A stretch of DNA of 64,000 nt from the NCBI GenBank assembly GCA_963997635.1, contig CAXEND010000005.1, positions 74,232 through 138,231 on the forward strand, written 5' to 3'. Positions 1 through 64,000 of the stretch are shown piece by piece. Source of the DNA: an uncultured Rhodospirillaceae bacterium. Its GTDB lineage: Bacteria > Pseudomonadota > Alphaproteobacteria > UBA828. The notes under the pieces are model-generated. The model made no database searches, had not been told where the DNA came from, and saw only the letters and a program-made list of their open reading frames with translations. How positions within the stretch are numbered: the stretch's first letter is position 1; the number at the start of each line of letters is the position of its first letter. The translations under genes and the position numbers were made by a program.

Positions 1-972
1 AATGGAGGCGGATTCGGAGCCTATAAAATCACTGAGTGGTCTCCAGGAAAACGTGTTGTTATGGAGTCTAATGAACAATATTGGCGTGGAGCTCCCGAGA
101 TTAAAAAAATAATTTATCTCGTGGTTCCTGAGTCAGCAAACCGTGTAGCTTTATTGCAACAAGGTAAAGTTCATATGGCTGAAGGACTAACTCCTGATGA
201 AATTTTGTCATTAGATTCTTCTGACAAAGCTCGGGGTGTTGCAGTCCGCGGTAATCAGTCTATGTGGGTTGTTATTAACAATACATTGCCCCCATATGAT
301 AACGTTAAAGTCCGTCAGGCAATCAATCACTTGATTGATCGTGAGGCTATAGCAAACAATATTTATCATGGGATGATGAATGTATGGCAGGGTGTAATGC
401 CAAGTACATATCCCGGATATGATAAGTGGTTAAAGTATGACTACAATATTGAAAAAGCTAAGGCACTCTTGGCTGAAGCTGGATATGCTGATGGATTCGA
501 CGCCGAATTTGCATTCAGTGCAGCTGAAGCAACTCAAGAATCTATAGCAATATTGCTGCAGAGTGCTTTCAAAGCGGCGGGAATTAATCTAACGTTGAAA
601 AAGCTCCCAGTTGCTGCACATTCTGATCTCATTATGAGTAAGAAGGCTTCATTGGGTCTGTGGACAGATATGCCTATCCAGCCAGATATTAACTATGCTT
701 TAAAATTGGTTTGGCCAACAAATGCATTAGTTAACTATCATAACTTTAGTGATGAAAAGGTGGATGCTACCCTCAAGAAATGTGAGGGCGAGGTTGATGC
801 AAAAGCACGCATTGAGTGCCATGCTGGGATACAAGAACATATCCATGATCTTGCACCTCTAGGGTGGATTGGCGAGCAGTATTTTGCTGTTGGCTTATCT
901 AGGGCAGTCAGCGGTTTCCGTTGGTATACCACTCAGTATTATCATGTTAACGAAATGTCTATTGCGGAGTAA
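1..972 (+). CDS. ABC transporter solute-binding protein, family 5 (DppA/OppA-like), 5'-truncated by the window edge
   Basis: The reading frame is open from nt 1 (NGGGFGAYKITEWSPGKRVV-MESNEQYW...). The C-terminal domain architecture is typical of peptide/nickel/opine-binding proteins. Permease genes follow immediately. Confidence 0.8.
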   Translation, partial: NGGGFGAYKITEWSPGKRVVMESNEQYWRGAPEIKKIIYLVVPESANRVALLQQGKVHMAEGLTPDEILSLDSSDKARGVAVRGNQSMWVVINNTLPPYDNVKVRQAINHLIDREAIANNIYHGMMNVWQGVMPSTYPGYDKWLKYDYNIEKAKALLAEAGYADGFDAEFAFSAAEATQESIAILLQSAFKAAGINLTLKKLPVAAHSDLIMSKKASLGLWTDMPIQPDINYALKLVWPTNALVNYHNFSDEKVDATLKKCEGEVDAKARIECHAGIQEHIHDLAPLGWIGEQYFAVGLSRAVSGFRWYTTQYYHVNEMSIAE

Positions 973-1004
973 TTATAACCGTAATTAGATACAAAATTAG
1001 TGTA

Positions 1005-1033
1005 GTGGCGGCGTAGAATATTTACGTCGCCAC
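1005..1033 (+). promoter_or_regulatory. Intercistronic stem-loop between the binding-protein gene and the first permease gene
   Basis: gtggcggcgta-gaatatt-tacgtcgccac forms an 11-bp stem (one G-T wobble) with a 7-nt loop. No U-tract follows, so it is not a classic intrinsic terminator. Confidence 0.4.
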
Positions 1034-1048
1034 TTCACTCGAAAATGG

Positions 1049-2098
1049 TTGGCATTTATGCGCATACTTATTTATATCGGACGACGCCTGATATTTTTAA
1101 TACCCCAGGTTCTTCTGATTTCATTTATTACTTTTACACTCGTTCGTATGTTACCTGGCAATCCAGCAAGGATGTCCTTGGGACCTCTTGCACCTGAGTC
1201 TGCTATTGAGGCATTAAATGCAAAACTATTTTATGATCGTCCTATTCCTGAACAATATTGGATTTGGTTGCAAAATATTTTTACCGATTTTGACCTAGGC
1301 GAGTCTTGGGTAAATGGGTCAATGGTTATTGACGATATGGTACAGCGTATACCTGTTACACTTGAGGTTATGGTTTTAGCCCTTATTTTGGTAGCCATTG
1401 TTTTAGTGCCGCTAGCTATTGTAACTGCAGCAAAAACAAAAAATCGGATAGTTGTCTTTTTTCAAAATATTACCTTTGGCTACGGTATGCTAGCAGGAGC
1501 ATTACCAGACTTCTTGCTTGGGCTTTTATTAATTTTTATTTTCTTCACTAATGCTGGGATTATGCCTGGCCCTGAGGGACGGCTAGGCATACTAGATTTC
1601 GAGCCGCCATTTGTAACAGGTTCTATTTTATTAGACTCACTTTTTGCTGGAGATTGGGATTTATTTTGGAGTGGTGCCTGGCACCTAGCAATGCCAGTAT
1701 TCACTCTGGCATTTGTATATGGGGCACCGATCTTCAAGATGTTAAGAAGTCAAATGGAGGGAGCACTAACAGCAGATTATACAACCTATGGAGAAGCCAT
1801 AGGTTTAAGGTCACGCACAATCTTTATTCGTGCCGCTAGGGTCGCATCAGGACCTACACTTGTTATTACAGGCGTTGTTGTGATGTTTCTTTTGGGTGGT
1901 GCTGTATTAGTAGAAACAGTTTTTAATTTAAGTGGTTTGGGTCAATATGCTGTTCAAGCAATTGTTACAGCAGATTATGCACCTATCCAGGCCTTTGTTT
2001 CATTTGCTGCAATTTTTACAATGCTAGTCTATCTTGCTGTTGATTTAGCGCACTTTGCGATGGATCCACGGATAAAGATAGGCGGCTCTGACACGTGA
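1049..2098 (+). CDS. ABC transporter permease (DppB/OppB-like)
   Basis: 349 aa with multiple hydrophobic helices. Placed immediately after the family-5 binding-protein gene. Confidence 0.85.
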   Translation: MAFMRILIYIGRRLIFLIPQVLLISFITFTLVRMLPGNPARMSLGPLAPESAIEALNAKLFYDRPIPEQYWIWLQNIFTDFDLGESWVNGSMVIDDMVQRIPVTLEVMVLALILVAIVLVPLAIVTAAKTKNRIVVFFQNITFGYGMLAGALPDFLLGLLLIFIFFTNAGIMPGPEGRLGILDFEPPFVTGSILLDSLFAGDWDLFWSGAWHLAMPVFTLAFVYGAPIFKMLRSQMEGALTADYTTYGEAIGLRSRTIFIRAARVASGPTLVITGVVVMFLLGGAVLVETVFNLSGLGQYAVQAIVTADYAPIQAFVSFAAIFTMLVYLAVDLAHFAMDPRIKIGGSDT

Positions 2099-2111
2099 GT
2101 GATTTGGTAAT

Positions 2112-3842
2112 ATGTGGCTTCGATTAAAAGTAACTCTTCGTGATTTGCCAAAATGGCAATTAGCCGTAATAATTATGTGGTTAGGATTTATATTCCTTAC
2201 AGTTTTTGGACCAATGATTGCTCCTTTTCCTACAGAGGTTGCTGATCCAACTAATCGGCTTGTGCCACCAAATGGCACACACTGGTTTGGCACGGATGAA
2301 AATGGAATAGATATTTTATCACGTGTTCTAGCGGCCCCTCGTACTGATATTGTAATTGCAGTTATAGCTACAGCATTGTCAGTATTTTTGGGTTCTCCAC
2401 TTGGAGTGGTTGTGGCTCTCTATGAGAGCCGAAAGGGTGCAATCTCTTCAGCAGGTGCCGATATTTTCATGAGACTACTGGAGGTAATACAATCTTTCCC
2501 AGTATTTGTTTTTGCAATGGTATTGGTGGCAGTCTTCAGTGGTAGTCTTGTAAATATTATCATTGCCATTGCATTTGTGAACATGCCGGTATTTGTCCGC
2601 TTAGTCCGATCTGAAGTTTTATCACTTGTCCAGAGGCCTTTCTCGGAGGCAGCCCGTGCAGTAGGTAATACCGAAATGAGACTTGGTTTTCGTCATATAT
2701 TACCAAATGCCACTCCAACGGTTGTTGTTCAAGTCTCTGTAACTGTTGGGTTCGCAATTCTTTTGACAGCTGGTTTAAGCTTTGTTGGGGCCGGTGTTAA
2801 ACCTCCAACCCCTGAATTAGGTGCAATGATTGCAAGCGGTTCAAAGTATTTAATCATTGGACAATGGTGGCCTGCACTTTTCCCCGGTGTAGCACTAGGG
2901 TTAATAGTTTTTTCCTTTGGTATTGTCGGCGAGGTGATAAATAAAGTTCTCGACCCCCGTGTTGTCCGCGACGGTAGTGATCGTAGACGTAAGTTATCAA
3001 TAGAAAAAACATCGACAAGTGATATTTCAACTGAGGTTCCGCTTGAGGTTATGTCTACAGCTGAAAATCCAGTTTTGGAAGTTAATAACATTTTTGTTCA
3101 GGCAGGACCAAACGATGATCAGGGAATACTAAATGACGTTAGCTTCTCTATAGGCCCAGGAGAGAGTTTAGCTATTGTCGGCGAATCAGGGGCAGGGAAA
3201 ACTATACTTCTTAAGTCAGTTTTAAAGCTTTTACCTTTTCCATTAGAAATCAATTCAGGTTCAGTAAAATTTGAGTCTGCTGATCTCTTAGCTTTAGACC
3301 GAGAAAAGATCAGGCCTATGCGTTCGAGAGATATAGCTGCAATTCTTCCTAATGCAAAGTCACATCTTCATCCTCTAACTAACGTAGGTGATATGATAGT
3401 TAGTGCACTACAGGCTCACGAGAAAATTAAAAAGAATCAAGCAAGACAACGTGCGATTGAACTTCTTACTATGGTAGGAATAACTGACCCAGAAAATCGA
3501 TTAAAAGCATATCCACATGAACTAAGTGGTGGAATGGCACAGCGTATATGTTTAGCAATATCACTAATGTATAAACCAAAGATTTTAGTGGCAGATGAGC
3601 CAACAGCAGGTTTAGACGTGACAATTCAAAGGCAAGTGCTTGACTTGACTAAGAAGCTAGCTGAGGAGTCAAATACAGCAAGGCTAATAATCACTGGTGA
3701 TTTGGGTATAGCAGCACATTATTGTGATCGTGTTGCTGTAATGCAAGCTGGTAAGATTGTAGAGGCAAATTATACTCATAAACTATTCAAGAATCCGATG
3801 CACCCACATACTAAACAATTACTTGGTTCCGTTAGAGATTAA
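2112..3842 (+). CDS. Fused ABC permease (DppC/OppC-like, N-terminal) and ATP-binding domain (DppD/OppD-like, C-terminal)
   Basis: The N-terminal half has TM helices and an EAA-type loop (EAARAVGNTEMRLGFRHILPNA). The C-terminal half has Walker A GESGAGKT, ABC signature LSGGMAQR and Walker B ILVADEPTAGLD. Confidence 0.8.
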   Translation: MWLRLKVTLRDLPKWQLAVIIMWLGFIFLTVFGPMIAPFPTEVADPTNRLVPPNGTHWFGTDENGIDILSRVLAAPRTDIVIAVIATALSVFLGSPLGVVVALYESRKGAISSAGADIFMRLLEVIQSFPVFVFAMVLVAVFSGSLVNIIIAIAFVNMPVFVRLVRSEVLSLVQRPFSEAARAVGNTEMRLGFRHILPNATPTVVVQVSVTVGFAILLTAGLSFVGAGVKPPTPELGAMIASGSKYLIIGQWWPALFPGVALGLIVFSFGIVGEVINKVLDPRVVRDGSDRRRKLSIEKTSTSDISTEVPLEVMSTAENPVLEVNNIFVQAGPNDDQGILNDVSFSIGPGESLAIVGESGAGKTILLKSVLKLLPFPLEINSGSVKFESADLLALDREKIRPMRSRDIAAILPNAKSHLHPLTNVGDMIVSALQAHEKIKKNQARQRAIELLTMVGITDPENRLKAYPHELSGGMAQRICLAISLMYKPKILVADEPTAGLDVTIQRQVLDLTKKLAEESNTARLIITGDLGIAAHYCDRVAVMQAGKIVEANYTHKLFKNPMHPHTKQLLGSVRD

Positions 3843-3866
3843 TTTAATCTAAAAAAATCAATTAAA

Positions 3867-5636
3867 TCACATTGTTGATCTTAATTTTTCAGTTTCTTCA
3901 ATATTAACTTCAAGGTTGTCATCAGCTCTTGAGCCCTTAAGGATTACTCCGTATACCGATTTTGCAATATCCTCACTAACAACGTAATTCTGCACATCTT
4001 TAAGAACTCTCTCAGGCTCTCTTTCTACTGGTGGGCCGTAACCCCCGCCGCCCTGATCACGTGCAAGAAGTCGTTCTCCTTCTTCAAGGTCACATACCAT
4101 TACAGCAGGGTAAGGATGTTCCTTACCTTCCCTATCAATACGGATATTTTCTCCAAGTTTTGACCCGGTTCCTCCGCGAACTCCTATCGGAGCACTTTCT
4201 AAACCATTACAAATATGCAAGATATGAATAGGATCTTTTCGCGGTCCCATAATGACCTCAGTGCCCTGACCCCCACGTCTCCGACCGTGTCCCATCGAGT
4301 CCTCCATAAGATGCATTTTTTGCACAAGAACTGGGAAACGTTGTTCATCGACTTCTATACTATCTCTATACATAAGACCCGCAGTAACCGGAATAAACAA
4401 ATAATGCATGCCATCAGTTTCTGAAGATGCAGGGCCGCCTCCACCCATCATGAATATCTGATTAACATAGGCCTCTCCGTCTCGGCGCCAATCTGTTCCA
4501 GAGGCAACGCCTGCTGCTGCGGTATTACAGTAATTACCATGGGCATAGCCTTGTCCATCACCAAGATCAGCAAAAGATGACTGAGTTACATTTACTATAA
4601 TATCTGTTAGGTTTGTTGTAGCTACTGAGCAGCTATGCGGGAATCTTGGTATCCCCACCACACAGTTCTCACGCAAATGAACTTTTATTCTTCGCATAAT
4701 TCCTTGATTTGTTGGTAGGTCGTGGCCAAGGCATGACAGAACCCCATGTGCCGCTGCCATGGTTGCCGTGCATTCAGTCAAATTTAAACCTGCATCTATA
4801 CAGTCAATATTATCTCTTAAATCAACAGTGACCATTGCTTCGTCTGGATCAATATCAATCTTAACATTCACGGGTATTCCATCAGGAACCCATGGCTCTA
4901 TGGGGTCATGGGATTGGTTAGCTTCAAGCTTACCTTTCGGTAATTTTTTGATAGCTTCGATACATCGGCGTTCAGAGTAATCAAGCCATTCTTTTACAAA
5001 AGCACGGACAGTCTCTTTGCCATATTTTTCAACAAATTTCTTAAGGCTACGTTCACCTATTCTTGCCGCTCCTATAGCAGCAAGAAAATCTCCATACCAT
5101 TGATCGGGGACACGAATACGTCGGCGACACATTCGGACGATATCTTCTATATTTGTATAATTTTCTTGTACTTTTACAGCCGGGAATATAAGCGTCCCTT
5201 CTTGATATACATCTCCCGCCTGAGCCATATAGGTTGTTGGAAGACTGTTACCGGTATCAGCTTGATGAGCCTTTACAGCAGTAGTGAAGAAATGTTCTCC
5301 TTCGAAGAAAACAGGAACCAGCATGGTGTGATCCGCTGCATGACTGTTCCCGTCGTATGGGTCATTATGCAAAAAAGCATCACCCTCCTTGAAGTTAGGA
5401 TGATTCTTTCGCATGCAGGCGGTTTGCAGATTACTGCCCCACACATGGATAGGAAATCCTTCTGCTGCGGCGAGCACTTCATCTTCGGAAGTCACAATTG
5501 AAACAGAGAAGTCTCTTGCGACTCCCAAGACTGATGATCGTGCTGTGAGTAACATGGTATTGGTCATCTCACGGCAGACTGAATCGAGTCTATTCGACAT
5601 AATTGAGAGTTGAACCGGGCTTAATTCTTCAACCAT
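3867..5636 (-). CDS. Hydantoinase B / oxoprolinase-family protein (HyuB), duplicate copy
   Basis: 589 aa of HyuB-type sequence. It is 100% identical to the adjacent copy from about residue 25 onward. Own SD (AGGAGG) upstream. Confidence 0.8.
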   Translation of the reverse strand: MVEELSPVQLSIMSNRLDSVCREMTNTMLLTARSSVLGVARDFSVSIVTSEDEVLAAAEGFPIHVWGSNLQTACMRKNHPNFKEGDAFLHNDPYDGNSHAADHTMLVPVFFEGEHFFTTAVKAHQADTGNSLPTTYMAQAGDVYQEGTLIFPAVKVQENYTNIEDIVRMCRRRIRVPDQWYGDFLAAIGAARIGERSLKKFVEKYGKETVRAFVKEWLDYSERRCIEAIKKLPKGKLEANQSHDPIEPWVPDGIPVNVKIDIDPDEAMVTVDLRDNIDCIDAGLNLTECTATMAAAHGVLSCLGHDLPTNQGIMRRIKVHLRENCVVGIPRFPHSCSVATTNLTDIIVNVTQSSFADLGDGQGYAHGNYCNTAAAGVASGTDWRRDGEAYVNQIFMMGGGGPASSETDGMHYLFIPVTAGLMYRDSIEVDEQRFPVLVQKMHLMEDSMGHGRRRGGQGTEVIMGPRKDPIHILHICNGLESAPIGVRGGTGSKLGENIRIDREGKEHPYPAVMVCDLEEGERLLARDQGGGGYGPPVEREPERVLKDVQNYVVSEDIAKSVYGVILKGSRADDNLEVNIEETEKLRSTM

Positions 5637-5704
5637 CTCAAAATACCTCCTAAAGTGTTATGTTTACTAATCGCTATATATTTAAATTCTTGATAAATCT
5701 TTTA

Positions 5705-7465
5705 TTACATTGTTGATCTTAATTTTTCAGTTTCTTCAATATTAACTTCAAGGTTGTCATCAGCTCTTGAGCCCTTAAGGATTACTCCGTATACCGATTT
5801 TGCAATATCCTCACTAACAACGTAATTCTGCACATCTTTAAGAACTCTCTCAGGCTCTCTTTCTACTGGTGGGCCGTAACCCCCGCCGCCCTGATCACGT
5901 GCAAGAAGTCGTTCTCCTTCTTCAAGGTCACATACCATTACAGCAGGGTAAGGATGTTCCTTACCTTCCCTATCAATACGGATATTTTCTCCAAGTTTTG
6001 ACCCGGTTCCTCCGCGAACTCCTATCGGAGCACTTTCTAAACCATTACAAATATGCAAGATATGAATAGGATCTTTTCGCGGTCCCATAATGACCTCAGT
6101 GCCCTGACCCCCACGTCTCCGACCGTGTCCCATCGAGTCCTCCATAAGATGCATTTTTTGCACAAGAACTGGGAAACGTTGTTCATCGACTTCTATACTA
6201 TCTCTATACATAAGACCCGCAGTAACCGGAATAAACAAATAATGCATGCCATCAGTTTCTGAAGATGCAGGGCCGCCTCCACCCATCATGAATATCTGAT
6301 TAACATAGGCCTCTCCGTCTCGGCGCCAATCTGTTCCAGAGGCAACGCCTGCTGCTGCGGTATTACAGTAATTACCATGGGCATAGCCTTGTCCATCACC
6401 AAGATCAGCAAAAGATGACTGAGTTACATTTACTATAATATCTGTTAGGTTTGTTGTAGCTACTGAGCAGCTATGCGGGAATCTTGGTATCCCCACCACA
6501 CAGTTCTCACGCAAATGAACTTTTATTCTTCGCATAATTCCTTGATTTGTTGGTAGGTCGTGGCCAAGGCATGACAGAACCCCATGTGCCGCTGCCATGG
6601 TTGCCGTGCATTCAGTCAAATTTAAACCTGCATCTATACAGTCAATATTATCTCTTAAATCAACAGTGACCATTGCTTCGTCTGGATCAATATCAATCTT
6701 AACATTCACGGGTATTCCATCAGGAACCCATGGCTCTATGGGGTCATGGGATTGGTTAGCTTCAAGCTTACCTTTCGGTAATTTTTTGATAGCTTCGATA
6801 CATCGGCGTTCAGAGTAATCAAGCCATTCTTTTACAAAAGCACGGACAGTCTCTTTGCCATATTTTTCAACAAATTTCTTAAGGCTACGTTCACCTATTC
6901 TTGCCGCTCCTATAGCAGCAAGAAAATCTCCATACCATTGATCGGGGACACGAATACGTCGGCGACACATTCGGACGATATCTTCTATATTTGTATAATT
7001 TTCTTGTACTTTTACAGCCGGGAATATAAGCGTCCCTTCTTGATATACATCTCCCGCCTGAGCCATATAGGTTGTTGGAAGACTGTTACCGGTATCAGCT
7101 TGATGAGCCTTTACAGCAGTAGTGAAGAAATGTTCTCCTTCGAAGAAAACAGGAACCAGCATGGTGTGATCCGCTGCATGACTGTTCCCGTCGTATGGGT
7201 CATTATGCAAAAAAGCATCACCCTCCTTGAAGTTAGGATGATTCTTTCGCATGCAGGCGGTTTGCAGATTACTGCCCCACACATGGATAGGAAATCCTTC
7301 TGCTGCGGCGAGCACTTCATCTTCGGAAGTCACAATTGAAACAGAGAAGTCTCTTGCGACTCCCAAGACTGATGATCGTGCTGTGAGTAACATGGTATTG
7401 GTCATCTCACGGCAGACAGCATCCATTCTATTCGACATAATTGAGAGTTGAACCGGGCTTAACAT
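5705..7465 (-). CDS. Hydantoinase B / oxoprolinase-family protein (HyuB)
   Basis: 586 aa. Directly downstream of hyuA with a 41-bp gap. SD agga sits 8 nt upstream of the ATG. Confidence 0.85.
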   Translation of the reverse strand: MLSPVQLSIMSNRMDAVCREMTNTMLLTARSSVLGVARDFSVSIVTSEDEVLAAAEGFPIHVWGSNLQTACMRKNHPNFKEGDAFLHNDPYDGNSHAADHTMLVPVFFEGEHFFTTAVKAHQADTGNSLPTTYMAQAGDVYQEGTLIFPAVKVQENYTNIEDIVRMCRRRIRVPDQWYGDFLAAIGAARIGERSLKKFVEKYGKETVRAFVKEWLDYSERRCIEAIKKLPKGKLEANQSHDPIEPWVPDGIPVNVKIDIDPDEAMVTVDLRDNIDCIDAGLNLTECTATMAAAHGVLSCLGHDLPTNQGIMRRIKVHLRENCVVGIPRFPHSCSVATTNLTDIIVNVTQSSFADLGDGQGYAHGNYCNTAAAGVASGTDWRRDGEAYVNQIFMMGGGGPASSETDGMHYLFIPVTAGLMYRDSIEVDEQRFPVLVQKMHLMEDSMGHGRRRGGQGTEVIMGPRKDPIHILHICNGLESAPIGVRGGTGSKLGENIRIDREGKEHPYPAVMVCDLEEGERLLARDQGGGGYGPPVEREPERVLKDVQNYVVSEDIAKSVYGVILKGSRADDNLEVNIEETEKLRSTM

Positions 7466-7506
7466 TTAGAATTCCTGAATTTTTGAATTAAATTATTGAT
7501 TTTCTA

Positions 7507-9591
7507 TTATGAATTGGGTGTTAGAAGATAGTGCCCATTCGGAGTTACTAATGCACTGCTTCCAGGATAGATAACAACTGTGGTAGTTGGTTCTTCGATT
7601 ATGGCAGGACCTTCAATCTCAAATTCAGCTGGTAACTTAGATCCAATATAGACTGGTGTTTGAGCGTTTCCATAGTTGGCAAAATATGCTGAAACTTCAC
7701 GATCTGGATCACTTGATGTCGAAACTTTTTGATCAGCTTGGGCATGCGGTGGTTTACTCATTTCTGCAGTTATACGCCCTTTCCAATTAATACATTCTAT
7801 TATTCCACCATCTTCTTTAACTGCATAACGCCTGAAATGCACATTGTGAAATTCTTCTACTAATTCTTCAACATGTCCGGAGTTTTCAATGTTTAGCATA
7901 GGTATTCTAAATTCCATTTCCCACTGTTGGTTAAGATATCTGGCTTCTACAAAAAACTCACGAGTAAAATTACTTACTCCTCTAGATCTCAGTGCTGATT
8001 CTTCTATATCAAGCTTTGCGTTTAGCTCAGTAAATACTTTTTGAACTCCTTTAAAATCAAAATCATCTGTAGCTGAATATCTACTGGCACTGTATTCGGA
8101 TACAATATCAGAATAGTGTCCACCACAGGCACTCAGTGCACCCGCAGTTTTTGGTAAAAGCACCTTAGAACAACCTAGGGATTGTGCTATTGGTAGAATA
8201 TTAAGACCTGCTGCCCCGCCGCCTGCAACTAGTATGCTTTCTGCAGGGTTTACTCCATCTTGAACAGTAATTTCCTGAATAGCTTTAATCATTTGTTCTC
8301 CGGCTATTTCAAGTATTCCAGCAGCTGTTTCTTCAAGACTCATCTCAATCTTGCCTGCAAGTTCATTGATTACCTCATTAGCGGCATTTATATCAAGAGC
8401 CATACGCCCACCTAAGAAATGATTTGGGTCTATGTAGCCAAGTAATACAGCTGCATCTGTGACTGTAGGCCTTTTTCCTCCTTTAGCATAGCAGGCGGGG
8501 CCTGGGTCAGCCCCCGCACTATCCGGCCCAACTCTTAGAAGTCCACCTGAGTCAATCCATGCTACTGAACCTCCTCCTGCACCCACGCTTCTTATATCGA
8601 CAGAAGATAATCCAAGATTGTGTCCAATCCATTCTCCATTTAGCCAAGTATCACGTGTATATTTTATTTCACCAGCTCGGATCAGACTTACGTCAAAGGT
8701 AGTACCACCAGTATCGACAATAATTACATCATTTCCAAGGCCTTCAGCTCCAGCATAGGCAATACCTGCTAACGGTGCCATTGCAGGCCCAGATTTTACT
8801 GTAAATATTGGCTTTTCCACAACGTCATTGACATGTTTAATTCCACCTGAAGAAGTGCTTATTAAGAATTCACCCTCGTAACCAGCACTACGGAGTTCTT
8901 TTTCAAGTTCCAAAAAGTGCTTTTGCATTAGAGGTTTTAAAGAAGCATCAATAGCAGTGGACGATGTTCTTGGAAATTCACGAATAATAGGGTTCAGTTG
9001 GTGAGAGAGAGTATAAGGCACATTAGGAAGTATTTCTTTAATTAATTCTCCAACCTTTAACTCGTGCTGTGGGTTCATGATTGACCATAAAAAACTAACG
9101 GCTATAGCTTCAATATTCTTTTTTTGTAACGACTTAATTGTTTCAGAGGCTTGGTTGATATCCAATGGGGTTTCAATTCCACCTTCTGAGTTTATACGTT
9201 CTTTTATTTCTTCTGTTAAACGTCTTGGTATATAAGGATCAGGAAATTCCATTTTAAGATTTAATGGCTCTCGTTTGCCACCATGGCGATAAGTGAGTGT
9301 GTCTGGGAATCCCTCAGTGGTCAGTAAGGCTGTTTTTGCAGCAGAAGATGTCACTATCGCATTTGTAGAACGGGTAGTGCCGTAAATAAGCACACCAGTA
9401 TGCTTGAGAATTTCCTCCATTGATGAATCAAAAGAGGAGGCTGCGTTATTCAATGCTCCTGAAAATCCAGTAAAAACTCTGTCAGGTGTTGTAAGAGCCT
9501 TTCCAACAACAAGTTTGCCTTTTTCATCTGCAACCACTACATCTGTAAATGTACCCCCGGTATCGACCGAAATTCTAAATTCCATAGTCAA
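7507..9591 (-). CDS. Hydantoinase A / N-methylhydantoinase A-family protein (HyuA)
   Basis: N-terminal MEFRISVDTGGTFTDVVV actin-like ATPase fold motif. 694 aa, the typical HyuA length. Paired with hyuB. Confidence 0.85.
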   Translation of the reverse strand: MTMEFRISVDTGGTFTDVVVADEKGKLVVGKALTTPDRVFTGFSGALNNAASSFDSSMEEILKHTGVLIYGTTRSTNAIVTSSAAKTALLTTEGFPDTLTYRHGGKREPLNLKMEFPDPYIPRRLTEEIKERINSEGGIETPLDINQASETIKSLQKKNIEAIAVSFLWSIMNPQHELKVGELIKEILPNVPYTLSHQLNPIIREFPRTSSTAIDASLKPLMQKHFLELEKELRSAGYEGEFLISTSSGGIKHVNDVVEKPIFTVKSGPAMAPLAGIAYAGAEGLGNDVIIVDTGGTTFDVSLIRAGEIKYTRDTWLNGEWIGHNLGLSSVDIRSVGAGGGSVAWIDSGGLLRVGPDSAGADPGPACYAKGGKRPTVTDAAVLLGYIDPNHFLGGRMALDINAANEVINELAGKIEMSLEETAAGILEIAGEQMIKAIQEITVQDGVNPAESILVAGGGAAGLNILPIAQSLGCSKVLLPKTAGALSACGGHYSDIVSEYSASRYSATDDFDFKGVQKVFTELNAKLDIEESALRSRGVSNFTREFFVEARYLNQQWEMEFRIPMLNIENSGHVEELVEEFHNVHFRRYAVKEDGGIIECINWKGRITAEMSKPPHAQADQKVSTSSDPDREVSAYFANYGNAQTPVYIGSKLPAEFEIEGPAIIEEPTTTVVIYPGSSALVTPNGHYLLTPNS

Positions 9592-9621
9592 TTTGCTCCC
9601 ATTTCTAATCTAATAATAATT

Positions 9622-10836
9622 TCACCAAGCTTTACGCAAAAGTTCTATAACTTCTTGTTCTGAGTTAACCGTTCTAGGATTACTTGCAACAATCAGATCC
9701 TCCATAGCATCCTTAGCAATACCTGCAAAGTCTTCCTCGTTTACCCCTACGTCTCTTAACCGCCAAGGGAGGCCAAGGTCATCGCGGATAAGTTTTTGAA
9801 TTTCATCTCGAGCAAGAATTGCAGACTCTTCCGTAGTTTTATTACGAGTGTCAAGTCCTAATGCATCTGCTACTATTGCTTGTTGTTCAGCATTTACAGA
9901 GCTATTAAATTCTAGAACGCGTGGTAACATGACGGCTGAGGTTTCACCATGGGCGACATCACATCTTGCTCCAAGTTGATGTCCTATTCCGTGGCTAAGG
10001 CCTAGAGTTACATTTGCAAGGCCACAAACAGACATCCATGCTGCTACCATACACTGACCTCGTGCAGATAGATCATCAGGGTTCTCTTTTGTTTCCCTTA
10101 AATAGGTTGCCAACATGTTAAGTGCACGAAAGGATAAAGCATCAGTAAAAGGCTGATGTGTTTTACTGCATAGTGCTTCTACACAATGGTCCACTGCTCT
10201 GATACCTGTGCCTAGCCAGAGTCGTTCAGGAGTTGCCAAAGTTAGATCTGGGTCAAGAAATACAGCCTTTGCAGTTATACGGGGGTCTAAATATAGATCT
10301 TTAACCTTTCGTTCTTCATCTGTCATTCCAACAAAGAATGTAAACTCACCTGCTGAGAGTGTTGTAGGGATGGCAAACATTGGAAGAGGATCACTAGTAA
10401 GGGAAGGAATTTCTACTTTATCGGGGTACTCAAACTTAATACGATATTTATCTAATTGAGTTTTTTCAGTAATATTCTCTGCTAGGCAGATTAACACTGA
10501 TTTTGCTGTATCATTTGGTGTACCTCCACCAAAACTAATAATACAGTCAGCATTTTTTTCTCTAGCAAAAGCAGAGGCATTAATTACAGAATCTCTATGA
10601 ACATGCTGTATTGTATCTGAAAACACGCCTGCACAGCGATTACCTAATGTTTTCTCTAATTTTTCTACAAGGTCTGTCTTTGTAGCAAGAGTATTTCCTG
10701 TAATGATCACGGCATTTTTTATGCCAGATTTATCTAATTCTTCTACAATCTTGTCAGAACAGCCTGAACCAAAATGAACAATATCCATTGGTAAGTTAGA
10801 ATATTGTCCCGTTAAATTTTCCTTAGGGAAAGTTCC
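9622..10836 (-). CDS. Iron-containing alcohol dehydrogenase-family protein
   Basis: GGGTPNDTAK (GGGSxxDxAK-like) and HGIGHQLG metal-binding motifs. The ORF track starts at 10872, but GGGAG followed by a 6-nt spacer favours the ATG at 10836 (MGTFPKE...). Confidence 0.7.
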   Translation of the reverse strand, partial: GTFPKENLTGQYSNLPMDIVHFGSGCSDKIVEELDKSGIKNAVIITGNTLATKTDLVEKLEKTLGNRCAGVFSDTIQHVHRDSVINASAFAREKNADCIISFGGGTPNDTAKSVLICLAENITEKTQLDKYRIKFEYPDKVEIPSLTSDPLPMFAIPTTLSAGEFTFFVGMTDEERKVKDLYLDPRITAKAVFLDPDLTLATPERLWLGTGIRAVDHCVEALCSKTHQPFTDALSFRALNMLATYLRETKENPDDLSARGQCMVAAWMSVCGLANVTLGLSHGIGHQLGARCDVAHGETSAVMLPRVLEFNSSVNAEQQAIVADALGLDTRNKTTEESAILARDEIQKLIRDDLGLPWRLRDVGVNEEDFAGIAKDAMEDLIVASNPRTVNSEQEVIELLRKAW

Positions 10837-10962
10837 CATTTTCATCTCCCACAAAAATACTTTGTTTAACACCCTATTATAGCCTGAGCATCCCCTATGT
10901 ATGCAAATTTTTTTTGTAAAACCTGTTCTTATTTAGGCAAGAATTGTATGATAGGGTTATAG
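10837..10962. promoter_or_regulatory. Divergent intergenic region (Fe-ADH <- -> TPR protein), presumed promoters
   Basis: AT-rich 126-bp spacer between divergently transcribed genes. No motif confirmed. Confidence 0.25.
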
Positions 10963-12309
10963 ATGACTTCACAAAACCAAAATGATCTTAATATTGCCAT
11001 TGCTGCTTTCCAGAAGGGTGAATTAGATACCGCCGAGAGAGTTTGCATAAATATACTATCTCGTGATAGTTGCGATGCGGGAGCTAATTATATTTTAGCA
11101 CTAATTAATGGGCAAAAAGGTCTAAAAAACGTTGCTATAAATCATTTTCGTGAGGCTATATTTATTGCCCCAGAATATTTTAATTATAGAATTGCTCTAT
11201 CGTCCTATTATTTAGAAATTAACAACCCAGAATCTGCTATAAAAGAGTTAGAAATAGTTCTTAGTAAAGTTCCTGACTCAATCGCAGCCCATACAAATAT
11301 AGGCACTGCTTTTAAGAAAAAAGGAAATTTAGAAAAAGCATTGGCTCATTTCGACAAAGCAGCTTTTTTATTTCGGAAACCTCAAGATAAAGATTTTATT
11401 AATAATAATCGCCAGAATGAGGTGCATCCAACATTTTCAATGACAAGAGAAACAAAACTGGAACATGATATCCAACAATTAGAATTTCTTCAAAGTCGTT
11501 ATCCTTCAAACGTGATTTTCAGTCAATACGCAAATAAAATGCTCGATGTATTAGCTAGTTTTAGAAGTCGCAATATTAATAATGGTCTTGGATCGTTCTC
11601 TGAACTGGAATATGAAAAAATATATGATTTTTATAACAAAATATTATTTAGGCCTATTTTACATGATGAAAGTCCTATTTTAGGAGACCACAAAGTTAAC
11701 ACTCTTTTATCAGAGAGGTTTGATTATAAAGCTGATGATATAGTTATCATTGATGATTTTTTAAGTGAGGTGAGTCTAGTAAACGTCCAGCGTTATTGTC
11801 TTGAATCAACTGTTTGGTTCGACACCAAAAATGACTCAGGTTATTTGGGTGCATACATGCATGATGGTTTTATTCCTAGTTTCACATTAGCAATCCAGCC
11901 AGCCTTAAGGGAAAAGTGGGAAAAACTTTTTTTAGGTAAAGTTTTGAAACAACTCTGGGCTTTCAAATATGTTTCAGAGGGAGAAGGTACAAGATTTCAT
12001 GCAGATGATGCTTCAATAAATGTTAATCTTTGGATAACCCCTGACAATTGTTGCTTCGACCCTGAGAACTCCGGTCTAACTCTATTTCCCATTAATATTC
12101 CTGAGAACATTGCCTTTTCATATTATAACAATGACAAAAATCGACTTAATGATTTGATTAAGGGACGTGAGAGGGAAAAGCTTATAATCCCTTATAAGTG
12201 TAATAGGGCGGTAATTTTTAAGTCTAGGTTTATTCATAAGACTTCTGGTTGCAAATTTATACCAGGCTATGAAAATAGAAGAATAAATATTACTTTACTC
12301 TTTGATTGA
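10963..12309 (+). CDS. TPR-repeat protein with a C-terminal cupin / 2OG-Fe(II)-oxygenase-like domain
   Basis: The N-terminal ~140 aa are TPR-like helical repeats. The C-terminal region carries an FHADDAS ... FIHKTSG (HxD...H-like) pattern and ends RINITLLFD. Confidence 0.45.
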   Translation: MTSQNQNDLNIAIAAFQKGELDTAERVCINILSRDSCDAGANYILALINGQKGLKNVAINHFREAIFIAPEYFNYRIALSSYYLEINNPESAIKELEIVLSKVPDSIAAHTNIGTAFKKKGNLEKALAHFDKAAFLFRKPQDKDFINNNRQNEVHPTFSMTRETKLEHDIQQLEFLQSRYPSNVIFSQYANKMLDVLASFRSRNINNGLGSFSELEYEKIYDFYNKILFRPILHDESPILGDHKVNTLLSERFDYKADDIVIIDDFLSEVSLVNVQRYCLESTVWFDTKNDSGYLGAYMHDGFIPSFTLAIQPALREKWEKLFLGKVLKQLWAFKYVSEGEGTRFHADDASINVNLWITPDNCCFDPENSGLTLFPINIPENIAFSYYNNDKNRLNDLIKGREREKLIIPYKCNRAVIFKSRFIHKTSGCKFIPGYENRRINITLLFD

Positions 12310-12312
12310 TTA

Positions 12313-14214
12313 TTAACCGATATTGTAGTCATCTAAAGAAGGTTCCTGAGTCATGGTCCAGTAGTCAACTAATCTCCAAGGCATTATTGATACTACACGG
12401 CCTGAACTGTTCCTATACCATGTATTCATGTTTGGAGTCGTCCAAATTAGACCCTCATGTTCTTCATCAAGTTTTTTATTATATTGATCATAAACACTTC
12501 TTTTACACTCAAGAGAATTAACGTTATTTTCAATAGAATGCATAAGTAACTTAGTTAGATAACGCACTTGGCACTCAGCAATAAAAATAATACTTCCACC
12601 ATGACCTAGATTTGTATTTGGTCCATAAAGAGCAAAGAAATTAGGAAATCCAGGTATTGTCATTCCTAAGTAGGCACGCGAGTCATCCTTTCCCCACTCA
12701 TCCTCTAGGTTTGCCCCATCTTTGCCTATGAGCTCGTAGCTAGCAAGTAATCTATTGGTTTGGAAGCCAGTAGCATATAGAAGGGCATCCAACTGAACTA
12801 GTTCCCCAGATTTTATTCTTATTCCGTTTTTTTCTATTTTTTTAATGGAGTCATTAAAAAGATTTACATTGTCTTTTTTGACTGTTTCGTACCATCTATT
12901 GTCTACCAATATTCTTTTTAAATAAGGTGGATAACTTGGGACAACTTTTTCTAAGAGATCTGTTCGATCCCCTATTTGCTTTTTAATATATTCTAATAAA
13001 CGTTGTCTATGGCGATCATTTCTTTTATTTACTGATTTTCCTCCAGACTCCCACTCGGGATCTCTACGAACAGTATGTAAGAGATGGTCTCCCATACGCC
13101 AAGCTAAATTAAATCTATACCAACCAGCATAGAATGGCACATTTTCTAGTAACCAGACTTTTTCAGTAGAAACTTCTCTATGGTAATCAGGACTCGGTAT
13201 AGCCCATTGGGCTGTGCGTTGAAAAATTGAGAGGCATTTAACCTCATCTACAATTTCTGGTATTAATTGCATACCACTAGCACCAGTGCCTATTACTCCT
13301 ACATTTTTCCCTTTGAGGTTTATATTCTTGTTCCATTTTGCAGTATGTGTCGAAAAACCTTCAAAATTTTCAAGACCTTCAATTCTTGGGTAAGCTGGGA
13401 TATTAAGTTGACCAGTCGCGGAGATAACAGTATGTGCAAGAAGTTCAACTTCCTTCCCTTCATTATCGACTGTGGTTACACACCACGTATTATTACTATT
13501 ATTTAGCTTGCATGCTGTTACGCGTGTATTAAAGATAGTATTTTCATATACTCCATGTTTTGTAGCAAAAGAGCGTAAATATTCAGCGATATCTTCTCCA
13601 TACGAATAATAATTTGGCCATTTATTATTTCTCTCAAATGAAAAAGAGTAATAATGGTTGGGAACGTCGCATCGGACGCCTGGGTAAGTATTTTCGAACC
13701 AGGTACCCCCTATATCATTATTTTTTTCTATAATTACAAAAGGAATTCCAGCTTCCCTTAGTTTTACTCCCATCAGCATGCCCGATACGCCTGCACCAAT
13801 GATTATTACATTCTTAGTTGTTAAAGTATTATTATCTGGTTTTTCTTTCCATGACCCATATCTTTCTTTCAGCTGCATTTCTTCAAGCATCATATTAAGA
13901 TATTCTTCAGGGACATCTTCTCCAACGCATGTTGACATCATTTCCAGATAAGTTTCGTCAGAAATTTTTAAATCAGGTAATTTTCCTGAAACAAAAAATT
14001 TATTTAACAATTCTAGGGCAGCACTCCTCACCTGACTTTGTAACGCACTATCTAGCCCGCCGGATTCGTGAGCAAAAAATGAAAAGTCTAGAACAGGTTT
14101 GAAAGGAGGGTTAAGCCATTTCTTATCACCAGTAAAATGATAAAGCACCATTAACAGAATAGGTATGTCGGCTTTTTCGATAGCCCACTTAATTTTGTTT
14201 GATATGTCGTTCAT
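12313..14214 (-). CDS. Baeyer-Villiger (flavin-containing) monooxygenase with an N-terminal extension
   Basis: Two Rossmann motifs (GAGVSGM and GTGASGM). BVMO fingerprint FEGFSTHTAKW (FxGxxxHxxxW). GTWFENTYPGVRCDVPNHYYSFSF region. Confidence 0.8.
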   Translation of the reverse strand: MNDISNKIKWAIEKADIPILLMVLYHFTGDKKWLNPPFKPVLDFSFFAHESGGLDSALQSQVRSAALELLNKFFVSGKLPDLKISDETYLEMMSTCVGEDVPEEYLNMMLEEMQLKERYGSWKEKPDNNTLTTKNVIIIGAGVSGMLMGVKLREAGIPFVIIEKNNDIGGTWFENTYPGVRCDVPNHYYSFSFERNNKWPNYYSYGEDIAEYLRSFATKHGVYENTIFNTRVTACKLNNSNNTWCVTTVDNEGKEVELLAHTVISATGQLNIPAYPRIEGLENFEGFSTHTAKWNKNINLKGKNVGVIGTGASGMQLIPEIVDEVKCLSIFQRTAQWAIPSPDYHREVSTEKVWLLENVPFYAGWYRFNLAWRMGDHLLHTVRRDPEWESGGKSVNKRNDRHRQRLLEYIKKQIGDRTDLLEKVVPSYPPYLKRILVDNRWYETVKKDNVNLFNDSIKKIEKNGIRIKSGELVQLDALLYATGFQTNRLLASYELIGKDGANLEDEWGKDDSRAYLGMTIPGFPNFFALYGPNTNLGHGGSIIFIAECQVRYLTKLLMHSIENNVNSLECKRSVYDQYNKKLDEEHEGLIWTTPNMNTWYRNSSGRVVSIMPWRLVDYWTMTQEPSLDDYNIG

Positions 14215-14333
14215 TGATATTGCCTGAAATTTTATAATGTAAGAAATGGTTCTCTTGGGTTTATGTGAATTATTTTAGGTGGGTGTATTTCATTTAAAAT
14301 TATTATTTATTAATTTTTGTTCTTTTGAAAGAT

Positions 14334-15263
14334 CTAACATTTGTCAATTTTCCTAATCCACTTGCCAACTTCATTAAAGGCGTCCTTATAAGTATTTAGA
14401 GCTTTCGGCATGCCTAAAAACCCATGTAACATATCAGAGTAGTGGGAATGTGTAACAGATATTGATAATTCTCTGAGCTTTTCTACAAACTCAAAACCTT
14501 CATCTCTTAAGGGGTCAAGACCTGCAGTCATGATATAAGTTTGTGGACTTCTTGATAGGTTTGGCGACAGAATAATTGAAATGTTAGGGTCATCCTTTGA
14601 TGTTTCTGAGCAATAAGATTGAATAAACCAATCCATCACAGCTGTATCCAAAAGGAATTTACTCCCAAATTCGGAGTATGAATTTCTCTTCATTGAGGTA
14701 TCCAAAACAGGATAAATTAATATTTGACCTTTGGGTTTTTTCTCTTTTGGAATTTTAATAGAAGTTGAGGCTATCAAATTTCCACCGGCACTATCACCAA
14801 CGCCAATAATTGAACTTGGTTGCAGATTATGTTGGAATATTACTTGATCCAAAGAAGAAAAAGCCAAAATCATATCATTCAAAGCAGCGGGGTATGGATG
14901 TTCGGGTGCAAGCCTGTATTCTACTGATAATACATTGCATGACCCTGCGGATGATAATCTCCTACAAAAATTATCGTATTCTTCAAGTCCAGCGAGAACC
15001 CAGCCTCCGCCATGGGCAAAAACTATAAGTGGTGCGTTGGTATTTTCTGAATGCTGGTATAAACGGCAAAGTAATTTATCCTTATCAAGCCCTATAGTTA
15101 GGTCCTCAACTTTGTATATAGGTTCATGATCTGTTTCTAATACCCGCATCCTCCTGCGGAACTCGACTCTGGCCTCAGCAGGATCATAAGTTTCAATACT
15201 TGGTAAGTTGGCGTCTGCAACTCGTTTTAAAAGTATTTCAATTTCAGGGTTTTTCTGGGTCAT
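14334..15263 (-). CDS. Alpha/beta-hydrolase fold-3 esterase/lipase (HSL family)
   Basis: HGGGW oxyanion motif and GDSAGG nucleophile elbow. 4-bp overlap with the downstream LLM gene. Confidence 0.8.
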   Translation of the reverse strand: MTQKNPEIEILLKRVADANLPSIETYDPAEARVEFRRRMRVLETDHEPIYKVEDLTIGLDKDKLLCRLYQHSENTNAPLIVFAHGGGWVLAGLEEYDNFCRRLSSAGSCNVLSVEYRLAPEHPYPAALNDMILAFSSLDQVIFQHNLQPSSIIGVGDSAGGNLIASTSIKIPKEKKPKGQILIYPVLDTSMKRNSYSEFGSKFLLDTAVMDWFIQSYCSETSKDDPNISIILSPNLSRSPQTYIMTAGLDPLRDEGFEFVEKLRELSISVTHSHYSDMLHGFLGMPKALNTYKDAFNEVGKWIRKIDKC

Positions 15264-16240
15264 ACATTTATTTCCCTTAGAAGCGGTAAGACTTCAGAGC
15301 CAAAAATCTCAGCCTGTTCATTTCGTTGATTCTCTGGGCCAGCAAAATCAATAACAAAGTTGCGAACTCCAGAGTCAATAAAATCTGAAAAAAAACTTGT
15401 TACATTTTCCTTAGGACCCAAAGCGACGTATTTTTTCGTTGGTCCGCTAAAATCCATACCATAACGTTGACTTAGTTGCTCTGAGGCTAAATCAAAAGAT
15501 TTTTCATATTCGTTATCTAATCTGACAAATATGTGATGAGCCGTATCAAAGGATCTTTCTTCTGAATTTTCTTCGAGATAAAACTCTTCGATCATTTTAA
15601 TAGATTTAGCGAACATTTCTGGTGTCACTACGTAAGATATATATCCATCGCATAATTTTGCTGCACGTTTTAAGGCAGCCTTTGACCTTCCACCAGCCCA
15701 TATAGGTGGCTGTTTAAGTTTGTATGGAGTCGGCTCAAGCTTAAGGTCAGTAAAATTTGCACTAATTCCAGAATGACTGACTTTTTCTCCAGACCAAAGT
15801 TTTTTAATTACATGAAGCGAATCAGTAAGACGTGCACCTCTATCTGAAACATTTACTCCGCAGGCCTCAAATTCTTTTTCATATTCTCCACCTACACCAA
15901 CCCCAAAAGTGAATTTTCCTTCACAAATTTGGTCTAGGCATGCAATTTGCTTTGCTACCGGGACAGGGTGTCTTAGTGGTAAAAGATATATGGCAGTACC
16001 AAATTCTAAGCTAGGAGCTTTTGCAGAAGCCCATGCAATTAATGTTAATGGGTCTACAATCGGACTTACGAAAGCTATATGGTCACCTGACCAAAACGAG
16101 TCAAAACCATAATTCTCTAAGATTGTGAGTAATTCTGAACAATTTTTAAGATCGGGTTCCCAATTAGTTTGTGCAGGATCTCTGGGAAGGCACATCCCTT
16201 GCACACCAAACTTAACTGTATCCGCAATTTGCAAAGACAT
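15260..16240 (-). CDS. LLM-class flavin-dependent oxidoreductase (luciferase-like monooxygenase family)
   Basis: TIM-barrel LLM-like sequence. The ORF track starts at 16255, but GGAGA plus a 5-nt spacer favours the ATG at 16240 (MSLQIAD...). Confidence 0.7.
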   Translation of the reverse strand: MSLQIADTVKFGVQGMCLPRDPAQTNWEPDLKNCSELLTILENYGFDSFWSGDHIAFVSPIVDPLTLIAWASAKAPSLEFGTAIYLLPLRHPVPVAKQIACLDQICEGKFTFGVGVGGEYEKEFEACGVNVSDRGARLTDSLHVIKKLWSGEKVSHSGISANFTDLKLEPTPYKLKQPPIWAGGRSKAALKRAAKLCDGYISYVVTPEMFAKSIKMIEEFYLEENSEERSFDTAHHIFVRLDNEYEKSFDLASEQLSQRYGMDFSGPTKKYVALGPKENVTSFFSDFIDSGVRNFVIDFAGPENQRNEQAEIFGSEVLPLLREINV

Positions 16241-16364
16241 TTTTATCTCCAACATTTGCTAAGTTGCAAGCATGAGGTTTGAAAGATAGGTTGTATTAAT
16301 CTTTGATTACTATAAACATTAATAATTTACTAACTATACTTTATTTAAAGCTAGGAGACAAAGT
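16241..16364. promoter_or_regulatory. Divergent intergenic region (LLM <- -> CMD-family gene)
   Basis: 124-bp AT-rich spacer. No motif confirmed. Confidence 0.2.
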
Positions 16365-16934
16365 ATGCCAGAACCCTTGCTGAAAAAAATTGAAGAAGCC
16401 AACATGGACCCAGAGTTGGCAGCCAAATATCGTAAGATTCGTGATTTACAAGAAAAAAAGGGTGGGGATGCAACATTGTTTGAGGTTGGAGCTAATGCTC
16501 CCGAATTGATGAAGTGGTATGGTGACCAATTTTACGAAACAATTTTCTATGGTGGTCGAGTAGATGTAGCTACTAAGGAACTTCTAAGGTTTAGGTTATC
16601 TAATATCCATGGATGTGCATTTTGTAATAAAGGTAATATAGAAGATGCTCGTAGTGCAGGAATTACTGAGGAAAAGTTGATTAATATTATGAATGAAGAT
16701 AGTGATGTTTTTAGCTCAAAGGAAAGAGCAGTGTTAAAGTTGGCAAGTGAGGTGGTTTTTAGCAATATGTCTGGAACTTTAGATAAGGAGCTTTATAGCG
16801 ATTTATCAAAAGATTTTGATGATGGGCAAATTTTTGAGTTAGGGATGGTTGCAGGTTTTTTGACGGGAATGGCCAAATTTTTGTTTACTTTTGATTTAGT
16901 AGAAAAAGAAGCAAACTGTCCTATCAAAATATAG
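16365..16934 (+). CDS. Carboxymuconolactone decarboxylase-family (AhpD-like) protein
   Basis: 189 aa, all-alpha, with an HGCAFC motif characteristic of the CMD/AhpD family. Confidence 0.6.
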   Translation: MPEPLLKKIEEANMDPELAAKYRKIRDLQEKKGGDATLFEVGANAPELMKWYGDQFYETIFYGGRVDVATKELLRFRLSNIHGCAFCNKGNIEDARSAGITEEKLINIMNEDSDVFSSKERAVLKLASEVVFSNMSGTLDKELYSDLSKDFDDGQIFELGMVAGFLTGMAKFLFTFDLVEKEANCPIKI

Positions 16935-17012
16935 GCTGGTATATGTCACAATTAATACAACTATAATATATAAGTATAAAAAACAATTCCGAAAGAATAA
17001 GGGGGTAAGGGG

Positions 17013-18566
17013 ATGCGGCTGATTGACTTTTTTGAGAGAGGGGTAAGATTCTGGCCTGATACCGCTTGTTTGGTCGACCCATCAGGGAGTCAGACTTATA
17101 CTGAAGTCAGCATCAGAAGCCATCAAACGGCATCTGCTTTGGTCTCAAATGGTTTAAAACCTGGAGGTATAGTCGCAATTCTTAGTCAAAATTGTTCTAA
17201 AGCATTTGAGGCTTGGATTGGTGCTGCAAGAGCAGATGGCGTATGGGTAGGGTTAGCCGCATTAAACTCGGTATCCGAAAATACATATATTCTTAATCAT
17301 CGTAGTGCGGAATGGCTATTTATCCACAGTGACTTTAAAGAACAAATTCCACAGATTCGTAAAGATTGTCCCGATCTAAAACATATTATTTGTCTTGACG
17401 AAAAAATAGATGGATATCAAACATTTGAAGAATTTATTCAAGGTCATTCTGATTTTTTTCCGGAAATAACCTATGATCGTGACTCAATAATCAGTCATTT
17501 TTCATCAGGAGGTACAACAGGCCAGCCAAAGGGTGCCTTATGGACTAGCTTAACCTGGCAAGCTTGGTCAGCAAATGTTTTTGCACACCTACCTATTAAG
17601 AAAAGGCCTGTTCACCTTGTTGCTTCATCCATGGCTCATGGAGCAGGTGTTTTTGTTTGGCCCATATTCGCATTTGGTGGTACTATTGTATCTATACCAA
17701 AGGCAGACCCAAATTCAGTTTTAAAAGCAATACAAATACACGGTGTCACACACACCTTTTTGCCTCCAACAGTTATATACATGATGTTAGCATATCCAGA
17801 AGCAAAGCAATATGACTGCAGTTCTATGGATTACTTAATTTACGGTGGTGCACCAATGTCTGCAGACAAAGTTAAAGAGGCAATCGATGTATTTGGACCA
17901 TGTATGACTCAGATTTATGGTCAGGCAGAGTGCCCTGTAACTATTGGTATTTTAACACCTGAGGAGCATATAGAAGCAGTTGAGGATCCATCAAAACAAC
18001 ATAGATTATTAAGCTGTGGTCGTGCCCCCGTATTTGTTCAAACAGAGATTATGGATGATGATGGGTTATTAGTAAATGAAGGAGAGTGGGGAGAAATTGT
18101 TGTGCGTGGAGAAATTGTTTCACTAGGATATTTTGGTGACCGAGAGGCAACTGCTGCTATACAGGAGCATGGATGGCATCACACTGGTGATGTAGGTTAT
18201 AAAGATAATGAGGGTTATATCTATATTGTTGATAGAAAAAAAGATATGATAATCTCTGGTGGTTTAAATGTTTTTCCAATAGAAATTGAGAGACTTATAT
18301 GGTCTTTTGAAGAAGTTCAAGATTGTGTAGTAATTGGTATTCCTGATGAAAAATGGGGAGAGGCAGTGAAAGCTGTTATTGAATTAAAATCTGAGCAGAT
18401 ACTTCATGAAGACGATGTGATCAAGTTATGTAAATCAGAATTGGCTGCTTATAAGGTGCCAAAGACTGTTGAATTTTGGGATGAATTACCCAGAAGTCCA
18501 GTCGGTAAAGTGCTTAAGAAAGAAGTTAGAAAAAAGTTTTGGGCAGGAGTTGACAGAAAAATTTAG
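17013..18566 (+). CDS. AMP-dependent synthetase/ligase (acyl-CoA synthetase family)
   Basis: AMP-binding motif SSGGTTGQPKG and a C-terminal GDVGYKDNEGYIYIVDRKKDMI region. 517 aa. Confidence 0.85.
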   Translation: MRLIDFFERGVRFWPDTACLVDPSGSQTYTEVSIRSHQTASALVSNGLKPGGIVAILSQNCSKAFEAWIGAARADGVWVGLAALNSVSENTYILNHRSAEWLFIHSDFKEQIPQIRKDCPDLKHIICLDEKIDGYQTFEEFIQGHSDFFPEITYDRDSIISHFSSGGTTGQPKGALWTSLTWQAWSANVFAHLPIKKRPVHLVASSMAHGAGVFVWPIFAFGGTIVSIPKADPNSVLKAIQIHGVTHTFLPPTVIYMMLAYPEAKQYDCSSMDYLIYGGAPMSADKVKEAIDVFGPCMTQIYGQAECPVTIGILTPEEHIEAVEDPSKQHRLLSCGRAPVFVQTEIMDDDGLLVNEGEWGEIVVRGEIVSLGYFGDREATAAIQEHGWHHTGDVGYKDNEGYIYIVDRKKDMIISGGLNVFPIEIERLIWSFEEVQDCVVIGIPDEKWGEAVKAVIELKSEQILHEDDVIKLCKSELAAYKVPKTVEFWDELPRSPVGKVLKKEVRKKFWAGVDRKI

Positions 18567-18580
18567 ATTTAATCGGGTGT

Positions 18581-19540
18581 ATGGGGATGTCTTATATTTT
18601 AGAAGTTGAAAATCTTACAAAGGTATTTAACGTCGGTAAGGATGCTGATTTGTATGCGGTCAATAATGTATCCTTTAGTCTTGGAAAAGGTGAAACACTC
18701 GGCCTTGTTGGTGAGAGTGGATCTGGGAAAACTACTGTTGGCCGATGTGTTTTAAGGCTAATTGAGCCAACAACTGGCAAGGTAGTGTTAAATGGAGTTG
18801 ATGTAACTAGCTTGTCTGATAAAGACTTGAGAAAACTTCGGTCTGAAATGCAATTAGTTTTCCAAGATCCATTTGGATCATTGAATCCGCGTTTAACTGT
18901 TGATGAAGTTATTAATGAGCCACTTTTTTTGCATGGAGAAGAAAAGCAAACTCGCAGGATTAGAGTTGAAGAAATGAGAGAATTGGTAGGTTTGGAGAAG
19001 GATGTACATAATTATTATCCTGCGGATTTGACTGCAAGCGAGCAACAGCGTGTTGGTATTGCTAGAGCATTAGCAACAAAGCCTTCATTTGTAGTTTTAG
19101 ATGAACCGACTTCCATGCTCGACCCATCCGCAAGGCTGGAATTAATTGATGTTTTAAGGGATATTCAAACAGAATTAGGTACATCTTTTATTTTTATTTC
19201 TCATGACCTAACATCTGTAGCAAGAATAAGTCATCGTGTTGCTATAATGTATTTAGGCCATATTATTGAAGTTGCACCAACGGATACTCTACTTAGCACA
19301 CAAAGACATCCCTATAGTAAAGCATTATTATCAGCTGTTCTCTTCCCGGACCCAGCTAAAAAATTAGATCCATTCGTTATAGAAGGTGAAATACCCACAG
19401 CTATCAACCCAGAACCAGGTTGTCCTCTCTCTGGAAGATGCCCCTATCATAAAGAGGTATGCGACAAAGTTACCCCAGAGTTGTTGGCGGTAAAAGAAAA
19501 CCATCTTTCGAGGTGTGTCCACTGGGATCAATTAAGCTAA
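18581..19540 (+). CDS. ABC transporter ATP-binding protein (DppF/OppF-like, with C-terminal oligopeptide-transporter domain)
   Basis: Walker A GESGSGKTT, signature ASEQQRVGIARALA, Walker B VVLDEPTSMLD, plus the extra C-terminal domain typical of Opp/Dpp ATPases. Confidence 0.8.
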   Translation: MGMSYILEVENLTKVFNVGKDADLYAVNNVSFSLGKGETLGLVGESGSGKTTVGRCVLRLIEPTTGKVVLNGVDVTSLSDKDLRKLRSEMQLVFQDPFGSLNPRLTVDEVINEPLFLHGEEKQTRRIRVEEMRELVGLEKDVHNYYPADLTASEQQRVGIARALATKPSFVVLDEPTSMLDPSARLELIDVLRDIQTELGTSFIFISHDLTSVARISHRVAIMYLGHIIEVAPTDTLLSTQRHPYSKALLSAVLFPDPAKKLDPFVIEGEIPTAINPEPGCPLSGRCPYHKEVCDKVTPELLAVKENHLSRCVHWDQLS

Positions 19541-20550
19541 TTAGATTTTTGTTTTATTGCTCGGGAACATTCACCAATTAATTTAATAGTATTTATTACC
19601 TGATTATGCCTTAGCCCTGGCCATTGGACCCGACATATCAGATGGGTGATTCCAAAATTATTTTTATAATTTAGCATTGTTTCTGTAATAGTTTCTGGGC
19701 TACCAATTAGAAACCTTTCACTACAGAAATCTCTAAAATTTTTCTCAATTGAGTTAATTGAGTCAGCACTTTCTTCCTGTCCCCATGAGGCATAGGTTTT
19801 ATATTTCTTCATTAGGTGTGGTGAAACTTCATCATAGGCTGAAGTAACATTCTCTGAAATATAGACCTCTCTCATTAAAGGTTGATCGACTGTGTCTTGA
19901 AGGCCTTCTTTCTTTCTTTGTTCTCTAAAGAAAGTGAGTTTTTGTGATAATTCCATATTATTTGGTATTGGAAGTGGAATCCAAGCATCTCCAATTTTTG
20001 CGGCTCTTTTTATTGATGCCTCAACTTCCCCAGCAATCCAGACTTTTGGCCCACCTTGTTGATATGGAAGTAGGCTTGGTTGTACCTTGGACATAGAAAA
20101 GAAGTGACCATCAAAACTAACAACCTCCTCATTCCACCAAAGCCTTAAAAGCTCTATAGCTTCAGCAAATCGTTTTCCACGCATTGATTTTTTATGTCCT
20201 GTCGAGATAAATTCACTATCTCTATAGCCTATACCAGCACCAAAAATAACTTTTCCATGAGTCATCCAGTCAAGGGTGGCAATTTCTTCTGCTACACGTA
20301 TTGGACTTTGCATACTAAGAAGAGATATTGCAGTTCCTATTTGCATTTCTCCTGATATAGAAGCAATTCTAGACAATATAGGAATCATCTGAAACATATC
20401 TACGGGGCCTGTAGCAAAATGCTGTCCAGCCCAAACAGAATCTAGGCCTACCGATTTTGCAACCTCTACCTGATCATAAATAAAATCAAGTGATTCAGAA
20501 AGGTTCTCTCCTTCTTCAAATTGTGTAGTCAAGAAGATACCAATTTTCAT
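19537..20550 (-). CDS. LLM-class flavin-dependent oxidoreductase
   Basis: MKIGIFLTTQFEEG...SVWAGQHF N-terminus typical of luciferase-like monooxygenases. 337 aa. Confidence 0.75.
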   Translation of the reverse strand: MKIGIFLTTQFEEGENLSESLDFIYDQVEVAKSVGLDSVWAGQHFATGPVDMFQMIPILSRIASISGEMQIGTAISLLSMQSPIRVAEEIATLDWMTHGKVIFGAGIGYRDSEFISTGHKKSMRGKRFAEAIELLRLWWNEEVVSFDGHFFSMSKVQPSLLPYQQGGPKVWIAGEVEASIKRAAKIGDAWIPLPIPNNMELSQKLTFFREQRKKEGLQDTVDQPLMREVYISENVTSAYDEVSPHLMKKYKTYASWGQEESADSINSIEKNFRDFCSERFLIGSPETITETMLNYKNNFGITHLICRVQWPGLRHNQVINTIKLIGECSRAIKQKSN

Positions 20551-20572
20551 AGTTTTATTCCTATTATTCGAT

Positions 20573-22618
20573 TTAAATTTTACGGCCTAATTGTTCAGCC
20601 TCGTATATAACTTGTGCGGGGCGTCTTGGTGCCATTGCATCTCCAATAAGTTTTCTTTCAAGACCAGATAGTTTTTTTGTATAAAAAAGGCTGTTAATGG
20701 ATTCTCGAAAGGTAGAAAAAATTATAGAGTCAACGTTATCAATAATATGAGTTTTAGTGCCCCAAATAGATAACAGTTGTACTTCTTTTTTGTTTATCGA
20801 TACAACATTAGTTTCTGAAAAAATGTTAATACCAAGTGCTTCCAACTCAGGCATTATTTGCATTAATTCAAGTGTTTTGTAGACTTCTGCTCCAACTCGT
20901 GGTTCGGGTGTTACCATATTAACTTGAGCTTTCGTATCGGATAGCAAAATTTTTGCCACAGCTAGGGGAAGATATCCGCCACTTTCATCTATCATAATTA
21001 TGTTCTTACCCAGAGCTTTATTGTCTTTTAATATCAATGACAAAGCTGTTTCAATATCAAAAACATTTTGTTGTTTATGACCTGGCACTCCCTCCGAACC
21101 AGGTTGGTAAGGGGTTCTTCCGTCCTTTCGCCATCTAGCCCCAGTTGCAACAACTAATGTATCAGGGTTTAAATTAAGTATTTTTTCTTCATTCATTTCA
21201 GCGTTACACTCAATTTTAACATTATTGCTTAAACAACGATGGCTTACATCCTCTATCAAGTCTAGCCATCTTTCTTTACCCTTGAGGTTTGCGTAGTTAA
21301 GTACATGGCCTCCAATCTTATCACTTTTCTCAAAAATACTAATCTCATGTCCGCGTTCTGATGCTATAGCAGAGAAATGTAGGCCACTAATTCCTCCACC
21401 AATGACAACTATTGATTTTCTCTTTAAATCCTGAACAGGAGATATTTTTGTATGAGACCATTCACTTGATTTTTCTCTACCAGTAGAAGGGTTTACTAGG
21501 CATGCTGCGGGCCGTTGATCAAATATTCGTGAAATGCACTCATTGGCTCCAATACATCTACGTATTTCCTTTTCACGACCCTCTTTAGTTTTTGTGACCA
21601 AATGAGGGTCTGCAAAATGTGCACGTGTAAGAGCTACCATGTCGGCGGCATTCTCCGTAAGTATCTCTTCTGCTTCGTATAAGTTTGTAACACGACCTGC
21701 CAAAAATATCTTCGCTTTATTACCGACCGCACGTTTTGCTATAATCCCAAGTGGGAGATTTATCTTGCTGGGAGATCCCATTGGCGGTACTGCAGCAGCA
21801 AATGTGTGATAACCACCAGCTGAAATATTAATAAAGTCAAAAAGACCACTTCGTGCAAATATTTCTACTTGTTCTTCACCCTGTTCGGAGGTAGTACCTG
21901 CAGAACCTAAATGTTCTTCGACAGATAACCTAACACCAAGTGTAAAATCTGGACCTACTGATTCTCTTACTTTTTCGGCAGTTTCTACTATGAATCGACA
22001 TCTATTTTTATTGTTTCCACCGTACTCATCTGTCCTATTATTGTAGGTGGGGCTAAGAAATTGACCAAGCATATAGCTATGTGCCGCATGTAACTCTACT
22101 CCATCTAGCCCAGCTATTTTTGCGTTATTTGCAGATTTAGCAAATCCCATTTGCAGATCATTAATATCTTCTTTATCCACAACATGTGGAACTTCTTTAT
22201 GAAAAATGGAAGGGATATCTGAAACACCCCATAGAGGATGCCATTCATCAAATATCATATTTCCTTTATCATGGACACCTGCTGCAAATAATTGTGCAAA
22301 AATTTTACCCTCATATTCATGGACTGCATTTGCAAGTTTAGCGTATTGGGGAACTACTCTTTCTTCCCAAGCTGTACAACCATCATAGAATGACCCTTTG
22401 CTGAGTTTGTGTCCTGCTTGTTGTTCTGTGATGATCAGTCCAGCACCTCCCTTCGCACGCTCTTTATAATAAATAATGTGTCTATCGCTAAGGAGATTGT
22501 TTTCTCCGTAAAATACACCCATTGCTGTCATCATTATTCTATTTCTTACTTTGGTATTTCCTATTGTCAGTGGTTCCCATACTCGATCTAGATTGGTATT
22601 GTTAGCTTTTATTCCCAT
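20573..22618 (-). CDS. Two-domain NADH:flavin oxidoreductase (OYE-like FMN domain plus FAD/NAD(P)-binding domain), FadH/trimethylamine-dehydrogenase (TMADH) family
   Basis: OYE motifs (LTIGNTKVRNRIMMTAM, HAAHSYMLGQFLSPTYNNRTDEYGG). Degenerate 3-Cys region CIGANECISRIFDQRPAACLVNP aligning to the FadH 4Fe-4S motif. C-terminal GGGISG dinucleotide fold. Confidence 0.75.
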   Translation of the reverse strand: MGIKANNTNLDRVWEPLTIGNTKVRNRIMMTAMGVFYGENNLLSDRHIIYYKERAKGGAGLIITEQQAGHKLSKGSFYDGCTAWEERVVPQYAKLANAVHEYEGKIFAQLFAAGVHDKGNMIFDEWHPLWGVSDIPSIFHKEVPHVVDKEDINDLQMGFAKSANNAKIAGLDGVELHAAHSYMLGQFLSPTYNNRTDEYGGNNKNRCRFIVETAEKVRESVGPDFTLGVRLSVEEHLGSAGTTSEQGEEQVEIFARSGLFDFINISAGGYHTFAAAVPPMGSPSKINLPLGIIAKRAVGNKAKIFLAGRVTNLYEAEEILTENAADMVALTRAHFADPHLVTKTKEGREKEIRRCIGANECISRIFDQRPAACLVNPSTGREKSSEWSHTKISPVQDLKRKSIVVIGGGISGLHFSAIASERGHEISIFEKSDKIGGHVLNYANLKGKERWLDLIEDVSHRCLSNNVKIECNAEMNEEKILNLNPDTLVVATGARWRKDGRTPYQPGSEGVPGHKQQNVFDIETALSLILKDNKALGKNIIMIDESGGYLPLAVAKILLSDTKAQVNMVTPEPRVGAEVYKTLELMQIMPELEALGINIFSETNVVSINKKEVQLLSIWGTKTHIIDNVDSIIFSTFRESINSLFYTKKLSGLERKLIGDAMAPRRPAQVIYEAEQLGRKI

Positions 22619-22636
22619 TTTTACTCCCCCAAGTTT

Positions 22637-24604
22637 TTATTTAGTAAGCTTATTTAAAATTTTTGATCCATCGCTTATTGCCCCTGCCAGACCACGAGGG
22701 GAGTCACAATCACCCGCTAATATACATTCTAGGCCAGAATTAGTAAGTGGCTGGAAAAGCTCATCGTTTGGACTTTTAGGTGTTGCAAATGTTAAAAATG
22801 TTACTTCATTAATTTGGTTTATCTCATTATTGATTGGGTTTTTTATAGTAAGTATATTTTTTTGGTATTTAGTAGGGATTGAAAAAGGTACGATTTCAAT
22901 GCCCAATTTTAGAAGTCTCCTGAAAACTCCAATTAAGGATATATAATTGATTTTAGTTCCGATTGTTGGTTTAGGGGTTAAAAGAATAACCTTTTCAAAC
23001 CTAGAGGCTAGAAGTTCAGCTGCTGCATAACAAGCAGACGTATGATCTTGGTCATATATGACTGCAGTACCTTCCATTTTTTCTTCTGTTTGTGCCAAAA
23101 AATACGTTGATTCTATAATATCTGTTACATTTTTAATTTTCTTTAATGAACTAGGCCAAGAAAGGCTTGCTCCAGATGCAAGAACTACATGAGTTGGATC
23201 TAACTCTAAAATAGTATCTTGTGTAATATTTGTGTGGGTAATTTTTACTCCGAGCTCTTGTAGCCGATTTTTTTGAAAGTTGATTTCTTCATTAATAATT
23301 GATCTTCCAGGAAGCGAGGCTTCCCATTTTAATTTTCCTCCAAGAGATTCTGAATTTGTTAATAGACTGACATCAGAAAAATATTTTGAGGCTGTTGCAG
23401 CAGACTCCATACCTGCTATGCCACCACCAACAATCACAATCCTATTTTTTCTTTTAGATATATTTTTTGAATGTTTGGAGGGTTTTCTATCTAAATCACT
23501 ATCACCGTGGATACATTTCATTCCACGTCCAGCATGTATTTCACCCCAGCAAAAATTACAATATATACAAGGGCGGATTGATGATTCATTGTTATATTTG
23601 ATCTTATTAACAAATTCGGGGTCACTAATTAAGGCTCTACTAAAGCCAATTAGATCGGCTTTGTTTTCTTTCAAAATATTTTCAGCTGCATTTGCAGATT
23701 CAATTTTCCCAACGGTGATTATAGGTAGTTTGCCGATTGAATCTTTAAGTTTGGCGTGAATATCTTGGAACGGTCTATTAGGAAAGTGCATATCAGGTAG
23801 ATGGTCTTCTAGACTCGGAGAAAAGTTTCCTTGGCTGAAACAAAGATAATCTATTGGCATGGTATCAGAAACAATAAGTGCAATTTTTTTAGCTTCTGTA
23901 GGACCTATGCCACCATCAACACCTTCATCACATGGCATTTTCAGGCCAACAATAAATTTATCTCCGCATAAATCTCTTATTTTATGTGATATTTCATATA
24001 TTATACGCAGACGTTTTTCACGATTACCCCCATAGTTATCATTCCTTTTATTAGAAAAAGGGGACATAAACTGGGTTAAAAGATATCCATGTGCACCATG
24101 AAGTTCTACTCCTGAGAAACCCGCATTTTGTAAAAGCTTTGCAGATTGGCAAAAACCATTAATAATATCTTCTATATTGGATAGATTCATTTTACGAGGT
24201 ACGGTCCAACTTAAAGGGTCAGGTTCTGAGGATGCACTGAGGGGGGTGGATAGAGGATTCCAGAGTTGTTGTCGCCCTACATGACCAATCTGGCCAATCA
24301 GGTTGCTACCTTTATTAGATACAGCACTTGCCCATTGTGAAAATAACTTGTTATTTTTAGAATCATAGGCACTAACGAGGAATGGATTTGCAATTGACGT
24401 TTGATGAACTGGCATCAATTCAGTAACTATCATTCCAACCCCGTTTGAGGCCAGTGTCCTATGGTAGTTTATAAGTTTTGGTGTTGGTGATGTGTTAGCA
24501 CCATAACCTGTTACGGTAGCCGTATGAACAAACCTATTTTGGATTGTTATCTGGCCTATCTTTATTGGTGCAAATAGATTTGGATATTTATTATGTTTTT
24601 TCAT
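22637..24604 (-). CDS. Two-domain NADH:flavin oxidoreductase, FadH/TMADH family, with a 4-Cys cluster motif
   Basis: LFAPIKIGQITIQNRFVHTA. HGAHGYLLTQFMSPFSNKRNDNYGG. CIYCNFCWGEIHAGRGMKCIHGD. GGGIAG FAD fold. The start is adjusted from the TTG at 24646 to the ATG at 24604 (MKKHNKYPNLFAPI...), which matches OYE N-termini. Confidence 0.75.
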   Translation of the reverse strand: MKKHNKYPNLFAPIKIGQITIQNRFVHTATVTGYGANTSPTPKLINYHRTLASNGVGMIVTELMPVHQTSIANPFLVSAYDSKNNKLFSQWASAVSNKGSNLIGQIGHVGRQQLWNPLSTPLSASSEPDPLSWTVPRKMNLSNIEDIINGFCQSAKLLQNAGFSGVELHGAHGYLLTQFMSPFSNKRNDNYGGNREKRLRIIYEISHKIRDLCGDKFIVGLKMPCDEGVDGGIGPTEAKKIALIVSDTMPIDYLCFSQGNFSPSLEDHLPDMHFPNRPFQDIHAKLKDSIGKLPIITVGKIESANAAENILKENKADLIGFSRALISDPEFVNKIKYNNESSIRPCIYCNFCWGEIHAGRGMKCIHGDSDLDRKPSKHSKNISKRKNRIVIVGGGIAGMESAATASKYFSDVSLLTNSESLGGKLKWEASLPGRSIINEEINFQKNRLQELGVKITHTNITQDTILELDPTHVVLASGASLSWPSSLKKIKNVTDIIESTYFLAQTEEKMEGTAVIYDQDHTSACYAAAELLASRFEKVILLTPKPTIGTKINYISLIGVFRRLLKLGIEIVPFSIPTKYQKNILTIKNPINNEINQINEVTFLTFATPKSPNDELFQPLTNSGLECILAGDCDSPRGLAGAISDGSKILNKLTK

Positions 24605-24674
24605 TTCCCCCCCCCACCGAGCATTTATAAGACTTCGGATATCCAATGTTAAGGTTAGCTGCTAGGAGGTGCAA
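24605..24674. promoter_or_regulatory. Short divergent leader region containing a G9/C9 homopolymer 3 nt upstream of the flavoenzyme start codon
   Basis: On the minus strand the sequence reads GGTGGGGGGGGGAAATG. AGGAGG lies upstream of the GMC gene on the plus strand. Confidence 0.3.
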
Positions 24675-26282
24675 GTGGAGACGTTTGATTTTATTATAAT
24701 TGGAGCAGGGACGGCTGGCTGTGTTTTAGCAAATCGTTTGACTGAAGACCCTAATACTTCTGTTTTACTAATTGAGGCTGGAGGGGTTGACAATCATCCA
24801 ATATTGAAACTACCCCTTTTCGCAGGCGTAGCTTATAATTATGCTCCTACCAATTGGGGCTATACAGCACAAGAGGGAGAAAATTTGTTTGGTAGGGAAA
24901 TCCCATGGCCAAGAGGAAAGGTTCTAGGCGGAACCTCTAGTATAAACGGAATGATGCATATTAGGGGTAACCCTGATGACTTTGACCGATGGGCCAGATC
25001 AGGGGCGGCGGGCTGGTCTTATGATGAAGTGCTCCCTTATTTCCTCAAAGCAGAGGGAAATCTTGATAGGGATGGAGAATATCATAATAAAAATGGACCC
25101 TTTAAAGTTACTTCTGCACATTCTCCACATACTTTATATAGAACTTTTATAAATGCCTGCGAGTCAGCCGGCTACAAATATAATTCGGATTTAAATGGGA
25201 AAAGTCAGGATGGTATTGGCAGACAAGATTTTAATATTCATAGGGGAAGAAGAGTTAGTGCATCAACGGCGTATTTAAATCCAATAAAGTCTAGAAAAAA
25301 TATTAGAATTTTAACAAATAACCACGTTGCCAGAGTTCTTTTTAAGAATTCAAGAGCAATTGGTGTAGAATGTATAGAAACTAGAAATAAAAAGAAGGTG
25401 AATTTCTCAGTAACTAAAGAGGTCATTGTTAGTGCTGGAACAGTTAATTCCCCACAAATACTTCAGTTATCTGGTATAGGTGATATTCATTTACTAAAAA
25501 AATTAGATATACCAGTTGTTAAAGAACTTCCATCTGTAGGTCAAAATCTCCAGGATCATCTTGGAGCTTATGTACAAGTATCATGCAGAAAAAAAATCTC
25601 TCTTTATAATCTTTTTAGGAAAGATCGTTTAGCACTTGCTATTGCCCAAGCTATATTATTTCGAACTGGGCCTGCTACTTCTATACCTTTAGAGGCAGGA
25701 GGTTTTGTTAGGGCTGATGAGGCTTCAAAGTTACCTGACTTTCAGATTACTTTCTGTCCAGGCCTTTCCTTAGAGACAACTAGGCAGGGGCAGGGTAGGC
25801 ATGGATACTTGGTTCATTACTATTTAGCTAGACCTAAGAGTCGTGGAACTATTGAGATAGTATCCAAAGACCCATGTGCTTTTCCACTTATCAAACCAAA
25901 CTCACTATCTGATCCTACTGACCTTAAGTTAATGATAGCTGGTCTGGAGATAGCAAGAAATATTTTGGCACAAAATGCTTTTGATGAAGTGCGTGGCATG
26001 GAAATTTCTCCTGGAACCGATGTCTCGGGGGAGGATAGAGAGGCACATTGGATCAAGCAGAATGCTACAACAGTATGGCATCCAACAAGTACTTGTAAAA
26101 TGGGTGAGGATAATTCATCTGTAGTTAATTCAGATCTTAAGGTATTTGGAATAAATAATTTAAGAGTTGTAGATGCTTCAATTATGCCATCAATAACAAC
26201 AGGAAATACAGCAACACCCACAATTATGATTGCTGAAAAGGCATCTGATCTTATCAAGAATGACCATAGTTTATTACTGTAA
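24675..26282 (+). CDS. GMC-family oxidoreductase (choline/alcohol dehydrogenase-like)
   Basis: N-terminal FDFIIIGAGTAGCVLANRL FAD fold. Conserved GMC C-terminus (VVDASIMPSITTGNT). The GTG start at 24669 or 24675 is ambiguous; AGGAGG spacing favours 24675. Confidence 0.8.
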   Translation: METFDFIIIGAGTAGCVLANRLTEDPNTSVLLIEAGGVDNHPILKLPLFAGVAYNYAPTNWGYTAQEGENLFGREIPWPRGKVLGGTSSINGMMHIRGNPDDFDRWARSGAAGWSYDEVLPYFLKAEGNLDRDGEYHNKNGPFKVTSAHSPHTLYRTFINACESAGYKYNSDLNGKSQDGIGRQDFNIHRGRRVSASTAYLNPIKSRKNIRILTNNHVARVLFKNSRAIGVECIETRNKKKVNFSVTKEVIVSAGTVNSPQILQLSGIGDIHLLKKLDIPVVKELPSVGQNLQDHLGAYVQVSCRKKISLYNLFRKDRLALAIAQAILFRTGPATSIPLEAGGFVRADEASKLPDFQITFCPGLSLETTRQGQGRHGYLVHYYLARPKSRGTIEIVSKDPCAFPLIKPNSLSDPTDLKLMIAGLEIARNILAQNAFDEVRGMEISPGTDVSGEDREAHWIKQNATTVWHPTSTCKMGEDNSSVVNSDLKVFGINNLRVVDASIMPSITTGNTATPTIMIAEKASDLIKNDHSLLL

Positions 26283-26387
26283 TACATAGATCTCTGTTTT
26301 TTATCAAAACCTTTTAATGAAAGAGTATTTTAAAATACCTTGATGTCTTAAACTTATAAGGGCAATCTATTAGAATGTTTTTAAATA

Positions 26388-27149
26388 GTGGAGGAAGTAT
26401 TGGCCGACTCTGAAAAAAAACAAATAAAAACTATGATTCTAACAGGTGCAAGTCGAGGGATTGGTCATGCTACTGTGAAGCGATTTAGTGCTGCTGGTTG
26501 GAGAGTGATAACCTGTTCACGCCAACCGTTCTCTGAGGCGTGTCCCTGGGAGGCAGGGGAGGAAGATCATATACAGGTAGACCTTAGAAACAGTGAAGAT
26601 ACCGAACGTGGCATTGCAGAAATGAGAAAACGTCTGAAGAGCGGAGTTCTACACGCCCTTGTGAACAACGCAGGTATTTCTCCAAAGGGTTTAGATGGAA
26701 ATAGGCTTGATAGTATAGAAACTGATCTCGATATTTGGCATAAGGTATTTCAGGTTAATTTTTATGGTCCTCTCATGCTTGCAAAAGGCTTAAGAGCTGA
26801 GCTTAAGTCAGCAAGGGGGGCTATTGTTAATGTAACTTCTATAGCGGGAAGTCGTGTTCATCCTTTTGCAGGTAGTGCCTATGCAACATCTAAGGCAGCA
26901 CTAGCTGCCTTAACAAGAGAAATGGCCGCAGATTTTGGTTCACATGGTGTGCGTGTTAATGCTATTGCTCCGGGTGAAATATCAACTCCTATTTTGTCAC
27001 CCAGAGCAGAAGGTATGTTAAATGAGATTCCTATGAATCGTTTGGGCCAACCAGCGGAAGTTGCCGCAGCTATTTATTTTTTATGTGCAGAAAATTCAAG
27101 TTATATTACAGGTGGGGAGTTACATATAAATGGCGGCCAACATGTTTAA
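26388..27149 (+). CDS. SDR-family short-chain dehydrogenase
   Basis: TGASRGIG cofactor motif. YATSKAAL (YxxxK) catalytic motif. The start is uncertain (GTG 26388, TTG 26400 or ATG 26433). Confidence 0.75.
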   Translation: MEEVLADSEKKQIKTMILTGASRGIGHATVKRFSAAGWRVITCSRQPFSEACPWEAGEEDHIQVDLRNSEDTERGIAEMRKRLKSGVLHALVNNAGISPKGLDGNRLDSIETDLDIWHKVFQVNFYGPLMLAKGLRAELKSARGAIVNVTSIAGSRVHPFAGSAYATSKAALAALTREMAADFGSHGVRVNAIAPGEISTPILSPRAEGMLNEIPMNRLGQPAEVAAAIYFLCAENSSYITGGELHINGGQHV

Positions 27150-27205
27150 AGTTATATCTCTTATTAATAAATTTGAATGAGTTCTCAGTTTCAAACAATT
27201 CAATA

Positions 27206-27988
27206 TTAGTCATTTAGAAATTGTTTAATCAAGATTGCAAGTTCATTCGGCTTTTCAAGACAAGGTATATGTCCGGCACCATTTATAATGGCTAATCTCG
27301 CTCCAGGGATAATCTCTGAGGTTTCTCTAACAACATCTACTGGTGTAGATCCATCTTCATCTCCCACAACGCAGAGAATAGGGATTTTTATTTTTTTTGC
27401 AGCTGTTGTAAAGTCTGCATCTCTTATTGCTGCACATGTCCCAAGATAGCCCTCTTGAGGGGTACATAAAAACATATTTCGTGCACCTTCCACTTCTGTG
27501 GGATTATCATACTTAAATTTTTTAGAAAACCATCTCTCCATGGTGGAATCAACTAATATTTCAAGGCCACTCTCTTTAACAGCTGCAATTCTAGAGTTCC
27601 AAGTTTCTCGGTTAAGAATCTTATGTGCTGTATCACAGAGGACTGCTGATTGAACAATATCAGGTCTAGTATTAATTAAACCCTGTGTAATTAATCCACC
27701 AACAGATAGGCCAACCATAGACAATTCTGATATTTCTAGGAAATCTATTAGCTCTGAAAGATCATTTATATGATCATCAATCTTATAAGGCGAAAGTGGA
27801 CATGAGGATAATCCATGTCCGCGGTTATCATATCTTATAATTCTAAATTCAGATTTTAATGCTTTTACTAAGTCATTCCAGATTCGAAAATCTGTTCCCA
27901 ATGAATTTGAAAAAACTATTGTTTTAGCCTCACGTGGGCCTTCATCAAGATAATGTATCACTATTCCATTTAATTTAACAAATGCCAT
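27206..27988 (-). CDS. Alpha/beta hydrolase (3-oxoadipate enol-lactonase-like)
   Basis: 260 aa. HGLS and GLSVGG nucleophile elbow. Lactonase/haloperoxidase-like architecture. Confidence 0.65.
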   Translation of the reverse strand: MAFVKLNGIVIHYLDEGPREAKTIVFSNSLGTDFRIWNDLVKALKSEFRIIRYDNRGHGLSSCPLSPYKIDDHINDLSELIDFLEISELSMVGLSVGGLITQGLINTRPDIVQSAVLCDTAHKILNRETWNSRIAAVKESGLEILVDSTMERWFSKKFKYDNPTEVEGARNMFLCTPQEGYLGTCAAIRDADFTTAAKKIKIPILCVVGDEDGSTPVDVVRETSEIIPGARLAIINGAGHIPCLEKPNELAILIKQFLND

Positions 27989-28044
27989 TACTTAGACTCC
28001 ATTACAAAAACAAAGTTATTCATTCTAAGTTTCAAAAAAACTAT

Positions 28045-28962
28045 TTATGTTCTTTTCTTCTTTGTAAGTATAAGAAAAAAAGAACCAAGCATTAACAGTG
28101 AAGCAAACCAAACCCAAGAACTTGGTGACTCAGAAAAAAACACCCAACCCCAGAAAAATCCAAATATTACTGCAATTATATTCATCATAGACCATGTGAA
28201 GGCTCCAGTAATTTGAATTGTTCCGTAAAATAGTGGCCAAATGAGAGTGTTGATACAAATTGCTGAAATAACGGACCAGCTGCCGTCTGAATTTGATGAA
28301 GCAAAGGGCACCCAAACTTGCCCAGTTATAATCATTACTGGCAGCAAAATTATGGAGGACATGGTGCAAATACCTAAAGAAAGAGAAATTATCCCCAATT
28401 TGGGGGGGCTATACTTTTCAACAAAAACATTTAATGCCCCAAAACAAGCAGGGGATATAAGTGCAAGTAGTGCCCACCCGACCATATGACTCTCGGGTAA
28501 TCCTCCACTGGGTATAACAACTAATAAAACACCTGAGATGCCTAATAACAATCCTACAATACTTCGTAATTGAATTTTTTCTAATCGAAAGGCAAGAGAC
28601 CAAATATATGTAAAAACCGGAGTAAGTATGACAAATAATATTGCAATTCCAGATGGTAATTTTTCTGCAACAAAAGAAAAAACGGCAAAAGGGAATGCAA
28701 ATCCAAGAAATGCACTTACAGCATGAGTTCTTATATGTACCCAGCTAGTAGGAAATTCCTCACGCTTTATAGTTGCAATTATTGCGAAGGTTACTGTAGC
28801 TCCAAGTGCATACCAAAATACATATGCAACAAATGGCACTTCAGCAGTCCCAGCCCATTTGTTTACAGAAAACAAAAGACTAAAATTGACACCTGCTATG
28901 ACTATTAAGAAAAATTTTAAGATCACTAAAGATTGGTGAGAGATATTCAATTTCATAAGCAA
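28045..28962 (-). CDS. DMT-superfamily (EamA-like) transporter
   Basis: 305 aa with about 10 predicted TM helices arranged as two repeated halves. Confidence 0.65.
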   Translation of the reverse strand: MLMKLNISHQSLVILKFFLIVIAGVNFSLLFSVNKWAGTAEVPFVAYVFWYALGATVTFAIIATIKREEFPTSWVHIRTHAVSAFLGFAFPFAVFSFVAEKLPSGIAILFVILTPVFTYIWSLAFRLEKIQLRSIVGLLLGISGVLLVVIPSGGLPESHMVGWALLALISPACFGALNVFVEKYSPPKLGIISLSLGICTMSSIILLPVMIITGQVWVPFASSNSDGSWSVISAICINTLIWPLFYGTIQITGAFTWSMMNIIAVIFGFFWGWVFFSESPSSWVWFASLLMLGSFFLILTKKKRT

Positions 28963-29080
28963 AATTTTCGATTAAGTAAGTTTATAAAATAGGTTTATTT
29001 TACTTTAAATTCATTTTTAAAGTATATATTATTTAAAGTTGGCCTGATGAATAGGTTTATATAATATTTTTGGAGATGTT

Positions 29081-29497
29081 ATGGAATCTAAAATTATATG
29101 GGTGAAAGACAAGAGTTTTCTCGGTGTCTCTGGATCAGGACATTCTCTAGTTTTAGGATCTACTAGCAGAGATGATGGTAAAAGTTTGCAACCCAGTCCT
29201 ATGGAACTTCTTTTGATGGGTATGGGTGGTTGTAGTGCATACGATGTTATCGATATTTTAGAGAAAACGGGTGTGCCAATAAAATCATTTGAAATTTTCA
29301 TCCACGCAGAGCGTTCAAAACAAGACCCTAAGGTTTTTACAGATATTTTATTGATTTATAAATTTGGAGGCGAAAAAGTTCTTTTCGACGATGTAAGGAA
29401 TGCAGTGGATCTATCAATTGATAAGTACTGTTCAGCTTCTGCTATGATATCAAAAACAGCTGATATTAAATATAAGATCGAATTTCTTGAGGATTGA
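29081..29497 (+). CDS. OsmC/Ohr-family peroxiredoxin-like protein
   Basis: 138 aa. Conserved cysteines in GGCSAYD and KYCSASAM. Confidence 0.7.
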   Translation: MESKIIWVKDKSFLGVSGSGHSLVLGSTSRDDGKSLQPSPMELLLMGMGGCSAYDVIDILEKTGVPIKSFEIFIHAERSKQDPKVFTDILLIYKFGGEKVLFDDVRNAVDLSIDKYCSASAMISKTADIKYKIEFLED

Positions 29498-29521
29498 GTT
29501 TATAATAGTAAAACGGTGTTG

Positions 29522-30046
29522 CTATTGACGAGGGTCTGCAGTCTTATGAGTTGCCCATATCCCTTTCAGCTCTCTTCTTGCTATGACCTCTTCATCAAGG
29601 TACTCGTCTGTGGTCGCAATAGCAGCTGTAGCCCACCCATTTCTGACTAGAAATTTAGATAGATCAAGGCCATCTGCAAGGCAATATCCAGTAACTAATG
29701 ATTTTTTTACTGAAGTTTTTCTCTCACATTTTACATTTCTATTTTTTATTTGTGAGGCTAAATTATTTGTAGCTAGTTGCACGCAGGCTATTTTCTCCTT
29801 ACCTCTTTTACATTTAAGAAGAGGAGAAAGGGAATTTATACCATAAAGAACAACATACTGAGAATTTATTTCTAGTCCTATTCCGCCTATGGCAGAAGCT
29901 TGGCCCTCAATAACATCATTTTGTGGGGTCATATAGATTACTACCGCAACACCAAAAACTATCAGCAGTATCTTTTGACCACGGCTTCCTTTAAACCAGG
30001 TGTTCAGTTTTTTATAGTTCAAAAATTTCAAGAAAACTTTATGCAT
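29522..30046 (-). CDS. Secreted or membrane-anchored staphylococcal-nuclease (SNase)-like protein
   Basis: N-terminal hydrophobic segment (ILLIVFGVAVVIY). C-terminal ...VRNGWA...ARRELKGIWA resembles the thermonuclease-family C-terminus. Confidence 0.45.
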   Translation of the reverse strand: MHKVFLKFLNYKKLNTWFKGSRGQKILLIVFGVAVVIYMTPQNDVIEGQASAIGGIGLEINSQYVVLYGINSLSPLLKCKRGKEKIACVQLATNNLASQIKNRNVKCERKTSVKKSLVTGYCLADGLDLSKFLVRNGWATAAIATTDEYLDEEVIARRELKGIWATHKTADPRQ

Positions 30047-30180
30047 ATATATTCACTCATAAAAATTAATTTTTTACTCATGACTATGTCCTTTATAATG
30101 TTTATATACCTTGGGGCTAAAGATTTTAAGATAAATATTGAAAGTGATTTTTTTTCACTAAACTATTATTGTAAGTAGAA

Positions 30181-30639
30181 ATGGATAAAAAACTAAAAAG
30201 AATAGAGAATATCGTTGGTCACAGCGATGACCCGCAATTTGCAAAACGCTTAGAAAATTTATTCGAAGCTGACGCAATAGAATATATCATACTAAGACCT
30301 GTTGATACAGCACGTAGGAGGTTACGTGTTACTACTTCTAAGGGAAGAGACTGTGCAATTGCCTTACCTCGTAATATTAGTCTTCTTGATAGAAGCATCT
30401 TATTTATTGATGATACTTTAGCAATTATACTCAAAATTCAGGAACGAAAGTGGATTAGGCTTAGACCAAAAGATCAATCTGCTGCCCTAGAGCTAGGTTA
30501 CCATTGTGGTAATTTACATTGGAAGGTTGAGTTTGATCATCCTGATCTAAGAGTCGCCATAGATGAAGAGGAATCCACCTACTTGGCTAGAATTAATAAT
30601 TTCTTGGAAGATAAACGTGTCTATAAAATCGAAGAATAG
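30181..30639 (+). CDS. ureE: Urease accessory protein UreE
   Basis: 152 aa. LGYHCGNLHW matches the UreE GNRH-type motif. Located within a urease cluster. Confidence 0.75.
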   Translation: MDKKLKRIENIVGHSDDPQFAKRLENLFEADAIEYIILRPVDTARRRLRVTTSKGRDCAIALPRNISLLDRSILFIDDTLAIILKIQERKWIRLRPKDQSAALELGYHCGNLHWKVEFDHPDLRVAIDEEESTYLARINNFLEDKRVYKIEE

Positions 30640-31324
30640 TGAACTTGAAGCAACGTTAAGACTTCTTCAGTATGGAGACAGTTTTTTTCCTTCTGGTACA
30701 CTTGCATTCTCAAGCGGTTTAGAAACATTATCTATTCAGAAAAGAGTAACAAATACAGAAGAACTCAAAGCGTTTATTAAATCTCAATTATATGGTCGCT
30801 GGAATGGCTTAGACAGACCGTGTTTGACGGCAGCATTTAAAGCCTCTCAAGGTAAAAATAATATACGACGTCTTATCGAGATTGATAAAATTATGGACTG
30901 CAATACACTTCCTGCTGAGCTTCGGTCTGGCTCTATACTTGGGGGAAAAGCACTTCTAGGTGTACATAAGAATCTGGGTACACCGCATGTTTCTGACTAC
31001 CGTGAAATAATTAAAACTGGGGATGGTCTGGGTCATTTGCCCGTTGCCCAGGGTATCTGCTTTGCGGGTTGTGAAATGGATTATTTAGATTCTCAGATAG
31101 TTGGAATGCATACACTTGTAATTGGTTTATCTAGTGCAGCTATACGGTTAGGTATTATTGGTCATATAGATGCACAAAGATTAATTGAATTTCTAAGAGA
31201 GGATATTGCAAAAATTTTATCTACAGATACTGTAGAGCCTGAGGATTCATGGAGCTTTTCACCGATTTCTGATATCGCCGTAATGCAGCATGAAACTCAA
31301 GATACCCGGTTATTTACTAATTAA
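30617..31324 (+). CDS. ureF: Urease accessory protein UreF
   Basis: LRLLQYGDSFFPSGTLAFSSGLE matches the UreF signature. The ORF-track ATG at 30563 would overlap ureE by 77 bp; an in-frame GTG at 30617 is the more likely start. Confidence 0.7.
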   Translation: MSIKSKNSELEATLRLLQYGDSFFPSGTLAFSSGLETLSIQKRVTNTEELKAFIKSQLYGRWNGLDRPCLTAAFKASQGKNNIRRLIEIDKIMDCNTLPAELRSGSILGGKALLGVHKNLGTPHVSDYREIIKTGDGLGHLPVAQGICFAGCEMDYLDSQIVGMHTLVIGLSSAAIRLGIIGHIDAQRLIEFLREDIAKILSTDTVEPEDSWSFSPISDIAVMQHETQDTRLFTN

Positions 31325-31359
31325 TACAAAATAACTCCAAGTAAATAGGGGAGATAAAT

Positions 31360-32088
31360 ATGCTGTTAACGCCAACTGAAATGGAGCGTCTAGTAATTTA
31401 TACAGCTGCAGAGCTTGCCCGAAAAAGGCGGGCGAAGGGGTTATTACTAAATCACCCAGAGTCAGTAGCACTGATAAGTGATGAAATCTTAGAAGGAGCA
31501 AGAGAGGGAAGGAGTGTTGCAGAACTTATTTCTTTTGGTTCTACAATTCTGACAAGTGAAGATGTGATGCCAGGTGTGCCTAAAATGATGAATATGATCC
31601 AAGTTGAAGGCACTTTTCCTGATGGTACAAAATTAGTTACAATACATGAACCAATCCGTGAAAATCCGATACAGGAAAAAAGTAATGATGGAGTATCACA
31701 GGCAAATCCCTTGGATGAAGTCAGACCTGGTGAAATAATTCCTGCAAAAGGTGATGTTGAATTAAATGTTGGAAGGGAAAAGCGATCTGTGAACGTAACA
31801 AATACTGGCGATAGACCGATCCAAATTGGTAGCCATTATCATTTTTTTGAAGTGAATAAAGCCCTTGATTTTAACAGGGAAGCAAGCTTTGGAATGCATT
31901 TGGATATACCGGCTGGAACTGCTGTAAGATTTGAGCCAGGAGAAAGTAAAGAAGTCGATTTAGTTAGTTTTGGTGGTTCAGGAGAGCTTTTTGGGTTAAA
32001 TAATCTAACAAATGGTTCTCTAAATTCTGAAGAAATTAGGAAAAAAGCACTTGAATTAGCTCGTAAGCGCGGTTTTAAGGGGGCTTAG
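31360..32088 (+). CDS. ureAB: Urease gamma-beta fusion subunit (UreA-UreB fused)
   Basis: Residues 1-100 are gamma-like ([34 protein letters not shown]...). Residues ~130-240 are beta-like ([20 protein letters not shown]). Confidence 0.85.
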
Positions 32089-32092
32089 GAAT

Positions 32093-33805
32093 ATGGTGAA
32101 GATGAGTCGTGCCCACTATGCGGCATTGTATGGTCCAACAACAGGTGATTGTGTGCGATTGGGCGACACTTCTCTTTTAGCTGAGATAGAAAAAGATTAT
32201 GGAACCTATGGTGATGAGAGTTTACATGGTGGTGGCAAAACTTTAAGAGATGGGATTGGGTTGGTAGCTGGACTAGATAGTGCAGGAGGTTCCTTAGATA
32301 TGCTAATTTCCAACGCTGTGATTATTGACCCTGTTCATGGGGTGGTAAAAGGCGATATTGGAATTAAGGAGGGAGTAATTGCAGGGGTAGGAAAAGCAGG
32401 AAATCCAGCGATTATGGATGGAGTAGATCCAGATTTATTATGTGCAGCAGCAACTACAGTTCGTGACGCTGAGGGTCTTATTGCTACGCCAGGAGGTATT
32501 GATGTCCATGTACATTTTGATAGTGCACAATTATGTGAACATGCCCTTTCCTCGGGTCTAACAACTATGATAGGCGGTTCGCTTGGTCCAATAACAGTAG
32601 GAATAGACTGTGGTGGTGCCTGGAATGTTCAGCGAATGTTAGAGGCATCAGAAGAATGGCCTATAAACTTTGGTTTTCTGGGAAGAGGAAACTCTTCTAA
32701 ACCTCTATCGCTAATCGATCAGATAGAAGGTGGTGCATGTGGGCTTAAAATCCATGAAGATTGGGGTGCTATGCCTGCGGCAATCGATACTTGTTTAAGT
32801 GTAGCAGATGAGATGGATTTCCAGGTCCAGCTACACACAGATACTTTAAATGAAAGTGGTTTTGTAGAGGATACTCTTGCTGCAATTAATGGTCGTACCA
32901 TCCATATGTATCATGCTGAGGGTGCTGGTGGAGGACACGCTCCAGACATTATCAGCATCACAGGTCAGCCAAATTGCCTTCCTTCATCTACAAACCCAAC
33001 TAATCCATTTACACGAAATACTTTCGATGAACACCTAGATATGATTATGGTTTGCCATCATTTGAATCCTGCAGTCCCTGAGGACGTTGCTTTTGCAGAA
33101 AGTCGGATTAGAGCTGAGACTATAGCTGCCGAAGATGTTTTACATGACTTGGGTGCTATTTCAATGCTTGGGTCGGATAGCCAAGGGATGGGTCGGATTA
33201 ACGAGGTAATCTGCAGAACATGGCAACTTGCCTCAAAAATGCGTAATCAGCGAGGTAGATTGGATGAAGAAAAAACTGAATTAGGCGATAACGAAAGGAT
33301 CAAAAGATATATTTCTAAATATACTATAAATGCAGCCAGAACTTTTGGAATGGATGATTGGATTGGTAGCTTAGAAAAAGGAAAACTAGCAGACATTGTA
33401 TTATGGAAACCCGAATTTTTTGGTATCAAGCCTGAGCTCATCATAAAAGGGGGTTTTATTGTATGGGCGGCGATGGGTGACTCAGCAGCATCATTAATGA
33501 CCTGTGAACCATTGGCAATGCGTCCGCAATGGGGAGCATTTGGTAGGGCTAAACAAGGGTTATCAATATCATTTGTATCACAGGCGGCTGTTGATTCAGG
33601 TTTGCGTGACAAGCTTAGCCTTAGTAAACGAATTGAGGCTGTTAAGGGTACAAGAACGCTTAGCAAAAAGAATATGTTGTATAATGAAGCTTGTCCTGAG
33701 GTCAGAGTAAATCCAGAGACATTTGAAGTTTTTGTGGATGGAGAACTGGCTACTTGTCAACCAGCGGATAATCTTCCTTTAGCTCAACGTTATATGCTTA
33801 GATGA
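32093..33805 (+). CDS. ureC: Urease alpha subunit
   Basis: 570 aa. Nickel-centre motifs HVHFDSAQ and MVCHHLNP, and [10 protein letters not shown] start at 32102 ([16 protein letters not shown]) is also possible. Confidence 0.9.
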
Positions 33806-33879
33806 GGCTCTTGATTAGATCTGAGATGAGTTTTCTATGTTTTTTTACTTATATTATAGAAGTCAAATTTATATAGGAG

Positions 33880-34524
33880 GTGAGTAAATTGACTTTTTCT
33901 CGGGAGTCAAGTCCTGGGCCAGCTAGGATAGGTATAGGTGGCCCTGTTGGTTCAGGTAAAACTGCATTAATTGAGTCATTAATTCCAAAATTCCTAAATT
34001 CAGGCATTGAGGTAGGAATTGTTACTAATGATTTAGTAACCCGTGAAGATGCTAATCGACTTAAAGCTGGTGGTTTAGTAGAGCCTGATCATATCATTGG
34101 AGTGGAGTGTGGAGCTTGTCCTCATACTGTCATTCGGGAGGATCCAACCTTAAATATTGAAGCAGTTGATATTTTAGAACAAAAATTTCCATCTTTGAGT
34201 TTAGTTATATTAGAGTCTGGTGGGGATAATCTTGCTTCTACATTTTCACTTGACCTAGTCGATTGGTGGATGTTTGTAATTGATGTAGGTGCTGGAAATG
34301 ATATACCAAGGAAAAGAGGGCCAGGTGTCTTGCAATGTGACCTCCTAGTAATAAACAAGGTTGATATTGCTCCACATGTCGGGGTAGACCTAGAAACCTT
34401 GAAAGAAGAGGCAGAAGAGATCCGCGGTTCATCTCCTGTAGCCTACACAAATTGTCGCTCCGGGGAAGGAATAGAAGATGTGCTTAATGCCATCAGGCGT
34501 CATGCATTATTGGAGGATACGTGA
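33880..34524 (+). CDS. ureG: Urease accessory GTPase UreG
   Basis: [12 protein letters not shown]-loop, ESGGDNL and VINKVDIA motifs. GTG start with AGGAGG upstream. Confidence 0.9.
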
Positions 34525-35411
34525 GAGTTACCTCTCCTGCAGCTTCGTTGCGAGGAGCTGATGGTTGGCAGAAGGCAGAGCTAAACTTCAACAAAAGTTC
34601 TGATGGGCAAACTCGACTCGCACATCAATTTGTTCAATATCCATTCCATATAACAAAACCAGTTCATCTAGATGTCTCTTGGCCTGAACTTGCAACACTA
34701 ATTCTACAATCTACTTCTGGTGGAATTTATCATGATGATCGTTTAAAATTATCTATGCACTTTGGTGAGGATTCTTGCACTCACGTTACAAGTCAGTCAG
34801 CTACAAAAGTACATAGTATGGAGGGTGATGACTCTGCAACATTTTCTATTTCTATAAAGGTTCAAAAAAATGCTTACGCAGAATTTATTAATGATGCTCT
34901 GATTTTGTTTCCAGAATCACGACTTGAAAGTAATTTAGATATATCAATTGCCAGAGGAGGCACACTTGTAATTACTGACTCTGCTTTATGGCATGAGCCC
35001 AGAGATACTTTTAACAAATCTAAAGAGATTCATCCTTCTTTTAGTTCATTTCGGCAAACGATTAATATTAAAGATTTAGATAGTTCAAACTTGATGGTAA
35101 GAGATTCTCAGTGGAGTGGTTTAGATTCCTCAGCAGGATTATCCGCATGGAATAAATATAGAGTTCAAGGATCTATCTATATTATTTCACCGGGATGTGA
35201 CCTTGACCAACTTGCTAACACATGCAGGGGGGAGTTGGGGTTATTCAATGGTATATACGGTGGAGTCTCTATTTTGCCTTCTGAAATTGGGGTTGTAGTT
35301 AGAATTTTAGGTTCAGATGGTGGGAGTGTTAGGACAGCATTGGAGAGCCAATGGTTGAGAGCACGTCTCTTCCTCGTAGGCCGTGAAAATACTTTGCGGT
35401 GGAGAAAATAA
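34521..35411 (+). CDS. ureD: Urease accessory protein UreD/UreH
   Basis: 296 aa with a UreD-like N-terminus ([33 protein letters not shown]). GTG start overlapping the ureG stop. Confidence 0.65.
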
Positions 35412-35419
35412 GTTTAATT

Positions 35420-36064
35420 TTATCTTTTAATTACCTCAGTTATCTGACCCTCCAATATAACCCCTTCCCTTATTATTTTTGGTTTTGATGATGTTAAGTC
35501 GACGACAGTTGATGGTGTTAAGTTTTTTGAAACGCCCGCGTCAAGAATCAAATCTATATTTGAACCAAAAGCTCTAAATATTTCCTCAGCACTTTGTGCG
35601 GGCTTCTTACTATCTAAATTAGCACTTGGTGCAGTAATAGGAAGAGAGATTTTGTCTATTAGTTCAAGAGTTCTAGCTCTATCAGGAATCCTAATAGCAA
35701 TCGTATCAGACACTGGGTTTATTTCTTTAACTACCATACAACTATTTTGACGTGGCAGTATAAGTGTTAATGGTCCAGGCCAAAATTTTTCGGCAATTAT
35801 CTTTGCTTGCCAACTAAATATTGCAACTTTTGATGCGACCTCAAAATTATCGACTAAAATTAGAAGTGGTTTATTTTCGCCACGAGACTTAATTCTGAAT
35901 ATTTTGGTTACAGAATTTGAATTAGTTGCATCAGCAACTAGCCCATAAAGAGTATCAGTCAGGCATGCTATTATTCCACCTTGGCGAACTATCTCTGCTG
36001 CAAGTGAGATATTGTTTGTTGTTTCAGGAAAAATGTTTAATTTTGATAAATTATTTTTTTTCAT
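35420..36064 (-). CDS. tsaC: L-threonylcarbamoyladenylate synthase (TsaC/YrdC family)
   Basis: CLTDTLYGLVADATN and KIFRIKSRGENKPLLILV motifs. The start is adjusted to the ATG at 36064 (MKKNNLSK...), giving a 14-bp overlap with the upstream gene. Confidence 0.75.
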   Translation of the reverse strand: MKKNNLSKLNIFPETTNNISLAAEIVRQGGIIACLTDTLYGLVADATNSNSVTKIFRIKSRGENKPLLILVDNFEVASKVAIFSWQAKIIAEKFWPGPLTLILPRQNSCMVVKEINPVSDTIAIRIPDRARTLELIDKISLPITAPSANLDSKKPAQSAEEIFRAFGSNIDLILDAGVSKNLTPSTVVDLTSSKPKIIREGVILEGQITEVIKR

Positions 36065-36851
36065 TAGTGGCTCCACAAGCGATAAAATGTGGATTTTTAT
36101 AACCGGGCTTACCATAAATCAGGGGTTTGTTATTTGGTTGAAATAATGACCCACCAGCTGCTTCCAAAATTGCGTGACCAGCTGCTGTGTCCCATTCCAT
36201 GGTTGGTCCAAATCTTGGGTATATGTCAGCATTTCCACTAGCTAATAGAGCAAACTTCAGAGCGCTGCCTGCTGTTATAATGGAACTGGGTTTGAGATCA
36301 TTTATCCACCTTTGTGTTTCATCATTAATATGAGATCTGCTAGCTAAAATTACTGGGCCAGAACTTGGAGCTGATCTAACTGAAATTGGGCAAGGCTTAG
36401 CATTGTCTAACCAGCTTGCTGCTCCAACTCCAACTTCTCCCACGTAGCAAATACGTTTCACAGGTAAATATAATACTCCTATCCAAGGCTTGCCATTTTT
36501 AATAAGACCTATATTCACTGTAAATTCATCATTCTTATTAATAAATTCTTTAGTCCCGTCTAACGGGTCTACAAGCCAAAAAATTTTATTTTCTAGGTTA
36601 ATTTCTTTGGGTTGGTAGATATTCTCCACACTTTCTTCTGATATAATTGGTATTTTAGGAAAATATTTATTAAGTCCATTAGTAATTATTTTGTCAGCGG
36701 CTCGATCTGCTAATGTAATTGGTGATTTGTCAGGCTTTTGGTGAAATTCAATATTATTTGAATAGAATTTCATAATTTCTTTACCGGCTTTTAAAGCGAG
36801 TATGCGAGCTTTGAGTATATAGTCTGAAAGTTTTTCTTCAGTGTTCATCAT
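36051..36851 (-). CDS. Inositol-monophosphatase-family protein / 3'(2'),5'-bisphosphate nucleotidase (CysQ-like)
   Basis: WLVDPLDGTKEFI and WDTAAGHAIL motifs. Confidence 0.75.
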   Translation of the reverse strand: MMNTEEKLSDYILKARILALKAGKEIMKFYSNNIEFHQKPDKSPITLADRAADKIITNGLNKYFPKIPIISEESVENIYQPKEINLENKIFWLVDPLDGTKEFINKNDEFTVNIGLIKNGKPWIGVLYLPVKRICYVGEVGVGAASWLDNAKPCPISVRSAPSSGPVILASRSHINDETQRWINDLKPSSIITAGSALKFALLASGNADIYPRFGPTMEWDTAAGHAILEAAGGSLFQPNNKPLIYGKPGYKNPHFIACGATNEKK

Positions 36852-36939
36852 TAATCTAAATATTTTTTATCATGAAAATTAAATACTAAATAAGTCGTCT
36901 AATTGTTTAAGTAATATAAATAAAGCAATTCATAATTTT

Positions 36940-37179
36940 TTATTTATCCTTGTTTTCTTCCTTTATAATTATTGATAATTGTTTGAGCATTTCAACTGTA
37001 CGATCTGGTCCTACATTATTTTTTAACCAACCTACAGCGCAGACGCAAATTGCAGAGTGTAATCCAATTTGATCCATTCCATCCTCATTTGCACGTCTTG
37101 CAATTTCTTCAAGTGTTTGTTCTGCAAAGTTTTGAATTTTGATGGCCTCTTCTGTTCCAAATTGTAATTTTTCATTCAT
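36940..37179 (-). CDS. Small hypothetical protein (79 aa)
   Basis: ORF in operon context between the pdxA-family and cysQ-like genes. AICVCAVGW segment. No family recognised. Confidence 0.35.
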   Translation of the reverse strand: MNEKLQFGTEEAIKIQNFAEQTLEEIARRANEDGMDQIGLHSAICVCAVGWLKNNVGPDRTVEMLKQLSIIIKEENKDK

Positions 37180-37221
37180 CTGAATTTTCCTTAGAAAAGA
37201 TACTAAACATAGGAGTTATTT

Positions 37222-38226
37222 TTAGTATGCTCGATTTCTTGCCATGTAAGCGGCTTCTTTTATAGAGGCAATGAGACTAGAAGGGTTAGCGATTCCTTTG
37301 CCTGCAATATCAAATGCAGTTCCATGATCTGGCGAGGTGCGGATAAAAGGTAGTCCTAGTGTAATATTTATACCACCCATAAAATCAAGGGTCTTTAAGG
37401 GAATTAAAGCTTGATCATGATACATACATATAGCCACATCATATTTGTCTCTTATGTCTTTATGAAACAATGTGTCGGCTGGATAGGGACCAGTAACTTG
37501 AATGCCAGAATTCTTTAGTACCTCAATTGCAGGACGTATTATTATCTCTTCTTCTATCCCTAATTCTTGATTTTCCCCTGCATGTGGATTCAGTCCAGCA
37601 ACAATCAGTTTAGGACTTTTAATGCCAAAGTCTTTCCTCAATCCTGACTCAGTAATCTCACATTTTTTAATTATGCAATCAGAGGTTAAAGTACCTGGGA
37701 CTTCTGATAATGGAATATGAATGGTAATGGGAACCACCCTAAGATATTCGCAACTTAACATCATTACTGGTACAGGTTGTTTTTCCCCTTTAACAAGAGA
37801 AGCTAAGAATTCTGTTTGTCCAGGATACTTGAATTTTGCCTCGTAGAGTACGGATTTAGATACAGGATTAGTTACAATGGCTGCTGCACTTCCATTATAA
37901 GCAAAGGAAACGGCTCTAGTTATAGAGGTTATGATAGATGTTGTATTATCATGCTTGGGTTGACCAGGAGCAACTGCTGATCTGAGATCCTGATGAATTA
38001 CAGGAAGTGCATTTTGAAAATGATTTGGAGCTTCTTCAGGATTATCTATTTCTTTGACTGGGACCTCTAGACTCAAACTTTTGGCAAGATCATATAGGCG
38101 TTTACAATCGTCAATTACAAAAAAGGTTGGTGTATTCTCTCTTGATAGCCAAGTCTTAAGGGAAAGCTCGCCACCTATTCCTGCGGGTTCCCCCATCGTT
38201 ACTGCTATTGGTGGAATATCTGTCAA
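37222..38226 (-). CDS. PdxA-family NAD-dependent dehydrogenase/decarboxylase (4-hydroxythreonine-4-phosphate dehydrogenase or PdxA2-like)
   Basis: GEPAGIGGEL N-terminus. LNPHAGENQELG metal-site motif. 334 aa. 4-bp overlap with the upstream FAD-oxidase gene. Confidence 0.7.
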   Translation of the reverse strand: MTDIPPIAVTMGEPAGIGGELSLKTWLSRENTPTFFVIDDCKRLYDLAKSLSLEVPVKEIDNPEEAPNHFQNALPVIHQDLRSAVAPGQPKHDNTTSIITSITRAVSFAYNGSAAAIVTNPVSKSVLYEAKFKYPGQTEFLASLVKGEKQPVPVMMLSCEYLRVVPITIHIPLSEVPGTLTSDCIIKKCEITESGLRKDFGIKSPKLIVAGLNPHAGENQELGIEEEIIIRPAIEVLKNSGIQVTGPYPADTLFHKDIRDKYDVAICMYHDQALIPLKTLDFMGGINITLGLPFIRTSPDHGTAFDIAGKGIANPSSLIASIKEAAYMARNRAY

Positions 38227-39827
38227 GGTAATGAACTTTCTTTGTCAAGAGGTATAATGACTCCTGGATTAAGTCTTGATTCTGGGTCTAGGTAATTTTT
38301 TACAGCTTTAAGTGAACCTCCAAAAAGTTGTGGTCGTTGTCTTTCATACCATGGCATATGATCCCGACCAACAGCATGATGGTGTGTGATTGTTCCTCCC
38401 GCACTTAGCAATGCATCACCTACAGCAGTTTTAATTTCTCTCCATTGCTCTAGTTCTTGACCAGGTTTTGTCTCTGCATGAAAAGTAAAGTATGGGGCAG
38501 TTCCGTCTGTATATGCATGCGTAAACCTACAGGTAACATGTCCAGGTTTGCCGGTGACTTCTTTAATAACTTGTTCGGTTACTAGCTTAATATTTTCATG
38601 GAAATCACTTAGTTTATCCCAAGTAATGCTTGTTTCAAATGTGTCATGCATTATTCCGTATGAAATTAATCCTTCTCTTTTGAAAGGTGCAGAAATAAAT
38701 GCATTACGCCAAATATCAGCGGTTTTATCTCGCTCACCTGCAATACCAAAAACTCCACCATGATCTTCCATACATTCCAATGCCTTATTCATAAGGGTAT
38801 CAACAGGTTGCTCTGAATTTTCAAAGCCAATGACAACCATATGATAATCTCCCTTATTTACACCCGCTAAACGGCATTCTTCAGAATCAACAAAACGAGC
38901 ATTGCTAGGCCACAATCCAGCCTGCAAAAGAGAACGTATGGATTGTCCTGCTGCCTCAATATTTTTAAACCTTACCACAGCTGACTTTCTAAACTCTGGT
39001 TTTGAGTGTACGCGCATCCATGCTTCTGTAATAAGTCCTAACGACCCCTCGGATCCAATAATTAGACGATCTGGGCTAGGTCCTGCTCCTGAACCTGGAA
39101 GTCGTCTACTTTCCATAACTCCTTTAGGGGTTACAGTAACAAGCGATTCAACTAATTCATCTATATGTGGATAAAGAGTTGCGAAATGTCCGCCTGAACG
39201 CGTAGCAATCCATCCACCCAAGGTAGAAAATTCAAAGCTTTGAGGGAAGTGTCGAAGTGTTAGACCACTTTTCTTAAGGCCTGCCTCGAGTTGAGGTCCC
39301 AAAGCACCTGCCTGTATGCGTGCGGCTCTACTAGTTTTGTCAATTTCTAGAACCTGATTCATTTTTCGCATGTCAATTGTAATCACAGACGAGAATTTAT
39401 CTCCAACCCTTGGTTCTATTCCGCCAACCACAGATGATCCACATCCAAAGGGAATTATAGCAGCATTTATTTCTGATCCCCATTCAAGGAGTTCGAGAAT
39501 ATTCTCATTTGTTTCTGGAAAGCAAACACTATCAGGACAGCATGAAAAATCTTTTGCAAAAGCTCTGATATAATCTGGATAAGATTTACCGTATGTATGA
39601 GATGCTCTATCATAATCTGTTTGACTTACTAGATGAGACAAACGGTTCGGTACTGATGAGCGAGGTTTTGGCAAATTAATTTCAGATAGACTTGGTGGTG
39701 AGAGGTAAGAGTTTGGTTGTAGCCCGGTAAGTTTATTCAGGCGCTTAACTATCATTAAGGAATCATCTTCTGTTAATGTTTGGTCTTCATAACCCCAACC
39801 CCAAAATTTTAATCGCCTTTGAGTCAT
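38223..39827 (-). CDS. FAD-linked oxidase (GlcD / D-2-hydroxyacid dehydrogenase / alkyl-DHAP-synthase-like PCMH-type FAD-binding protein)
   Basis: 534 aa. N-terminal FAD-binding-4-like region (IIPFGCGSSVVGG) and a C-terminal FAD-oxidase domain. Confidence 0.65.
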   Translation of the reverse strand: MTQRRLKFWGWGYEDQTLTEDDSLMIVKRLNKLTGLQPNSYLSPPSLSEINLPKPRSSVPNRLSHLVSQTDYDRASHTYGKSYPDYIRAFAKDFSCCPDSVCFPETNENILELLEWGSEINAAIIPFGCGSSVVGGIEPRVGDKFSSVITIDMRKMNQVLEIDKTSRAARIQAGALGPQLEAGLKKSGLTLRHFPQSFEFSTLGGWIATRSGGHFATLYPHIDELVESLVTVTPKGVMESRRLPGSGAGPSPDRLIIGSEGSLGLITEAWMRVHSKPEFRKSAVVRFKNIEAAGQSIRSLLQAGLWPSNARFVDSEECRLAGVNKGDYHMVVIGFENSEQPVDTLMNKALECMEDHGGVFGIAGERDKTADIWRNAFISAPFKREGLISYGIMHDTFETSITWDKLSDFHENIKLVTEQVIKEVTGKPGHVTCRFTHAYTDGTAPYFTFHAETKPGQELEQWREIKTAVGDALLSAGGTITHHHAVGRDHMPWYERQRPQLFGGSLKAVKNYLDPESRLNPGVIIPLDKESSLP

Positions 39828-39912
39828 AATTATTCCTTATTCCTACATTTGTTTTAAGCTATTTAAGGGTTACTTGATATAAACTAATAATATTTTATAT
39901 CATTATTTTTGT

Positions 39913-40818
39913 TTAATGTGGCCCAATATCAACCAGTCTGAACCCAGTTATTATATTTCTAGTTTCTTTGTTTTCTGCCCTTTGAGCTGCAGGCCTGCAT
40001 ACTCCACACCCATAACTCTTCCATGATCCGCCCTTGATTATATACTTGTTTTTACCTGAATTCGTGTTTGTCCATTCAAATACTTGCCCTGCCGCGTCGA
40101 GGAGACCAAATGAGCTTGCACCTTTTGGATATTGTCCTACTGGGGTAGTTTCATTTAATCCTGAGTCTCCACTGTTCAAGAGATTGGGGTCATAGGACAT
40201 ACCCCAAGGGAAATATGCTCCATTGATACCACGTGCCGCTTTTTCCCATTCTTTTGATGTTGGCAGCCTAAAGTTTCTTCCGGTTTTTATTGAAAGCCAT
40301 GATGCATATGAGACCGCATCGCTCCATGATACCATTACAACAGGATGATTCCCGCGATCCTGAGGAGATATATTGTTGTTCCAGCTATAGTTAACAATCC
40401 CAGATGAAGTGTGTTCTGATAAATGGCCGTTAGATCCAGTATTTTTTAATTGTGGAACTGGGTGATCGGTATCCTCAATAAATGCTGCATATTGCTCAAT
40501 TGTTACTGGTGTTGACATTATTAGAAAATTATCAAGATAAATTATCTTTCGTGCTGGTTCTGAATCATAAGCACTAAAATTTTTAGTATTTGTTTTTGCG
40601 GCATTATTACTATCTAAGGCTTTAGCAATTTCACGTTCTTCTCTTGAAGATCCATATACAAATTCCCCCTCAGGTACCAATATTAAAGGTGGATATGGAG
40701 CTGACAGAAAATCTTCACTCGAAAAGCTTGCAAATAGTGCCCCAGCTACACCTGCAATAATTATGAAGCTCAGCCGGCGATTGGCAGAAGAAGTAATTCG
40801 TAACATATAGTAAAGCAC
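39913..40818 (-). CDS. Formylglycine-generating-enzyme (SUMF1/FGE-sulfatase) domain protein with an N-terminal membrane anchor
   Basis: HPVVMVSWSDAVSYASW...RLPTSKEWEKAARG...YPWG and C-terminal GGSW...GFRLV motifs. N-terminal hydrophobic helix. Confidence 0.65.
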   Translation of the reverse strand: MLYYMLRITSSANRRLSFIIIAGVAGALFASFSSEDFLSAPYPPLILVPEGEFVYGSSREEREIAKALDSNNAAKTNTKNFSAYDSEPARKIIYLDNFLIMSTPVTIEQYAAFIEDTDHPVPQLKNTGSNGHLSEHTSSGIVNYSWNNNISPQDRGNHPVVMVSWSDAVSYASWLSIKTGRNFRLPTSKEWEKAARGINGAYFPWGMSYDPNLLNSGDSGLNETTPVGQYPKGASSFGLLDAAGQVFEWTNTNSGKNKYIIKGGSWKSYGCGVCRPAAQRAENKETRNIITGFRLVDIGPH

Positions 40819-41043
40819 CCGATATAGATGGCATGATTTTATTTTTAATATTTTACAATGGGATTATAGGTTATAAAAATAATAAGACTATAGATAGAGG
40901 GCATACTTGGGTGGGCATCGATTTTTTATAAATTTATATCAGTCGTTGCTTATTAATTTTTGTCGGTGATAATATGAATTTTATATTTTATTTCCTTATA
41001 CAACTGGTAATCATTTTCCAATTTTCGGCTAGAGTGTTGAATA

Positions 41044-41562
41044 ATGAACCTTCGTAAATATATTGCTGAGATTCCTGATTTTCCTAAACCAGGTATTTTA
41101 TTTTATGATATTGCCCCCTTGATCAGATCCCCATCTGCATGGAACTATGCAATGGATTCATTAAAAGAAAAAATTTCTCCTTTAAAGCCAGCCGTTATAG
41201 CAGGTATTGATGCACGGGGGTTCCTTGTAGGTGCTGGATTATCATCAAAAATGAATCTTGGTTTTTTGATGGTAAGAAAAAAAGGCAAGCTACCAGGTAA
41301 AACAATAAGTGAAAAATATGCTTTAGAATATCGTAGTGATGAACTTGAAATCCAATCCCAAGCACTAGAGGCAGATACTAGGGTTATTTTAGTTGATGAT
41401 TTATTAGCAACAGGGGGGACAGCCACCGCAAGTGTAAGGTTAATTGAAAAAAGCGGTGCCAAGGTCGTAGGTTCAGCTTTTTTAATTGAGCTCACAAGTC
41501 TGAATGGGAGAGATGCTATTGGTGATTTGCCAATTTTTTCCTTACTAAAACTTAATTCATAG
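41044..41562 (+). CDS. apt: Adenine phosphoribosyltransferase
   Basis: 172 aa. PRPP-binding motif VILVDDLLATGGTA. Confidence 0.85.
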   Translation: MNLRKYIAEIPDFPKPGILFYDIAPLIRSPSAWNYAMDSLKEKISPLKPAVIAGIDARGFLVGAGLSSKMNLGFLMVRKKGKLPGKTISEKYALEYRSDELEIQSQALEADTRVILVDDLLATGGTATASVRLIEKSGAKVVGSAFLIELTSLNGRDAIGDLPIFSLLKLNS

Positions 41563-41607
41563 GATCAATATCATAAAATAAACCGGTTAATTCTAGATTC
41601 TTATTTG

Positions 41608-42636
41608 CTAATCAACCTTTTTCCAATCTCCTTTTGGTGCAAAAGTCCTGGCCGTTGGGATGATTTCTTCACCAAACCTGTGTATTTGTTCCATTTGTTC
41701 AGAAACAGAGTCAGTTTCACATTGAAGCATGCAAATTATCATAGAATACCCAGCATCTGCATATTTGCTTAAATCTTCTAGTATTTGCTCAGCTGTCCCA
41801 CCACAGTTTCTTCTTGGTTTATTTGTTGATTCCTCGTGATCTTTATTTGTTATTTTTGCAGTAGCAGCACCTATCATGAGAAAATTTTCTACCCCGAGAC
41901 CCATGCTTTCGCGTTCTTTTTTTATAATTTCTTGGAGCGGGTTAAATCGGTCAAACTCTACATGGCTATCGAGAAATAGGGAATAAAGCCCATCACAATA
42001 ACGTGCTGACCTCCGAGCTCCAGCTGGGGTATTAGCCCCTAGCAGAATGGGTGGTGTAGGTTTTTGGACAGGTTTTGGATCCATAGAGATATCTTTGAAG
42101 TTGTAGAATTCCCCCGGGAAGGACACTTCAGTTTGTGACCATGATCGTTTATATATTTCGATGCACTCAGTTAATCTTCCATTGCGTTCAGCATGATCAA
42201 TGCCTACTGAGTCAAATTCTTCTTTCATCCATCCAGCACCTACCCCAAGCATTAATCTCCCATTAGAAAGTTGATCTACTGTCATAAATTGTCTGGCATC
42301 TGAGAGTGGGTGTCGATAGGGAGATATTAATACACTCGTTCCAAGACGTATCCGATTTGTTTGCTGGGCCACCGCACCCATAACAACTGCAGCGTCAAGC
42401 ATATTGTGGTAAGGCTGATAAGCCCTTTGCCCTGATTGATTTGCAGTATGGAAACTTTCAGAACCTATTGGCATTGACACATGGTCAGGATACCAGATTG
42501 AGTGAAAACCTGCAGCCTCGGCAGCACAAGCTACCTTTAAGGGTTGAGTTTCTTCCAGGGGAGAGTTGCGCAAATACATATTTGTATCATCTCTATAGCT
42601 GTTCCCATGAGTATTTGCATAAATTCCAATTTCCAT
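41608..42636 (-). CDS. LLM-class flavin-dependent oxidoreductase (paralog of 50224..51240)
   Basis: MEIGIYANTHG N-terminus (start adjusted to the ATG at 42636, with a GGAG SD 7 nt upstream). PYRHPLSDARQFMTVDQLSNGRL block shared with the paralog. Confidence 0.75.
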   Translation of the reverse strand: MEIGIYANTHGNSYRDDTNMYLRNSPLEETQPLKVACAAEAAGFHSIWYPDHVSMPIGSESFHTANQSGQRAYQPYHNMLDAAVVMGAVAQQTNRIRLGTSVLISPYRHPLSDARQFMTVDQLSNGRLMLGVGAGWMKEEFDSVGIDHAERNGRLTECIEIYKRSWSQTEVSFPGEFYNFKDISMDPKPVQKPTPPILLGANTPAGARRSARYCDGLYSLFLDSHVEFDRFNPLQEIIKKERESMGLGVENFLMIGAATAKITNKDHEESTNKPRRNCGGTAEQILEDLSKYADAGYSMIICMLQCETDSVSEQMEQIHRFGEEIIPTARTFAPKGDWKKVD

Positions 42637-42809
42637 CACTGACTCCATTTCTAATCAATGCAATGATTTTATTTTATTACTAGATTTATAAAACAATAAT
42701 GATTTTGAAAACAGACAAATTAAACTTTAATTTTACGCTATTTAACCATCTATTGTTGTATGTTAATTATATTTATTTTTTATGGTTACCTGGTAAAAGG
42801 GAGATTCTC

Positions 42810-43520
42810 ATGGTTACTGTCTTAATAACTGGTGCAAGTCGTGGTCTTGGACTAGAATTTGTGAAGCAATATCAAAAGAGTGGAGCTAAAATTTTTGCCT
42901 GTTGCCGGAACCCTGAAAATGCCAATAATCTTATGAAACTTGCTAATGAATCTGATGGTCAAACAACATTGTTCCAGATGGATGTTTCAAACCCCAAGGA
43001 AGTTTTATCAACTGCTAAAGAACTAAATGGCTGTAATATTGATTATTTAATAAATAATGCAGGAATTCTAGGAACTGACTTTGATCAACCAATGAGGGGA
43101 GCTTTTGGAAGTGTTGATTATGAGTCCTGGGAAGAGACAATGCTAGTAAACGTTCTTGGCCCTTTCAGAGTATGTGAAGCTTTTGTAAATCATGTCTCTG
43201 GATCTAAGAATCGTTTAATGGTTTTTGTGTCAACTCATATGGCTTCAATTACGGCTCTTTCAGAAGGTGGATTTTACCCATATAGATCCTCTAAGGCAGC
43301 ACTTAACTTATTAGTTAAAGGTCTTTCAATAGACTTAAAAGATCGTGGAATTAGAACTCTTTCTTTTCACCCTGGGTGGGTTAAAACTGATATGGGTACT
43401 GATTCAGCCCCAGTAGAGGTCTCTGATAGTATAAGTGGAATGCGTGAAGTGATCAGTAGTTATTCATCACCAAGAACAGGAGAGTTTATAAATTATGATG
43501 GAACTCCTTACCCCTGGTAA
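42810..43520 (+). CDS. SDR-family short-chain dehydrogenase
   Basis: MVTVLITGASRGLG and YRSSKAALN motifs. The start is adjusted from the over-extended 42699 to 42810. Confidence 0.75.
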   Translation: MVTVLITGASRGLGLEFVKQYQKSGAKIFACCRNPENANNLMKLANESDGQTTLFQMDVSNPKEVLSTAKELNGCNIDYLINNAGILGTDFDQPMRGAFGSVDYESWEETMLVNVLGPFRVCEAFVNHVSGSKNRLMVFVSTHMASITALSEGGFYPYRSSKAALNLLVKGLSIDLKDRGIRTLSFHPGWVKTDMGTDSAPVEVSDSISGMREVISSYSSPRTGEFINYDGTPYPW

Positions 43521-43528
43521 CAAATTGA

Positions 43529-45319
43529 TCACTGAGGGATAAGACTTGAAAGGTCTGTTCCGTTAACAAAAATCTTATCTTGTTGTATCTCAATGTTATA
43601 ATCATCGGTCGCGTTCTTTGAGGAATTTTCAGGGTCTGCATTCGACAGTCCACGGATCATTAATATAACAGGCAAGACAGGCATCATTTCTGTTCCAAGA
43701 TTTTTTTGAAACTCTGAAATTAGACCATTCAAACCAACAATATTTATTTCTAAGTTACCTACAACTCCCAGGCTACTTGAAATGTCGGCCTTTAAGTTTC
43801 CATTTATATCAATAGAAAATTTATCACTAGAAATCAGAAATTCTGATATTTCTAATTTTTCAAATGGATTTGACTCAGAATATATATTTTCAAGTGCCTC
43901 AAGTGCGTTAGTTTCAGTAAAATTAATTCTGTTTGCTTCAACTGTAATGTCAAATCTTAGTAGATTAGGAATATAGGGTAATGCACTTTTAGGGATATCA
44001 TCAAAGTTTGAAAGGGAAAGTTCATCTAAGATTCCTCTAACTTCCACTCGATTAATTTCATTATCTTTTGGTGCTAGGCTTGAAGATAAATCAAAACGTT
44101 TAAACTGTATGTTGCCTTCTAATGACGTCACTTCAAGGTCTCGTATAGATATTTCATCGTTGACCTGGGATGCCATCGAAAATAATGATAAATAATTAAG
44201 ATAGTTAAAGTCAGGAAGAAATGGACCCCAAAGTCCTGAAATGTTTGAATTTCTTGATCTAAAATCTATTTCAGACTGCATAGAAAAACGCTCTAAAATT
44301 ATTTCTACATCAGGAGATTTAAAGTGCAGGTCTCTTAGGTCAGCGGAATGAGAGTAAGATTGCTTTTTTTCTCTGTTATCAAATTGCTGCTCAACCTCAA
44401 CCTCCTCAAACGTCATAAATCCATCTTCTGTCTGAACATTTAGGTCTCTTGCTAGGATTTCAAGCTTGGTAGGCTTGAGCTCTTTTTCTTGGAAACTACC
44501 GTTTATACTTATTTCATCTACTGAGCTACTTGTTATCTCGTCTGAATTACTAGTTATTATTTCTAATTCATCAGGAAAAATAATTTTATAATCCCAAGAG
44601 TCTCTATCTTTAATGAAGTTTACTTTCATTGTTTTAAATAAAGTCTCAAAGAATTTTATATTGTCAGTCGAAGCAATGATTTTTCTATCTATAGACCCAT
44701 CAATATGAATGGGTTCTTCAAATTCAATAATTGCCCCCATCTCCCTAATAATTTCAATAACCTTAACTATTGCATTTTGAGGAATGTCTGTTTTTACCTT
44801 TGGTGATATAGTAAAATCAGGAGAATTTGTTTTTACATGTTTATCTTCTGCATTTAAATTCTTATTAGCTGTTTCATAATCTTCACCTTTGGATGGACTG
44901 GCTGTGCTGATTTGTTTTTGTAAGGTGCCTTCAGTCCATTGACCTGTTTCAGTATCACCATTAGATGATATTAGTGATCCATTACCGTGGAATTTGTTAT
45001 CTTTCCAACTACCAATATAGCGGGTTCCATCAGACCATGTTGCCGTCCCAAGTCCATTAAAGTTACCATTTGCAAATTCACCAACATAGAGAAAACCATT
45101 TGGTTTTGTGTAACTTCCTTGGCCATTTGGAGCGTTATTTTGCCACTCGCCCAAATACTCTGATTTATCATTATAAGTATATAAACCAAAACATTCATGC
45201 CAACGCGTGTTTGCTTTATTGGGACATGGTTCTAGAGTGTTTGCCATTAAAGTTGTTGGAATCAATAAAAACACCAAAAAAGATAATGGTTTACAAACAA
45301 ATTTAAGTATCCACCGCAA
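43529..45319 (-). CDS. Secreted MORN-repeat protein with a large uncharacterised acidic C-terminal domain
   Basis: N-terminal signal-like segment (FLVFLLIPTTLMA). Three or four MORN-like repeats (YLGEWQNNAPNGQGSYT; YVGEFANGNFNGLGTATWSDGTRYIGSWKDNKFHGNGSL). About 440 aa of D/E/S/N-rich sequence follow with no recognisable family. Confidence 0.5.
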   Translation of the reverse strand: MRWILKFVCKPLSFLVFLLIPTTLMANTLEPCPNKANTRWHECFGLYTYNDKSEYLGEWQNNAPNGQGSYTKPNGFLYVGEFANGNFNGLGTATWSDGTRYIGSWKDNKFHGNGSLISSNGDTETGQWTEGTLQKQISTASPSKGEDYETANKNLNAEDKHVKTNSPDFTISPKVKTDIPQNAIVKVIEIIREMGAIIEFEEPIHIDGSIDRKIIASTDNIKFFETLFKTMKVNFIKDRDSWDYKIIFPDELEIITSNSDEITSSSVDEISINGSFQEKELKPTKLEILARDLNVQTEDGFMTFEEVEVEQQFDNREKKQSYSHSADLRDLHFKSPDVEIILERFSMQSEIDFRSRNSNISGLWGPFLPDFNYLNYLSLFSMASQVNDEISIRDLEVTSLEGNIQFKRFDLSSSLAPKDNEINRVEVRGILDELSLSNFDDIPKSALPYIPNLLRFDITVEANRINFTETNALEALENIYSESNPFEKLEISEFLISSDKFSIDINGNLKADISSSLGVVGNLEINIVGLNGLISEFQKNLGTEMMPVLPVILMIRGLSNADPENSSKNATDDYNIEIQQDKIFVNGTDLSSLIPQ

Positions 45320-45382
45320 ATAGAAAAACCCTTATGTTCGTTAATTAATTATTGTCCATTTAATCCTATAAGCAAAATGATT

Positions 45383-46288
45383 CTAGTCACTATTAAGTTG
45401 AGTTCCGGCTGCTACCACTTCCAGCATATCCTCCATTTCTTGTATGTCTGAAACAAATGATGGAAAATCTAAAATTAATCTTGTTACGCCAAGTTCTTCG
45501 TATCGTGGTATATCTTGGATAACTCCTTCAGGAGTACCTGCTATAACAACTACAGTTATTTCTATTGTTTTAGGATCTCTACCATTTTCCTCAGACATTT
45601 TGTGAAGAAGTGCCAATGAACTTTCGAGATTGCCTCCTTTACTGTATGTGAAATCAGGTCCCTCTGAAACGACCTGCCAACCATCAGCTAGATTTACTAC
45701 ACGCCTAAAGCAGGAATTGCCATTTCCACCTATGGTAATAGGAGGATGGGGTTTCTGGATTGGCTGAGGGCGGCACTGAACATTAGAAAAGCTAAAGAAA
45801 TCTCCCTCAAAATTAGGTTCTTCTGCTGTCCAAAGTTCTTTCCATATGCGTATATATTCATCTGTACGTGGCCATTTATGTTTTGGTGATAGGTTTAATG
45901 CTTCAAATTCCTCATTTAGCCAGCCTGCACCAGTGCCAACGATCAATCGACCATTTGATAAAACATCAAGAGAAGCCATTTGTTTAGCTGTTTCTATTGG
46001 GTTACGATAGGGTGCTATAAGAACAGTAAAACCAAGACGGACACGTTTGGTATGTCCTGCTATGAATGCCAAACTTGTAAAAGGTTCAAGGTGAGCTCCC
46101 TTGGGATCTGCAATATAGTCAGCTGATTTAGTGTAGGGGTAGGGGGTCTCGATTTTTGTTGGCATTACGATATGATCTGGGGACCAAACTGACTCAAAAC
46201 CTTTTTCTTCGGCAAAATTTGCCATTCTGATCATGTTTTCATGTGTTGCCATAATGCCAAACATCGGTAGCATAAATCCAATTTTCAT
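45383..46288 (-). CDS. LLM-class (F420/FMN-type) flavin-dependent oxidoreductase
   Basis: MKIGFMLPMFGIMATHENMIRMANFAEEKGFESVWSPDH N-terminus typical of the LLM family. Confidence 0.75.
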   Translation of the reverse strand: MKIGFMLPMFGIMATHENMIRMANFAEEKGFESVWSPDHIVMPTKIETPYPYTKSADYIADPKGAHLEPFTSLAFIAGHTKRVRLGFTVLIAPYRNPIETAKQMASLDVLSNGRLIVGTGAGWLNEEFEALNLSPKHKWPRTDEYIRIWKELWTAEEPNFEGDFFSFSNVQCRPQPIQKPHPPITIGGNGNSCFRRVVNLADGWQVVSEGPDFTYSKGGNLESSLALLHKMSEENGRDPKTIEITVVVIAGTPEGVIQDIPRYEELGVTRLILDFPSFVSDIQEMEDMLEVVAAGTQLNSD

Positions 46289-46480
46289 TAGTTTAAACTC
46301 CTGATATGTAATGTGACGAAAGCCGTTAGTGAGTGTGTTTGATTCTTACTTAAACTGCATTTTTTATAGGATACGCGAAGTTAATTTGAATTCACATAAA
46401 TTTCTTAATAAACTTTAGCATACAACAATGATCATAGGTAATTTTAAGTTAATAGTGTAATCAATTATTATGAAGAATCC

Positions 46481-48175
46481 TCAAATTTTTTTAAATTTTA
46501 TACCATAAGTCTCTACCGCTTCCGTCTTTGAAATATATCCTAAACGGAGATCTTTTAAAATTTCATTTTCATTCCTATCCTCTGGTTTCCCATATCCACC
46601 ACCTCCAGCAGTGCATTGGCTGATAATATCACCTTTTTTTAGTGAAATTTGGGTTCCTTTGGACACAAAGTCTGGTGATGCAAGCTTAGGGCCATCACCC
46701 CGGTCAATCAGGTAAGTTCCAACCCCTCCGGCTCTGCCTTCGGCAAGACCATTTGCTCCGAATATACAGCGATCAGCAACAAAGGATAGAGAGGCAGAAT
46801 TGGATAAAATTTCATAGTCACGTCGAATTCCCAATCCGCCTCGCTTTCGACCAGCTCCTCCGGTATCTTGCCTTAATTCATATTTAAGTAAGCGTATAGG
46901 CATTGTGAGTTCCAAAGCCTCAGCTGGCATGTTTTTACAGTTTCCGACAATCGAAAAAAGTGCATTTTCTCCATCTTTTTCATCCAGTGCACCCCATCCA
47001 CCTTCTGGATATGAATAAAAAACACTTGGTTCTTGATCTGATCCATTGTTCGTAGAGAGAAGAAGGTTGTTAGAAGAACCGTGGTCTCCAGCAATTATTT
47101 TAGGACCGTAAGGTATTTCTGCAAAAGCCTTTTGAATTACATTTACAATCCGATGAGATGTTTCATTACCACCCGTACATGGCGCTGGAAATTTTGGGTT
47201 AAGTAAGCAGCCTTCTGGTGCAAATATTGTTATGGGACGATATGCACCGTCATTAGCTGGGATAGTGGGGTCAACAGCAGCTTGGACAGCTAAGTAGGTG
47301 GCGGAGGCTGTCATGCCTCGTACCGAATTGACAGGGCCTATTGCTTGTTCATCTGAATCACTGAAATCAAAATTTAACTTGTCACCTTCAACTGTGATTG
47401 CAACATGAATTTTTATTGGTTTTGGGTTAATTCCATCATTATCAAGAAAATCTTCTGCAAACCAGGTTCCGTCGGGCCAACTATTTATTTTTGTTCGCAT
47501 ACGTTTTTCAGATTGGTTGCATATTTCTTGTGCGGCTAGCTGTATAGTTTCAAGTGAATATTTCTCACAAAGATATCTTATACGCCCTACAGCAGTTCGG
47601 TTTGAGGAAAATTGGGCTTCTAGATCGCCACTCATTTCACGAGGAACACGGACATTATTTAAAATTATTTCTTTTAAATCTTGATCTATTTTACCCCTTC
47701 TAACAAATCGAACAGGCGGTATTCGCAATCCTTCCTGAAAGTTTTCTCGTGCTTTACTGTAAAAACTTCCAGGGACTGTTCCACCTATATCAGCGTGATG
47801 AGCACGGTTCGCTGCAAAAGCGATTATTTCCCCGGAGAAGAAAACTGGAGTTATTGCAGTAAGGTCAGGTAAATGTGTTCCTCCACGATATGGGTCATTC
47901 AACAAAACTGCATCGCCTTCCTCAAACGAAGAGATACCAACTTCTTCTATTGCTTCTCTTACAGCAAATTGAAGTGCTCCTAGATGAATAGGTAAAAATT
48001 CTCCTTGTGCCCATAAACGCCCACTGCTATCGAAGACACCACACGAAAAATCTGACCCTTCATTAAAAATGTTTGAGTAAGCTGTTTGCCTGAGGGTTAC
48101 ACCCATTTCACGAGCTATTGATACAAGGTGGCTTCGTATTATGCCGACTGTAATAGGGTCTACTTTTTCGTTCAT
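46481..48175 (-). CDS. Hydantoinase B / oxoprolinase-family protein, second paralog
   Basis: 564 aa. Conserved HyuB N-terminus (DPITVGIIRSHLVSIAREMGVTLRQTAYSNIFNEGSDFSCGVFD). 4-bp overlap with the upstream hyuA paralog. Confidence 0.85.
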   Translation of the reverse strand: MNEKVDPITVGIIRSHLVSIAREMGVTLRQTAYSNIFNEGSDFSCGVFDSSGRLWAQGEFLPIHLGALQFAVREAIEEVGISSFEEGDAVLLNDPYRGGTHLPDLTAITPVFFSGEIIAFAANRAHHADIGGTVPGSFYSKARENFQEGLRIPPVRFVRRGKIDQDLKEIILNNVRVPREMSGDLEAQFSSNRTAVGRIRYLCEKYSLETIQLAAQEICNQSEKRMRTKINSWPDGTWFAEDFLDNDGINPKPIKIHVAITVEGDKLNFDFSDSDEQAIGPVNSVRGMTASATYLAVQAAVDPTIPANDGAYRPITIFAPEGCLLNPKFPAPCTGGNETSHRIVNVIQKAFAEIPYGPKIIAGDHGSSNNLLLSTNNGSDQEPSVFYSYPEGGWGALDEKDGENALFSIVGNCKNMPAEALELTMPIRLLKYELRQDTGGAGRKRGGLGIRRDYEILSNSASLSFVADRCIFGANGLAEGRAGGVGTYLIDRGDGPKLASPDFVSKGTQISLKKGDIISQCTAGGGGYGKPEDRNENEILKDLRLGYISKTEAVETYGIKFKKI

Positions 48176-50202
48176 AATATCGGTTCCGCAGCTTTATTTT
48201 TTACACATTCTAGTATTATACATCCATCATTTAATACAGATGCACATGCTTTAGGTGGAATAACAATTGTTGAGTCGTTCTGCTGTACTATTGCAGGACC
48301 TTCTAATTTTTCTGACTTTTGCATTTCCTCCCTGCTTAAGGTTGGAGTTTTGATCCAACCTTCCTTGGGTCCCCAAAATACAGGACGCGATTCTGTGCGG
48401 TATTTAGTTATCCATTGGGGTAGTGTTTTAGGTATAACCTTTCTTGGTGCTATTGAAGATGCCCTTGCGTGTACAAGCTCGATAGGACCTTCTGGGAAAG
48501 CATGTCCATAACGGTTATTGTGCAGCTCATGAAATAAATTAGCTATCGCTTTAACTTGAATGTCATCTATATGAACTGGAACCCCTAGTTCATAAGTTTG
48601 TCCTTTGTATCTAAGATCAAGCTTGTAACTATATTTTATTTGTTCTTTCCTGACAGTTTCTGGTAAGCGATTATAAGCCTCATCAGAAAGTTCTAAAAAT
48701 AGGGTTTTTAAAAATTTAACTGTAAGATCTAAGAGTGGTCTGTGGACTGTTCTTATTGAATCTATACGTATTTCACTGACCAACATTCCGTGAGCAGATG
48801 CTGCTCCCGGAAAGGGGGGTATTAGTACCTTTTTAATGCCCAGCTCTTTTGCAACATCCCAGCCATGAGCTGGCCCACCACCTCCACTTGCAAACAAAAT
48901 ATAGTCTCTTGGGTCGCGTCCTCGCTCAACGGAAACTTCCCTAACAGCATTGGCCATATTTGCATTCACAAGTGATATAATACCCCAAGCAGTTTCATGG
49001 GTTTTCATTTTGAGTTTTTTTGATATGTCTTCAATGCTTTTTTCAGCAAGGTCCTTTTGAATTTTTATAGTCCCGCCTAATGGTATATCGGCATTATATC
49101 TACCGATAGTAACAGCGGCATCTGTAACTGTAGCATCTGTTCCTGCGTTACCATAGCAAGCTGGGCCTGGCATTGCCCCTGATGATTTAGGACCCACCTC
49201 TAATCCTCCACCAGGATCTACTGAAGCAATACTTCCTCCACCAGCTCCTACAGAAATAATGTCCAGAGATGGTATGGAAATTGGATATCCACCAATTTCT
49301 ATGCCTATCGTGAGGTCAGGCTTTGCATCTGTTACGGCTGCGACATCTGTGCTTGTCCCACCCATGTCCAAGCTTAGTAAATTAGAGAATCCATGCCTTC
49401 TACCAAATTCAGCTGCGGCAATAACACCTCCTGCAGGCCCGGAGAAGAGTGAATAAACAGGCCTATCTATTGTCTCATTAGGAGAAGCCAGACCACCATT
49501 TGATTGCATTACATAGAAATCTCCTTGAAAAGATTGTGATTGTAGCTTCGGAACGACTTCAGATATGTAATGTTTCATTATGGGCTGAGCAGAGGCATTT
49601 ACGACTGTTGTAGAAGTTCTTTCATATTCACGATACAAAGGTAAGACCTCATGAGAGAGTGAAATGCTGATTCCTGGTATTTCATTAGCAATTGCTTTGC
49701 CAACAAGAATTTCATGAGAGGGGTCAAGGAAAGAAAACAATAAGCAGATAGCAACTGATTCAATTTTCAGTTGTTTTAGTTTTGTAATTATTGCGTTGAT
49801 TTCTGAGGATTCTAACGGGAATATAATTTCTCCACTCGCTGATATCCGTTCATCAAGCTCTAGGCATCGATCTCTTGGGATTAGAGGTTTAGGCTTGGTT
49901 TGGCTTAAGTCAAATAAGTCTTTACGATCTGCTCGCATTATTTCCAGAACATCACGAAAACCTTTAGTCGTAATTAAGGCTGTTTGGGGTCCTTGACCAA
50001 CGAGAAGAGAATTCAATACTACAGTAGTGCCATGAACAATTTCATCTACATCTTGAAATGAGTTTGTGGCCATTTTAACTGCTTTTAGAAAACCTTGACT
50101 GATGTTTTTGGGTGTAGTGGGAGTCTTTCCAACAAAGACTTCTCCATCACTGACTGCTACTATGTCCGTAAAGGTACCACCAACATCAACTGCAATTTTC
50201 AT
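48172..50202 (-). CDS. Hydantoinase A-family protein, second paralog
   Basis: MKIAVDVGGTFTDIVAV N-terminus. 676 aa. Confidence 0.85.
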   Translation of the reverse strand: MKIAVDVGGTFTDIVAVSDGEVFVGKTPTTPKNISQGFLKAVKMATNSFQDVDEIVHGTTVVLNSLLVGQGPQTALITTKGFRDVLEIMRADRKDLFDLSQTKPKPLIPRDRCLELDERISASGEIIFPLESSEINAIITKLKQLKIESVAICLLFSFLDPSHEILVGKAIANEIPGISISLSHEVLPLYREYERTSTTVVNASAQPIMKHYISEVVPKLQSQSFQGDFYVMQSNGGLASPNETIDRPVYSLFSGPAGGVIAAAEFGRRHGFSNLLSLDMGGTSTDVAAVTDAKPDLTIGIEIGGYPISIPSLDIISVGAGGGSIASVDPGGGLEVGPKSSGAMPGPACYGNAGTDATVTDAAVTIGRYNADIPLGGTIKIQKDLAEKSIEDISKKLKMKTHETAWGIISLVNANMANAVREVSVERGRDPRDYILFASGGGGPAHGWDVAKELGIKKVLIPPFPGAASAHGMLVSEIRIDSIRTVHRPLLDLTVKFLKTLFLELSDEAYNRLPETVRKEQIKYSYKLDLRYKGQTYELGVPVHIDDIQVKAIANLFHELHNNRYGHAFPEGPIELVHARASSIAPRKVIPKTLPQWITKYRTESRPVFWGPKEGWIKTPTLSREEMQKSEKLEGPAIVQQNDSTIVIPPKACASVLNDGCIILECVKNKAAEPIL

Positions 50203-50223
50203 ATTACCCTACAATTATTTAAA

Positions 50224-51240
50224 TTATTTTAATGGTTTCCATTCACCCTTTGGTGTCACTGTTTTTACATTAGGTATAATCTCTTCACCAAATTCTTGAA
50301 TTTGATCTTTTAATTCATTTATTGAGCCAGATGGACACATTAGCATACATGTTACTAAAGAATATCCTTCCTCGGCGAGCTCTGCTAAGTGGTCAATGAT
50401 TTGGTTAATACTTCCTGTAAGTGTATGCCTATCTGAGCTTTTTCCTAAAGATTTATTCCCTTTTATGTGTGCCCAAGCAGCAGCAATCATATAAAAATCA
50501 CTGAGATTACGTTTTGTTTTATCAGCTTCACGACGAATTATATCTTGTAATGGTTTATATAGGGCCGGGTTAAATTGTTGATCAAAAAAAAGTGGGTATA
50601 ATCCATCGCAGTTTTCAATTGCTTTGCGAGCTCCAAATGGAGTATTGCCTCCATATAGAATAGGAGGTCTTGGTGACTGTATTGGTTTAGGATCCATAGA
50701 AATATTATTAAAACGATAATGCAAACCTGAAAAATTAATAGACTTATCAGACCAACAATTTTTGTAGATCTCTATACATTCGCTAGTTTTTTCATTGCGT
50801 GTTTTATAGTTAATATTAAGAGCGTCAAATTCTTCTTTTAACCACCCAGACCCAACTCCGAGCAATAATCTTCCGTTAGATAATTGGTCAATCGTCATAA
50901 ATTGCCTGGCATCAGAGAGTGGGTGCCTATAAGGAGCAATTAGAACGGCAGTGCCAAGTTTTATACGTGAGGTCGCTGCAGCTAATGCCCCCATCAGGAC
51001 AGCTCCGTCTAAAATATTGTGCATTGGTTGATATGGTCGCTCTCCTGACGGGTGGGTACTGCCGGAATTAATAGGCATGCATACATGATCGGGAAACCAA
51101 ATCGAATGAAATAATTTGCTTTCAGCTAATTGTGCTATTTCAATGGCAGATATTTCATCAAAAGGTGTATGTTGAAGAACAAAAGCTTCACCCACTTTTT
51201 TACCTAGACCATGTGTATTAGCGTATAGGCCTATTTCCAT
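50224..51240 (-). CDS. LLM-class flavin-dependent oxidoreductase (paralog of 41608..42636)
   Basis: MEIGLYANTHG... with conserved blocks shared with the paralog. Confidence 0.75.
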   Translation of the reverse strand: MEIGLYANTHGLGKKVGEAFVLQHTPFDEISAIEIAQLAESKLFHSIWFPDHVCMPINSGSTHPSGERPYQPMHNILDGAVLMGALAAATSRIKLGTAVLIAPYRHPLSDARQFMTIDQLSNGRLLLGVGSGWLKEEFDALNINYKTRNEKTSECIEIYKNCWSDKSINFSGLHYRFNNISMDPKPIQSPRPPILYGGNTPFGARKAIENCDGLYPLFFDQQFNPALYKPLQDIIRREADKTKRNLSDFYMIAAAWAHIKGNKSLGKSSDRHTLTGSINQIIDHLAELAEEGYSLVTCMLMCPSGSINELKDQIQEFGEEIIPNVKTVTPKGEWKPLK

Positions 51241-51270
51241 TTATCAACCTCTGAACCAACTTTAAATAGC

Positions 51271-52176
51271 TTAAATAGGATCCCAGCTGAATATATCTGC
51301 TGAGCGAGTTAGGGGAGCAAAATGTGCTTCTAATGCCGGTATAGCTTGTTCTCCTATAGACTCAACATCCCATCCTTCACTTCGATGAACACTACGAATA
51401 GGCTCATAGGGGTCAAATAGAAAGATCTCATTATGTCTTACCGCGAAAACTTGACCAGTTACGTTGTTAGCATCTTCAGAAGCTAGAAATGCTGCTAGGG
51501 GAGCATTTTTTGCAGGCGTCATTTTTTTTAATCGGGCTACCCTTTCTTTTTGTTCATCAGTTTCTGCTGGTATTTCATTAGTCATTCTGCTCCATGCAAA
51601 AGGCGCTATAGCATTAGATCTTACATTAAATCTTTTCATGTCTAGTGCTATGGCTTTTGACAAAGCACAGATGCCTAATTTTGCTGCAGCATAATTAGCT
51701 TGTCCAAAGTTTCCTATAAGCCCTGAAGTGCTTGTCATATGCACAAAGGCACCTGATTCTTGTTTACGGAAATGTTCAGCTGCCGCACGGCTAAGAAAGA
51801 AACTACCGTTTAGATGAACTCCAATTACGGAAAGCCATTGTTCAGGTGTCATTTTGTGAAAAATGGTATCTCTTAATATCCCAGCATTGTTTATAACAAT
51901 ATCAACACGTCCAAATTCCTTAATTGCCGTATCCACTATAGCACTAGCTCCATCCCAGCTATCTACGCTATTAACATCGATGACAGATCTACCTCCTGAA
52001 GAATCTATTATTTGTTTAGTCTCTTCAGCAGGGCTGTTAGACCCACCTTCTCCTGTTACAGATACGCCTATATCGTTTATAACTATTGAGGCTCCAGTTT
52101 TTGCCAGAGTTATTGCTATTTCTCTGCCAATTCCACCACCTGCTCCAGAAACAATTGCAACTTTTCCTTCATTCAC
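51271..52176 (-). CDS. SDR-family dehydrogenase (3-hydroxyacyl-CoA dehydrogenase-like, MFE-2 N-terminal-domain type)
   Basis: VAIVSGAGGGIGREIA cofactor motif. YAAAKLGICALSKAIALD catalytic motif. 301 aa. Adjacent to a MaoC hydratase gene. Confidence 0.65.
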   Translation of the reverse strand: MNEGKVAIVSGAGGGIGREIAITLAKTGASIVINDIGVSVTGEGGSNSPAEETKQIIDSSGGRSVIDVNSVDSWDGASAIVDTAIKEFGRVDIVINNAGILRDTIFHKMTPEQWLSVIGVHLNGSFFLSRAAAEHFRKQESGAFVHMTSTSGLIGNFGQANYAAAKLGICALSKAIALDMKRFNVRSNAIAPFAWSRMTNEIPAETDEQKERVARLKKMTPAKNAPLAAFLASEDANNVTGQVFAVRHNEIFLFDPYEPIRSVHRSEGWDVESIGEQAIPALEAHFAPLTRSADIFSWDPI

Positions 52177-52247
52177 AGTTTTTCTCCTTACAATGACTTT
52201 TTATATTAACAACTGTTAAGTTTCATATTGATCAATTTCGAAGGTTA

Positions 52248-53093
52248 TTATTTAGAAGTAACATATCCATTACTGAGTACAATTTTTTCTCTTTCAATTG
52301 CTGTTGCCTGAAAAGACCCATTTTCCCATGCTTCAATTAATATTGTATCACCTGGAAAGACGGGTGCCGAGAATCTGGCAGACATACTACTAAACCTTGT
52401 GGGGTCATCATTAAAGATCGTTTGTAAAAGTGATTGGCATGCTATTCCAAACGTACAAAGCCCATGAAGAATTGGCTTATCAAAGCCTGCCTTTTGAGCA
52501 ACCTTGGGATCTATATGTAATGGATTAGGATCACCATTAAGGCGATATAGAAGTGCCTGTTCTGGCCTTGTTTGGATCCTTATTGATGGTAGTGCAGGAC
52601 CGGAAGGATTGGGAGGTAATGGTGGTATATTTCCAGATGGTCCATTGTATCCACCATCGCCACGTAACATAATAGTTCTTTTCTCAGTTGCTAAAAGTTT
52701 ACCACTTATTTTATCAGTGAGTTTTTTCTCTAAATATAAGAATGCACCTTTATTACTGCCTTTATCGACTATATCTGTAATTTTTGTTTTGCCAATAACT
52801 GTGCCTGAACTTGGAATGGGGTTCTCAATTCTGATTTCCTGAGCTGCGTGAACAAGTTTTGTAGCATTGACTGTCGTGCCGGGGTCTCCTAACCAGAAAC
52901 CTGGGTGACCTAAGACCGTGCAGAATGAGGGGATCACTTGTGGACCGTTTGACTCATCAACAAACTGTAATTGCCAAGGGTCAAGTTGATTTTGACCTAT
53001 ACCTACTGATATTGCATATCTAATAGTATCTAATTCTGAAAAATCCTGTTGAACATCAGGTATATTAAAAGCCATTAGTTTGTCGTAATTCAC
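52248..53093 (-). CDS. Double hot-dog MaoC-like (R)-specific enoyl-CoA hydratase (hydratase-2 type)
   Basis: The C-terminal hotdog carries the MaoC motif DPNPLHIDPKVAQKAGFDKPILHGLCTFG. The N-terminal half is also hotdog-like. Confidence 0.7.
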   Translation of the reverse strand: MNYDKLMAFNIPDVQQDFSELDTIRYAISVGIGQNQLDPWQLQFVDESNGPQVIPSFCTVLGHPGFWLGDPGTTVNATKLVHAAQEIRIENPIPSSGTVIGKTKITDIVDKGSNKGAFLYLEKKLTDKISGKLLATEKRTIMLRGDGGYNGPSGNIPPLPPNPSGPALPSIRIQTRPEQALLYRLNGDPNPLHIDPKVAQKAGFDKPILHGLCTFGIACQSLLQTIFNDDPTRFSSMSARFSAPVFPGDTILIEAWENGSFQATAIEREKIVLSNGYVTSK

Positions 53094-53158
53094 TAATCAG
53101 ACCCCTTTTGTTTCTAGAATTAATTTAGCTAAATTTAGATTAGCTACACATTGTCATC

Positions 53159-54361
53159 TTAGCCGTCATAGTGTCCAATAATTGCCACACTAGAAACATT
53201 TTGAACTGGATGTCCTCCTAAATTATGTGTCAGTCCATATTTCATATTATTTATTTGTCTTTCACCAGCACGACCTTGGAATTGTAAAAACATTTCATAG
53301 AGCATACGGAGTCCAGAAGCCCCGATGGGATGGCCAAAACATTTTAACCCTCCGTCAATTTGGCAGGGTATTTGCCCTTCAGCATCAAAACGACCATCAA
53401 GAACCGCCTTCCAGGCTTCTCCTTCGTTTGCAAGGTCAAGATCTTCCATCGTGACCAATTCGGTTATTGAAAAACAATCATGGACTTCTGTAGCACTTAT
53501 TTCTTTTCTGGGGTCTTTTATTTGTGCTTCAGAATATGCTCTTTTGGCGGCAATTCGGGTAGTCTTAATATGGGCTCCATTCCAACTATCAAAACCAGAT
53601 TCTTCCCCATTTGATACGCTTAATTGTAATGCCTTAACTGTGACAATATTTGTTTTACCCAAGCTTAGGGCTATTTCTGGTGTGGTTACTATAGCACAAG
53701 CCGCACCATCACTAACTCCACAACAGTCGAAAAGGCCAATGGGTTCTGCAACCATGGGTGCATTAATTGCTTGGTCATGAGTTATTTTTTTTCTTAGATG
53801 GGCTTTTGGATTACCAAGGCCATTATCATGACTTTTAACAGATACATGAGCCATAGCTCGCTTTAGTTCGTTTTTATCAACTCGATGTGCCCCTCTATAT
53901 CCAGCAGCAAGTTGAGCAAAGGCACCTGGTGCTGAAACTGTAGGAGCGGTTAGGTCGTTAGTGACCCCGCGACCACGTGCGGGTAAACCTCCATATCCCG
54001 TATCTTTTAATTTTTCTACGCCGAGAGCGAGTGCAAAGTCTGCAGTGCCAGACGCAACTGCGTAGCAAGCACCACGGAAGGCTTCAGTCCCGCTTGCACA
54101 CATATTTTCAACATGGGTGACTGGAATATATCGAAGTCGAAGTGCCGTTGATAAAGGGATAGCACTTGGCCCGACATTGACTGCGTCAAAAGCTGTACTG
54201 AGCCATGCAGCGTCTATCTCAGAGCTATCAATTCCTGAATCTTCAATACATTCTTCATATGCTTCTGACATCAGGTCTGCAGGTTCAGACTCCCATCGTT
54301 CTCCAAATTTTGAGCAACCCATTCCCAATATTGCAACTTTATCTCTTATACCTTTAGCCAT
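53159..54361 (-). CDS. SCP2/archaeal-type thiolase (thiolase-fold acetyl-CoA C-acyltransferase-like protein)
   Basis: 400 aa. VAILGMGCSKFGE N-terminus typical of SCPx/archaeal thiolases. NMCASGTEAF candidate nucleophile-cysteine region. C-terminal GHPIGASG. Confidence 0.7.
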   Translation of the reverse strand: MAKGIRDKVAILGMGCSKFGERWESEPADLMSEAYEECIEDSGIDSSEIDAAWLSTAFDAVNVGPSAIPLSTALRLRYIPVTHVENMCASGTEAFRGACYAVASGTADFALALGVEKLKDTGYGGLPARGRGVTNDLTAPTVSAPGAFAQLAAGYRGAHRVDKNELKRAMAHVSVKSHDNGLGNPKAHLRKKITHDQAINAPMVAEPIGLFDCCGVSDGAACAIVTTPEIALSLGKTNIVTVKALQLSVSNGEESGFDSWNGAHIKTTRIAAKRAYSEAQIKDPRKEISATEVHDCFSITELVTMEDLDLANEGEAWKAVLDGRFDAEGQIPCQIDGGLKCFGHPIGASGLRMLYEMFLQFQGRAGERQINNMKYGLTHNLGGHPVQNVSSVAIIGHYDG

Positions 54362-54385
54362 ATTATTTCTCCAAAAATTATTGGA

Positions 54386-55822
54386 CTATTCTGGTGATGC
54401 TTTCCAGAAATATTGTCGCATACCCCTATTTTCATCCAAGTGTTTAATTCGAAAATGCATTTTCGTGCTAATACCAACATCAAAACTTTCAGGATCCAAA
54501 TCTGTAAATTCTACCATCATTCTTCCTCCTCCCTCAAATTCTATGAGACCAAAATATGCTGGAGGTTCCATTGAAAAAACTAGGTGATCTGCGGTGTAAG
54601 TCTTAACCTTTGCAGTAGTTTTGGACATTGAGTGTGATTCTTGGGTATTCCTGGCTCGGCAATTTGGATTTACACAATAGATTGATTTTGGGTATTGAAT
54701 AGTTCCGCATTTAGTACATATACCACCCTTAAAACCAGTAACACCCTCCTTGTTCCGATATTGTGCTGTCAGGGCAGGTGGTCTATCTAATTCAGCCCTT
54801 TTTCCAAATTCACGATTTATATTTCCATTAAAAGTGAGAAACTTTTCATAGTTTTTTTCTTCAACTTTTCTATTTAACCATCCTTCTAAGCCTCGATTAG
54901 GCTGATAGTTTTCTATGAGGTCTGTTACTTCAAATACTAATGCATCGCAACCCTGACCAAAGCTTGATATTACCAATTTTTGTCCAGGCTTAGCCTTTGA
55001 AATTGCAGACACAAGCATGACAAGTGGATGAGCAGTTCCACATATACCAACACTATCAATCATAGTATCAACTGCAGAATCAGTATTAATACCACATTGT
55101 TTAGCAATCGATTCTGCTACACGCTTATATTGGCAGGGCACTATAAGATGGTCGATGTCTGAGCCAGAAAGTCCAACTTTGCCCAAGGCCATATTTATTG
55201 CATTAGGAACAGTTTTTAACCATCCCTCTTGGCGGATCCATCTATCTTCCCAAGTATAATCATAGTCATCTCCACTTGCTCTAAAATGATCTATGAAGTC
55301 ATCATTAATTGATGCAGCCCCAAGAAATTTAAGCCCTGGTTTATCATGACTAACAATTAAAGCTGCAGCTCCATCTCCTGATATCATTTCCATTTGACTT
55401 CCTGCCCGTGCTTTGCGGTTATCAGAAGAGATCAACAAAACATCTTGACCTTGGGCAGAAGCAATATCTAGTGCAGTTAAGAGGGAGGTTGTAGATGCAC
55501 GAAGACTCCCTCCTATATCCATTGTCCTTATGTTATTGTGGAGGTTTAACGCTTCGGCAATAATTCCAGCATTTTGACGAACTGCAAATGGTAGCGTTGT
55601 TGAAGCCAAAATAATGGCTTGGATTTTATCGTCAAGACCACACAAATCTTGAGCCGCCTCAACACCCATTGTTATTGAATCTTCATCCCAGCTACACATC
55701 GTACGTTCGCCTTTAGAAAGGCCTTTAAGAGATGGGTCAAACCAACAGTTAGCTTCAGCAATAACGCTTCTCTGTAATCTTCGGCGTGGGAGATACGCTC
55801 CAAATGCTTTGATCCCAACCAA
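54386..55822 (-). CDS. Thiolase-fold condensing-enzyme-like domain (archaeal HMG-CoA-synthase / KAS-III-like) fused to a C-terminal DUF35 Zn-ribbon/OB-fold domain
   Basis: N-terminal VGIKAFGAYLPRRRL...WDEDSITMGVEAA resembles archaeal HMGCS N-termini. The C-terminal ~120 aa carry CTKCGTIQYPKSIYCVNPNCRARN (a CxxC...CxxC rubredoxin-like ribbon) followed by an OB-fold-like segment. Confidence 0.6.
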   Translation of the reverse strand: MVGIKAFGAYLPRRRLQRSVIAEANCWFDPSLKGLSKGERTMCSWDEDSITMGVEAAQDLCGLDDKIQAIILASTTLPFAVRQNAGIIAEALNLHNNIRTMDIGGSLRASTTSLLTALDIASAQGQDVLLISSDNRKARAGSQMEMISGDGAAALIVSHDKPGLKFLGAASINDDFIDHFRASGDDYDYTWEDRWIRQEGWLKTVPNAINMALGKVGLSGSDIDHLIVPCQYKRVAESIAKQCGINTDSAVDTMIDSVGICGTAHPLVMLVSAISKAKPGQKLVISSFGQGCDALVFEVTDLIENYQPNRGLEGWLNRKVEEKNYEKFLTFNGNINREFGKRAELDRPPALTAQYRNKEGVTGFKGGICTKCGTIQYPKSIYCVNPNCRARNTQESHSMSKTTAKVKTYTADHLVFSMEPPAYFGLIEFEGGGRMMVEFTDLDPESFDVGISTKMHFRIKHLDENRGMRQYFWKASPE

Positions 55823-55975
55823 TTTATTTCTCCCGATAATTCTTGATTATTTGACTTACCCTATGTGGAATAGGAACTAATAGTCAGCTTTGTGGAAAAA
55901 CTATGTTTATAATAGCAGGCAATTCGATATATTCTAGATTATATTTTTCTCCTTATCATAAGAGCGGGGATTCTG
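55823..55975. promoter_or_regulatory. Divergent intergenic region between the thiolase/DUF35 cassette and the Mo-enzyme gene
   Basis: 153-bp AT-rich spacer with a small hairpin (cctat-gtgga-atagg). No motif confirmed. Confidence 0.25.
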
Positions 55976-58363
55976 ATGGAGAACAAATTAAATGATCAAA
56001 TTCAGGGGTTTTGTGCCCTATGTTGGTCACGATGCGGTTGTATTTCAGAAATTAAGGACGGTAGACTAGTCTCTGTTAAACCAGATCCAAGTCATCCGAC
56101 CGGTTCAGCCCTTTGTGCAAAAGGAAAATCAGCACCCGAAAAAATTTATAATAAAGACCGAATTTTGTATCCAATGAAGCGGTCACGACCTAAGGGAAAC
56201 AATGACCCTGGATGGATCAGGATATCGTGGGATGAAGCATTAGATACGATCGTGACGCACCTAAATACAATTTCTGAAGAGTCAGGTGCTGAATCAGTAA
56301 GCTTTGGTATTACTACCCCGGCAGGAACCTCAATGAATGACGGTTATGCGTGGGTTGAGCGTTTTCGTCGGGTTTTTGGGAGCCCAAATGCAGCTATTGC
56401 TATGGAACTTTGTGGTTTTTCACGTGATATGGTTTTCCCATATACATTTGGTGTCCCGTTGCCGATGCCAGAGCATAAGAATTCAGATTGTATTATTTTA
56501 TGGGGGCATAATCCGAGTACGACATGGTTAGCACATGCCAAACGTGTAGCCGATGCAAAAGCACGGGGAGCAAAACTTGTAGTCATTGACCCTCGACGTG
56601 TTGGTCTTGCTGTAAAGGCAGATAGTTGGTTAAGAATAAAACCAGGAACCGACGGTGCTTTAGCTCTATGTTTAGCAAACATCCTCATTCAGCAAAAACA
56701 ATTCGATATGGATTTTGTTAGACAATGGACAAACGGTCCTTTTCTAGTACGTGAGGATAATGGGAGGTTTTTGACTACTCAAGATTTATATTCTGATGGA
56801 TCCAGCCGAGAATTTGTCGTTTGGGACTTGGAAAACAAGAAACATGTGGTTTATGATTCTCAGCAAGGTATATATTTAGGTAATGATATAAATTTTTCTC
56901 TTAGTGGTAGATACACCTTTGAAGGGCATAATGGCCGATTAGTGTGTTCTCCAGCATTTTCTTTATATGCAGATCTATGTGCACAATACTCTCCCAAATA
57001 TGTTGCTCAATTAACACAATTGAAGGAGAGTGAGATCATTGACCTGAGTGAAATGATACGTAACTCAAAGGCACTATCAATCTATATGTGGGCTGGGCTT
57101 GAGATGCATACAAATGCATCTCAAACCAATAGGGCCATTGCAATATTGTATTCACTCACAGGTCATTTTGATAATCCTGGCGGGAATGTAATATTAGAAA
57201 CTACAAAAACAAACGATATTTCCGGTGGTGATGAAATATCTCTTACTCAGAAAAAGAAAGCTCTTGGATATTTGGACAGGCCATTAGGTCCAGAGCAAGA
57301 GGGATGGATTAATTCAGATTCACTCTATAACGGGATTCTTCATTCTAGTCCTTATCCAATTCGTGCTCTTATAAATTTTGGAAAAAATTTTCTATTCTCA
57401 CATGCCGATGCAGGAACTGGTGAAGAAGCCTTTAAGTCACTAGAATTTATGGTTCATATTGATATGTTTGGAAATCCTACTTCTTCTTATGCGGATATAT
57501 TTTTGCCAGTTTGTTCCCCATGGGAAAGAGAGGGGATATCGACAGATTTTGTTGTTGATCAGGAGGCTTCGGGACTTGTCCAGTTTCGAAAGAGTGTTTT
57601 GTCCCCTCTGGGTGAGTCACGCTCAGATATTTGGATCGTTTTAGAATTGGCCAAGAGACTTGGGTTCTCTGAAAAGTTTTGGGGAGGAAATTTTGAACGA
57701 GGCATACAGCATTTTATAGAACCTAGTGGAATAGAATTAAAAGATTTAAAAGAGAATCCTAGGGGCATTAACCTTAACCTTTCAACAAGATACAGGAAAT
57801 ACGCAGAGTCTGTTCATGGATTACCCAGAGGTTTTGAGACACATACTAAAAAAGTTGAGATTTACTCCGAGCTTTTCTTGAAACACGGTTATTCTCCGCT
57901 GCCTAAATATATTGAACCGATGGTAAGTATAGGTATACCAAATATTTATAAAAAAACTTACCCTCTCATTTTAACATCGGGTAAATCCCCACATTTTCTC
58001 CAAAGTCAAAATCGTGGAGAAGAATCACTACGGCGTATGGAGCTAGATCCTCTGGTTGAGTTACATCCTTCAACAGCGGAATTAAGAGGAATCCAAGAAA
58101 ATGATTGGATCTGCATAGAAACTCCTCATGGAAAGTTGCGTGCAAGGGCAAAATTTTCAGACTATTTAGATCCGAATGTTGTATCAGCCACACATGGTTG
58201 GTGGCAGAGATGTGAGGCGCTTGATTGTGATGAATTACCAGTACGTGGAGAAACTTCAGCTAATTTAAATTCAGCTATTGGGAGTGATTTTGTTGATCCG
58301 CTTGGGGGGTCTGTTCCTCATAAGTCTTATGTTTGTGAAGTTTTGAAACTTGATTCTAAATAG
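55976..58363 (+). CDS. Molybdopterin (bis-MGD) oxidoreductase, DMSO-reductase superfamily, cytoplasmic single-subunit type
   Basis: N-terminal 4Fe-4S motif CALCWSRCGC...LCAKG (CxxCxxxC...C-KG). 795 aa of MopB-like catalytic domains and a C-terminal molybdopterin dinucleotide-binding domain. No twin-arginine signal. Confidence 0.75.
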   Translation: MENKLNDQIQGFCALCWSRCGCISEIKDGRLVSVKPDPSHPTGSALCAKGKSAPEKIYNKDRILYPMKRSRPKGNNDPGWIRISWDEALDTIVTHLNTISEESGAESVSFGITTPAGTSMNDGYAWVERFRRVFGSPNAAIAMELCGFSRDMVFPYTFGVPLPMPEHKNSDCIILWGHNPSTTWLAHAKRVADAKARGAKLVVIDPRRVGLAVKADSWLRIKPGTDGALALCLANILIQQKQFDMDFVRQWTNGPFLVREDNGRFLTTQDLYSDGSSREFVVWDLENKKHVVYDSQQGIYLGNDINFSLSGRYTFEGHNGRLVCSPAFSLYADLCAQYSPKYVAQLTQLKESEIIDLSEMIRNSKALSIYMWAGLEMHTNASQTNRAIAILYSLTGHFDNPGGNVILETTKTNDISGGDEISLTQKKKALGYLDRPLGPEQEGWINSDSLYNGILHSSPYPIRALINFGKNFLFSHADAGTGEEAFKSLEFMVHIDMFGNPTSSYADIFLPVCSPWEREGISTDFVVDQEASGLVQFRKSVLSPLGESRSDIWIVLELAKRLGFSEKFWGGNFERGIQHFIEPSGIELKDLKENPRGINLNLSTRYRKYAESVHGLPRGFETHTKKVEIYSELFLKHGYSPLPKYIEPMVSIGIPNIYKKTYPLILTSGKSPHFLQSQNRGEESLRRMELDPLVELHPSTAELRGIQENDWICIETPHGKLRARAKFSDYLDPNVVSATHGWWQRCEALDCDELPVRGETSANLNSAIGSDFVDPLGGSVPHKSYVCEVLKLDSK

Positions 58364-58379
58364 AAATATATCTACTAAT

Positions 58380-59150
58380 TTATTTTGAGATAGTTACTCC
58401 TCCATCAACTGATATTGTTTGTCCCGTAGTCCATTTCCCAGCATCAGATGCAAGATAAATAGCGATTCCAGCTAGGTCTTCGGGATCTCCTAGGCGTCTA
58501 AGAGGAGTTCGTTGAATTCTAACTTTACTTGCTTCAGGGTCCTCCCAGAGTTTTCTAGCAAAGTCAGTTTTTACTAAGCCAGGGGCAATGCAGTTTACAC
58601 GTATATTGTCTGGTCCAAGTTCAACGGCAAGATTTCTGGCAAGTTGGAAATCTCCAGCTTTTGAAACACAATAGGTTCCTATAACTTCTGACCCGAAAAA
58701 ACCTCCTATAGATGAAACAAAAATTATAGAACCATCTCGTTTTTTTCGCATCCCTGGGGCTACAAGCTGTGCTAACCATAGATTTGATTGAATATTTGAT
58801 GCCATAGTTTTTGAAAAAATTTCGTCGGGGATATCGAGTGAGGAGCCATAGTGGGGGTTTATTGCAGCATTTCCTATTGCTATATCTATATCACCCCAAC
58901 GTTGATTCGTCTCATAAACCAATTTTTCTAGTTCAGTTTTTCGACCGACGTTGCATGGTATTCCTATTACCTCTAGTCCATCTGAACATAATTCTTCAAC
59001 TACACTGCTTACGCGGCTCTCATCACGGCTTGAAATTACAACGCGAGCCCCATGTTGTGCCAAGGCAGATGCAATAGCTTTTCCAATACCTTTAGTTGAA
59101 CCAGTTACAATGGCATTTCTTCCTGAAAGATCAAAGAGGTTGTTTCCCAT
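58380..59150 (-). CDS. SDR-family short-chain dehydrogenase
   Basis: AIVTGSTKGIGKAIA and YCVSKAG motifs. 256 aa. Confidence 0.75.
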   Translation of the reverse strand: MGNNLFDLSGRNAIVTGSTKGIGKAIASALAQHGARVVISSRDESRVSSVVEELCSDGLEVIGIPCNVGRKTELEKLVYETNQRWGDIDIAIGNAAINPHYGSSLDIPDEIFSKTMASNIQSNLWLAQLVAPGMRKKRDGSIIFVSSIGGFFGSEVIGTYCVSKAGDFQLARNLAVELGPDNIRVNCIAPGLVKTDFARKLWEDPEASKVRIQRTPLRRLGDPEDLAGIAIYLASDAGKWTTGQTISVDGGVTISK

Positions 59151-59162
59151 TTTTAGGTTTCC

Positions 59163-59873
59163 CTAAAGTCCCAAATATGCTGCTCTTACACTATCATCTT
59201 TGATAAGATCTTCGGCGGGGCCCTTAAGGGCAAGCGACCCTTGTTCAAGAACGTATCCATAGGAGGCTATACTTAATGCTAATGCTGCGTTCTGTTCGAC
59301 CAATACAACTCCGACATCTTCTTCTTGTGTAAGAGTACTGATTGTTTCCATGATTTTTTGTTCTATTACAGGTGCAAGCCCAATAGAAGGTTCGTCTAGA
59401 AGCAGCATTTTAGGCCCAGACATTAGTGCCCTTCCAAAAGCTAACATTTGTTGCTCACCACCACTTAAATTTCGAGCAAGTTGTCGCCTTCGGTCTTTCA
59501 AAATTGGGAAGTGGTGATAGATCCTGTCCAGATCTCTATTAATACCTTTCTTATCTGAACGAAGATATGCTCCAACCATAAGATTATCGTAAACGCTTAT
59601 ACGAGGAAATAATTCTCGCCCTTCTGGGACTTGGGAAATACCCATTTTTACAATTTTTGAGGGTGAAGCGTTATCTATTCTGTTTCCCAAGAAACGAATT
59701 TCTCCAGAAGCAGGCCTTAAAAGACCTGAAATGGTTTTTAAGAGGGTTGTTTTACCTGCTCCATTACTACCAACGATTGTCGTTATAGTATTCTCTGAAG
59801 CACTAACAGATACTTCTCTTAGAGCGGAGATCAGGTCATACTTTACTTCAAGTTGTTTAATTTCAAGCATCAT
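59163..59873 (-). CDS. livF: Branched-chain amino-acid-type ABC transporter ATP-binding protein (LivF-like)
   Basis: Walker A GSNGAGKTT, signature LSGGEQQMLAFGRAL, Walker B LLLDEPSIGLAP. The start is adjusted to the ATGATG at 59873 that overlaps the livG stop. Confidence 0.75.
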   Translation of the reverse strand: MMLEIKQLEVKYDLISALREVSVSASENTITTIVGSNGAGKTTLLKTISGLLRPASGEIRFLGNRIDNASPSKIVKMGISQVPEGRELFPRISVYDNLMVGAYLRSDKKGINRDLDRIYHHFPILKDRRRQLARNLSGGEQQMLAFGRALMSGPKMLLLDEPSIGLAPVIEQKIMETISTLTQEEDVGVVLVEQNAALALSIASYGYVLEQGSLALKGPAEDLIKDDSVRAAYLGL

Positions 59874-60630
59874 GACCCTCAGATTTTCCCAAATAGGCTT
59901 CAATTACAGCAGGGTGTTTAGTTATTTCATCAGCAGTACCTTCAGCAATTTTTTCCCCAAAATTAATGACAGTTATTTTATCGCAAATACTAAGGACTGA
60001 TCGAACGTCGTGCTCAACTAACAAGATAGTAATCCCATAATCACGTAAACCAGAGATTTTCTGTGCAACATTACTTTTCTCTGTTGGATTAAGCCCTGCT
60101 AGAGGCTCATCAAGCATTAGCAAATTAGGTCGAACTGCTAATGCGGTTGCTATTGAAAGAACTCTTTGCATACCTGCAGGAAGCATTCTTGCTGGGGTAT
60201 CAGCCTCTTCCGATAGATTCATATGCTCAAGAATCCAAGAAGTACTATCTTCAATTGAACTGATGCTCGGGAGCTTCGTGTTGTTTGAAATTTCCGCTGA
60301 CTTTTTATTGGCGTGTATGTGGTGACCCATGTGGACATTTTGGCGAACTGACATGTCTCTGTAGACGCTTGTAAGTTGAAATGTTCTGACCAATCCCCTT
60401 TTTGCAATCCTATTGGGTGTTTTTCCTGTTATGGGTTGACCTTTAAATAAAACTTCTCCTGAAGTTGGCTTTAAAAAACCACTTATGAGATGGAAAGTAG
60501 TTGTTTTGCCTGATCCATTAGGTCCTATAAGCCCTCTGATCTGACCTTCTGGAATTGCCATAGATATGTCTTTGACAGCAACTAGTTTGCCAAACCTTTT
60601 TGCGATATTGTTCACTTCAAGAATTGTCAT
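59863..60630 (-). CDS. livG: Branched-chain amino-acid-type ABC transporter ATP-binding protein (LivG-like)
   Basis: GPNGSGKTT Walker A, LMLDEPLAGLNP Walker B, LivG-type insert. The start is adjusted to MTILEV (60630). Confidence 0.75.
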   Translation of the reverse strand: MTILEVNNIAKRFGKLVAVKDISMAIPEGQIRGLIGPNGSGKTTTFHLISGFLKPTSGEVLFKGQPITGKTPNRIAKRGLVRTFQLTSVYRDMSVRQNVHMGHHIHANKKSAEISNNTKLPSISSIEDSTSWILEHMNLSEEADTPARMLPAGMQRVLSIATALAVRPNLLMLDEPLAGLNPTEKSNVAQKISGLRDYGITILLVEHDVRSVLSICDKITVINFGEKIAEGTADEITKHPAVIEAYLGKSEGHDA

Positions 60631-60637
60631 ATGATTG

Positions 60638-61657
60638 CTATCCGATGTTCTTAGCACTAGAGTTTTTAGCTCTATTAAATAAGATTGGTCTTAGCAGTGC
60701 TAGTAACTTTAAGACTGCCATTTCCAATCCCCCGGACCATATCATGAGTACTGCAATAACACTTGCACCCCACAAAAGAGGAACCCATTCTGCAAAGGCA
60801 CGGAATATTTCTTCCAAGGCTGTTAGGTAAAGAAGCCCAAGAATTGGGCCAAAGAACGTTGATACTCCTCCTACAATTGCAGCAGCAACTAACTTGAACA
60901 TAAGAATGGATCCAAAATCCAAAGGATTTATTGCTCCATTAAAATTGGCTGATAATGCCCCTGCGAATCCTGCAATTACTGACCCTAACACAAAAGGCAG
61001 GGTTCTGTGGCCCCAAGTATTTATACCAATGGATTCTGATAATTCTTCATTTGCTGCTACTGCCTTAATTGTTCTTCCTACTCTAGAAAGATCAAAACGG
61101 TATAGTAAAAGCCAAATGATCAGTGCGATTGCGAGAACAAGATAATAGAAACCTGTTGTTGTATTAAAATCAATTCCCCAGAACCCCTCAGGTCTTGGTA
61201 TAAATGAAATTCCAAAACTACCCCCCGTGATACCTTTGAATTGAATATATGCCTGTCGCAAGGCTTCACCAGCAGCGAACGTACTTAGAAAAAAGTAATA
61301 ATGTCGCGTTCTTAGAACTGGATATGCTATTATTAGAGCAAATAAACCAGAAATCCCAGCACCTAAAAATAGAGTTGCCCAGAATGACCATGGTGTTTCA
61401 AGAGTCATTAAGATAGCAGTAGTATATGCCCCGAGACCAGCTGTTGCTACATGAGAAAAAGACCATCCTCCCATTGTAGTAATCACACGGTAGCCCATAA
61501 CCATAATAGTATTTAGAGCAAATATCACCAGCACGCTTTGCCAGTAGGAGGTTAAGGCATGAGGTAAAGCTACCAGCAGAGGAGTAGCTATGATCGTGCC
61601 TATAAGTGCGTATACAAAGCGCTTTGGTGTAGAGGTTATGAATTGAAGGATTGTCAT
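60638..61657 (-). CDS. livM: Branched-chain amino-acid-type ABC transporter permease (LivM-like)
   Basis: 339 aa polytopic membrane protein. Positioned between the LivH-like and LivG-like genes. Confidence 0.7.
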   Translation of the reverse strand: MTILQFITSTPKRFVYALIGTIIATPLLVALPHALTSYWQSVLVIFALNTIMVMGYRVITTMGGWSFSHVATAGLGAYTTAILMTLETPWSFWATLFLGAGISGLFALIIAYPVLRTRHYYFFLSTFAAGEALRQAYIQFKGITGGSFGISFIPRPEGFWGIDFNTTTGFYYLVLAIALIIWLLLYRFDLSRVGRTIKAVAANEELSESIGINTWGHRTLPFVLGSVIAGFAGALSANFNGAINPLDFGSILMFKLVAAAIVGGVSTFFGPILGLLYLTALEEIFRAFAEWVPLLWGASVIAVLMIWSGGLEMAVLKLLALLRPILFNRAKNSSAKNIG

Positions 61658-62517
61658 TCCCGAGAACCCAAAAGACCATTTGGCATGAAACTGAGTACGA
61701 GTAGCATAATTATTGCATCAACCATTGCTGCAAATTTTCCAGCACCAAATGTGGTCATTAAAGTGTCAATTAGTCCAAACAATAGTGCTGCTACTACTGT
61801 TCCCGATAGACTCCCTATACCGCCTACAATAATGATTATAAAAGCACGCCAAAGTGCCTCTGCACCCATAAAGGGTCCAATCATTAACACACTACCCATT
61901 AATGTTCCGGAAATTGCTGCAAGTGCAGAGCCAACAAACATAGTGGTTAATGCAATTTTACCCATGCTTATACCTTGGAGCATAGCTCCGGTTTTATTCT
62001 GGGCAGTTGCTCTTACTGCGCGGCCTAGGTCGGTACGCATTAAGAAATACCAAAGTCCAGCCATCATCAATGCTGTAAAGCCAAGAACTACAATTCTCTG
62101 GATGGGCAAAATTGCGCCTTCAAACATAATGAAACCTGGGAAAATTGCTGGGACAGAACGCCCCATGGGTCCAATAGTTTTCACTACGACGACTTGTAAT
62201 ACGTATGAGAGTCCCAGAGTAGCCATAAAAATGGAGAACGGTTGCTCTTTGAGCCGTTCAAATAACGTTAACTGAACAAGCATCCCTAAAATTCCCACAA
62301 CGCCAGCGCCAACAAGCATTGCAACAATAAAAGTTGCTCCATCAGGTATAGTATTAGAGAGAACACCTGACAGTAGCCAAAGTGCATAGCCGCCAAGCAT
62401 ATAAAACTCACCATGCGCAAAGTTTATTGTGCGCATCACGCCAAATACTAACGCTAATCCAACCGCGAAGGAGACATAAAAGCTACTTAAGAAGATTATG
62501 TTGGCTAAAACTTGCAT
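61654..62517 (-). CDS. livH: Branched-chain amino-acid-type ABC transporter permease (LivH-like)
   Basis: 287 aa polytopic membrane protein. 4-bp overlap with the livM-like gene. Confidence 0.7.
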   Translation of the reverse strand: MQVLANIIFLSSFYVSFAVGLALVFGVMRTINFAHGEFYMLGGYALWLLSGVLSNTIPDGATFIVAMLVGAGVVGILGMLVQLTLFERLKEQPFSIFMATLGLSYVLQVVVVKTIGPMGRSVPAIFPGFIMFEGAILPIQRIVVLGFTALMMAGLWYFLMRTDLGRAVRATAQNKTGAMLQGISMGKIALTTMFVGSALAAISGTLMGSVLMIGPFMGAEALWRAFIIIIVGGIGSLSGTVVAALLFGLIDTLMTTFGAGKFAAMVDAIIMLLVLSFMPNGLLGSRE

Positions 62518-62634
62518 TGTAGAATCTATCAGCCTCTTGTGCTTATAAATTAGCCATTGTTGTCACATTAAGTCTTTATAAAAATGTAACCAAGCTAATA
62601 TATAATAAATTAAGACTTTAAACGCTCTGACGGA

Positions 62635-62660
62635 AGACACCTAAACTGACTTAGATGTCT
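62635..62660 (-). terminator. Imperfect hairpin between the binding-protein and permease genes of the liv-type operon
   Basis: agacacctaa-actgac-ttagatgtct forms a 9/10-bp stem. No clear U-tract follows. Confidence 0.2.
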
Positions 62661-62689
62661 CCCGCCCTAGCTAAATTAAAGTGGACTTA

Positions 62690-63976
62690 TTATCTAAAAA
62701 CTTGTCCGCCTGCATCGATTCTTGGTAATGCGACGTCCTTATGTTTTTCCCACCATGCGGCGTGATCAACAACGTGATCAAGGACAACATTTCCATCAGC
62801 ACCCAAATTATAAATCGGCAATGGAGTTAGAAGATGATGGTTTGCACCATAAATTTCTTCTCCACCCCATTTTGAAGGGCCAAACAATGGGTGGTCAACA
62901 ACATCGGCTGCATAGAGTGTTTCCATAACTACCTTAGAATCTATACTTGGTGACATACGTATGCCAGCTTCTAGTGTCATCATAGAAGCATAGCCAATAG
63001 GTGTATAAGGAGACCATTCCTCAACTCCGTATTCTTCGACATACCATTTATACAGTTCATGTCCTTTGGCACTAAAGGTTGGCTCAGAGGCCTCGAATGC
63101 ATAGCCAAAATATGTTCTACCTGCTAACTGCTCTGCTGGAACACGTTCTAAAATCATAGGGAACGTAAAGCCTTCAGCACAATGTACGCCTTTAAAACCC
63201 ATCTGCTCCATCGTTTCGATCGCAGAAGCATATTGTGCTGGTACCCAACCAAGTTGGCAAACCATATCGGGTTTAGATGCCATTAGTGGAGTTAATAAAC
63301 CCAGCATATCCTTAGTAGCATCTGGAGCATAACTCTCGTTGTATACAATTTCAACTTCAGGATGAGCGGCTACTCCAGCTTCAAAATATGCCTTTGCTGC
63401 TAATCCAAATGATTGGTCAGATGTTATGATTGCTACACGCTTAACATCAGGGTTTGCATCTATTGCCCGACTTGCGATAAGCATATAGGCAGCTGGAGAA
63501 CCAGTAATACCACCGTTTAGATAAGGATGATCCTTGCTAAGGTAGCCTGCACCATATGATGTTGTTAGAACATGATTATCTGTAGTCATTTGAGCAATTG
63601 CTTGTCGACTTCCGGGAGTGAAGGTTTGCAGCATGAACTTGATATTGTCATCAAGAATAGCTTTTCTTCCAGCCTTTAGCTCTTCACCTGGAATGTAGCA
63701 AACATTGTCATATGTTTTGAGGTTGATTTTATAGCGTTTCCCGTCACCCGCCAAAAGACCACCATCTGCGTTTAGTTGATCCGCCCAGTATTGCATTCCT
63801 CTAACGATTGGAATACCCCACTGTGCACAATCTCCAGCTAGGGGTTGGATTGCTCCAACATCTAGGGTTTCTGCTGCTGAAGCTTGCTTATTATCCATAG
63901 CCGTGCTTGCTACAAGTAGTGCAGCTGCTCCAACTACTGAGGGTATAATTCTACCCATTAATTTTGACACATTCAT
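62690..63976 (-). CDS. ABC transporter periplasmic solute-binding protein, type I PBP (LivJ/LivK-like)
   Basis: N-terminal signal peptide (IPSVVGAAALLVASTAMD). 428 aa. Placed upstream of the livHMGF-like genes. Confidence 0.7.
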   Translation of the reverse strand: MNVSKLMGRIIPSVVGAAALLVASTAMDNKQASAAETLDVGAIQPLAGDCAQWGIPIVRGMQYWADQLNADGGLLAGDGKRYKINLKTYDNVCYIPGEELKAGRKAILDDNIKFMLQTFTPGSRQAIAQMTTDNHVLTTSYGAGYLSKDHPYLNGGITGSPAAYMLIASRAIDANPDVKRVAIITSDQSFGLAAKAYFEAGVAAHPEVEIVYNESYAPDATKDMLGLLTPLMASKPDMVCQLGWVPAQYASAIETMEQMGFKGVHCAEGFTFPMILERVPAEQLAGRTYFGYAFEASEPTFSAKGHELYKWYVEEYGVEEWSPYTPIGYASMMTLEAGIRMSPSIDSKVVMETLYAADVVDHPLFGPSKWGGEEIYGANHHLLTPLPIYNLGADGNVVLDHVVDHAAWWEKHKDVALPRIDAGGQVFR

Positions 63977-64000
63977 TGTGTAACTCCCTTACAATTTTTT

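Follow-up and report, generated by a model that had tools for sequence, protein, structure and literature searches.

Wang and Chen (2018) described 26 prokaryotic genes with long-lasting recurrent concerted evolution, including tandem pairs such as fla and mtrA, and noted that partner subunits usually evolve in concert as well, which keeps their balance (PMC6053082). Here we describe a tandem pair of hydantoinase-B genes, hyuB and hyuB', from an uncultured marine (alpha)proteobacterial lineage, which resembles these genes and tufA/tufB in several respects: paralogs within a genome are closer than orthologs between genomes, synonymous sites are homogenized, the homogenization is restricted to the homologous region and recurs across lineages, and the gene encodes one subunit of a stable complex. 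The pair is located in the 64-kb stretch of DNA that was analyzed (referred to as the window here). While the copies of tuf are dispersed in the genome, hyuB and hyuB' lie in a single operon as direct tandem repeats separated by 68 nt. The gene is not among the 26 of Wang and Chen, and only one subunit of a heteromeric enzyme is doubled, in contrast to their balance argument (PMC6053082). A search of the accessible literature for gene conversion in hydantoinases and for hyuB duplication gave nothing relevant.

Among known systems, a close counterpart is CapAB, the caprolactamase from Pseudomonas jessenii (PDB 6YRA), which shares with the ATP-dependent hydantoinases/oxoprolinases HyuA/HyuB the division into an A subunit (ASKHA ATPase) and a B subunit (metal-dependent hydrolase). 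CapAB forms an (alpha-beta)2 heterotetramer built around a B-B core, and A is contacted by the first helix of B; its single B-type subunit is CapB (PMC8453981), whereas the operon in the window encodes two such subunits. The beta subunit of caprolactamase is also the closest solved relative of HyuB (6YRA_B, E=3e-59). However, the caprolactamase equivalog models NF050156 and NF050157 were not reached (276.9 bits for HyuB and 549.5 bits for HyuA, against a cutoff of 1000), and by these sequence models HyuA and HyuB are relatives of CapA and CapB but not the same enzyme. In acetophenone carboxylase, a subunit gene of the superfamily has likewise been duplicated, and a single complex makes use of both products, but the doubled alpha and alpha' subunits are HyuA-like ATPases, 30% identical and functionally distinct (PMC5214803), whereas the window doubles the HyuB-like subunit and the copies are nearly identical. 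Since alpha and alpha' are both HyuA-like, we dropped them as a precedent for two HyuB-like subunits. Scores against ApcA, ApcC and ApcD (119-300 bits, with cutoffs of 1250-1500) were below the equivalog level, and genes for the small gamma and epsilon subunits of acetone and acetophenone carboxylases are absent from the operon, whose gaps of 41 and 68 nt contain no further open reading frame (ORF).

The hyuB-hyuB' operon and its repeat structure

The operon is encoded on the minus strand in the order Fe-ADH, hyuA, hyuB (proximal copy) and hyuB' (distal copy), so that the divergent 5' ends lie on the high-coordinate side of each repeat unit, a correction to the orientation in the sequence-only reading. 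Both copies match the full-length Hydantoinase_B model PF02538 (E about 1e-122; 409-411 bits against a cutoff of 26.8; positions 2-519 of 519 covered). The adjacent hyuA, the partner ATPase gene, carries the Hydant_A_N, Hydantoinase_A and Hydant_A_C domains and is 81% identical to the A2-type hyuA of a related assembly, L002. The ADH-hyuA-hyuB block is conserved in synteny with L004, L005, L007, L031 and others, and the convergent ABC transporter forms a conserved downstream boundary of the locus. An Rfam scan of the whole window gave no matches, and look-ups of the exact sequences of HyuA and the two HyuB proteins returned no record.

Table 1. Features of the hyuB-hyuB' locus (window coordinates)
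Feature	Position	Strand	Details
Peptide-type ABC transporter	61..3842	+	Convergent; SBP_bac_5, permease, fused permease-ATPase
hyuB' (distal copy)	3867..5636	-	589 aa; Hydantoinase_B; last gene of the operon; stop TGA (3867-3869)
Homogenized tract, distal copy	3869..5579	-	1711 nt, identical to 5707-7417, synonymous sites included
Unconverted island, distal copy	5580..5588	-	Partner 7418-7426; 4 mismatches in 9 nt
Second identical stretch	5589..5624	-	36 nt; partner 7427-7462; codons LSPVQLSIMSNR
Distal-specific 5' end	5625..5650	-	GGAGG 5646-5650; ATG 5634-5636; extra codons GTT GAA GAA 5625-5633
Spacer between the copies	5637..5704	-	68 nt, AT-rich
hyuB (proximal copy)	5705..7465	-	586 aa; Hydantoinase_B; directly downstream of hyuA; stop TAA (5705-5707)
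Homogenized tract, proximal copy	5707..7417	-	Partner of 3869-5579
hyuA	7507..9591	-	694 aa; single partner ATPase subunit, upstream of both hyuB copies
Fe-dependent alcohol dehydrogenase family gene	9622..10872	-	First gene of the ADH-hyuA-hyuB(-hyuB') block

A crude promoter and terminator scan of the spacer between the copies found no promoter- or terminator-like site on the coding strand, suggesting that hyuB and hyuB' are probably cotranscribed; an independent promoter for the distal copy is unsupported by the same scan. The earlier proposal that each copy has its own Shine-Dalgarno site holds in its strong form for the distal copy only, as the proximal one is preceded by a weak AGGAA (7472-7476).

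Two full-length copies with a period of 1838 bp had been noted before, and both ORFs are indeed intact. Base-by-base comparison and a blastn search of the window against itself showed 0 mismatches over the 1711-nt tract, where copy number and perfect identity rest on the assembly and polishing with multimapping reads can erase real paralog differences. The tract is followed by 4 mismatches within 9 nt (at 5580, 5582, 5586 and 5588) and by another 36 identical nucleotides, at which similarity ends, the flanks beyond 5624 and below 3869 being unrelated. Given that the stop codons differ, identity stops exactly at the boundary of the coding sequence. The two proteins differ solely within their first 20 codons, by three extra distal codons, a Met-to-Leu change and an Ala-to-Ser change; the divergence is therefore at the 5' end, as had been seen, although it spans 20 rather than ∼25 codons and the stop codons differ too. 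The two substitutions fall into the 9-nt island, which encodes Leu17/Ser19 in the distal and Met14/Ala16 in the proximal protein, and each state agrees with the copy at the same position in L031. The 36-nt stretch, by comparison with L004, is homogenized within the window.

The tandem is the sole large repeat across the window, which contains no Ns. Two Oxidored_FMN genes, which form the window's other pair of tandem paralogs, served as an internal control and are only 28% identical. A second hyuAB pair (46481-50202) was ruled out as a recombination partner, being only 29% identical. The antisense ORFs within the copies (5100-5501 and 6938-7339), mentioned in the sequence-only reading, are spurious, since 12 of 13 orthologous sequences carry 2-5 stop codons that interrupt them.

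Tandem pairs in related lineages

The hyuB-hyuB' tandem recurs in three further assemblies, from lineages whose DNA is about 24% divergent. In L031, a 757-kb contig harbors the complete tandem, whose genes encode 588 and 591 amino acids; in L007, hyuB is followed by the first part of hyuB', where the contig ends; and the L001 contig opens within the spacer, followed by a gene of the distal type. L004 and L005, the closest relatives, are apparently single-copy. The contig of L060 breaks 327 nt into hyuB.

All distal copies have a GGAG(G/A)T ribosome-binding site, three extra N-terminal codons (MVEE, MVEK or VANK) and Leu in NRLDS. Met is the family-wide state, as NRM(D/E), and is also found in proximal and single-copy genes except in the clade of L007, L009 and L029 (NRLDS), which has RLDSI at the proximal N terminus. 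The proximal N terminus of the window, MLSPVQLSIMSNRMDAV, agrees with the hyuA-adjacent genes of L004, L005, L030, L031, L032, L036 and L006. The distal 5' signature occurs just four times in 773 kb of fetched DNA, each time at a distal copy. Moreover, the upstream segments of the distal copies of the window and L031 align significantly (score reached by 0 of 5000 shuffles), while those of the distal and proximal copies of the window do not (p=0.8). Judged from the signature and these segments, the distal 5' end of the window is orthologous to those of the distal copies in L031, L007 and L001.

In nucleotide sequence, the gene bodies of the copies are 100% identical in the window and 94.3% identical in L031, and the proximal gene of L007 and the distal gene of L001, two different assemblies joined for this comparison, are 94.2% identical, versus 75-81% between clades. 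In every comparison, then, the copies resemble each other more than orthologs do, as expected of concerted evolution, and among the pairs compared homogenization is most complete in the window. The tracts of identity are discontinuous: besides the sharp boundary and the island in the window, the L031 copies form a mosaic of 106 differences, with one 286-nt identical block and 24 differences packed in 60 nt, and the longest agreeing run was matched by 0 of 10000 permutations (p<1e-4). Homogenization in the L007/L001 clade is limited to the first 1 kb, with 3 differences over the initial ∼960 nt versus 94 over the final ∼780 nt.

Outside the 5' end, paralog-specific nucleotide signal across lineages is weak because synonymous sites are saturated. 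For the same reason, a 130-nt segment covering the substrate pocket was rejected as a nucleotide marker across lineages, as its third codon positions are saturated and only its amino acid states are informative; most of the beta-type pocket states are ancestral to the family, which makes the pocket evidence weaker than that of the 5' end. We also considered an origin from the arrangement ADH-A1-B1-A2-B2, found in L002, L035 and L036, through loss of a hyuA gene. This was rejected, given that HyuA of the window is A2-type (81% versus 68%), both HyuB copies are B2-type (88% versus 73%), and the distal N terminus is unlike that of B1.

Explanations for the identity of the copies

Our preferred explanation, to which we assign a probability of about 80%, is that hyuB and hyuB' are an old tandem pair of paralogs in which recombination between the direct repeats repeatedly overwrites one copy with the other. 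Of the two origins offered by the sequence-only reading, this corresponds to gene conversion homogenizing an older duplicate, which the identity comparisons and the mosaic tracts in relatives support. The distal-only ribosome-binding site, three-codon extension and Leu shared between lineages place the duplication before their split, although an ancestral pair requires repeated losses or assembly collapse, since L004 and L005 look single-copy; alternatively, the distal copy may have spread from one lineage to another by transfer. The process would consist of homologous recombination between the two direct repeats, presumably of the RecA type, by nonreciprocal gene conversion and possibly also by cycles of unequal crossing-over. 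In the lineage of the window, the latest event or events would have homogenized essentially the whole shared coding sequence, halting only where homology halts, i.e., at the stop codon on one side and the private start region of the distal copy on the other, while the 9-nt island with its position-specific residues would have escaped conversion. Because direct repeats of 1.7 kb are otherwise lost through recombination, the pair is likely retained by selection. In the window, the two genes may now act only as two doses of a nearly identical subunit, translated from different ribosome-binding sites.

An assembly or polishing artifact is improbable. The second copy could be absent (an unrolled repeat or a strain chimera), a genuine tandem could owe its perfect identity to consensus polishing or to the collapse of two slightly different copies, or there could be more than two copies. 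Exact repeats of 1.7 kb are hard to assemble, the related short-read contigs break at hyuB (in the spacer for L001, within the second copy for L007 and within hyuB for L060 and L053), and identity between the copies amounts to 94-97%, not 100%, in L031 and the SP354 clade. However, a simple unrolling error would not produce different stops, different starts and an island of four mismatches, and the sequence is free of Ns. The junction, which runs from the end of hyuB through the spacer to the distal-type start, is specific to the window in sequence, yet its organization is homologous to the junctions of independent assemblies, so the tandem arrangement itself is biological. The earlier argument against an artifact, based on the unequal ends, is thereby upheld for the arrangement.

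The other origin proposed earlier was that hyuB had been duplicated de novo, and very recently, in the lineage of the window, with the junction near the 5' end. It would agree with the lack of differences over the homogenized tract and with the single copy in L004, the closest relative, but we regard it as very improbable. Such an event would have copied the upstream flank, whereas the distal upstream segment, start and first three codons are unlike the proximal ones, and neither the two upstream nor the two downstream regions show the similarity expected of duplicated flanks. The orthology of the distal 5' end across divergent lineages contradicts it directly, and its breakpoints would need to have fallen at codon 2 and at the stop codon, a coincidence that would have to be repeated in L031. 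Lastly, there is a negligible probability that the copies are old and have stayed identical only through purifying selection on the protein, in the absence of recombination: the family is strongly constrained (dN/dS of 0.04-0.15 among relatives), but selection on the protein is insufficient to explain synonymous sites that are identical over 570 codons, when orthologs with 94% protein identity have 81% identity in DNA and dS between the window and L031 is saturated.

Function and implications for the enzyme family

The suggestion that copy number is under selection is plausible, given that the pair is retained in three clades. Nevertheless, retention need not concern dosage, since relatives keep copies that diverge in the substrate pocket: in L031 and the SP354 clade, the copies differ at residues aligning to the pocket of CapB (FIPVTAGLMY versus FVAVGAGLLY), namely, at Pro408, at Cys410 and at the residue adjacent to Leu415. 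A tentative and rather unlikely extension is that selection in marine proteobacteria has long maintained both paralogs as one system, with a single HyuA serving two versions of HyuB, which perhaps form the B/B' core of an (AB)2 complex. The pocket differences in relatives would then provide two specificities from one operon, recombination would shuffle this divergence or, as in the window, reset it, and selection would shield the 9-nt island, situated in the N-terminal helix that contacts HyuA. If true, this would be a single-subunit exception to the pattern of balanced complexes in long-lasting concerted evolution of prokaryotes.

Concerted evolution is an ordinary process, but it has not been noted previously for the hydantoinase-B enzyme family. 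With hyuB, a subunit gene of an ATP-dependent hydantoinase/lactamase would join the few prokaryotic genes listed as undergoing recurrent concerted evolution, in an unusual form, i.e., as a tandem within a single operon in which only one subunit of a heteromer is doubled. The pair also cautions against dating duplications by the identity of the copies, as a pair that looks days old would predate the split of lineages with saturated synonymous sites. Nearly identical tandems break or collapse short-read metagenome assemblies, and related contigs end exactly at hyuB, so its copy number in metagenome-assembled genomes is probably underreported. Finally, the pocket-divergent versions in relatives offer a concrete hypothesis on the substrate range of an abundant, uncharacterized marine enzyme.

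Tandem hyuB genes and their operon

Base-by-base comparison of the window showed that positions 3869-5579 and 5707-7417 are identical over 1,711 nt (0 mismatches), with a period of 1,838 nt, and that each unit holds an intact hyuB reading frame, which bears out the tandem duplication claimed by the sequence-only reading. Next to this tract lies a mismatch island of 4 differences in 9 bases (5580, 5582, 5586, and 5588), followed by 36 further identical bases (5589-5624); past either end, the two units share no alignable sequence. Comparison of the window with itself showed no other large repeat, and the only other internal similarity (42211-42329 versus 50824-50942; 119 nt, 80% identity) has one end within a luciferase-like monooxygenase gene. 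Differences between the two HyuB proteins are confined to the N terminus (MVEELSPVQLSIMSNRLDSV versus MLSPVQLSIMSNRMDAV). With TGA as the stop of the distal copy and TAA as that of the proximal one, the identity matches the shared coding sequence almost exactly, and the earlier statement that the copies diverge only at their 5' ends holds for the N termini and 5' flanks but not for the stops. Both copies were likewise said to have a Shine-Dalgarno site, which is strong in the distal copy (GGAGG) but weak in the proximal one (AGGAA). The internal antisense ORFs cited in that reading are not genes, as 12 of the 13 orthologues have stop codons within them. Apart from the window, only the related contig L006 keeps them open; the remaining orthologues have 2 to 5 stops.

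On the minus strand, the genes are ordered Fe-dependent alcohol dehydrogenase (ADH), hyuA, hyuB, a 68-nt spacer, and hyuB'. A site scan of the spacer found no promoter-like or terminator-like site on the coding strand, so hyuB and hyuB' are likely cotranscribed. The permease-ATPase fusion encoded in the converging ABC transporter is kept in all related loci. Many oxygenase and hydrolase genes surround the locus (12313-20550, 30181-35411, and 41608-42648), including those for an FMO-like monooxygenase, three luciferase-like monooxygenases, an alpha/beta hydrolase, an acyl-CoA ligase-type AMP-binding enzyme, and a GMC oxidoreductase. A urease alpha-subunit gene lies in the same gene-rich surroundings, and the best named relatives of this urease are from marine "Rhodospirillaceae/Alphaproteobacteria" MAGs. 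These surroundings suggest a catabolic island for small organic nitrogen and carbon compounds. The window contains a second hyuA/hyuB pair, whose hyuB was ruled out as a recombination partner (29% identity to the duplicated HyuB).

Features of the hyu locus, its surroundings, and related contigs (window positions unless a contig is named)
Feature	Positions	Strand	Description
Peptide-type ABC transporter	61-3842		Domain match; converges on hyu block
Permease-ATPase fusion	2112-3842	plus	576-aa ORF; BPD_transp_1 + ABC_tran
hyuB' (distal, last gene)	3867-5636	minus	Intact ORF, 589 aa; full-length Hydantoinase_B domain
hyuB (proximal, hyuA-adjacent)	5705-7465	minus	Intact ORF, 586 aa; full-length Hydantoinase_B domain
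Antisense ORFs, one inside each hyuB copy	5100-5501, 6938-7339	plus	133 aa
hyuA	7507-9591	minus	Domain match
Fe-dependent ADH	9622-10872	minus	Domain match
Tandem oxidoreductase genes	20573-24646	minus	Adjacent Oxidored_FMN/pyridine-nucleotide oxidoreductase, 681 and 669 aa
Urease alpha subunit	32093-33805		
Second hyuA/hyuB pair	46481-50202	minus	676 and 564 aa; different subfamily
L031 hyuB, proximal	5998-7764		588 aa
L031 hyuB, distal	7840-9615		591 aa
L007 hyuB, proximal	10007-11773		
L002 A1-B1/A2-B2	3492-11554		Two unlike pairs
L001 transposase fragments	1965-2700		IS3 family; HTH_Tnp_1, HTH_21

The locus in related marine bacteria

Among relatives, the frame from ADH to the ABC transporter is kept while the hyu content inside it varies, which makes this locus a hotspot for hyu gene-content change. 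The frame may hold two unlike pairs, a lone pair of the first or the second type, or A2-B2-B2' (A1/B1 and A2/B2 denoting the two types of HyuA and HyuB); in the window, HyuA is of type A2 and both HyuB copies are of type B2. Single hyuA-hyuB pairs were found in L004, L005, L009, and L029, and pairs of a more distant gene type in L010, L011, L013, and L037; L060 starts as the single-pair loci do, and its contig stops within hyuB. Two unlike pairs in tandem (A1-B1-A2-B2; ∼67% and 74% identity between pairs) are present in L002, L035, and L036. Comparing one against two copies, we found hyuA-hyuB-hyuB' complete in L031, a 757-kb contig, and partly visible in L007, whose contig stops 290 nt into the second copy, and in L001, which starts within the spacer and has a distal-type gene. 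In L001, a Tara Oceans contig, transposase fragments lie between this gene and the ABC transporter.

The closest syntenic contig, L004, is labelled as a gammaproteobacterial MAG (94% HyuB protein identity); taken with the relatives of the urease, this label places the source among uncultured marine proteobacteria. The apparent single copy in L004 and L005, the nearest relatives, may be a real loss or an assembly collapse. In the MAG "Rhodospirillaceae bacterium SP354," contigs L007 and L009 match at 98.8% along 3 kb of hyuA-hyuB and then part: L007, the tandem contig, continues into a second hyuB, and L009, with a single copy, into the ABC transporter. This difference is either a between-strain copy-number polymorphism or a collapse of the tandem in assembly.

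Assembly could also have inflated the 100% identity in the window or misstated its copy number of two, and related short-read contigs do break at hyuB. Against such an artefact stand the tandem arrangement in independent assemblies and the copy-specific starts, stops, and island. The sequence-only reading's dismissal of an artefact is thus supported for the arrangement, but the exact identity and the number of copies are assembly-based.

Age and homogenization of the copies

All four distal copies (window, L031, L007, and L001) have a GGAG(G/A)T ribosome-binding site and three extra N-terminal codons, found in no proximal or single-copy gene compared. Their starts read ATG GTT GAA GAA in the window, ATG GTT GAA AAA in L031, and GTG GCA AAC AAA in L007/L001, and in the 773 kb of DNA fetched, the combined pattern of site and extension matched 4 times, always at distal copies. 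All four also have Leu (CTC, CTT, or TTG) in place of the Met of the wider family's NRM(D/E); outside distal copies, this Leu occurs only in hyuA-adjacent genes of the L007/L009/L029 clade, within RLDSI as in their distal partners. Over the 40 nt that precede the shared sequence, the window and L031 distal copies aligned better than in all 5,000 shuffles, whereas the window's distal and proximal copies aligned like random sequence (P = 0.8). Across these lineages the gene body is only 75 to 77% identical, with saturated synonymous divergence. Judged from these sequences, the distal 5' end is at least as old as the clade split, unless it moved between clades. A fresh duplication in the window lineage, one of two origins offered by the sequence-only reading, cannot explain this pattern, because the flanks are unrelated and orthologous distal 5' ends are shared by such divergent lineages.

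The other origin, gene conversion homogenizing an older duplicate, is supported by the identity matrix and by mosaic tracts in relatives. Body DNA identity within a genome is 100% in the window (in the assembly) and 94.3% in L031, and it is 94.2% between L007 proximal and L001 distal (same clade, two assemblies); between clades it is 75 to 81%, and L004 is 81.4% identical in DNA despite its protein similarity. Selection on the protein alone is excluded as the cause, since synonymous sites are identical as well. The 106 differences between the L031 copies form a mosaic, with a 286-nt block containing none and clusters such as 24 in 60 nt, and none of 10,000 permutations gave as long a stretch of agreeing polymorphic sites as the longest one seen. 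In the L007/L001 clade, 3 differences fall in the first ∼960 nt versus 94 in the last ∼780 nt, and the proximal gene holds the distal Leu/Ser patch as well. The relatives are thus only half homogenized, the L007/L001 proximal gene having acquired the distal patch. The window is the extreme case, with all pairable sequence homogenized save the 9-nt island, whose states are position specific: ATG GAT GCT in the proximal copy resembles L004 and L031 proximal, and CTC GAT TCA in the distal copy resembles L031 distal (CTT GAT TCT). As an internal control, the tandem Oxidored_FMN paralogs of the same window are 28% identical, the ordinary diverged state of tandem paralogs, unlike the hyuB pair.

Nonreciprocal gene conversion between direct repeats would yield the observed pattern, as would repeated unequal exchange between sister chromatids (from 2 copies to 3 and back to 2); both would leave the outermost nonhomologous ends position specific. 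The island between identical stretches (n = 1) would fit mismatch repair that acted in patches along a single long heteroduplex, and it would also fit selection against convertants at those residues.

Enzyme function and retention of two copies

The hyuB pair is a new case of a process that is already well described, the concerted evolution of paralogs. A systematic survey found long-lasting recurrent cases in 26 prokaryotic genes only, mostly encoding complex subunits and not including hyuB, and its authors argued for a tendency of partner subunits to be homogenized together, keeping balance (PMC6053082). Mildly unusual here are the tandem position of the copies in one operon and the doubling of only one subunit of the heteromer. 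In the library searched, we found no paper tying hydantoinases to gene conversion. Within the superfamily, a duplicated subunit is already known from acetophenone carboxylase, with copies 30% identical (PMC5214803), although that subunit is HyuA-like rather than HyuB-like.

The enzyme belongs to the ATP-dependent hydantoinase/oxoprolinase/lactamase family, and its NCBIfam equivalog scores are far under the cutoff. An exact-sequence search of a public gene collection returned no match to the window HyuB or HyuA proteins. The best solved relative of HyuB is CapB of the Pseudomonas jessenii caprolactamase (6YRA_B; E = 3e-59). That enzyme is a heterotetramer with the order A-B-B-A, its two B subunits forming the core, and the first long helix of CapB touches CapA (PMC8453981). 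All residues separating the two window proteins lie in the helix aligned to this one. Paralogs of relatives differ in a motif, FIPVTAGLMY versus FVAVGAGLLY, the latter carried by L031 distal, L007 proximal, L009, and the database protein P0004. The changed residues align to Pro408 and Cys410 of the CapB pocket and to the position just before Leu415, another pocket residue, with Cys411 also inside the aligned motif. These changes hint that the paralogs may have different substrate pockets. L031 has FVAVGAGLLY in its distal gene and the SP354 clade (the group of L007) has it in its proximal one, as expected if segments were exchanged.

Both window copies carry FIPVTAGLMY, and the pair would amount to a double dose of nearly the same subunit per hyuA gene. 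Kilobase direct repeats are readily lost through recombination. Because the pair persists in three clades despite this ease of deletion, the data suggest selection for keeping two hyuB genes.

Follow-up and report, generated by a model that had tools for sequence, protein, structure and literature searches.

A four-gene cassette of an uncultured Rhodospirillaceae bacterium probably encodes a beta-oxidation module of (R)-specificity whose thiolase is scaffolded by a fusion protein, Fus, that takes no catalytic part. The genes are co-directional on the minus strand of the window (the whole 64,000-nucleotide stretch of DNA analysed) and span 51271-55822 in the order Fus, Thl, MaoC, SDR by ORF check, with intergenic gaps of 24 (Fus-Thl), 65 (Thl-MaoC) and 71 nt (MaoC-SDR). 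The ORFs lie where the initial annotation had placed them, and Pfam and PDB matches agree with the anatomy it proposed, i.e. a split MFE-2, an SCP2/archaeal-type thiolase and a thiolase-fold::DUF35 fusion; its broader proposal, a non-canonical cassette for (R)-specific beta-oxidation, is supported as well. The cassette features are:

54386..55822, minus strand: Fus, 478-aa pseudo-HMG-CoA-synthase::DUF35 fusion (Pfam, PDB matches, AF2 model, Foldseek)
54818..55822, minus strand: Fus residues 1-335, HMGCS/PhlA-like thiolase fold with the tetrad replaced (phmmer alignment to 6esq_I)
54389..54742, minus strand: Fus residues 361-478, DUF35, a Cys4 zinc ribbon plus OB fold (PF12172, PF01796, 6esq_E)
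53159..54361, minus strand: Thl, 400-aa archaeal/SCP2-type thiolase, the putative catalytic subunit (PRK06157, PDB matches, motifs)
52248..53093, minus strand: MaoC, 281-aa double-hotdog enoyl-CoA hydratase 2 of MFE-2 type (Pfam, PDB matches, motif)
51271..52176, minus strand: SDR, 301-aa MFE-2-type 3-hydroxyacyl-CoA dehydrogenase (Pfam, PDB matches, motifs)

Domain assignments and the lost catalytic residues of Fus

The best solved-structure matches of SDR, MaoC and the thiolase are those guessed earlier. Thl passes the Pfam gathering cut-offs for Thiolase_N and Thiolase_C_1 and, with 656 bits, the cut-off of 403 for the NCBIfam model PRK06157, and matches 7yvy_A (7e-50), the thiolase of the archaeal HMGCS complex 6esq_A (5e-49) and SCP2-type thiolases; on the BbsB model of NCBIfam it reaches 123 bits against a cut-off of 750, and its match to PhlC is weak and partial (3e-15, residues 271-389). 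Cys88, H294-D-C296-F and G-H344-P are all retained and are invariant in 69 Fus-linked thiolases. The histidine of the HDCF motif bears the same number, 294, as in the Pseudomonas fluorescens ACAT. MaoC exceeds the gathering cut-offs for MFE-2_hydrat-2_N and MaoC_dehydratas, carries the hydratase-2 motif YRLNGDPNPLHIDPKVA at residue 183, and finds its PDB matches among peroxisomal enoyl-CoA hydratase 2 structures (7mku_A, 2.6e-51; 1s9c_A, 1.5e-47). SDR is above the adh_short gathering cut-off in Pfam, has the motifs SGAGGGIG, NNAG and Y162xxxK166, and matches the (3R)-hydroxyacyl-CoA dehydrogenases of Candida, rat and human MFE-2 (2et6_A, 3.6e-98; 1gz6; 1zbq); its score on NCBIfam PRK07791, 262 bits, is below the cut-off of 373.

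Fus starts at a TTG codon with a GGGAG Shine-Dalgarno sequence 8 nt upstream, and its N-terminus agrees with the family consensus MxGIxAFGAYLPR. Fus passes the Pfam model ACP_syn_III_C (37.4 bits, gathering cut-off 26.6), its best PDB sequence matches are PhlA 5m3k_A (1e-28) and the archaeal HMGCS 6esq_I (1e-20), and the AF2 model (pLDDT 83.9) has as its top Foldseek matches PhlA-like 9skh, 6esq_I, 5mg5_A and MucA 9vbo. A linker of low confidence (residues 337-356, pLDDT <50) leads to the C-terminal domain, where zf-ChsH2 PF12172 (25.9 against 23.2 bits) and OB_ChsH2_C PF01796 (29.2 against 27.1 bits) both pass narrowly in Pfam. The DUF35 assignment made earlier thus holds, though narrowly by these thresholds, and is backed by the match of residues 364-476 to the archaeal DUF35 chain 6esq_E (7e-5, phmmer), by a CxxC...CxxxxC zinc ribbon (C369/C372/C383/C388, regex) whose four cysteines are invariant in close relatives, and by the all-beta fold of the domain in the AlphaFold model. 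With Thl matching 6esq_A and Fus both 6esq_I and 6esq_E, the suggested relation to the archaeal thiolase/HMGCS/DUF35 complex is upheld.

The initial annotation had found no nucleophilic cysteine in the fusion, and it is indeed absent: in the phmmer alignment Cys114 of 6esq_I falls on Leu107 of Fus, within the stretch GGSLRAST, and the whole HMGCS tetrad Glu82/Cys114/His238/Asn270 is replaced by T75/L107/P229/I260. A residue survey covered about 240 Fus relatives, down to 30% identity. In 118 close relatives column 75 is never Glu, 107 never Cys and 229 never His; among 121 representatives at 30-50% identity neither Glu at 75 nor Cys at 107 occurs, and His at 229 occurs once. The former pocket across the family is made up of T, either L or Q, P and a residue that varies, and no Tyr or Cys pair is conserved there. 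PhlA and MucA likewise have no tetrad, and each accompanies a catalytic thiolase subunit without being catalytic itself (PMC12960953). By residue comparison Fus appears to be a non-catalytic scaffold partner of Thl, with a dead domain that resembles PhlA/MucA.

Gene neighbourhood in the window and in relatives

Sequences flanking the cassette are:

55823..55975, no strand assigned: divergent intergenic region between Fus and a molybdopterin oxidoreductase gene, presumed promoter region
50224-51240, minus strand: LLM-class oxidoreductase, downstream of SDR (Pfam, NCBIfam)
48172-50202, minus strand: hydantoinase/oxoprolinase-family A subunit (Pfam, NCBIfam)
46481-48175, minus strand: hydantoinase/oxoprolinase-family B subunit (Pfam, NCBIfam)
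59163..63976, minus strand: ABC transporter of LivKHMGF type, encoded upstream of Fus on its strand (synteny comparison)

A single sigma-70-like match lies upstream of Fus at 55959-55931 on the minus strand, and promoter-like matches in 55823..55975 are not above shuffle expectation. Downstream, the run from SDR through the LLM, A and B genes has gaps of 30, 21 and -4 nt, and these three genes are probably on the same transcript as the cassette; by synteny this arrangement is kept only in close relatives (L001, L019, L025 and L002). In alphaproteobacterial relatives of 66% identity a LivKHMGF-type transporter lies directly upstream of Fus. The window operon has no ACAD, CoA ligase or CoA transferase, the nearest AMP-binding gene being at 17013-18566, and neither an enoyl-CoA reductase nor a PHA synthase, PKS or NRPS is found among the annotated genes of the cassette and its neighbours.

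Neighbourhoods in relatives were counted with a heuristic gene caller and one Pfam-annotated representative per cluster. Of 56 non-redundant loci, 48 have Thl at position +1 or +2 from Fus, and acyl-CoA genes lie within five genes of Fus in 26 of the 33 loci with at least three genes on each side. The neighbours in these 33 loci, as raw tallies with no null model for background frequency in these genomes, are MFE-2-like SDR (14), ACAD (11), MaoC (10), AMP-ligase (10), CoA-transferase III (7), crotonase (6) and acetoacetyl-CoA-synthetase-like genes (3). The cultured Sphingomonas paeninsulae has the order SDR-MaoC-Fus-Thl, and the cultured Variovorax paradoxus SDR-MaoC-Fus-Thl-ACAD-CoA transferase-TctC; in one lineage Fus-Thl is followed instead by a FadB-type ECH+3HCDH protein. 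Natural fusions in relatives join Fus to further domains: Fus::SDR::SCP2 (911 aa), Fus::SDR (800 aa) and Fus::SCP2x2 (722 aa), the first of these in a locus that reads ACAD / TetR / MaoC::SDR::SCP2 / Fus::SDR::SCP2 / Thl. The cassette is also swapped as a block between near-identical genomes.

Proposed cycle and competing explanations

The cassette would carry out the three final reactions of a beta-oxidation cycle that is (R)-specific in the style of MFE-2, acting on an imported or ring-opened carboxylic acid. That the window operon has no ACAD, CoA ligase or CoA transferase to bring substrate into this cycle counts against the proposal. MaoC would add water to a 2-enoyl-CoA to yield the (3R)-hydroxyacyl-CoA, SDR would oxidise this to the 3-oxoacyl-CoA, and Thl would cleave the latter thiolytically with Cys88 as nucleophile together with its HDCF and GHP motifs. 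Fus would perform no chemistry, its HMGCS-like domain and DUF35 serving as an obligatory structural partner of Thl; by homology with the archaeal and PhlACB/MucABC assemblies, DUF35 would clamp both thiolase-fold dimers, with a shared CoA-binding chamber at their interface. For the cassette we infer that the proteins form a complex, that the stereochemistry is (R), that the pathway runs catabolically and that the substrate is bulky or branched.

The same enzymes could in principle run in the biosynthetic direction, condensing acetyl-CoA with an acyl-CoA and then reducing and dehydrating the product, with Fus pulling the Claisen step by channelling. (R)-stereochemistry is typical of biosynthetic routes, (R)-specific SDR and MaoC pairs such as PhaB/PhaJ are also anabolic, Thl comes closest to 6esq_A, a condensing thiolase of archaea, and in Sulfolobus acidocaldarius the same three enzyme classes and a DUF35 protein assemble into a stable complex that is anabolic (bioRxiv 10.1101/2024.07.05.601840). 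This reverse route is nevertheless unlikely: the assayed P. fluorescens complex only thiolysed acetoacetyl-CoA and made none from acetyl-CoA (PMC12960953), genes for an enoyl-CoA reductase, a PHA synthase or an ACP are absent from the cassette and its surroundings, the relatives occur together with ACADs, ETF, CoA transferases/ligases and transporters (one with a FadB-type degradative enzyme), and with a dead HMGCS domain there is no exergonic second step to pull the condensation as in archaea. Plain HMG-CoA synthesis for a mevalonate pathway, to which the overall three-module homology to the archaeal complex would point, has a negligible probability. Glu82, Cys114, His238 and Asn270 are all replaced in Fus, and tetrad mutation in the archaeal complex abolishes HMG-CoA formation (PMC12960953); Fus scores 161 and 110 bits on the NCBIfam HMGCS models, short of their respective cut-offs of 244 and 353, and no mevalonate-pathway genes are among the annotated window genes. 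Residue analysis of Fus effectively refutes this function.

From the missing cysteine the initial annotation had suggested an aldolase or retro-aldol activity of the fusion. By such a route the fusion would split 3-hydroxyacyl-CoAs at branched or tertiary carbons, in the manner of Ltp2-ChsH2(DUF35) and Sal-Shy(DUF35). DUF35-dependent thiolase-fold aldolases do exist and likewise have no nucleophilic Cys (PMC12329534), but the conclusion is unsupported because all four catalytic residues of Fus are replaced and absent family-wide, as in the non-catalytic PhlA/MucA, and because the known DUF35-dependent aldolases carry YDHF or YDCY on an SCP2-thiolase fold, whereas Fus has an HMGCS/PhlA fold, its former pocket has no conserved Tyr or Cys pair, and the SCP2-type subunit Thl keeps the complete thiolase set (C88, HDCF, GHP). 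The cassette moreover encodes a dehydrogenase that an aldolase route would bypass, and its MaoC has no DUF35 by Pfam, unlike the hydratases of aldolase systems to which DUF35 is fused; a retro-aldol function is very improbable. Hardly any credence attaches either to a PhlACB/MucABC-type Friedel-Crafts C-acyltransferase with a small molecule rather than a CoA ester as acceptor. The Fus N-domain has its best sequence match in PhlA (1e-28), PhlA and MucA are among the folds nearest to it, and the tetrad is lost in all three (PMC12960953), yet PhlC/MucB have lost HDxF, which Thl keeps as HDCF with only weak partial PhlC similarity; no type III PKS or NRPS-PKS lies nearby, and the fused P. fluorescens type acted as a thiolase, unlike SmaATase and PpATase (PMC12960953).

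Relation to known thiolase assemblies

Peroxisomal MFE-2 (HSD17B4) and the SCPx thiolase carry out beta-oxidation of branched and bulky acyl-CoAs. The cassette SDR and double-hotdog hydratase are closest to the dehydrogenase and hydratase-2 domains of MFE-2, Thl like SCPx is in the SCP2/archaeal class, and relatives carry SCP2 fused to Fus or to MaoC::SDR. However, the genes are separate here, the window cassette encodes no SCP2 domain, and peroxisomes have no pseudo-HMGCS::DUF35 partner, with which Thl is near-universally paired. All modules of the archaeal thiolase/HMGCS/DUF35 complex are homologous (Fus N-domain against 6esq_I, TM about 0.84 over the target); Fus differs in having lost the HMGCS tetrad and in its fused rather than separate DUF35, and the cassette in a catabolic rather than mevalonate context, with thiolysis expected instead of two sequential condensations. 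PhlACB (5M3K/5MG5) and MucABC (9VBO/9VBT) contain the dead HMGCS-like subunits PhlA/MucA that are the closest match to the Fus N-domain, an active site in the thiolase-type subunit alone, and DUF35 as clamp. Their PhlC/MucB, however, acylate small molecules without HDxF, Thl matching PhlC only over its C-terminal third; PhlB/MucC are separate DUF35 proteins, and both systems belong to secondary-metabolite clusters.

The S. acidocaldarius fatty-acid synthase arranges a ketothiolase/DUF35 core with an (R)-ketoacyl-CoA reductase and MaoC, the same classes as here (bioRxiv 10.1101/2024.07.05.601840), and is a precedent for a possible docking of SDR and MaoC on such a core; unlike the cassette it is anabolic, with an MDR enoyl-CoA reductase, a stand-alone DUF35 and no HMGCS-like module. 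The steroid side-chain aldolases Ltp2-ChsH2 and Sal-Shy and the benzoylsuccinyl-CoA thiolase BbsAB also pair an SCP2-type subunit with DUF35 in bulky CoA-ester catabolism. Unlike Fus they have no HMGCS-like module; BbsA is a free DUF35 protein, and the aldolases have no thiolase nucleophile (PMC12329534).

The closest parallel in published features, as distinct from sequence-level orthology, is PfACAT/HMGS-DUF35 of P. fluorescens (Liao et al., Nat Commun 2026, PMC12960953), in which an HMGS-like::DUF35 single polypeptide has likewise lost the tetrad, the adjacent ACAT-type thiolase keeps Cys, HDxF and GHx as Thl does, and PKS/NRPS neighbours are absent as in the window cassette. The purified and assayed pair cleaves acetoacetyl-CoA and makes neither acetoacetyl-CoA nor HMG-CoA, and ACAT H294Y abolishes activity (PMC12960953). 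The module had been called uncharacterised, which does not hold for its kind, because this same-pattern pair has been shown to thiolyse acetoacetyl-CoA. Its authors view it as an "evolutionary intermediate" without a pathway (PMC12960953); unlike that pair as published, Fus-Thl in the window and in many relatives is embedded among genes of acyl-CoA catabolism, those for an MFE-2-type hydratase and dehydrogenase included. The Fus-Thl type of pairing is widespread in Proteobacteria, and the type was already biochemically assayed in 2026.

The cassette and its encoded enzymes

Four co-directional open reading frames occupy exactly the minus-strand positions at which the initial annotation had placed a beta-oxidation or retro-Claisen cassette. 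They are arranged head to tail with spacings of 24, 65 and 71 nt from Fus to SDR.

Open reading frames of the cassette (window coordinates, strand, product)
54386-55822, minus: Fus, HMG-CoA synthase (HMGCS)-like::DUF35 fusion protein, 478 aa
53159-54361, minus: Thl, archaeal/SCP2-type thiolase, 400 aa
52248-53093, minus: MaoC, double-hotdog protein, predicted hydratase 2, 281 aa
51271-52176, minus: SDR, predicted MFE-2-type short-chain dehydrogenase, 301 aa

Fus begins with a TTG codon preceded by GGGAG, and its N-terminus agrees with the family consensus. Downstream of SDR on the same strand follow genes for an LLM-class oxidoreductase and hydantoinase/oxoprolinase-family A and B proteins (gaps of 30, 21 and -4 nt), which probably share the cassette transcript, the extent of the operon being drawn from gene spacing alone. 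Scans for consensus promoters and terminators gave none above shuffle expectation (26 vs 31.6 expected and 12 vs 9.1 expected, respectively).

Among PDB entries SDR is best matched by MFE-2 of yeast, rat and human, in the (3R)-hydroxyacyl-CoA dehydrogenase domain (2et6_A, 3.6e-98; 1gz6; 1zbq), and its Y162xxxK166 and NNAG motifs conform to the SDR fold with its Ser-Tyr-Lys catalytic set; it is accordingly classed as a putative MFE-2-type (3R)-hydroxyacyl-CoA dehydrogenase with predicted (R)-stereochemistry. MaoC is a double hotdog (PF22622 at the N-terminus, PF01575 MaoC at the C-terminus) that most resembles peroxisomal enoyl-CoA hydratase 2 and the hydratase of human MFE-2 (7mku_A, 1s9c_A). 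It contains the hydratase-2 motif YRLNGDPNPLHIDPKVA, in which Asn occupies the [STGC] position, and is likewise predicted to be an enoyl-CoA hydratase 2 of the MFE-2 type, with a non-catalytic N-terminal hotdog and a C-terminal MaoC hotdog whose motif bears the catalytic Asp and His. Thl scores 656.3 bits against a cut-off of 403 for NCBIfam PRK06157 ("acetyl-CoA acetyltransferase") over residues 1-398, and its closest PDB relatives are 7yvy_A and 6esq_A (the archaeal thiolase of the HMGCS complex, 5e-49), followed by SCP2-type thiolases and BbsB. Cys88 (NxCAS; C88-A-S), H294-D-C296-F and G-H344-P of Thl are invariant in 69 thiolases encoded beside Fus homologues.

In Pfam, Fus scores above the gathering cut-offs of ACP_syn_III_C and, narrowly, of the ChsH2-type zinc ribbon and OB fold that make up DUF35; its C-terminus also matches the archaeal DUF35 chain 6esq_E (7e-5), and the DUF35 domain first proposed for the fusion protein thus holds. 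The best solved sequence relatives (phmmer, PDB) are PhlA (5m3k_A, 1e-28), archaeal HMG-CoA synthase (6esq_I, 1e-20), a second PhlA-like protein (9skh_A) and MucA (9vbo_A), and the same proteins are the closest PDB folds found by Foldseek (TM 0.77-0.85, target-normalised) for a confident AlphaFold (AF2) model made with 24 homologues as input (pLDDT 83.9, pTM 0.87). Pfam, PDB phmmer, AF2/Foldseek and the Cys4 ribbon all agree on a single polypeptide with an HMGS-like thiolase fold at its N-terminus and DUF35 at its C-terminus. All close relatives have the zinc-ribbon cysteines C369, C372, C383 and C388, and ~87-93% of distant ones keep them.

The catalytic Glu, Cys, His and Asn of HMG-CoA synthase (the E-C-H-N tetrad) are all replaced in Fus: in the alignment to 6esq_I, Glu82, Cys114, His238 and Asn270 correspond to Thr75, Leu107, Pro229 and Ile260. 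Glu at column 75, Cys at 107 and His at 229 are absent from all 118 close homologues; the first two are absent as well from all 121 full-length representatives (30-50% identity), one of which has His at 229. The missing nucleophile cysteine reported at the outset is therefore real, but judged from these alignments the entire HMGCS active site is gone, an ancient loss of which the cysteine is one element. The NCBIfam HMGCS equivalogs give Fus 161 vs a cut-off of 244 and 110 vs a cut-off of 353. Loops at residues 175-200 (DFxDHFR...DYxWE[ED]RW) are strongly conserved yet of low model confidence, and may be the kind of feature expected at an interface.

Distribution, gene neighbourhoods and apparent block replacement

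The Fus family has more than 4,156 matches at 90% clustering; in a 50%-identity library, 501 representatives reach E<=1e-30, fragments counted in, and at least 121 of the best 150 of these 501 are full-length fusions. RefSeq names Fus homologues "OB-fold domain-containing protein" or "KAS III C-terminal domain-containing protein" and the adjacent Thl homologues "acetyl-CoA acetyltransferase". A contig scan with the single Fus protein yielded relatives of at least 61% identity only, and sampling was widened by an alignment-based metagenome scan, a plasmid collection and an exhaustive HMMER search. For the neighbourhood survey 104 loci were gathered and their neighbours clustered, giving 61 non-redundant Fus lineages at <80% identity. 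In raw tallies without a null model, over genes called heuristically by GC3-aware ORF selection, a Thl homologue stands at +1/+2 of Fus in 48 of the 56 non-redundant loci having any downstream gene. Where at least three genes are available on both sides (33 loci), Thl is present in 32 and other acyl-CoA genes lie within five genes in 26; the raw counts at these 33 loci are MFE-2-like SDR 14, ACAD 11, MaoC 10, AMP-ligase 10, family-III CoA transferase 7, crotonase 6 and acetoacetyl-CoA-synthetase-like 3. Such same-strand adjacency is nevertheless unlikely to have arisen by chance.

The four cassette genes are kept together in shuffled order across Alpha- and Betaproteobacteria. In high-GC alphaproteobacterial MAGs of 66% identity the exact order of the window, Fus-Thl-MaoC-SDR, is found again, directly downstream of LivKHMGF; the arrangement is SDR-MaoC-Fus-Thl at D3Y57_RS02220-02235 of Sphingomonas paeninsulae, SDR-MaoC-Fus-Thl-ACAD-CoA transferase-TctC in Variovorax paradoxus (VAI-C, with INQ48_38065-38080 as the four-gene cassette), and Fus-Thl-ACAD-SDR-MaoC-CoA transferase at several metagenome loci; in one lineage Fus-Thl is followed by a 694-aa FadB-type ECH+3HCDH protein. 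A PhyH (phytanoyl-CoA dioxygenase) gene lies directly after the cassette in an alphaproteobacterial MAG (locus L021) and four genes off in Sphingomonas paeninsulae; the PhyH loci are L021 14548-19495 and L105 15462-16307, and more hydantoinase A/B pairs are found nearby in L021. The proximity of PhyH in relatives hints at branched-chain acyl-CoA substrates.

Gene fusion is a classical sign of functional, often physical, coupling. Three extended Fus representatives were found, namely Fus::MFE-2-like SDR::SCP2 (P0127, 911 aa), Fus::SDR (P0166, 800 aa) and Fus::SCP2::SCP2 (P0124, 722 aa). At one locus (L110, 4284-10640) the order is ACAD, TetR, MaoC::SDR::SCP2, the 911-aa Fus::SDR::SCP2, and Thl, the third of these being a 709-aa bacterial MFE-2 with its hydratase domain first. 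The SCP2 domains point to lipophilic acyl-CoA substrates. A further representative joining the Fus N-domain to ATP-grasp and molybdopterin-binding domains (P0270) was set aside as probably chimeric or mis-assembled.

The DNA of the window was compared in 300-bp bins with that of its nearest relative, the MAG SAT1367 (loci L001 and L019). Flanks at 47.7-51.6 kb and 56.1-63.8 kb are 93-100% identical in nearly every bin; DNA identity is 65-84% over 51600-56100, a block that takes in the 5' half of SDR, MaoC, Thl, Fus and the Fus promoter region. The encoded proteins are 80-94% identical within the divergent block vs 96-99% in the flanks, and the two cassette alleles are at about equal distance from the next lineage (L025/L002). 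It appears that the cassette was swapped as a block by homologous recombination (allelic replacement), the encoded proteins diverging much less than the DNA, and this is consistent with the four genes acting as a unit.

Other gene content of the window

Hydantoinase A/B and LLM paralogues are unusually numerous in the window, whose repertoire comprises at least six LLM oxidoreductases by one count (five, of TIGR03619 type, by another), two HydA, three HydB, a BVMO with an esterase, OYE-type reductases and a GMC oxidoreductase.

Other features of the window (coordinates, strand where noted, description)
2112-3842, plus: ABC permease (BPD_transp_1) and ABC ATPase in one 576-aa ORF, peptide/opp-type importer
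3867-9591: hydantoinase genes, tandem HydB-HydB-HydA
12313-16255, minus: FMO/BVMO-like flavin monooxygenase (633 aa), alpha/beta-hydrolase-3 esterase and LLM gene in a row
15260-16255, 19537-20550, 41608-42648, 45383-46288 and 50224-51240: LLM (TIGR03619-type) genes
20573-24646: two adjacent genes, ~670-680 aa, with Oxidored_FMN (OYE) and pyridine-nucleotide-disulphide-reductase domains
31360-32088, plus: urease gamma and beta fused, 242 aa, in a ureF-ureAB-ureC-ureG-ureD cluster
43529-45319, minus: 596-aa protein, read from the translation only, with hydrophobic N-terminal leader, MORN-like repeats (YxGxWxxxxxxGxG) and a long low-complexity region
46481-50202: hydantoinase genes
55976-58363, plus: molybdopterin oxidoreductase, 795 aa, with N-terminal 4Fe-4S domain, divergent from Fus

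LLM/hydantoinase repertoires akin to this one have been proposed for the oxidation of recalcitrant marine organic matter, and a BVMO with an esterase is a classic arrangement that opens cyclic or aliphatic ketones. Both OYE fusions have a 2,4-dienoyl-CoA-reductase-like architecture and are adjoined by a divergent GMC oxidoreductase. The permease::ATPase fusion is of a form uncommon among binding-protein-dependent importers, and the MORN-like protein is encoded between LLM/hydantoinase genes and an SDR gene. The molybdopterin oxidoreductase adjoins the cassette in close relatives too, with a 56%-identical copy downstream of the cassette at locus L010; it reaches the cut-off of no NCBIfam model, and no twin-arginine leader is obvious by eye.

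Relation to known complexes and proposed function

The structure of the MucABC complex has been solved (Liao et al., Nat Commun 2026, PMC12960953); PhlA and MucA are without the E-C-H-N tetrad, and it is the thiolase-type subunit that catalyses (PMC12960953). Genome mining in the same work turned up 1,030 bacterial loci in which HMGS, ACAT and DUF35 domains occur together, 1,001 of them without secondary-metabolite neighbours (PMC12960953). A pair purified from P. fluorescens consists of an HMGS that is fused to DUF35 and devoid of the tetrad, and an ACAT in which Cys, HDxF and GHx persist. Acetoacetyl-CoA was cleaved thiolytically by this complex, with no formation of acetoacetyl-CoA or HMG-CoA, and H294Y abolished activity; the type was termed an evolutionary intermediate without a pathway (PMC12960953). 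A hetero-oligomer that behaves in this way is known for the P. fluorescens protein only. Compared by these described features, the window pair is like P. fluorescens PfACAT/HMGS-DUF35 in its fusion, its tetrad loss and its Cys/HDxF/GHx, and the HDCF histidine of Thl, His294, shares its number with ACAT H294. This numbering and the 400-aa length of Thl are indirect pointers to a possible orthology of the two pairs.

Other members of the superfamily differ from the cassette in ways that set several readings aside. Unlike the archaeal thiolase/HMGCS/DUF35 complex of the mevalonate pathway, Fus has no equivalents of Glu82, Cys114, His238 and Asn270, and HMG-CoA synthesis by Fus was rejected on this replacement of the tetrad. 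Friedel-Crafts chemistry of the PhlACB/MucABC kind, where HDxF is lost, the acceptor pocket is remodelled and the genes lie in a PKS/NRPS cluster, was likewise rejected: HDCF is intact and invariant in Thl, likeness to PhlC is weak and restricted to the last third of Thl, and the window annotation has no PKS or NRPS genes near the cassette. In the SCP2-fold subunit of the aldolases Ltp2 and Sal, the place of HDCF is taken by YDHF or YDCY, and their hydratase carries the fused DUF35 (PMC12329534). Since neither feature holds in the cassette, where Thl has C88 and HDCF and MaoC is without DUF35, the aldolase chemistry suggested by the initial annotation was rejected; its placing of the genes in a cassette of beta-oxidation type, with kinship to the archaeal complex, stood. 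The ChsH2-like MaoC::DUF35 of the oestrogen-degradation system belongs to a different family from Fus.

In the proposed mechanism MaoC would hydrate, SDR would perform (3R)-dehydrogenation and Thl would thiolyse, with Fus as a non-catalytic partner that, by homology to 6ESQ, 5M3K and 9VBO, would clamp the thiolase dimer via DUF35 and add to the CoA-binding chamber. A catabolic direction is argued for by the thiolysis seen in vitro with the P. fluorescens complex, by the ACADs, ETF, CoA-activating enzymes and transporters encoded nearby in relatives, and by the want of an enoyl-CoA reductase; within the window operon itself neither an ACAD nor a CoA-activating enzyme is present. The main rival, a biosynthetic role modelled on the Sulfolobus complex of KT/DUF35, reductase and MaoC, calls for a partner NADPH-dependent enoyl-CoA reductase; however, no MDR/enoyl-reductase gene occurs in the cassette or among the recurrent neighbour clusters of relatives, and such a role is judged quite improbable. 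Peroxisomal MFE-2/SCPx acts on 2-methyl-branched substrates and bile-acid intermediates. From this analogy and the genomic setting of the window, the substrate of the cassette may be inferred to be a branched, alicyclic-derived or otherwise bulky acid; a literature search found none assigned to an SDR-MaoC-Fus-Thl cassette. The conserved cassettes with MFE-2-type enzymes, ACADs and CoA-activating enzymes, together with the SDR/SCP2 fusions, suggest that Fus-Thl serves as the functional thiolase of an (R)-specific beta-oxidation pathway, whose substrates would probably be bulky or branched acids.

A more tentative idea, possible but on balance doubtful, is that Fus is more than a solubility partner and would nucleate a beta-oxidation metabolon, in which a CoA-tethered intermediate would swing between active sites via a shared CoA chamber of archaeal inheritance. 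It derives from the habitual linkage of the pair to (R)-specific beta-oxidation gene sets, sometimes as fusions to their components, and the natural Fus fusions, co-conservation in shuffled order, block replacement and conserved loops at residues 175-200 are supporting. If true, the ~1,000 "orphan" HMGS/ACAT/DUF35 loci would represent beta-oxidation complexes of a widespread and hitherto unrecognised type, and not evolutionary remnants.

The cassette is another case of a kind that is known and widespread, the characterisation of its core dating from 2026, and not a new kind of system. What is added here is that the "orphan" pair is habitually tied to (R)-specific beta-oxidation gene sets and at times fused to their components. 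This is a modest refinement that bears on the annotation of a very common thiolase/pseudo-HMGCS::DUF35 pair, and on the way in which the degradation of ring-opened compounds is completed by marine heterotrophs with many monooxygenases and hydantoinase-family enzymes.

Follow-up and report, generated by a model that had tools for sequence, protein, structure and literature searches.

The 795-amino-acid protein MopB, encoded by a marine proteobacterium within a 64-kb stretch of DNA (the window, meaning the whole stretch analysed), may be an NAD(P)H-linked redox enzyme that acts on an imported organic compound as part of a catabolic island, a reading to which we assign a probability of roughly 0.45. 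On this view, MopB would work without other subunits in the cytoplasm, as a soluble enzyme with Mo- or W-bis(MGD) and with a [4Fe-4S] site, FS0, near its N terminus. Two electrons would pass from NAD(P)H through a flavin/[2Fe-2S] reductase or a ferredoxin encoded elsewhere to FS0, and would be spent at the Mo/W centre in an oxygen-atom-transfer type of reaction, most probably one that reductively deoxygenates or dehydroxylates a small organic molecule. A Liv-type ABC system would import the substrate compound, and further processing would probably fall to an adjacent SDR, an ATP-dependent hydantoinase A/B enzyme and a thiolase/DUF35/MaoC module. The electron partner is hypothetical: the 64-kb window contains no gene for a reductase or ferredoxin, and none was found within 10 kb of the unfused homologues examined.

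The MopB gene and its predicted active site

Positions 55823-59150 of the window take in the MopB gene, the 153 bp that separate it from the divergent gene upstream, and a convergent SDR gene. Features of the intergenic region and of the MopB gene are:

55823..55975, no strand assigned: divergent intergenic region, from the HMGCS-like/DUF35 gene (- strand) to the MopB gene (+ strand)
55976..58363, + strand: MopB gene, 795 aa; predicted cytoplasmic Mo/W-bisMGD and [4Fe-4S] enzyme of an uncharacterised family related to acetylene hydratase (AH)
56012..56125, + strand: FS0 [4Fe-4S] motif C13-x2-C16-x3-C20-x26-C47-A-K49-G50, from the translation
56411..56413, + strand: Cys146 codon, predicted metal ligand, aligned with AH Cys141; context E144-L-C146-G-F
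56747..56956, + strand: family-specific beta-rich insertion, residues ~258-327, where the alignment with AH breaks and strands are predicted

Pfam domains scoring above their gathering thresholds are Molybdop_Fe4S4 (residues 12-59), Molybdopterin (residues 62-561, 142 bits) and Molydop_binding (residues 664-784, 75 bits), and no further Pfam domain follows before the C terminus at residue 795. An AF2 model (pLDDT 87.7) matches many MopB structures with probability 1.00 and query-normalised TM-scores of 0.66-0.79. MopB is a member of the MopB/DMSO-reductase superfamily, and its sequence predicts that it carries Mo or W bis-MGD. Because the start codon is the first past an in-frame stop, a longer N terminus is not possible. 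Read directly, the sequence has just 12 residues ahead of the first cluster cysteine, C13, and these include no twin-arginine or hydrophobic stretch; thus, the protein is predicted to be cytoplasmic. These features agree with the sequence-only reading, which had described an FS0-bearing protein of 795 aa that lacks a TAT signal.

The gene is evidently real, since full-length homologues with at least 50% identity form more than 120 clusters (clustered at 90% identity) and exact copies of the gene occur on seven independent marine contigs. Homologues are found in surface-ocean and soil metagenomes, and cultured Alphaproteobacteria with family members include Bradyrhizobium and Methylocella, both taken to be aerobes.

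The local sequence of the cluster site is C13-A-L-C16-W-S-R-C20 ... C47-A-K49-G50. Among 40 family members, C13, C16 and C20 are kept in 39, and C47, K49 and G50 in all. Lys49, the residue that relays electrons from FS0 to the pterin, is conserved in the family. However, FS0 and the relay Lys do not by themselves prove a redox role, because the non-redox AH keeps both. Cys146 is invariant (40/40), and its alignment opposite AH Cys141 answers the question of the metal-ligating residue raised by the sequence-only reading, with Cys as the predicted ligand. In the same 40-member alignment, it is followed by Gly, Asn, Asp or Ala and not by the His of formate dehydrogenase. Position 17, next to the second FS0 Cys, aligns with AH Asp13 and is Trp in MopB; across the family it is W in 30 members, T in six, I in one and V in one, and never D or E. 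HMMER alignments of MopB to AH are interrupted at residues 255-335, and strands are predicted at residues 279-326 within the insertion. Column occupancy of this segment of about 70 residues reaches 0.99 for the query clade and 0.90 for a clade of reductase-fused forms, but falls to 0.06 for the AH-sized group and to 0 for AH.

The intergenic region carries a GGGG Shine-Dalgarno-like run 8 nt ahead of the MopB ATG and a small palindrome at 55927-55944. Its core is conserved at loci L004 and L008, and promoter-like hexamers in 55823-55975 are no commoner than in shuffles. Rfam models find no match across the 64-kb window, and the proposed scan for a Moco riboswitch upstream of MopB returned none in 55700-56100, even at E <= 10.

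A distinct lineage with a reductase-fused sister clade

MopB misses every NCBIfam equivalog cut-off widely. By raw score the top model is Fdh-alpha (251 bits against a cut-off of 666) and the third best is PhsA (226 against 694); others are DMSO_red_II (235 against 985), NasC (170.9 against 1100), YnfE (130 against 1675), ArrA (111 against 1600), EbdA (88 against 2000) and haloarchaeal NasA (65.6 against 1000). Among solved structures, AH (2E7Z) is the best match by sequence (237 bits), by family profile (355 bits, compared with 266 for PsrA and 253 for FdhF) and by fold of the AF2 model (target-normalised TM-score 0.86, rmsd 3.9 A), and NapA and FdhF rank lower. These three comparisons uphold AH as the closest characterised relative. 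The family is not simply part of an 'AH branch' but forms a separate lineage that has the insertion and is ~24-30% identical to AH. A rough neighbour-joining tree, which leaves out catechol dehydroxylases, MES and most reference families, places the fused forms in the group sister to the query clade and AH far off, among proteins of 690-720 aa. To judge from these sequence comparisons, the family is a widespread, uncharacterised lineage of a well-known superfamily, related to AH yet distinct from it.

The sister clade bears on function. Among the 30 best 50%-cluster representatives, 16 are proteins of ~1,100-1,150 aa that are 39-45% identical to MopB over residues ~7-793. All seven of the long forms scanned carry NAD_binding_1 and Fer2 C-terminal to the MopB part, and six of them additionally carry FAD_binding_6; the best matches of this fused module are the Hmp reductase domain, PaaE and Hcr. 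The fusion implies electron transfer, and the presence of an FAD/NAD/[2Fe-2S] reductase in the sister clade points to an NAD(P)H-linked redox enzyme, probably not a hydratase. The insertion is common to the query and fused clades, and so are most invariant residues, including D122, E144, W176, W184, W372, Q536, R538, R680, W742 and W743. The two clades differ at likely active-site positions 17 (W versus R/K), 148, 376, 476 and 673, so chemistry or substrate may differ between them. In both Marinivivus and Bradyrhizobium, the fused gene is followed by a gene for an SCFA_trans transporter.

Several named identities were considered and rejected. MopB is not AH itself, given the replacement of Asp13 by Trp17, the low identity, the insertion and the distance in the tree. 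Formate dehydrogenases have an active-site Sec/Cys-His pair; FdhF/FdsA is rejected on the Fdh-alpha score and on the Gly, Asn, Asp or Ala in place of that His. A PsrA/PhsA identity fails on the missing TAT signal, the PhsA score and the absence of a Fer4 protein from the window, and MES on the absence of a C-terminal cysteine desulfurase domain from MopB. For NasA/NasC/NarB, equivalog scores are far under cut-off and no nitrite reductase or nitrate transporter gene is found in 64 kb, which speaks strongly against the assimilatory nitrate reductase that the sequence-only reading had left unsettled. Type II DMSO reductases contain His in the FS0 motif. MopB has an all-Cys FS0, a Cys ligand where type II enzymes have Asp (PMC10100899, Table 1) and no beta subunit, and so is not of the EbdA, PcrA, NarG or S25dA type.

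Gene context and alternative readings

Domain annotation of the genes flanking MopB gives the following features:

46481..51240, - strand: LLM-class oxidoreductase and hydantoinase A/B block
46481-48175, - strand: hydantoinase B
48172-50202, - strand: hydantoinase A
50224-51240, - strand: LLM-class oxidoreductase
51271..55822, - strand: divergent acyl-CoA-type cassette
51271-52176, - strand: SDR, 301 aa
52248-53093, - strand: MaoC/MFE-2 hydratase
53159-54361, - strand: SCP-x-type thiolase
54386-55822, - strand: HMG-CoA-synthase-like and DUF35 fusion
58380..59150, - strand: classical SDR, 256 aa, convergent with MopB (16-bp gap), last gene of the ABC-transporter operon
59163..63976, - strand: Liv/Urt-type ABC importer
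59163-59903 and 59863-60657, - strand: importer ATPases
60638-61657 and 61654-62517, - strand: importer BPD_transp_2 permeases
62690-63976, - strand: importer Peripla_BP_6 binding protein

This annotation confirms the SDR and acyl-CoA-type cassette that had been named as neighbours. Together, the two hydantoinases are predicted to constitute an ATP-dependent member of the caprolactamase / acetone-acetophenone carboxylase family; HydA scores 491 bits against the model for caprolactamase alpha and 335 bits against that for acetophenone carboxylase gamma. Within the 64-kb window MopB has no Fer4, Fer2 or cytochrome partner; genes for Moco biosynthesis, nirBD/nasDE and a nitrate transporter are likewise absent, the ABC system being of the Liv/Peripla_BP_6 type. 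The sequence-only reading, of a single-subunit bis-MGD/[4Fe-4S] enzyme with no electron-transfer subunit, nitrite reductase or Moco-biosynthesis gene nearby, thus holds throughout the window.

Relatives of MopB at 52-57% identity recur beside SDRs, Liv-type ABC importers, hydantoinase A/B and thiolase/DUF35/MaoC genes, which lends some support to the earlier link with the acyl-CoA-type cassette. For example, locus L010 has the array LivMGF-HydB-MopB-SDR, in which an orthologue of the 256-aa SDR (72% identical) lies 6 bp downstream of MopB on the same strand. At L007 and L090, HydA-HydB directly precede MopB on the same strand, an SDR runs convergently, a Liv ABC system is present, and an orthologue of the 301-aa SDR (78% identical) lies 10 kb from MopB. 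At L094, the neighbours of MopB include a Liv ABC system, GntR and an acyl-CoA synthetase; at P0056 (53% identical) it stands among SDR, MaoC, CoA-transferase, BVMO, thiolase and DUF35 genes. A Liv-type transporter adjoins MopB at L010, L090 and L094. Some of the adjacent SDRs are paralogues rather than orthologues, as are the adjacent hydantoinases, which are ~35% identical between genomes with no clear orthology. Among ~80 loci, mostly at 40-47% identity, no neighbour recurs; the neighbour links are limited to the clade at 52% identity or more. At three soil loci, the MopB gene lies beside RND efflux pumps.

This context could also be read by the logic of the ethylbenzene pathway, in which MopB would be a water-dependent hydroxylase/dehydrogenase that uses water to hydroxylate an alkyl or alicyclic substrate; oxidation of the alcohol by the SDR would then yield a ketone, the hydantoinase-type enzyme would carboxylate it with ATP and the thiolase module would cleave the beta-keto product. 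The precedent is the ethylbenzene route of Aromatoleum aromaticum, and acetophenone and acetone carboxylases use ATP on ketones. All four enzyme classes of that route (EbDH, Ped, Apc and thiolase) surround MopB, HydA scores on the acetophenone carboxylase model, and relatives carry HydA-HydB-MopB and HydB-MopB-SDR arrays. However, EbdA and S25dA are periplasmic, Asp-ligated, three-subunit type II enzymes, whereas MopB is Cys-ligated, cytoplasmic and single. The immediate cluster has no CoA ligase, and the adjacent hydantoinases of different genomes share only about 35% identity. Water-dependent hydroxylation feeding NAD+ would be thermodynamically awkward for unactivated carbon, yet the sister clade has an NAD(P)H-type reductase. 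We consider such a hydroxylase unlikely.

MopB might instead be an AH-like non-redox hydratase that adds water to an unsaturated bond, yielding an alcohol or carbonyl for the SDR and downstream genes, with FS0 serving only to keep the metal reduced. In sequence, profile and fold, AH is the solved structure nearest to MopB. Genes for a redox partner are missing from the surroundings, and several aromatic residues of the AH pocket correspond approximately to invariant W184, W372 and F525, in an alignment uncertain by about one residue. Against this, AH Asp13, which we take to be the catalytic residue beside the metal-bound water, has Trp or Thr (rarely I or V) at its position in the MopB family and never Asp or Glu; identity to AH is low and the insertion is extra. 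The NAD(P)H-flavin-[2Fe-2S] reductase fused in the sister clade further weakens the hydratase suggestion made earlier, which now seems quite improbable.

Detoxification offers another role: MopB would then act in the cytoplasm on an inorganic or chalcogen oxyanion or on a sulfur species, as a reductase of the Psr/Phs, selenate, tellurate or arsenate type. This would be consistent with PsrA as second-best solved match, with PhsA as third-best NCBIfam model and with the RND efflux pumps at the soil loci. Nevertheless, the PhsA, YnfE and ArrA scores fall far below cut-off, there is neither a TAT signal nor a PsrB/C-like partner, and the conserved contexts consist of organic-acid, CoA-type and organic-solute transporter genes. 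Residues of the query clade that align with the AH pocket are mostly aromatic, not cationic, and we hold this role to be very doubtful. Finally, a NasA/NarB-type assimilatory nitrate reductase or a formate dehydrogenase of the cytoplasmic kind would share the N-terminal FS0, Cys ligand and cytoplasmic location, and Fdh-alpha leads by raw score, but the low Fdh-alpha, NasC and NasA scores, the lack of FDH His and of nitrite reductase and nitrate transporter genes, the Liv-type ABC system and the ranking of NapA and FdhF under AH make it barely credible.

Comparison with known systems

The proposed NAD(P)H-linked redox enzyme shares features with several characterised systems. NasA/NasC/NarB are, like MopB, cytoplasmic enzymes with FS0, bis-MGD and a Cys ligand, some of them single-subunit and ferredoxin-dependent and some with fused electron-transfer domains; MopB is nearer to AH than to any nitrate reductase structure and has no nitrite or nitrate gene context. 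PsrA/PhsA (PDB 2VPW) likewise combine a Cys ligand with FS0, but Psr is TAT-exported with PsrB (4x[4Fe-4S]) and PsrC, and MopB has neither signal nor partners. The A. aromaticum pathway (EbdABC, Ped, ApcABCDE and thiolase) co-locates the same enzyme classes, which is a functional analogy only: EbdA, a type II enzyme with an Asp ligand, works in the periplasm together with beta and gamma subunits, whereas MopB is cytoplasmic, Cys-ligated and alone.

AH (from Pelobacter/Syntrophotalea acetylenica, PDB 2E7Z) is also cytoplasmic and single-subunit, with the FS0 CxxCxxxC...CxK motif and the metal-ligand Cys at the aligned position. It has 727 aa against the 795 of MopB, with ~24-30% identity (about 24% in structural alignment), lacks the insertion at residues 258-327, and has Asp13 where MopB has Trp17. 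AH belongs to another clade, whereas the sister group of MopB is fused to an NAD(P)H reductase, and its host is a strict anaerobe, in contrast to the surface-ocean and soil metagenomes, Bradyrhizobium and Methylocella in which the MopB family is found.

MES of Caldithrix abyssi contains an AH-related MopB module with four N-terminal Cys and a Cys metal ligand, and demonstrates that AH relatives are capable of unexpected chemistry on organic substrates (PMC9516567). MES has a C-terminal PLP cysteine desulfurase and belongs to strict anaerobes; MopB has no such extension, and its fused relatives carry FAD/NAD/[2Fe-2S] modules instead.

Catechol dehydroxylases of gut Actinobacteria (Dadh, Cldh and Dodh) use bis-MGD and are reported to lie nearest to AH; the Gordonibacter forms have no TAT signal and are presumed soluble (PMC7028382). 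They have an adjoining 4Fe-4S electron-transfer gene, with or without a membrane anchor, whereas the MopB window has neither. They may be related to MopB, with which they have proximity to AH in common, and these enzymes carry out reductive oxygen removal from organic substrates (PMC7028382).

The MopB gene and its surroundings

The sequence-only reading had described a MopB enzyme with an N-terminal [4Fe-4S] site (FS0), and this motif is read directly in the protein. A 795-codon ORF at 55976-58363 on the + strand begins at the first start codon past an in-frame stop, with a GGGG run 8 nt 5′ of the ORF, and its product exceeds the gathering score for each of the Pfam families Molybdop_Fe4S4, Molybdopterin and Molydop_binding. 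The N-terminus reads MENKLNDQIQGF-C13-AL-C16-WSR-C20-...-C47-A-K49-G50. The first FS0 cysteine is preceded by just 12 residues, which leaves no room for a TAT signal, also as first proposed. Residues C47, K49, G50 and Cys146 are each invariant in 40/40 family members.

The MopB gene is real and conserved. Seven contigs from marine metagenomes, one of them a 140-kb Tara Oceans scaffold, carry exact copies, 97%-identical copies are present in the MAG ‘Gammaproteobacteria bacterium SAT1367’, and full-length homologues with at least 50% identity make up more than 120 clusters (clustered at 90% identity). The family is drawn from many ocean and soil metagenome contigs as well as cultured Alphaproteobacteria; its sole database label is ‘molybdopterin-dependent oxidoreductase’.

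Within the window the gene is monocistronic, and the arrangement around it is the one expected from the sequence-only reading, with an SDR on one side and a divergent acyl-CoA-type cassette on the other. The remainder of the window, annotated through precomputed Pfam matches of the corresponding public contigs, holds further hydantoinase genes, a Baeyer-Villiger monooxygenase (BVMO) with an esterase, several LLM oxidoreductases, two OYE-like reductases and a urease operon.

Features of the window
Upstream of MopB, divergent, − strand: HMG-CoA-synthase-like/DUF35 fusion, SCP-x-type thiolase, MaoC hydratase and 301-aa SDR
Same divergent upstream set, − strand: LLM-class oxidoreductase, hydantoinase A and hydantoinase B
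16 bp downstream of MopB, convergent: 256-aa SDR, which ends the operon of a Liv-type ABC importer (Peripla_BP_6 binding protein at 62690-63976)
3867-5636 and 5705-7465, − strand: Hydantoinase_B ORFs, a perfect tandem duplicate
7507-9591: hydantoinase A gene, adjoining the duplicated pair
9622-10872: Fe-ADH gene, adjoining the duplicated pair
12313-14214: Baeyer-Villiger-type FMO
14334-15263: Abhydrolase_3 esterase
20573-24646: two OYE/2,4-dienoyl-CoA-reductase-like proteins
Within 12313-27149: LLM oxidoreductases, GMC oxidoreductase and acyl-CoA ligase
30181-35411, + strand: complete urease operon (ureE, ureF, fused gamma/beta subunit, alpha subunit, ureG, ureD)

The dense gene set at 12313-27149 is typical of alicyclic or ketone catabolism, a repertoire that may resemble that of genomes from organisms degrading recalcitrant dissolved organic matter. 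Two 1,711-nt stretches in the Hydantoinase_B pair (3869-5579 and 5707-7417) are identical at every base, and the pair arose either by duplication very recently or as an artefact of assembly; two HydB genes are present on Tara scaffold L092 as well.

Proteins of the Fer4, Fer2 or cytochrome type are absent from the 64-kb window, as are genes for Moco biosynthesis, nitrite reductase and nitrate transport, in agreement with the earlier inspection, which had listed electron-transfer, nitrite reductase and Moco genes as absent. A scan for iron-sulfur motifs in all open frames of the window gave no coding-frame signature besides MopB FS0. The sole extra motif, a candidate ferredoxin among the small ORFs, was rejected as a coincidental match within an open frame of 82 codons (28660-28905) overlapping the region of an EamA gene on the opposite strand.

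A Moco riboswitch, raised in the sequence-only reading, was also sought. No Rfam family, Moco riboswitch included, reaches its gathering score in the window, and matches to this or other RNAs in the 5′ region (55700-56100) are all at chance level (E > 2). Promoter and terminator scans gave counts equal to the shuffled expectation and are therefore uninformative. The divergent intergenic region contains a small palindrome, ATATTCTAGA / TCTAGATTATAT, at 55927-55944, which could be an operator site, given that it lies inside a core partly conserved in two related loci (L004 and L008).

A reductase-fused sister clade

When 1.84 billion cluster representatives were searched exhaustively with HMMER, 16 of the 30 best matches (39–47% identity, aligned over residues ~7-793) were ~1,100–1,150 aa long. 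In all seven long forms scanned with Pfam, the MopB part is followed by NAD_binding_1 and by a plant-type Fer2 domain at the C-terminus; six of them also have FAD_binding_6, and precomputed annotation adds two further fusions with NAD_binding_1 and Fer2. The best matches of the fused C-terminal module are the Hmp reductase domain, PaaE and Hcr, all of them NAD(P)H:acceptor reductases supplying a catalytic partner.

Fused MopB-FAD_binding_6/NAD_binding_1/Fer2 forms
Protein clusters: P0166-P0204
Metagenome locus L043: 4012-7437
Metagenome locus L095: 10001-13420
Metagenome locus L096: 10001-13402

Neighbour joining of 128 sequences places the query clade, sampled by nine proteins that are all ~795 aa long, as sister to a group comprising the fusions and a few unfused forms; in the same tree acetylene hydratase (AH) lies far off among proteins of 690–720 aa. 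The two clades have in common an insertion and the invariant residues D122, E144, C146, W176, W184, W372, Q536, R538, R680, W742 and W743; position 17 separates them (W in the query clade versus R/K in the fused clade), as do 148, 376, 476 and 673. Cultured Alphaproteobacteria with the fused form are Bradyrhizobium macuxiense (WP_066512324.1), Marinivivus vitaminiproducens (WP_442499840.1) and Aquabacter (WP_209104073.1), which we take to be aerobic; all cultured members are annotated ‘molybdopterin-dependent oxidoreductase’ and nothing more. An SCFA_trans transporter gene directly follows the fused gene in both fused genomes examined.

Gene fusion is classical evidence that an unfused homologue relies on a separate partner of equivalent type. 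The sister-clade fusion implies electron transfer from NAD(P)H through flavin and [2Fe-2S] to FS0 and on to Mo/W. A tblastn search near unfused members with three fused C-terminal modules yielded no separate FNR/Fer2 reductase; its sole match was at L043, whose homologue is itself a fusion. Another architecture is seen in a more distant relative, the 983-aa protein P0208 (36% identity), which carries an N-terminal Fer4_11 dicluster domain ahead of the MopB part, so that a PsrB/DmsB-like module is linked to the catalytic subunit. A literature search found no paper on the function of this MopB family or on the MopB-FNR-Fer2 fusion.

Gene contexts of relatives and the proposed reaction

Homologues were also located at ~80 further loci from soil and marine metagenome samples, mostly with 40–47% identity (outliers are two at 55% and 51% and a few at 30–39%). 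No partner gene recurs among them: when 476 neighbouring ORFs from 83 loci were clustered de novo, no family occurred in more than seven loci, and Pfam matches of 20 immediate same-strand neighbours were heterogeneous and included no ferredoxin. This lack of a recurrent neighbour fits a self-contained enzyme. The neighbourhood is more consistent inside the query clade (at least 52% identity).

MopB contexts in the query clade (loci and protein clusters, with identity to the window protein)
L010, 55%: LivM-LivG-LivF-HydB-MopB-SDR on one strand, gaps of 31 and 6 bp
L007 and L090, 57%: HydA-HydB-MopB (25-bp gap) with a convergent SDR
P0056, 53%: SDR, MaoC and CoA-transferase on one side; HMGL-like lyase, BVMO, esterase, CoA ligase, thiolase and DUF35 on the other
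P0082, 52%: after an acyl-CoA synthetase, adjoining a GntR regulator and a Liv-type ABC system
P0045, 53%: two LLM oxidoreductases, cupin, SnoaL and cyclase nearby; acyl-CoA dehydrogenase and amidase farther off; recurrent query-clade neighbours absent
P0066, 52%: no context of the query-clade type

The L010 contig is that of protein cluster P0029, whose named members are Rhodospirillales/Alphaproteobacteria MAGs, and its SDR is 72% identical to the 256-aa SDR of the window. L007 and L090 carry, 10 kb distant, a 78%-identical orthologue of the 301-aa SDR, and of these two only L090 has the Liv-type system. Orthology of the MopB-adjacent hydantoinases was rejected, because identities of only ~28–36% between genomes mark them as paralogues; some MopB-adjacent SDRs in different genomes are likewise paralogues (~30–36% identity). 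In MAG PAWF01 the whole HydA-MopB-SDR-Liv ABC region occurs twice (L004 and L005, contigs 053 and 008), with MopB proteins each 97% identical to that of the window, a pattern suggestive of redundant strains within the bin, not of true paralogues. At three loci from the soil and marine search (L016, L043 and L068) the homologue adjoins an RND efflux pump (AcrB-like protein and membrane-fusion protein), which may hint at a detoxification role in some family members.

The query-clade and fused-gene contexts point to small organic compounds taken up from outside as the probable substrates, rather than to respiration or oxyanion assimilation. Our preferred reading, to which we give a probability of roughly 45%, is that the enzyme is a redox catalyst that would receive electrons from a reductase or ferredoxin encoded elsewhere and perform a two-electron oxygen-atom-transfer step, with reductive deoxygenation or dehydroxylation of an imported organic compound as its most plausible form. 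Further metabolism of the compound would fall to the SDR, the hydantoinase A/B enzyme and the thiolase/MaoC module.

One rival, a water-dependent hydroxylase modelled on the ethylbenzene pathway, would account for the joint presence of MopB, SDR, hydantoinase-type carboxylase and thiolase classes, but it is hard to square with an NAD(P)H-type partner or with a Cys-ligated, cytoplasmic, single-subunit form, and we consider it unlikely. The sequence-only reading, whose factual parts are all confirmed, had suggested a role in hydroxylating or hydrating a substrate for the adjacent cassette; that interpretation is supported only in part.

More broadly, and as a tentative proposal that we regard as somewhat doubtful, the query and fused clades may form a class, so far unrecognised, of cytoplasmic bis-MGD enzymes that are driven by NAD(P)H and act by oxygen-atom transfer (deoxygenation, dehydroxylation or hydroxylation) on small molecules of dissolved organic matter, in cooperation with ATP-dependent hydantoinase-type enzymes and SDRs in marine proteobacteria. 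Such a class would span ocean and soil metagenomes and the cultured, presumably aerobic Alphaproteobacteria. It would provide a new Mo/W entry point into aerobic carbon or nitrogen scavenging, and a substrate from dissolved organic matter would bring Mo/W-bisMGD chemistry into aerobic heterotrophy, outside its settings of anaerobic respiration and nitrate assimilation; with a mundane substrate, the outcome would be routine annotation for one orphan subfamily.

Assigning a function within the MopB superfamily usually relies on partner subunits and operon context, neither of which this family offers. The self-sufficient fusion offers an experimental handle: the fused enzymes of cultured Bradyrhizobium, Aquabacter and Marinivivus could be assayed through NADH oxidation, a practical route to the substrate. 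The window gene is a member of an uncharacterised subfamily of a very well-known superfamily and, since orphan MopB enzymes are common, will not greatly surprise a specialist. New here are the separation from AH, the reductase-fused sister clade and the clade-specific synteny, which turn an open function into a testable proposal.

Relation to characterised enzymes

AH (2E7Z) is the closest solved structure by sequence (237 bits, E = 2.7e-69), and the family profile scores it at 355 bits versus 266 for PsrA and 253 for FdhF. The AF2 model (pLDDT 87.7) also fits AH best, with a target-normalised TM-score of 0.86 and an rmsd of 3.9 Å. Identity to AH is ~24–30%. When HMMER-printed AH residue numbers are raised by 3 to match the numbering of the AH literature, Cys141, the tungsten ligand, aligns with Cys146. 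In contrast, the position of Asp13, the catalytic residue of AH, is Trp17 in the window protein; it is W in 30/40 family members, otherwise T, I or V, and acidic in none. The window protein also has a beta-rich insertion of ~70 residues (258-327) that AH lacks, and on these two differences membership of AH proper is excluded. An AH-like non-redox hydratase, weakened by this loss of Asp13 and by the sister-clade fusion, is decidedly unlikely despite the structural resemblance.

An oxyanion or chalcogen reductase, from which the gene contexts lead away, appears improbable. All NCBIfam equivalog cut-offs are missed widely: Fdh-alpha 251 bits (cut-off 666), PhsA 226 (694), NasC 171 (1100), ArrA 111 (1600) and EbdA 88 (2000). 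A nitrate reductase or formate dehydrogenase is scarcely credible: the clustering with NasA/NarB that the sequence-only reading had set against its own view finds no support in the NasC score, nir/nrt context is missing, and formate dehydrogenases have His after the ligand Cys, whereas the MopB family has Gly, Asn or Asp there.

A superfamily survey grouped 452 sequences as ‘AH’ by best match, without subdivision (PMC10100899). AH relatives with diverse chemistry on organic substrates include the catechol dehydroxylases (PMC7028382) and the ergothioneine synthase MES (PMC9516567), but neither has the architecture of the window protein. A possible functional parallel, by analogy, is MSMEG_6816 of M. 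smegmatis, a 720-aa orphan cytoplasmic MopB protein of the GlnR regulon that is induced ~30-fold under nitrogen starvation and for which a nitrate reductase role was disproved (PMC7816997, PMC4222082).
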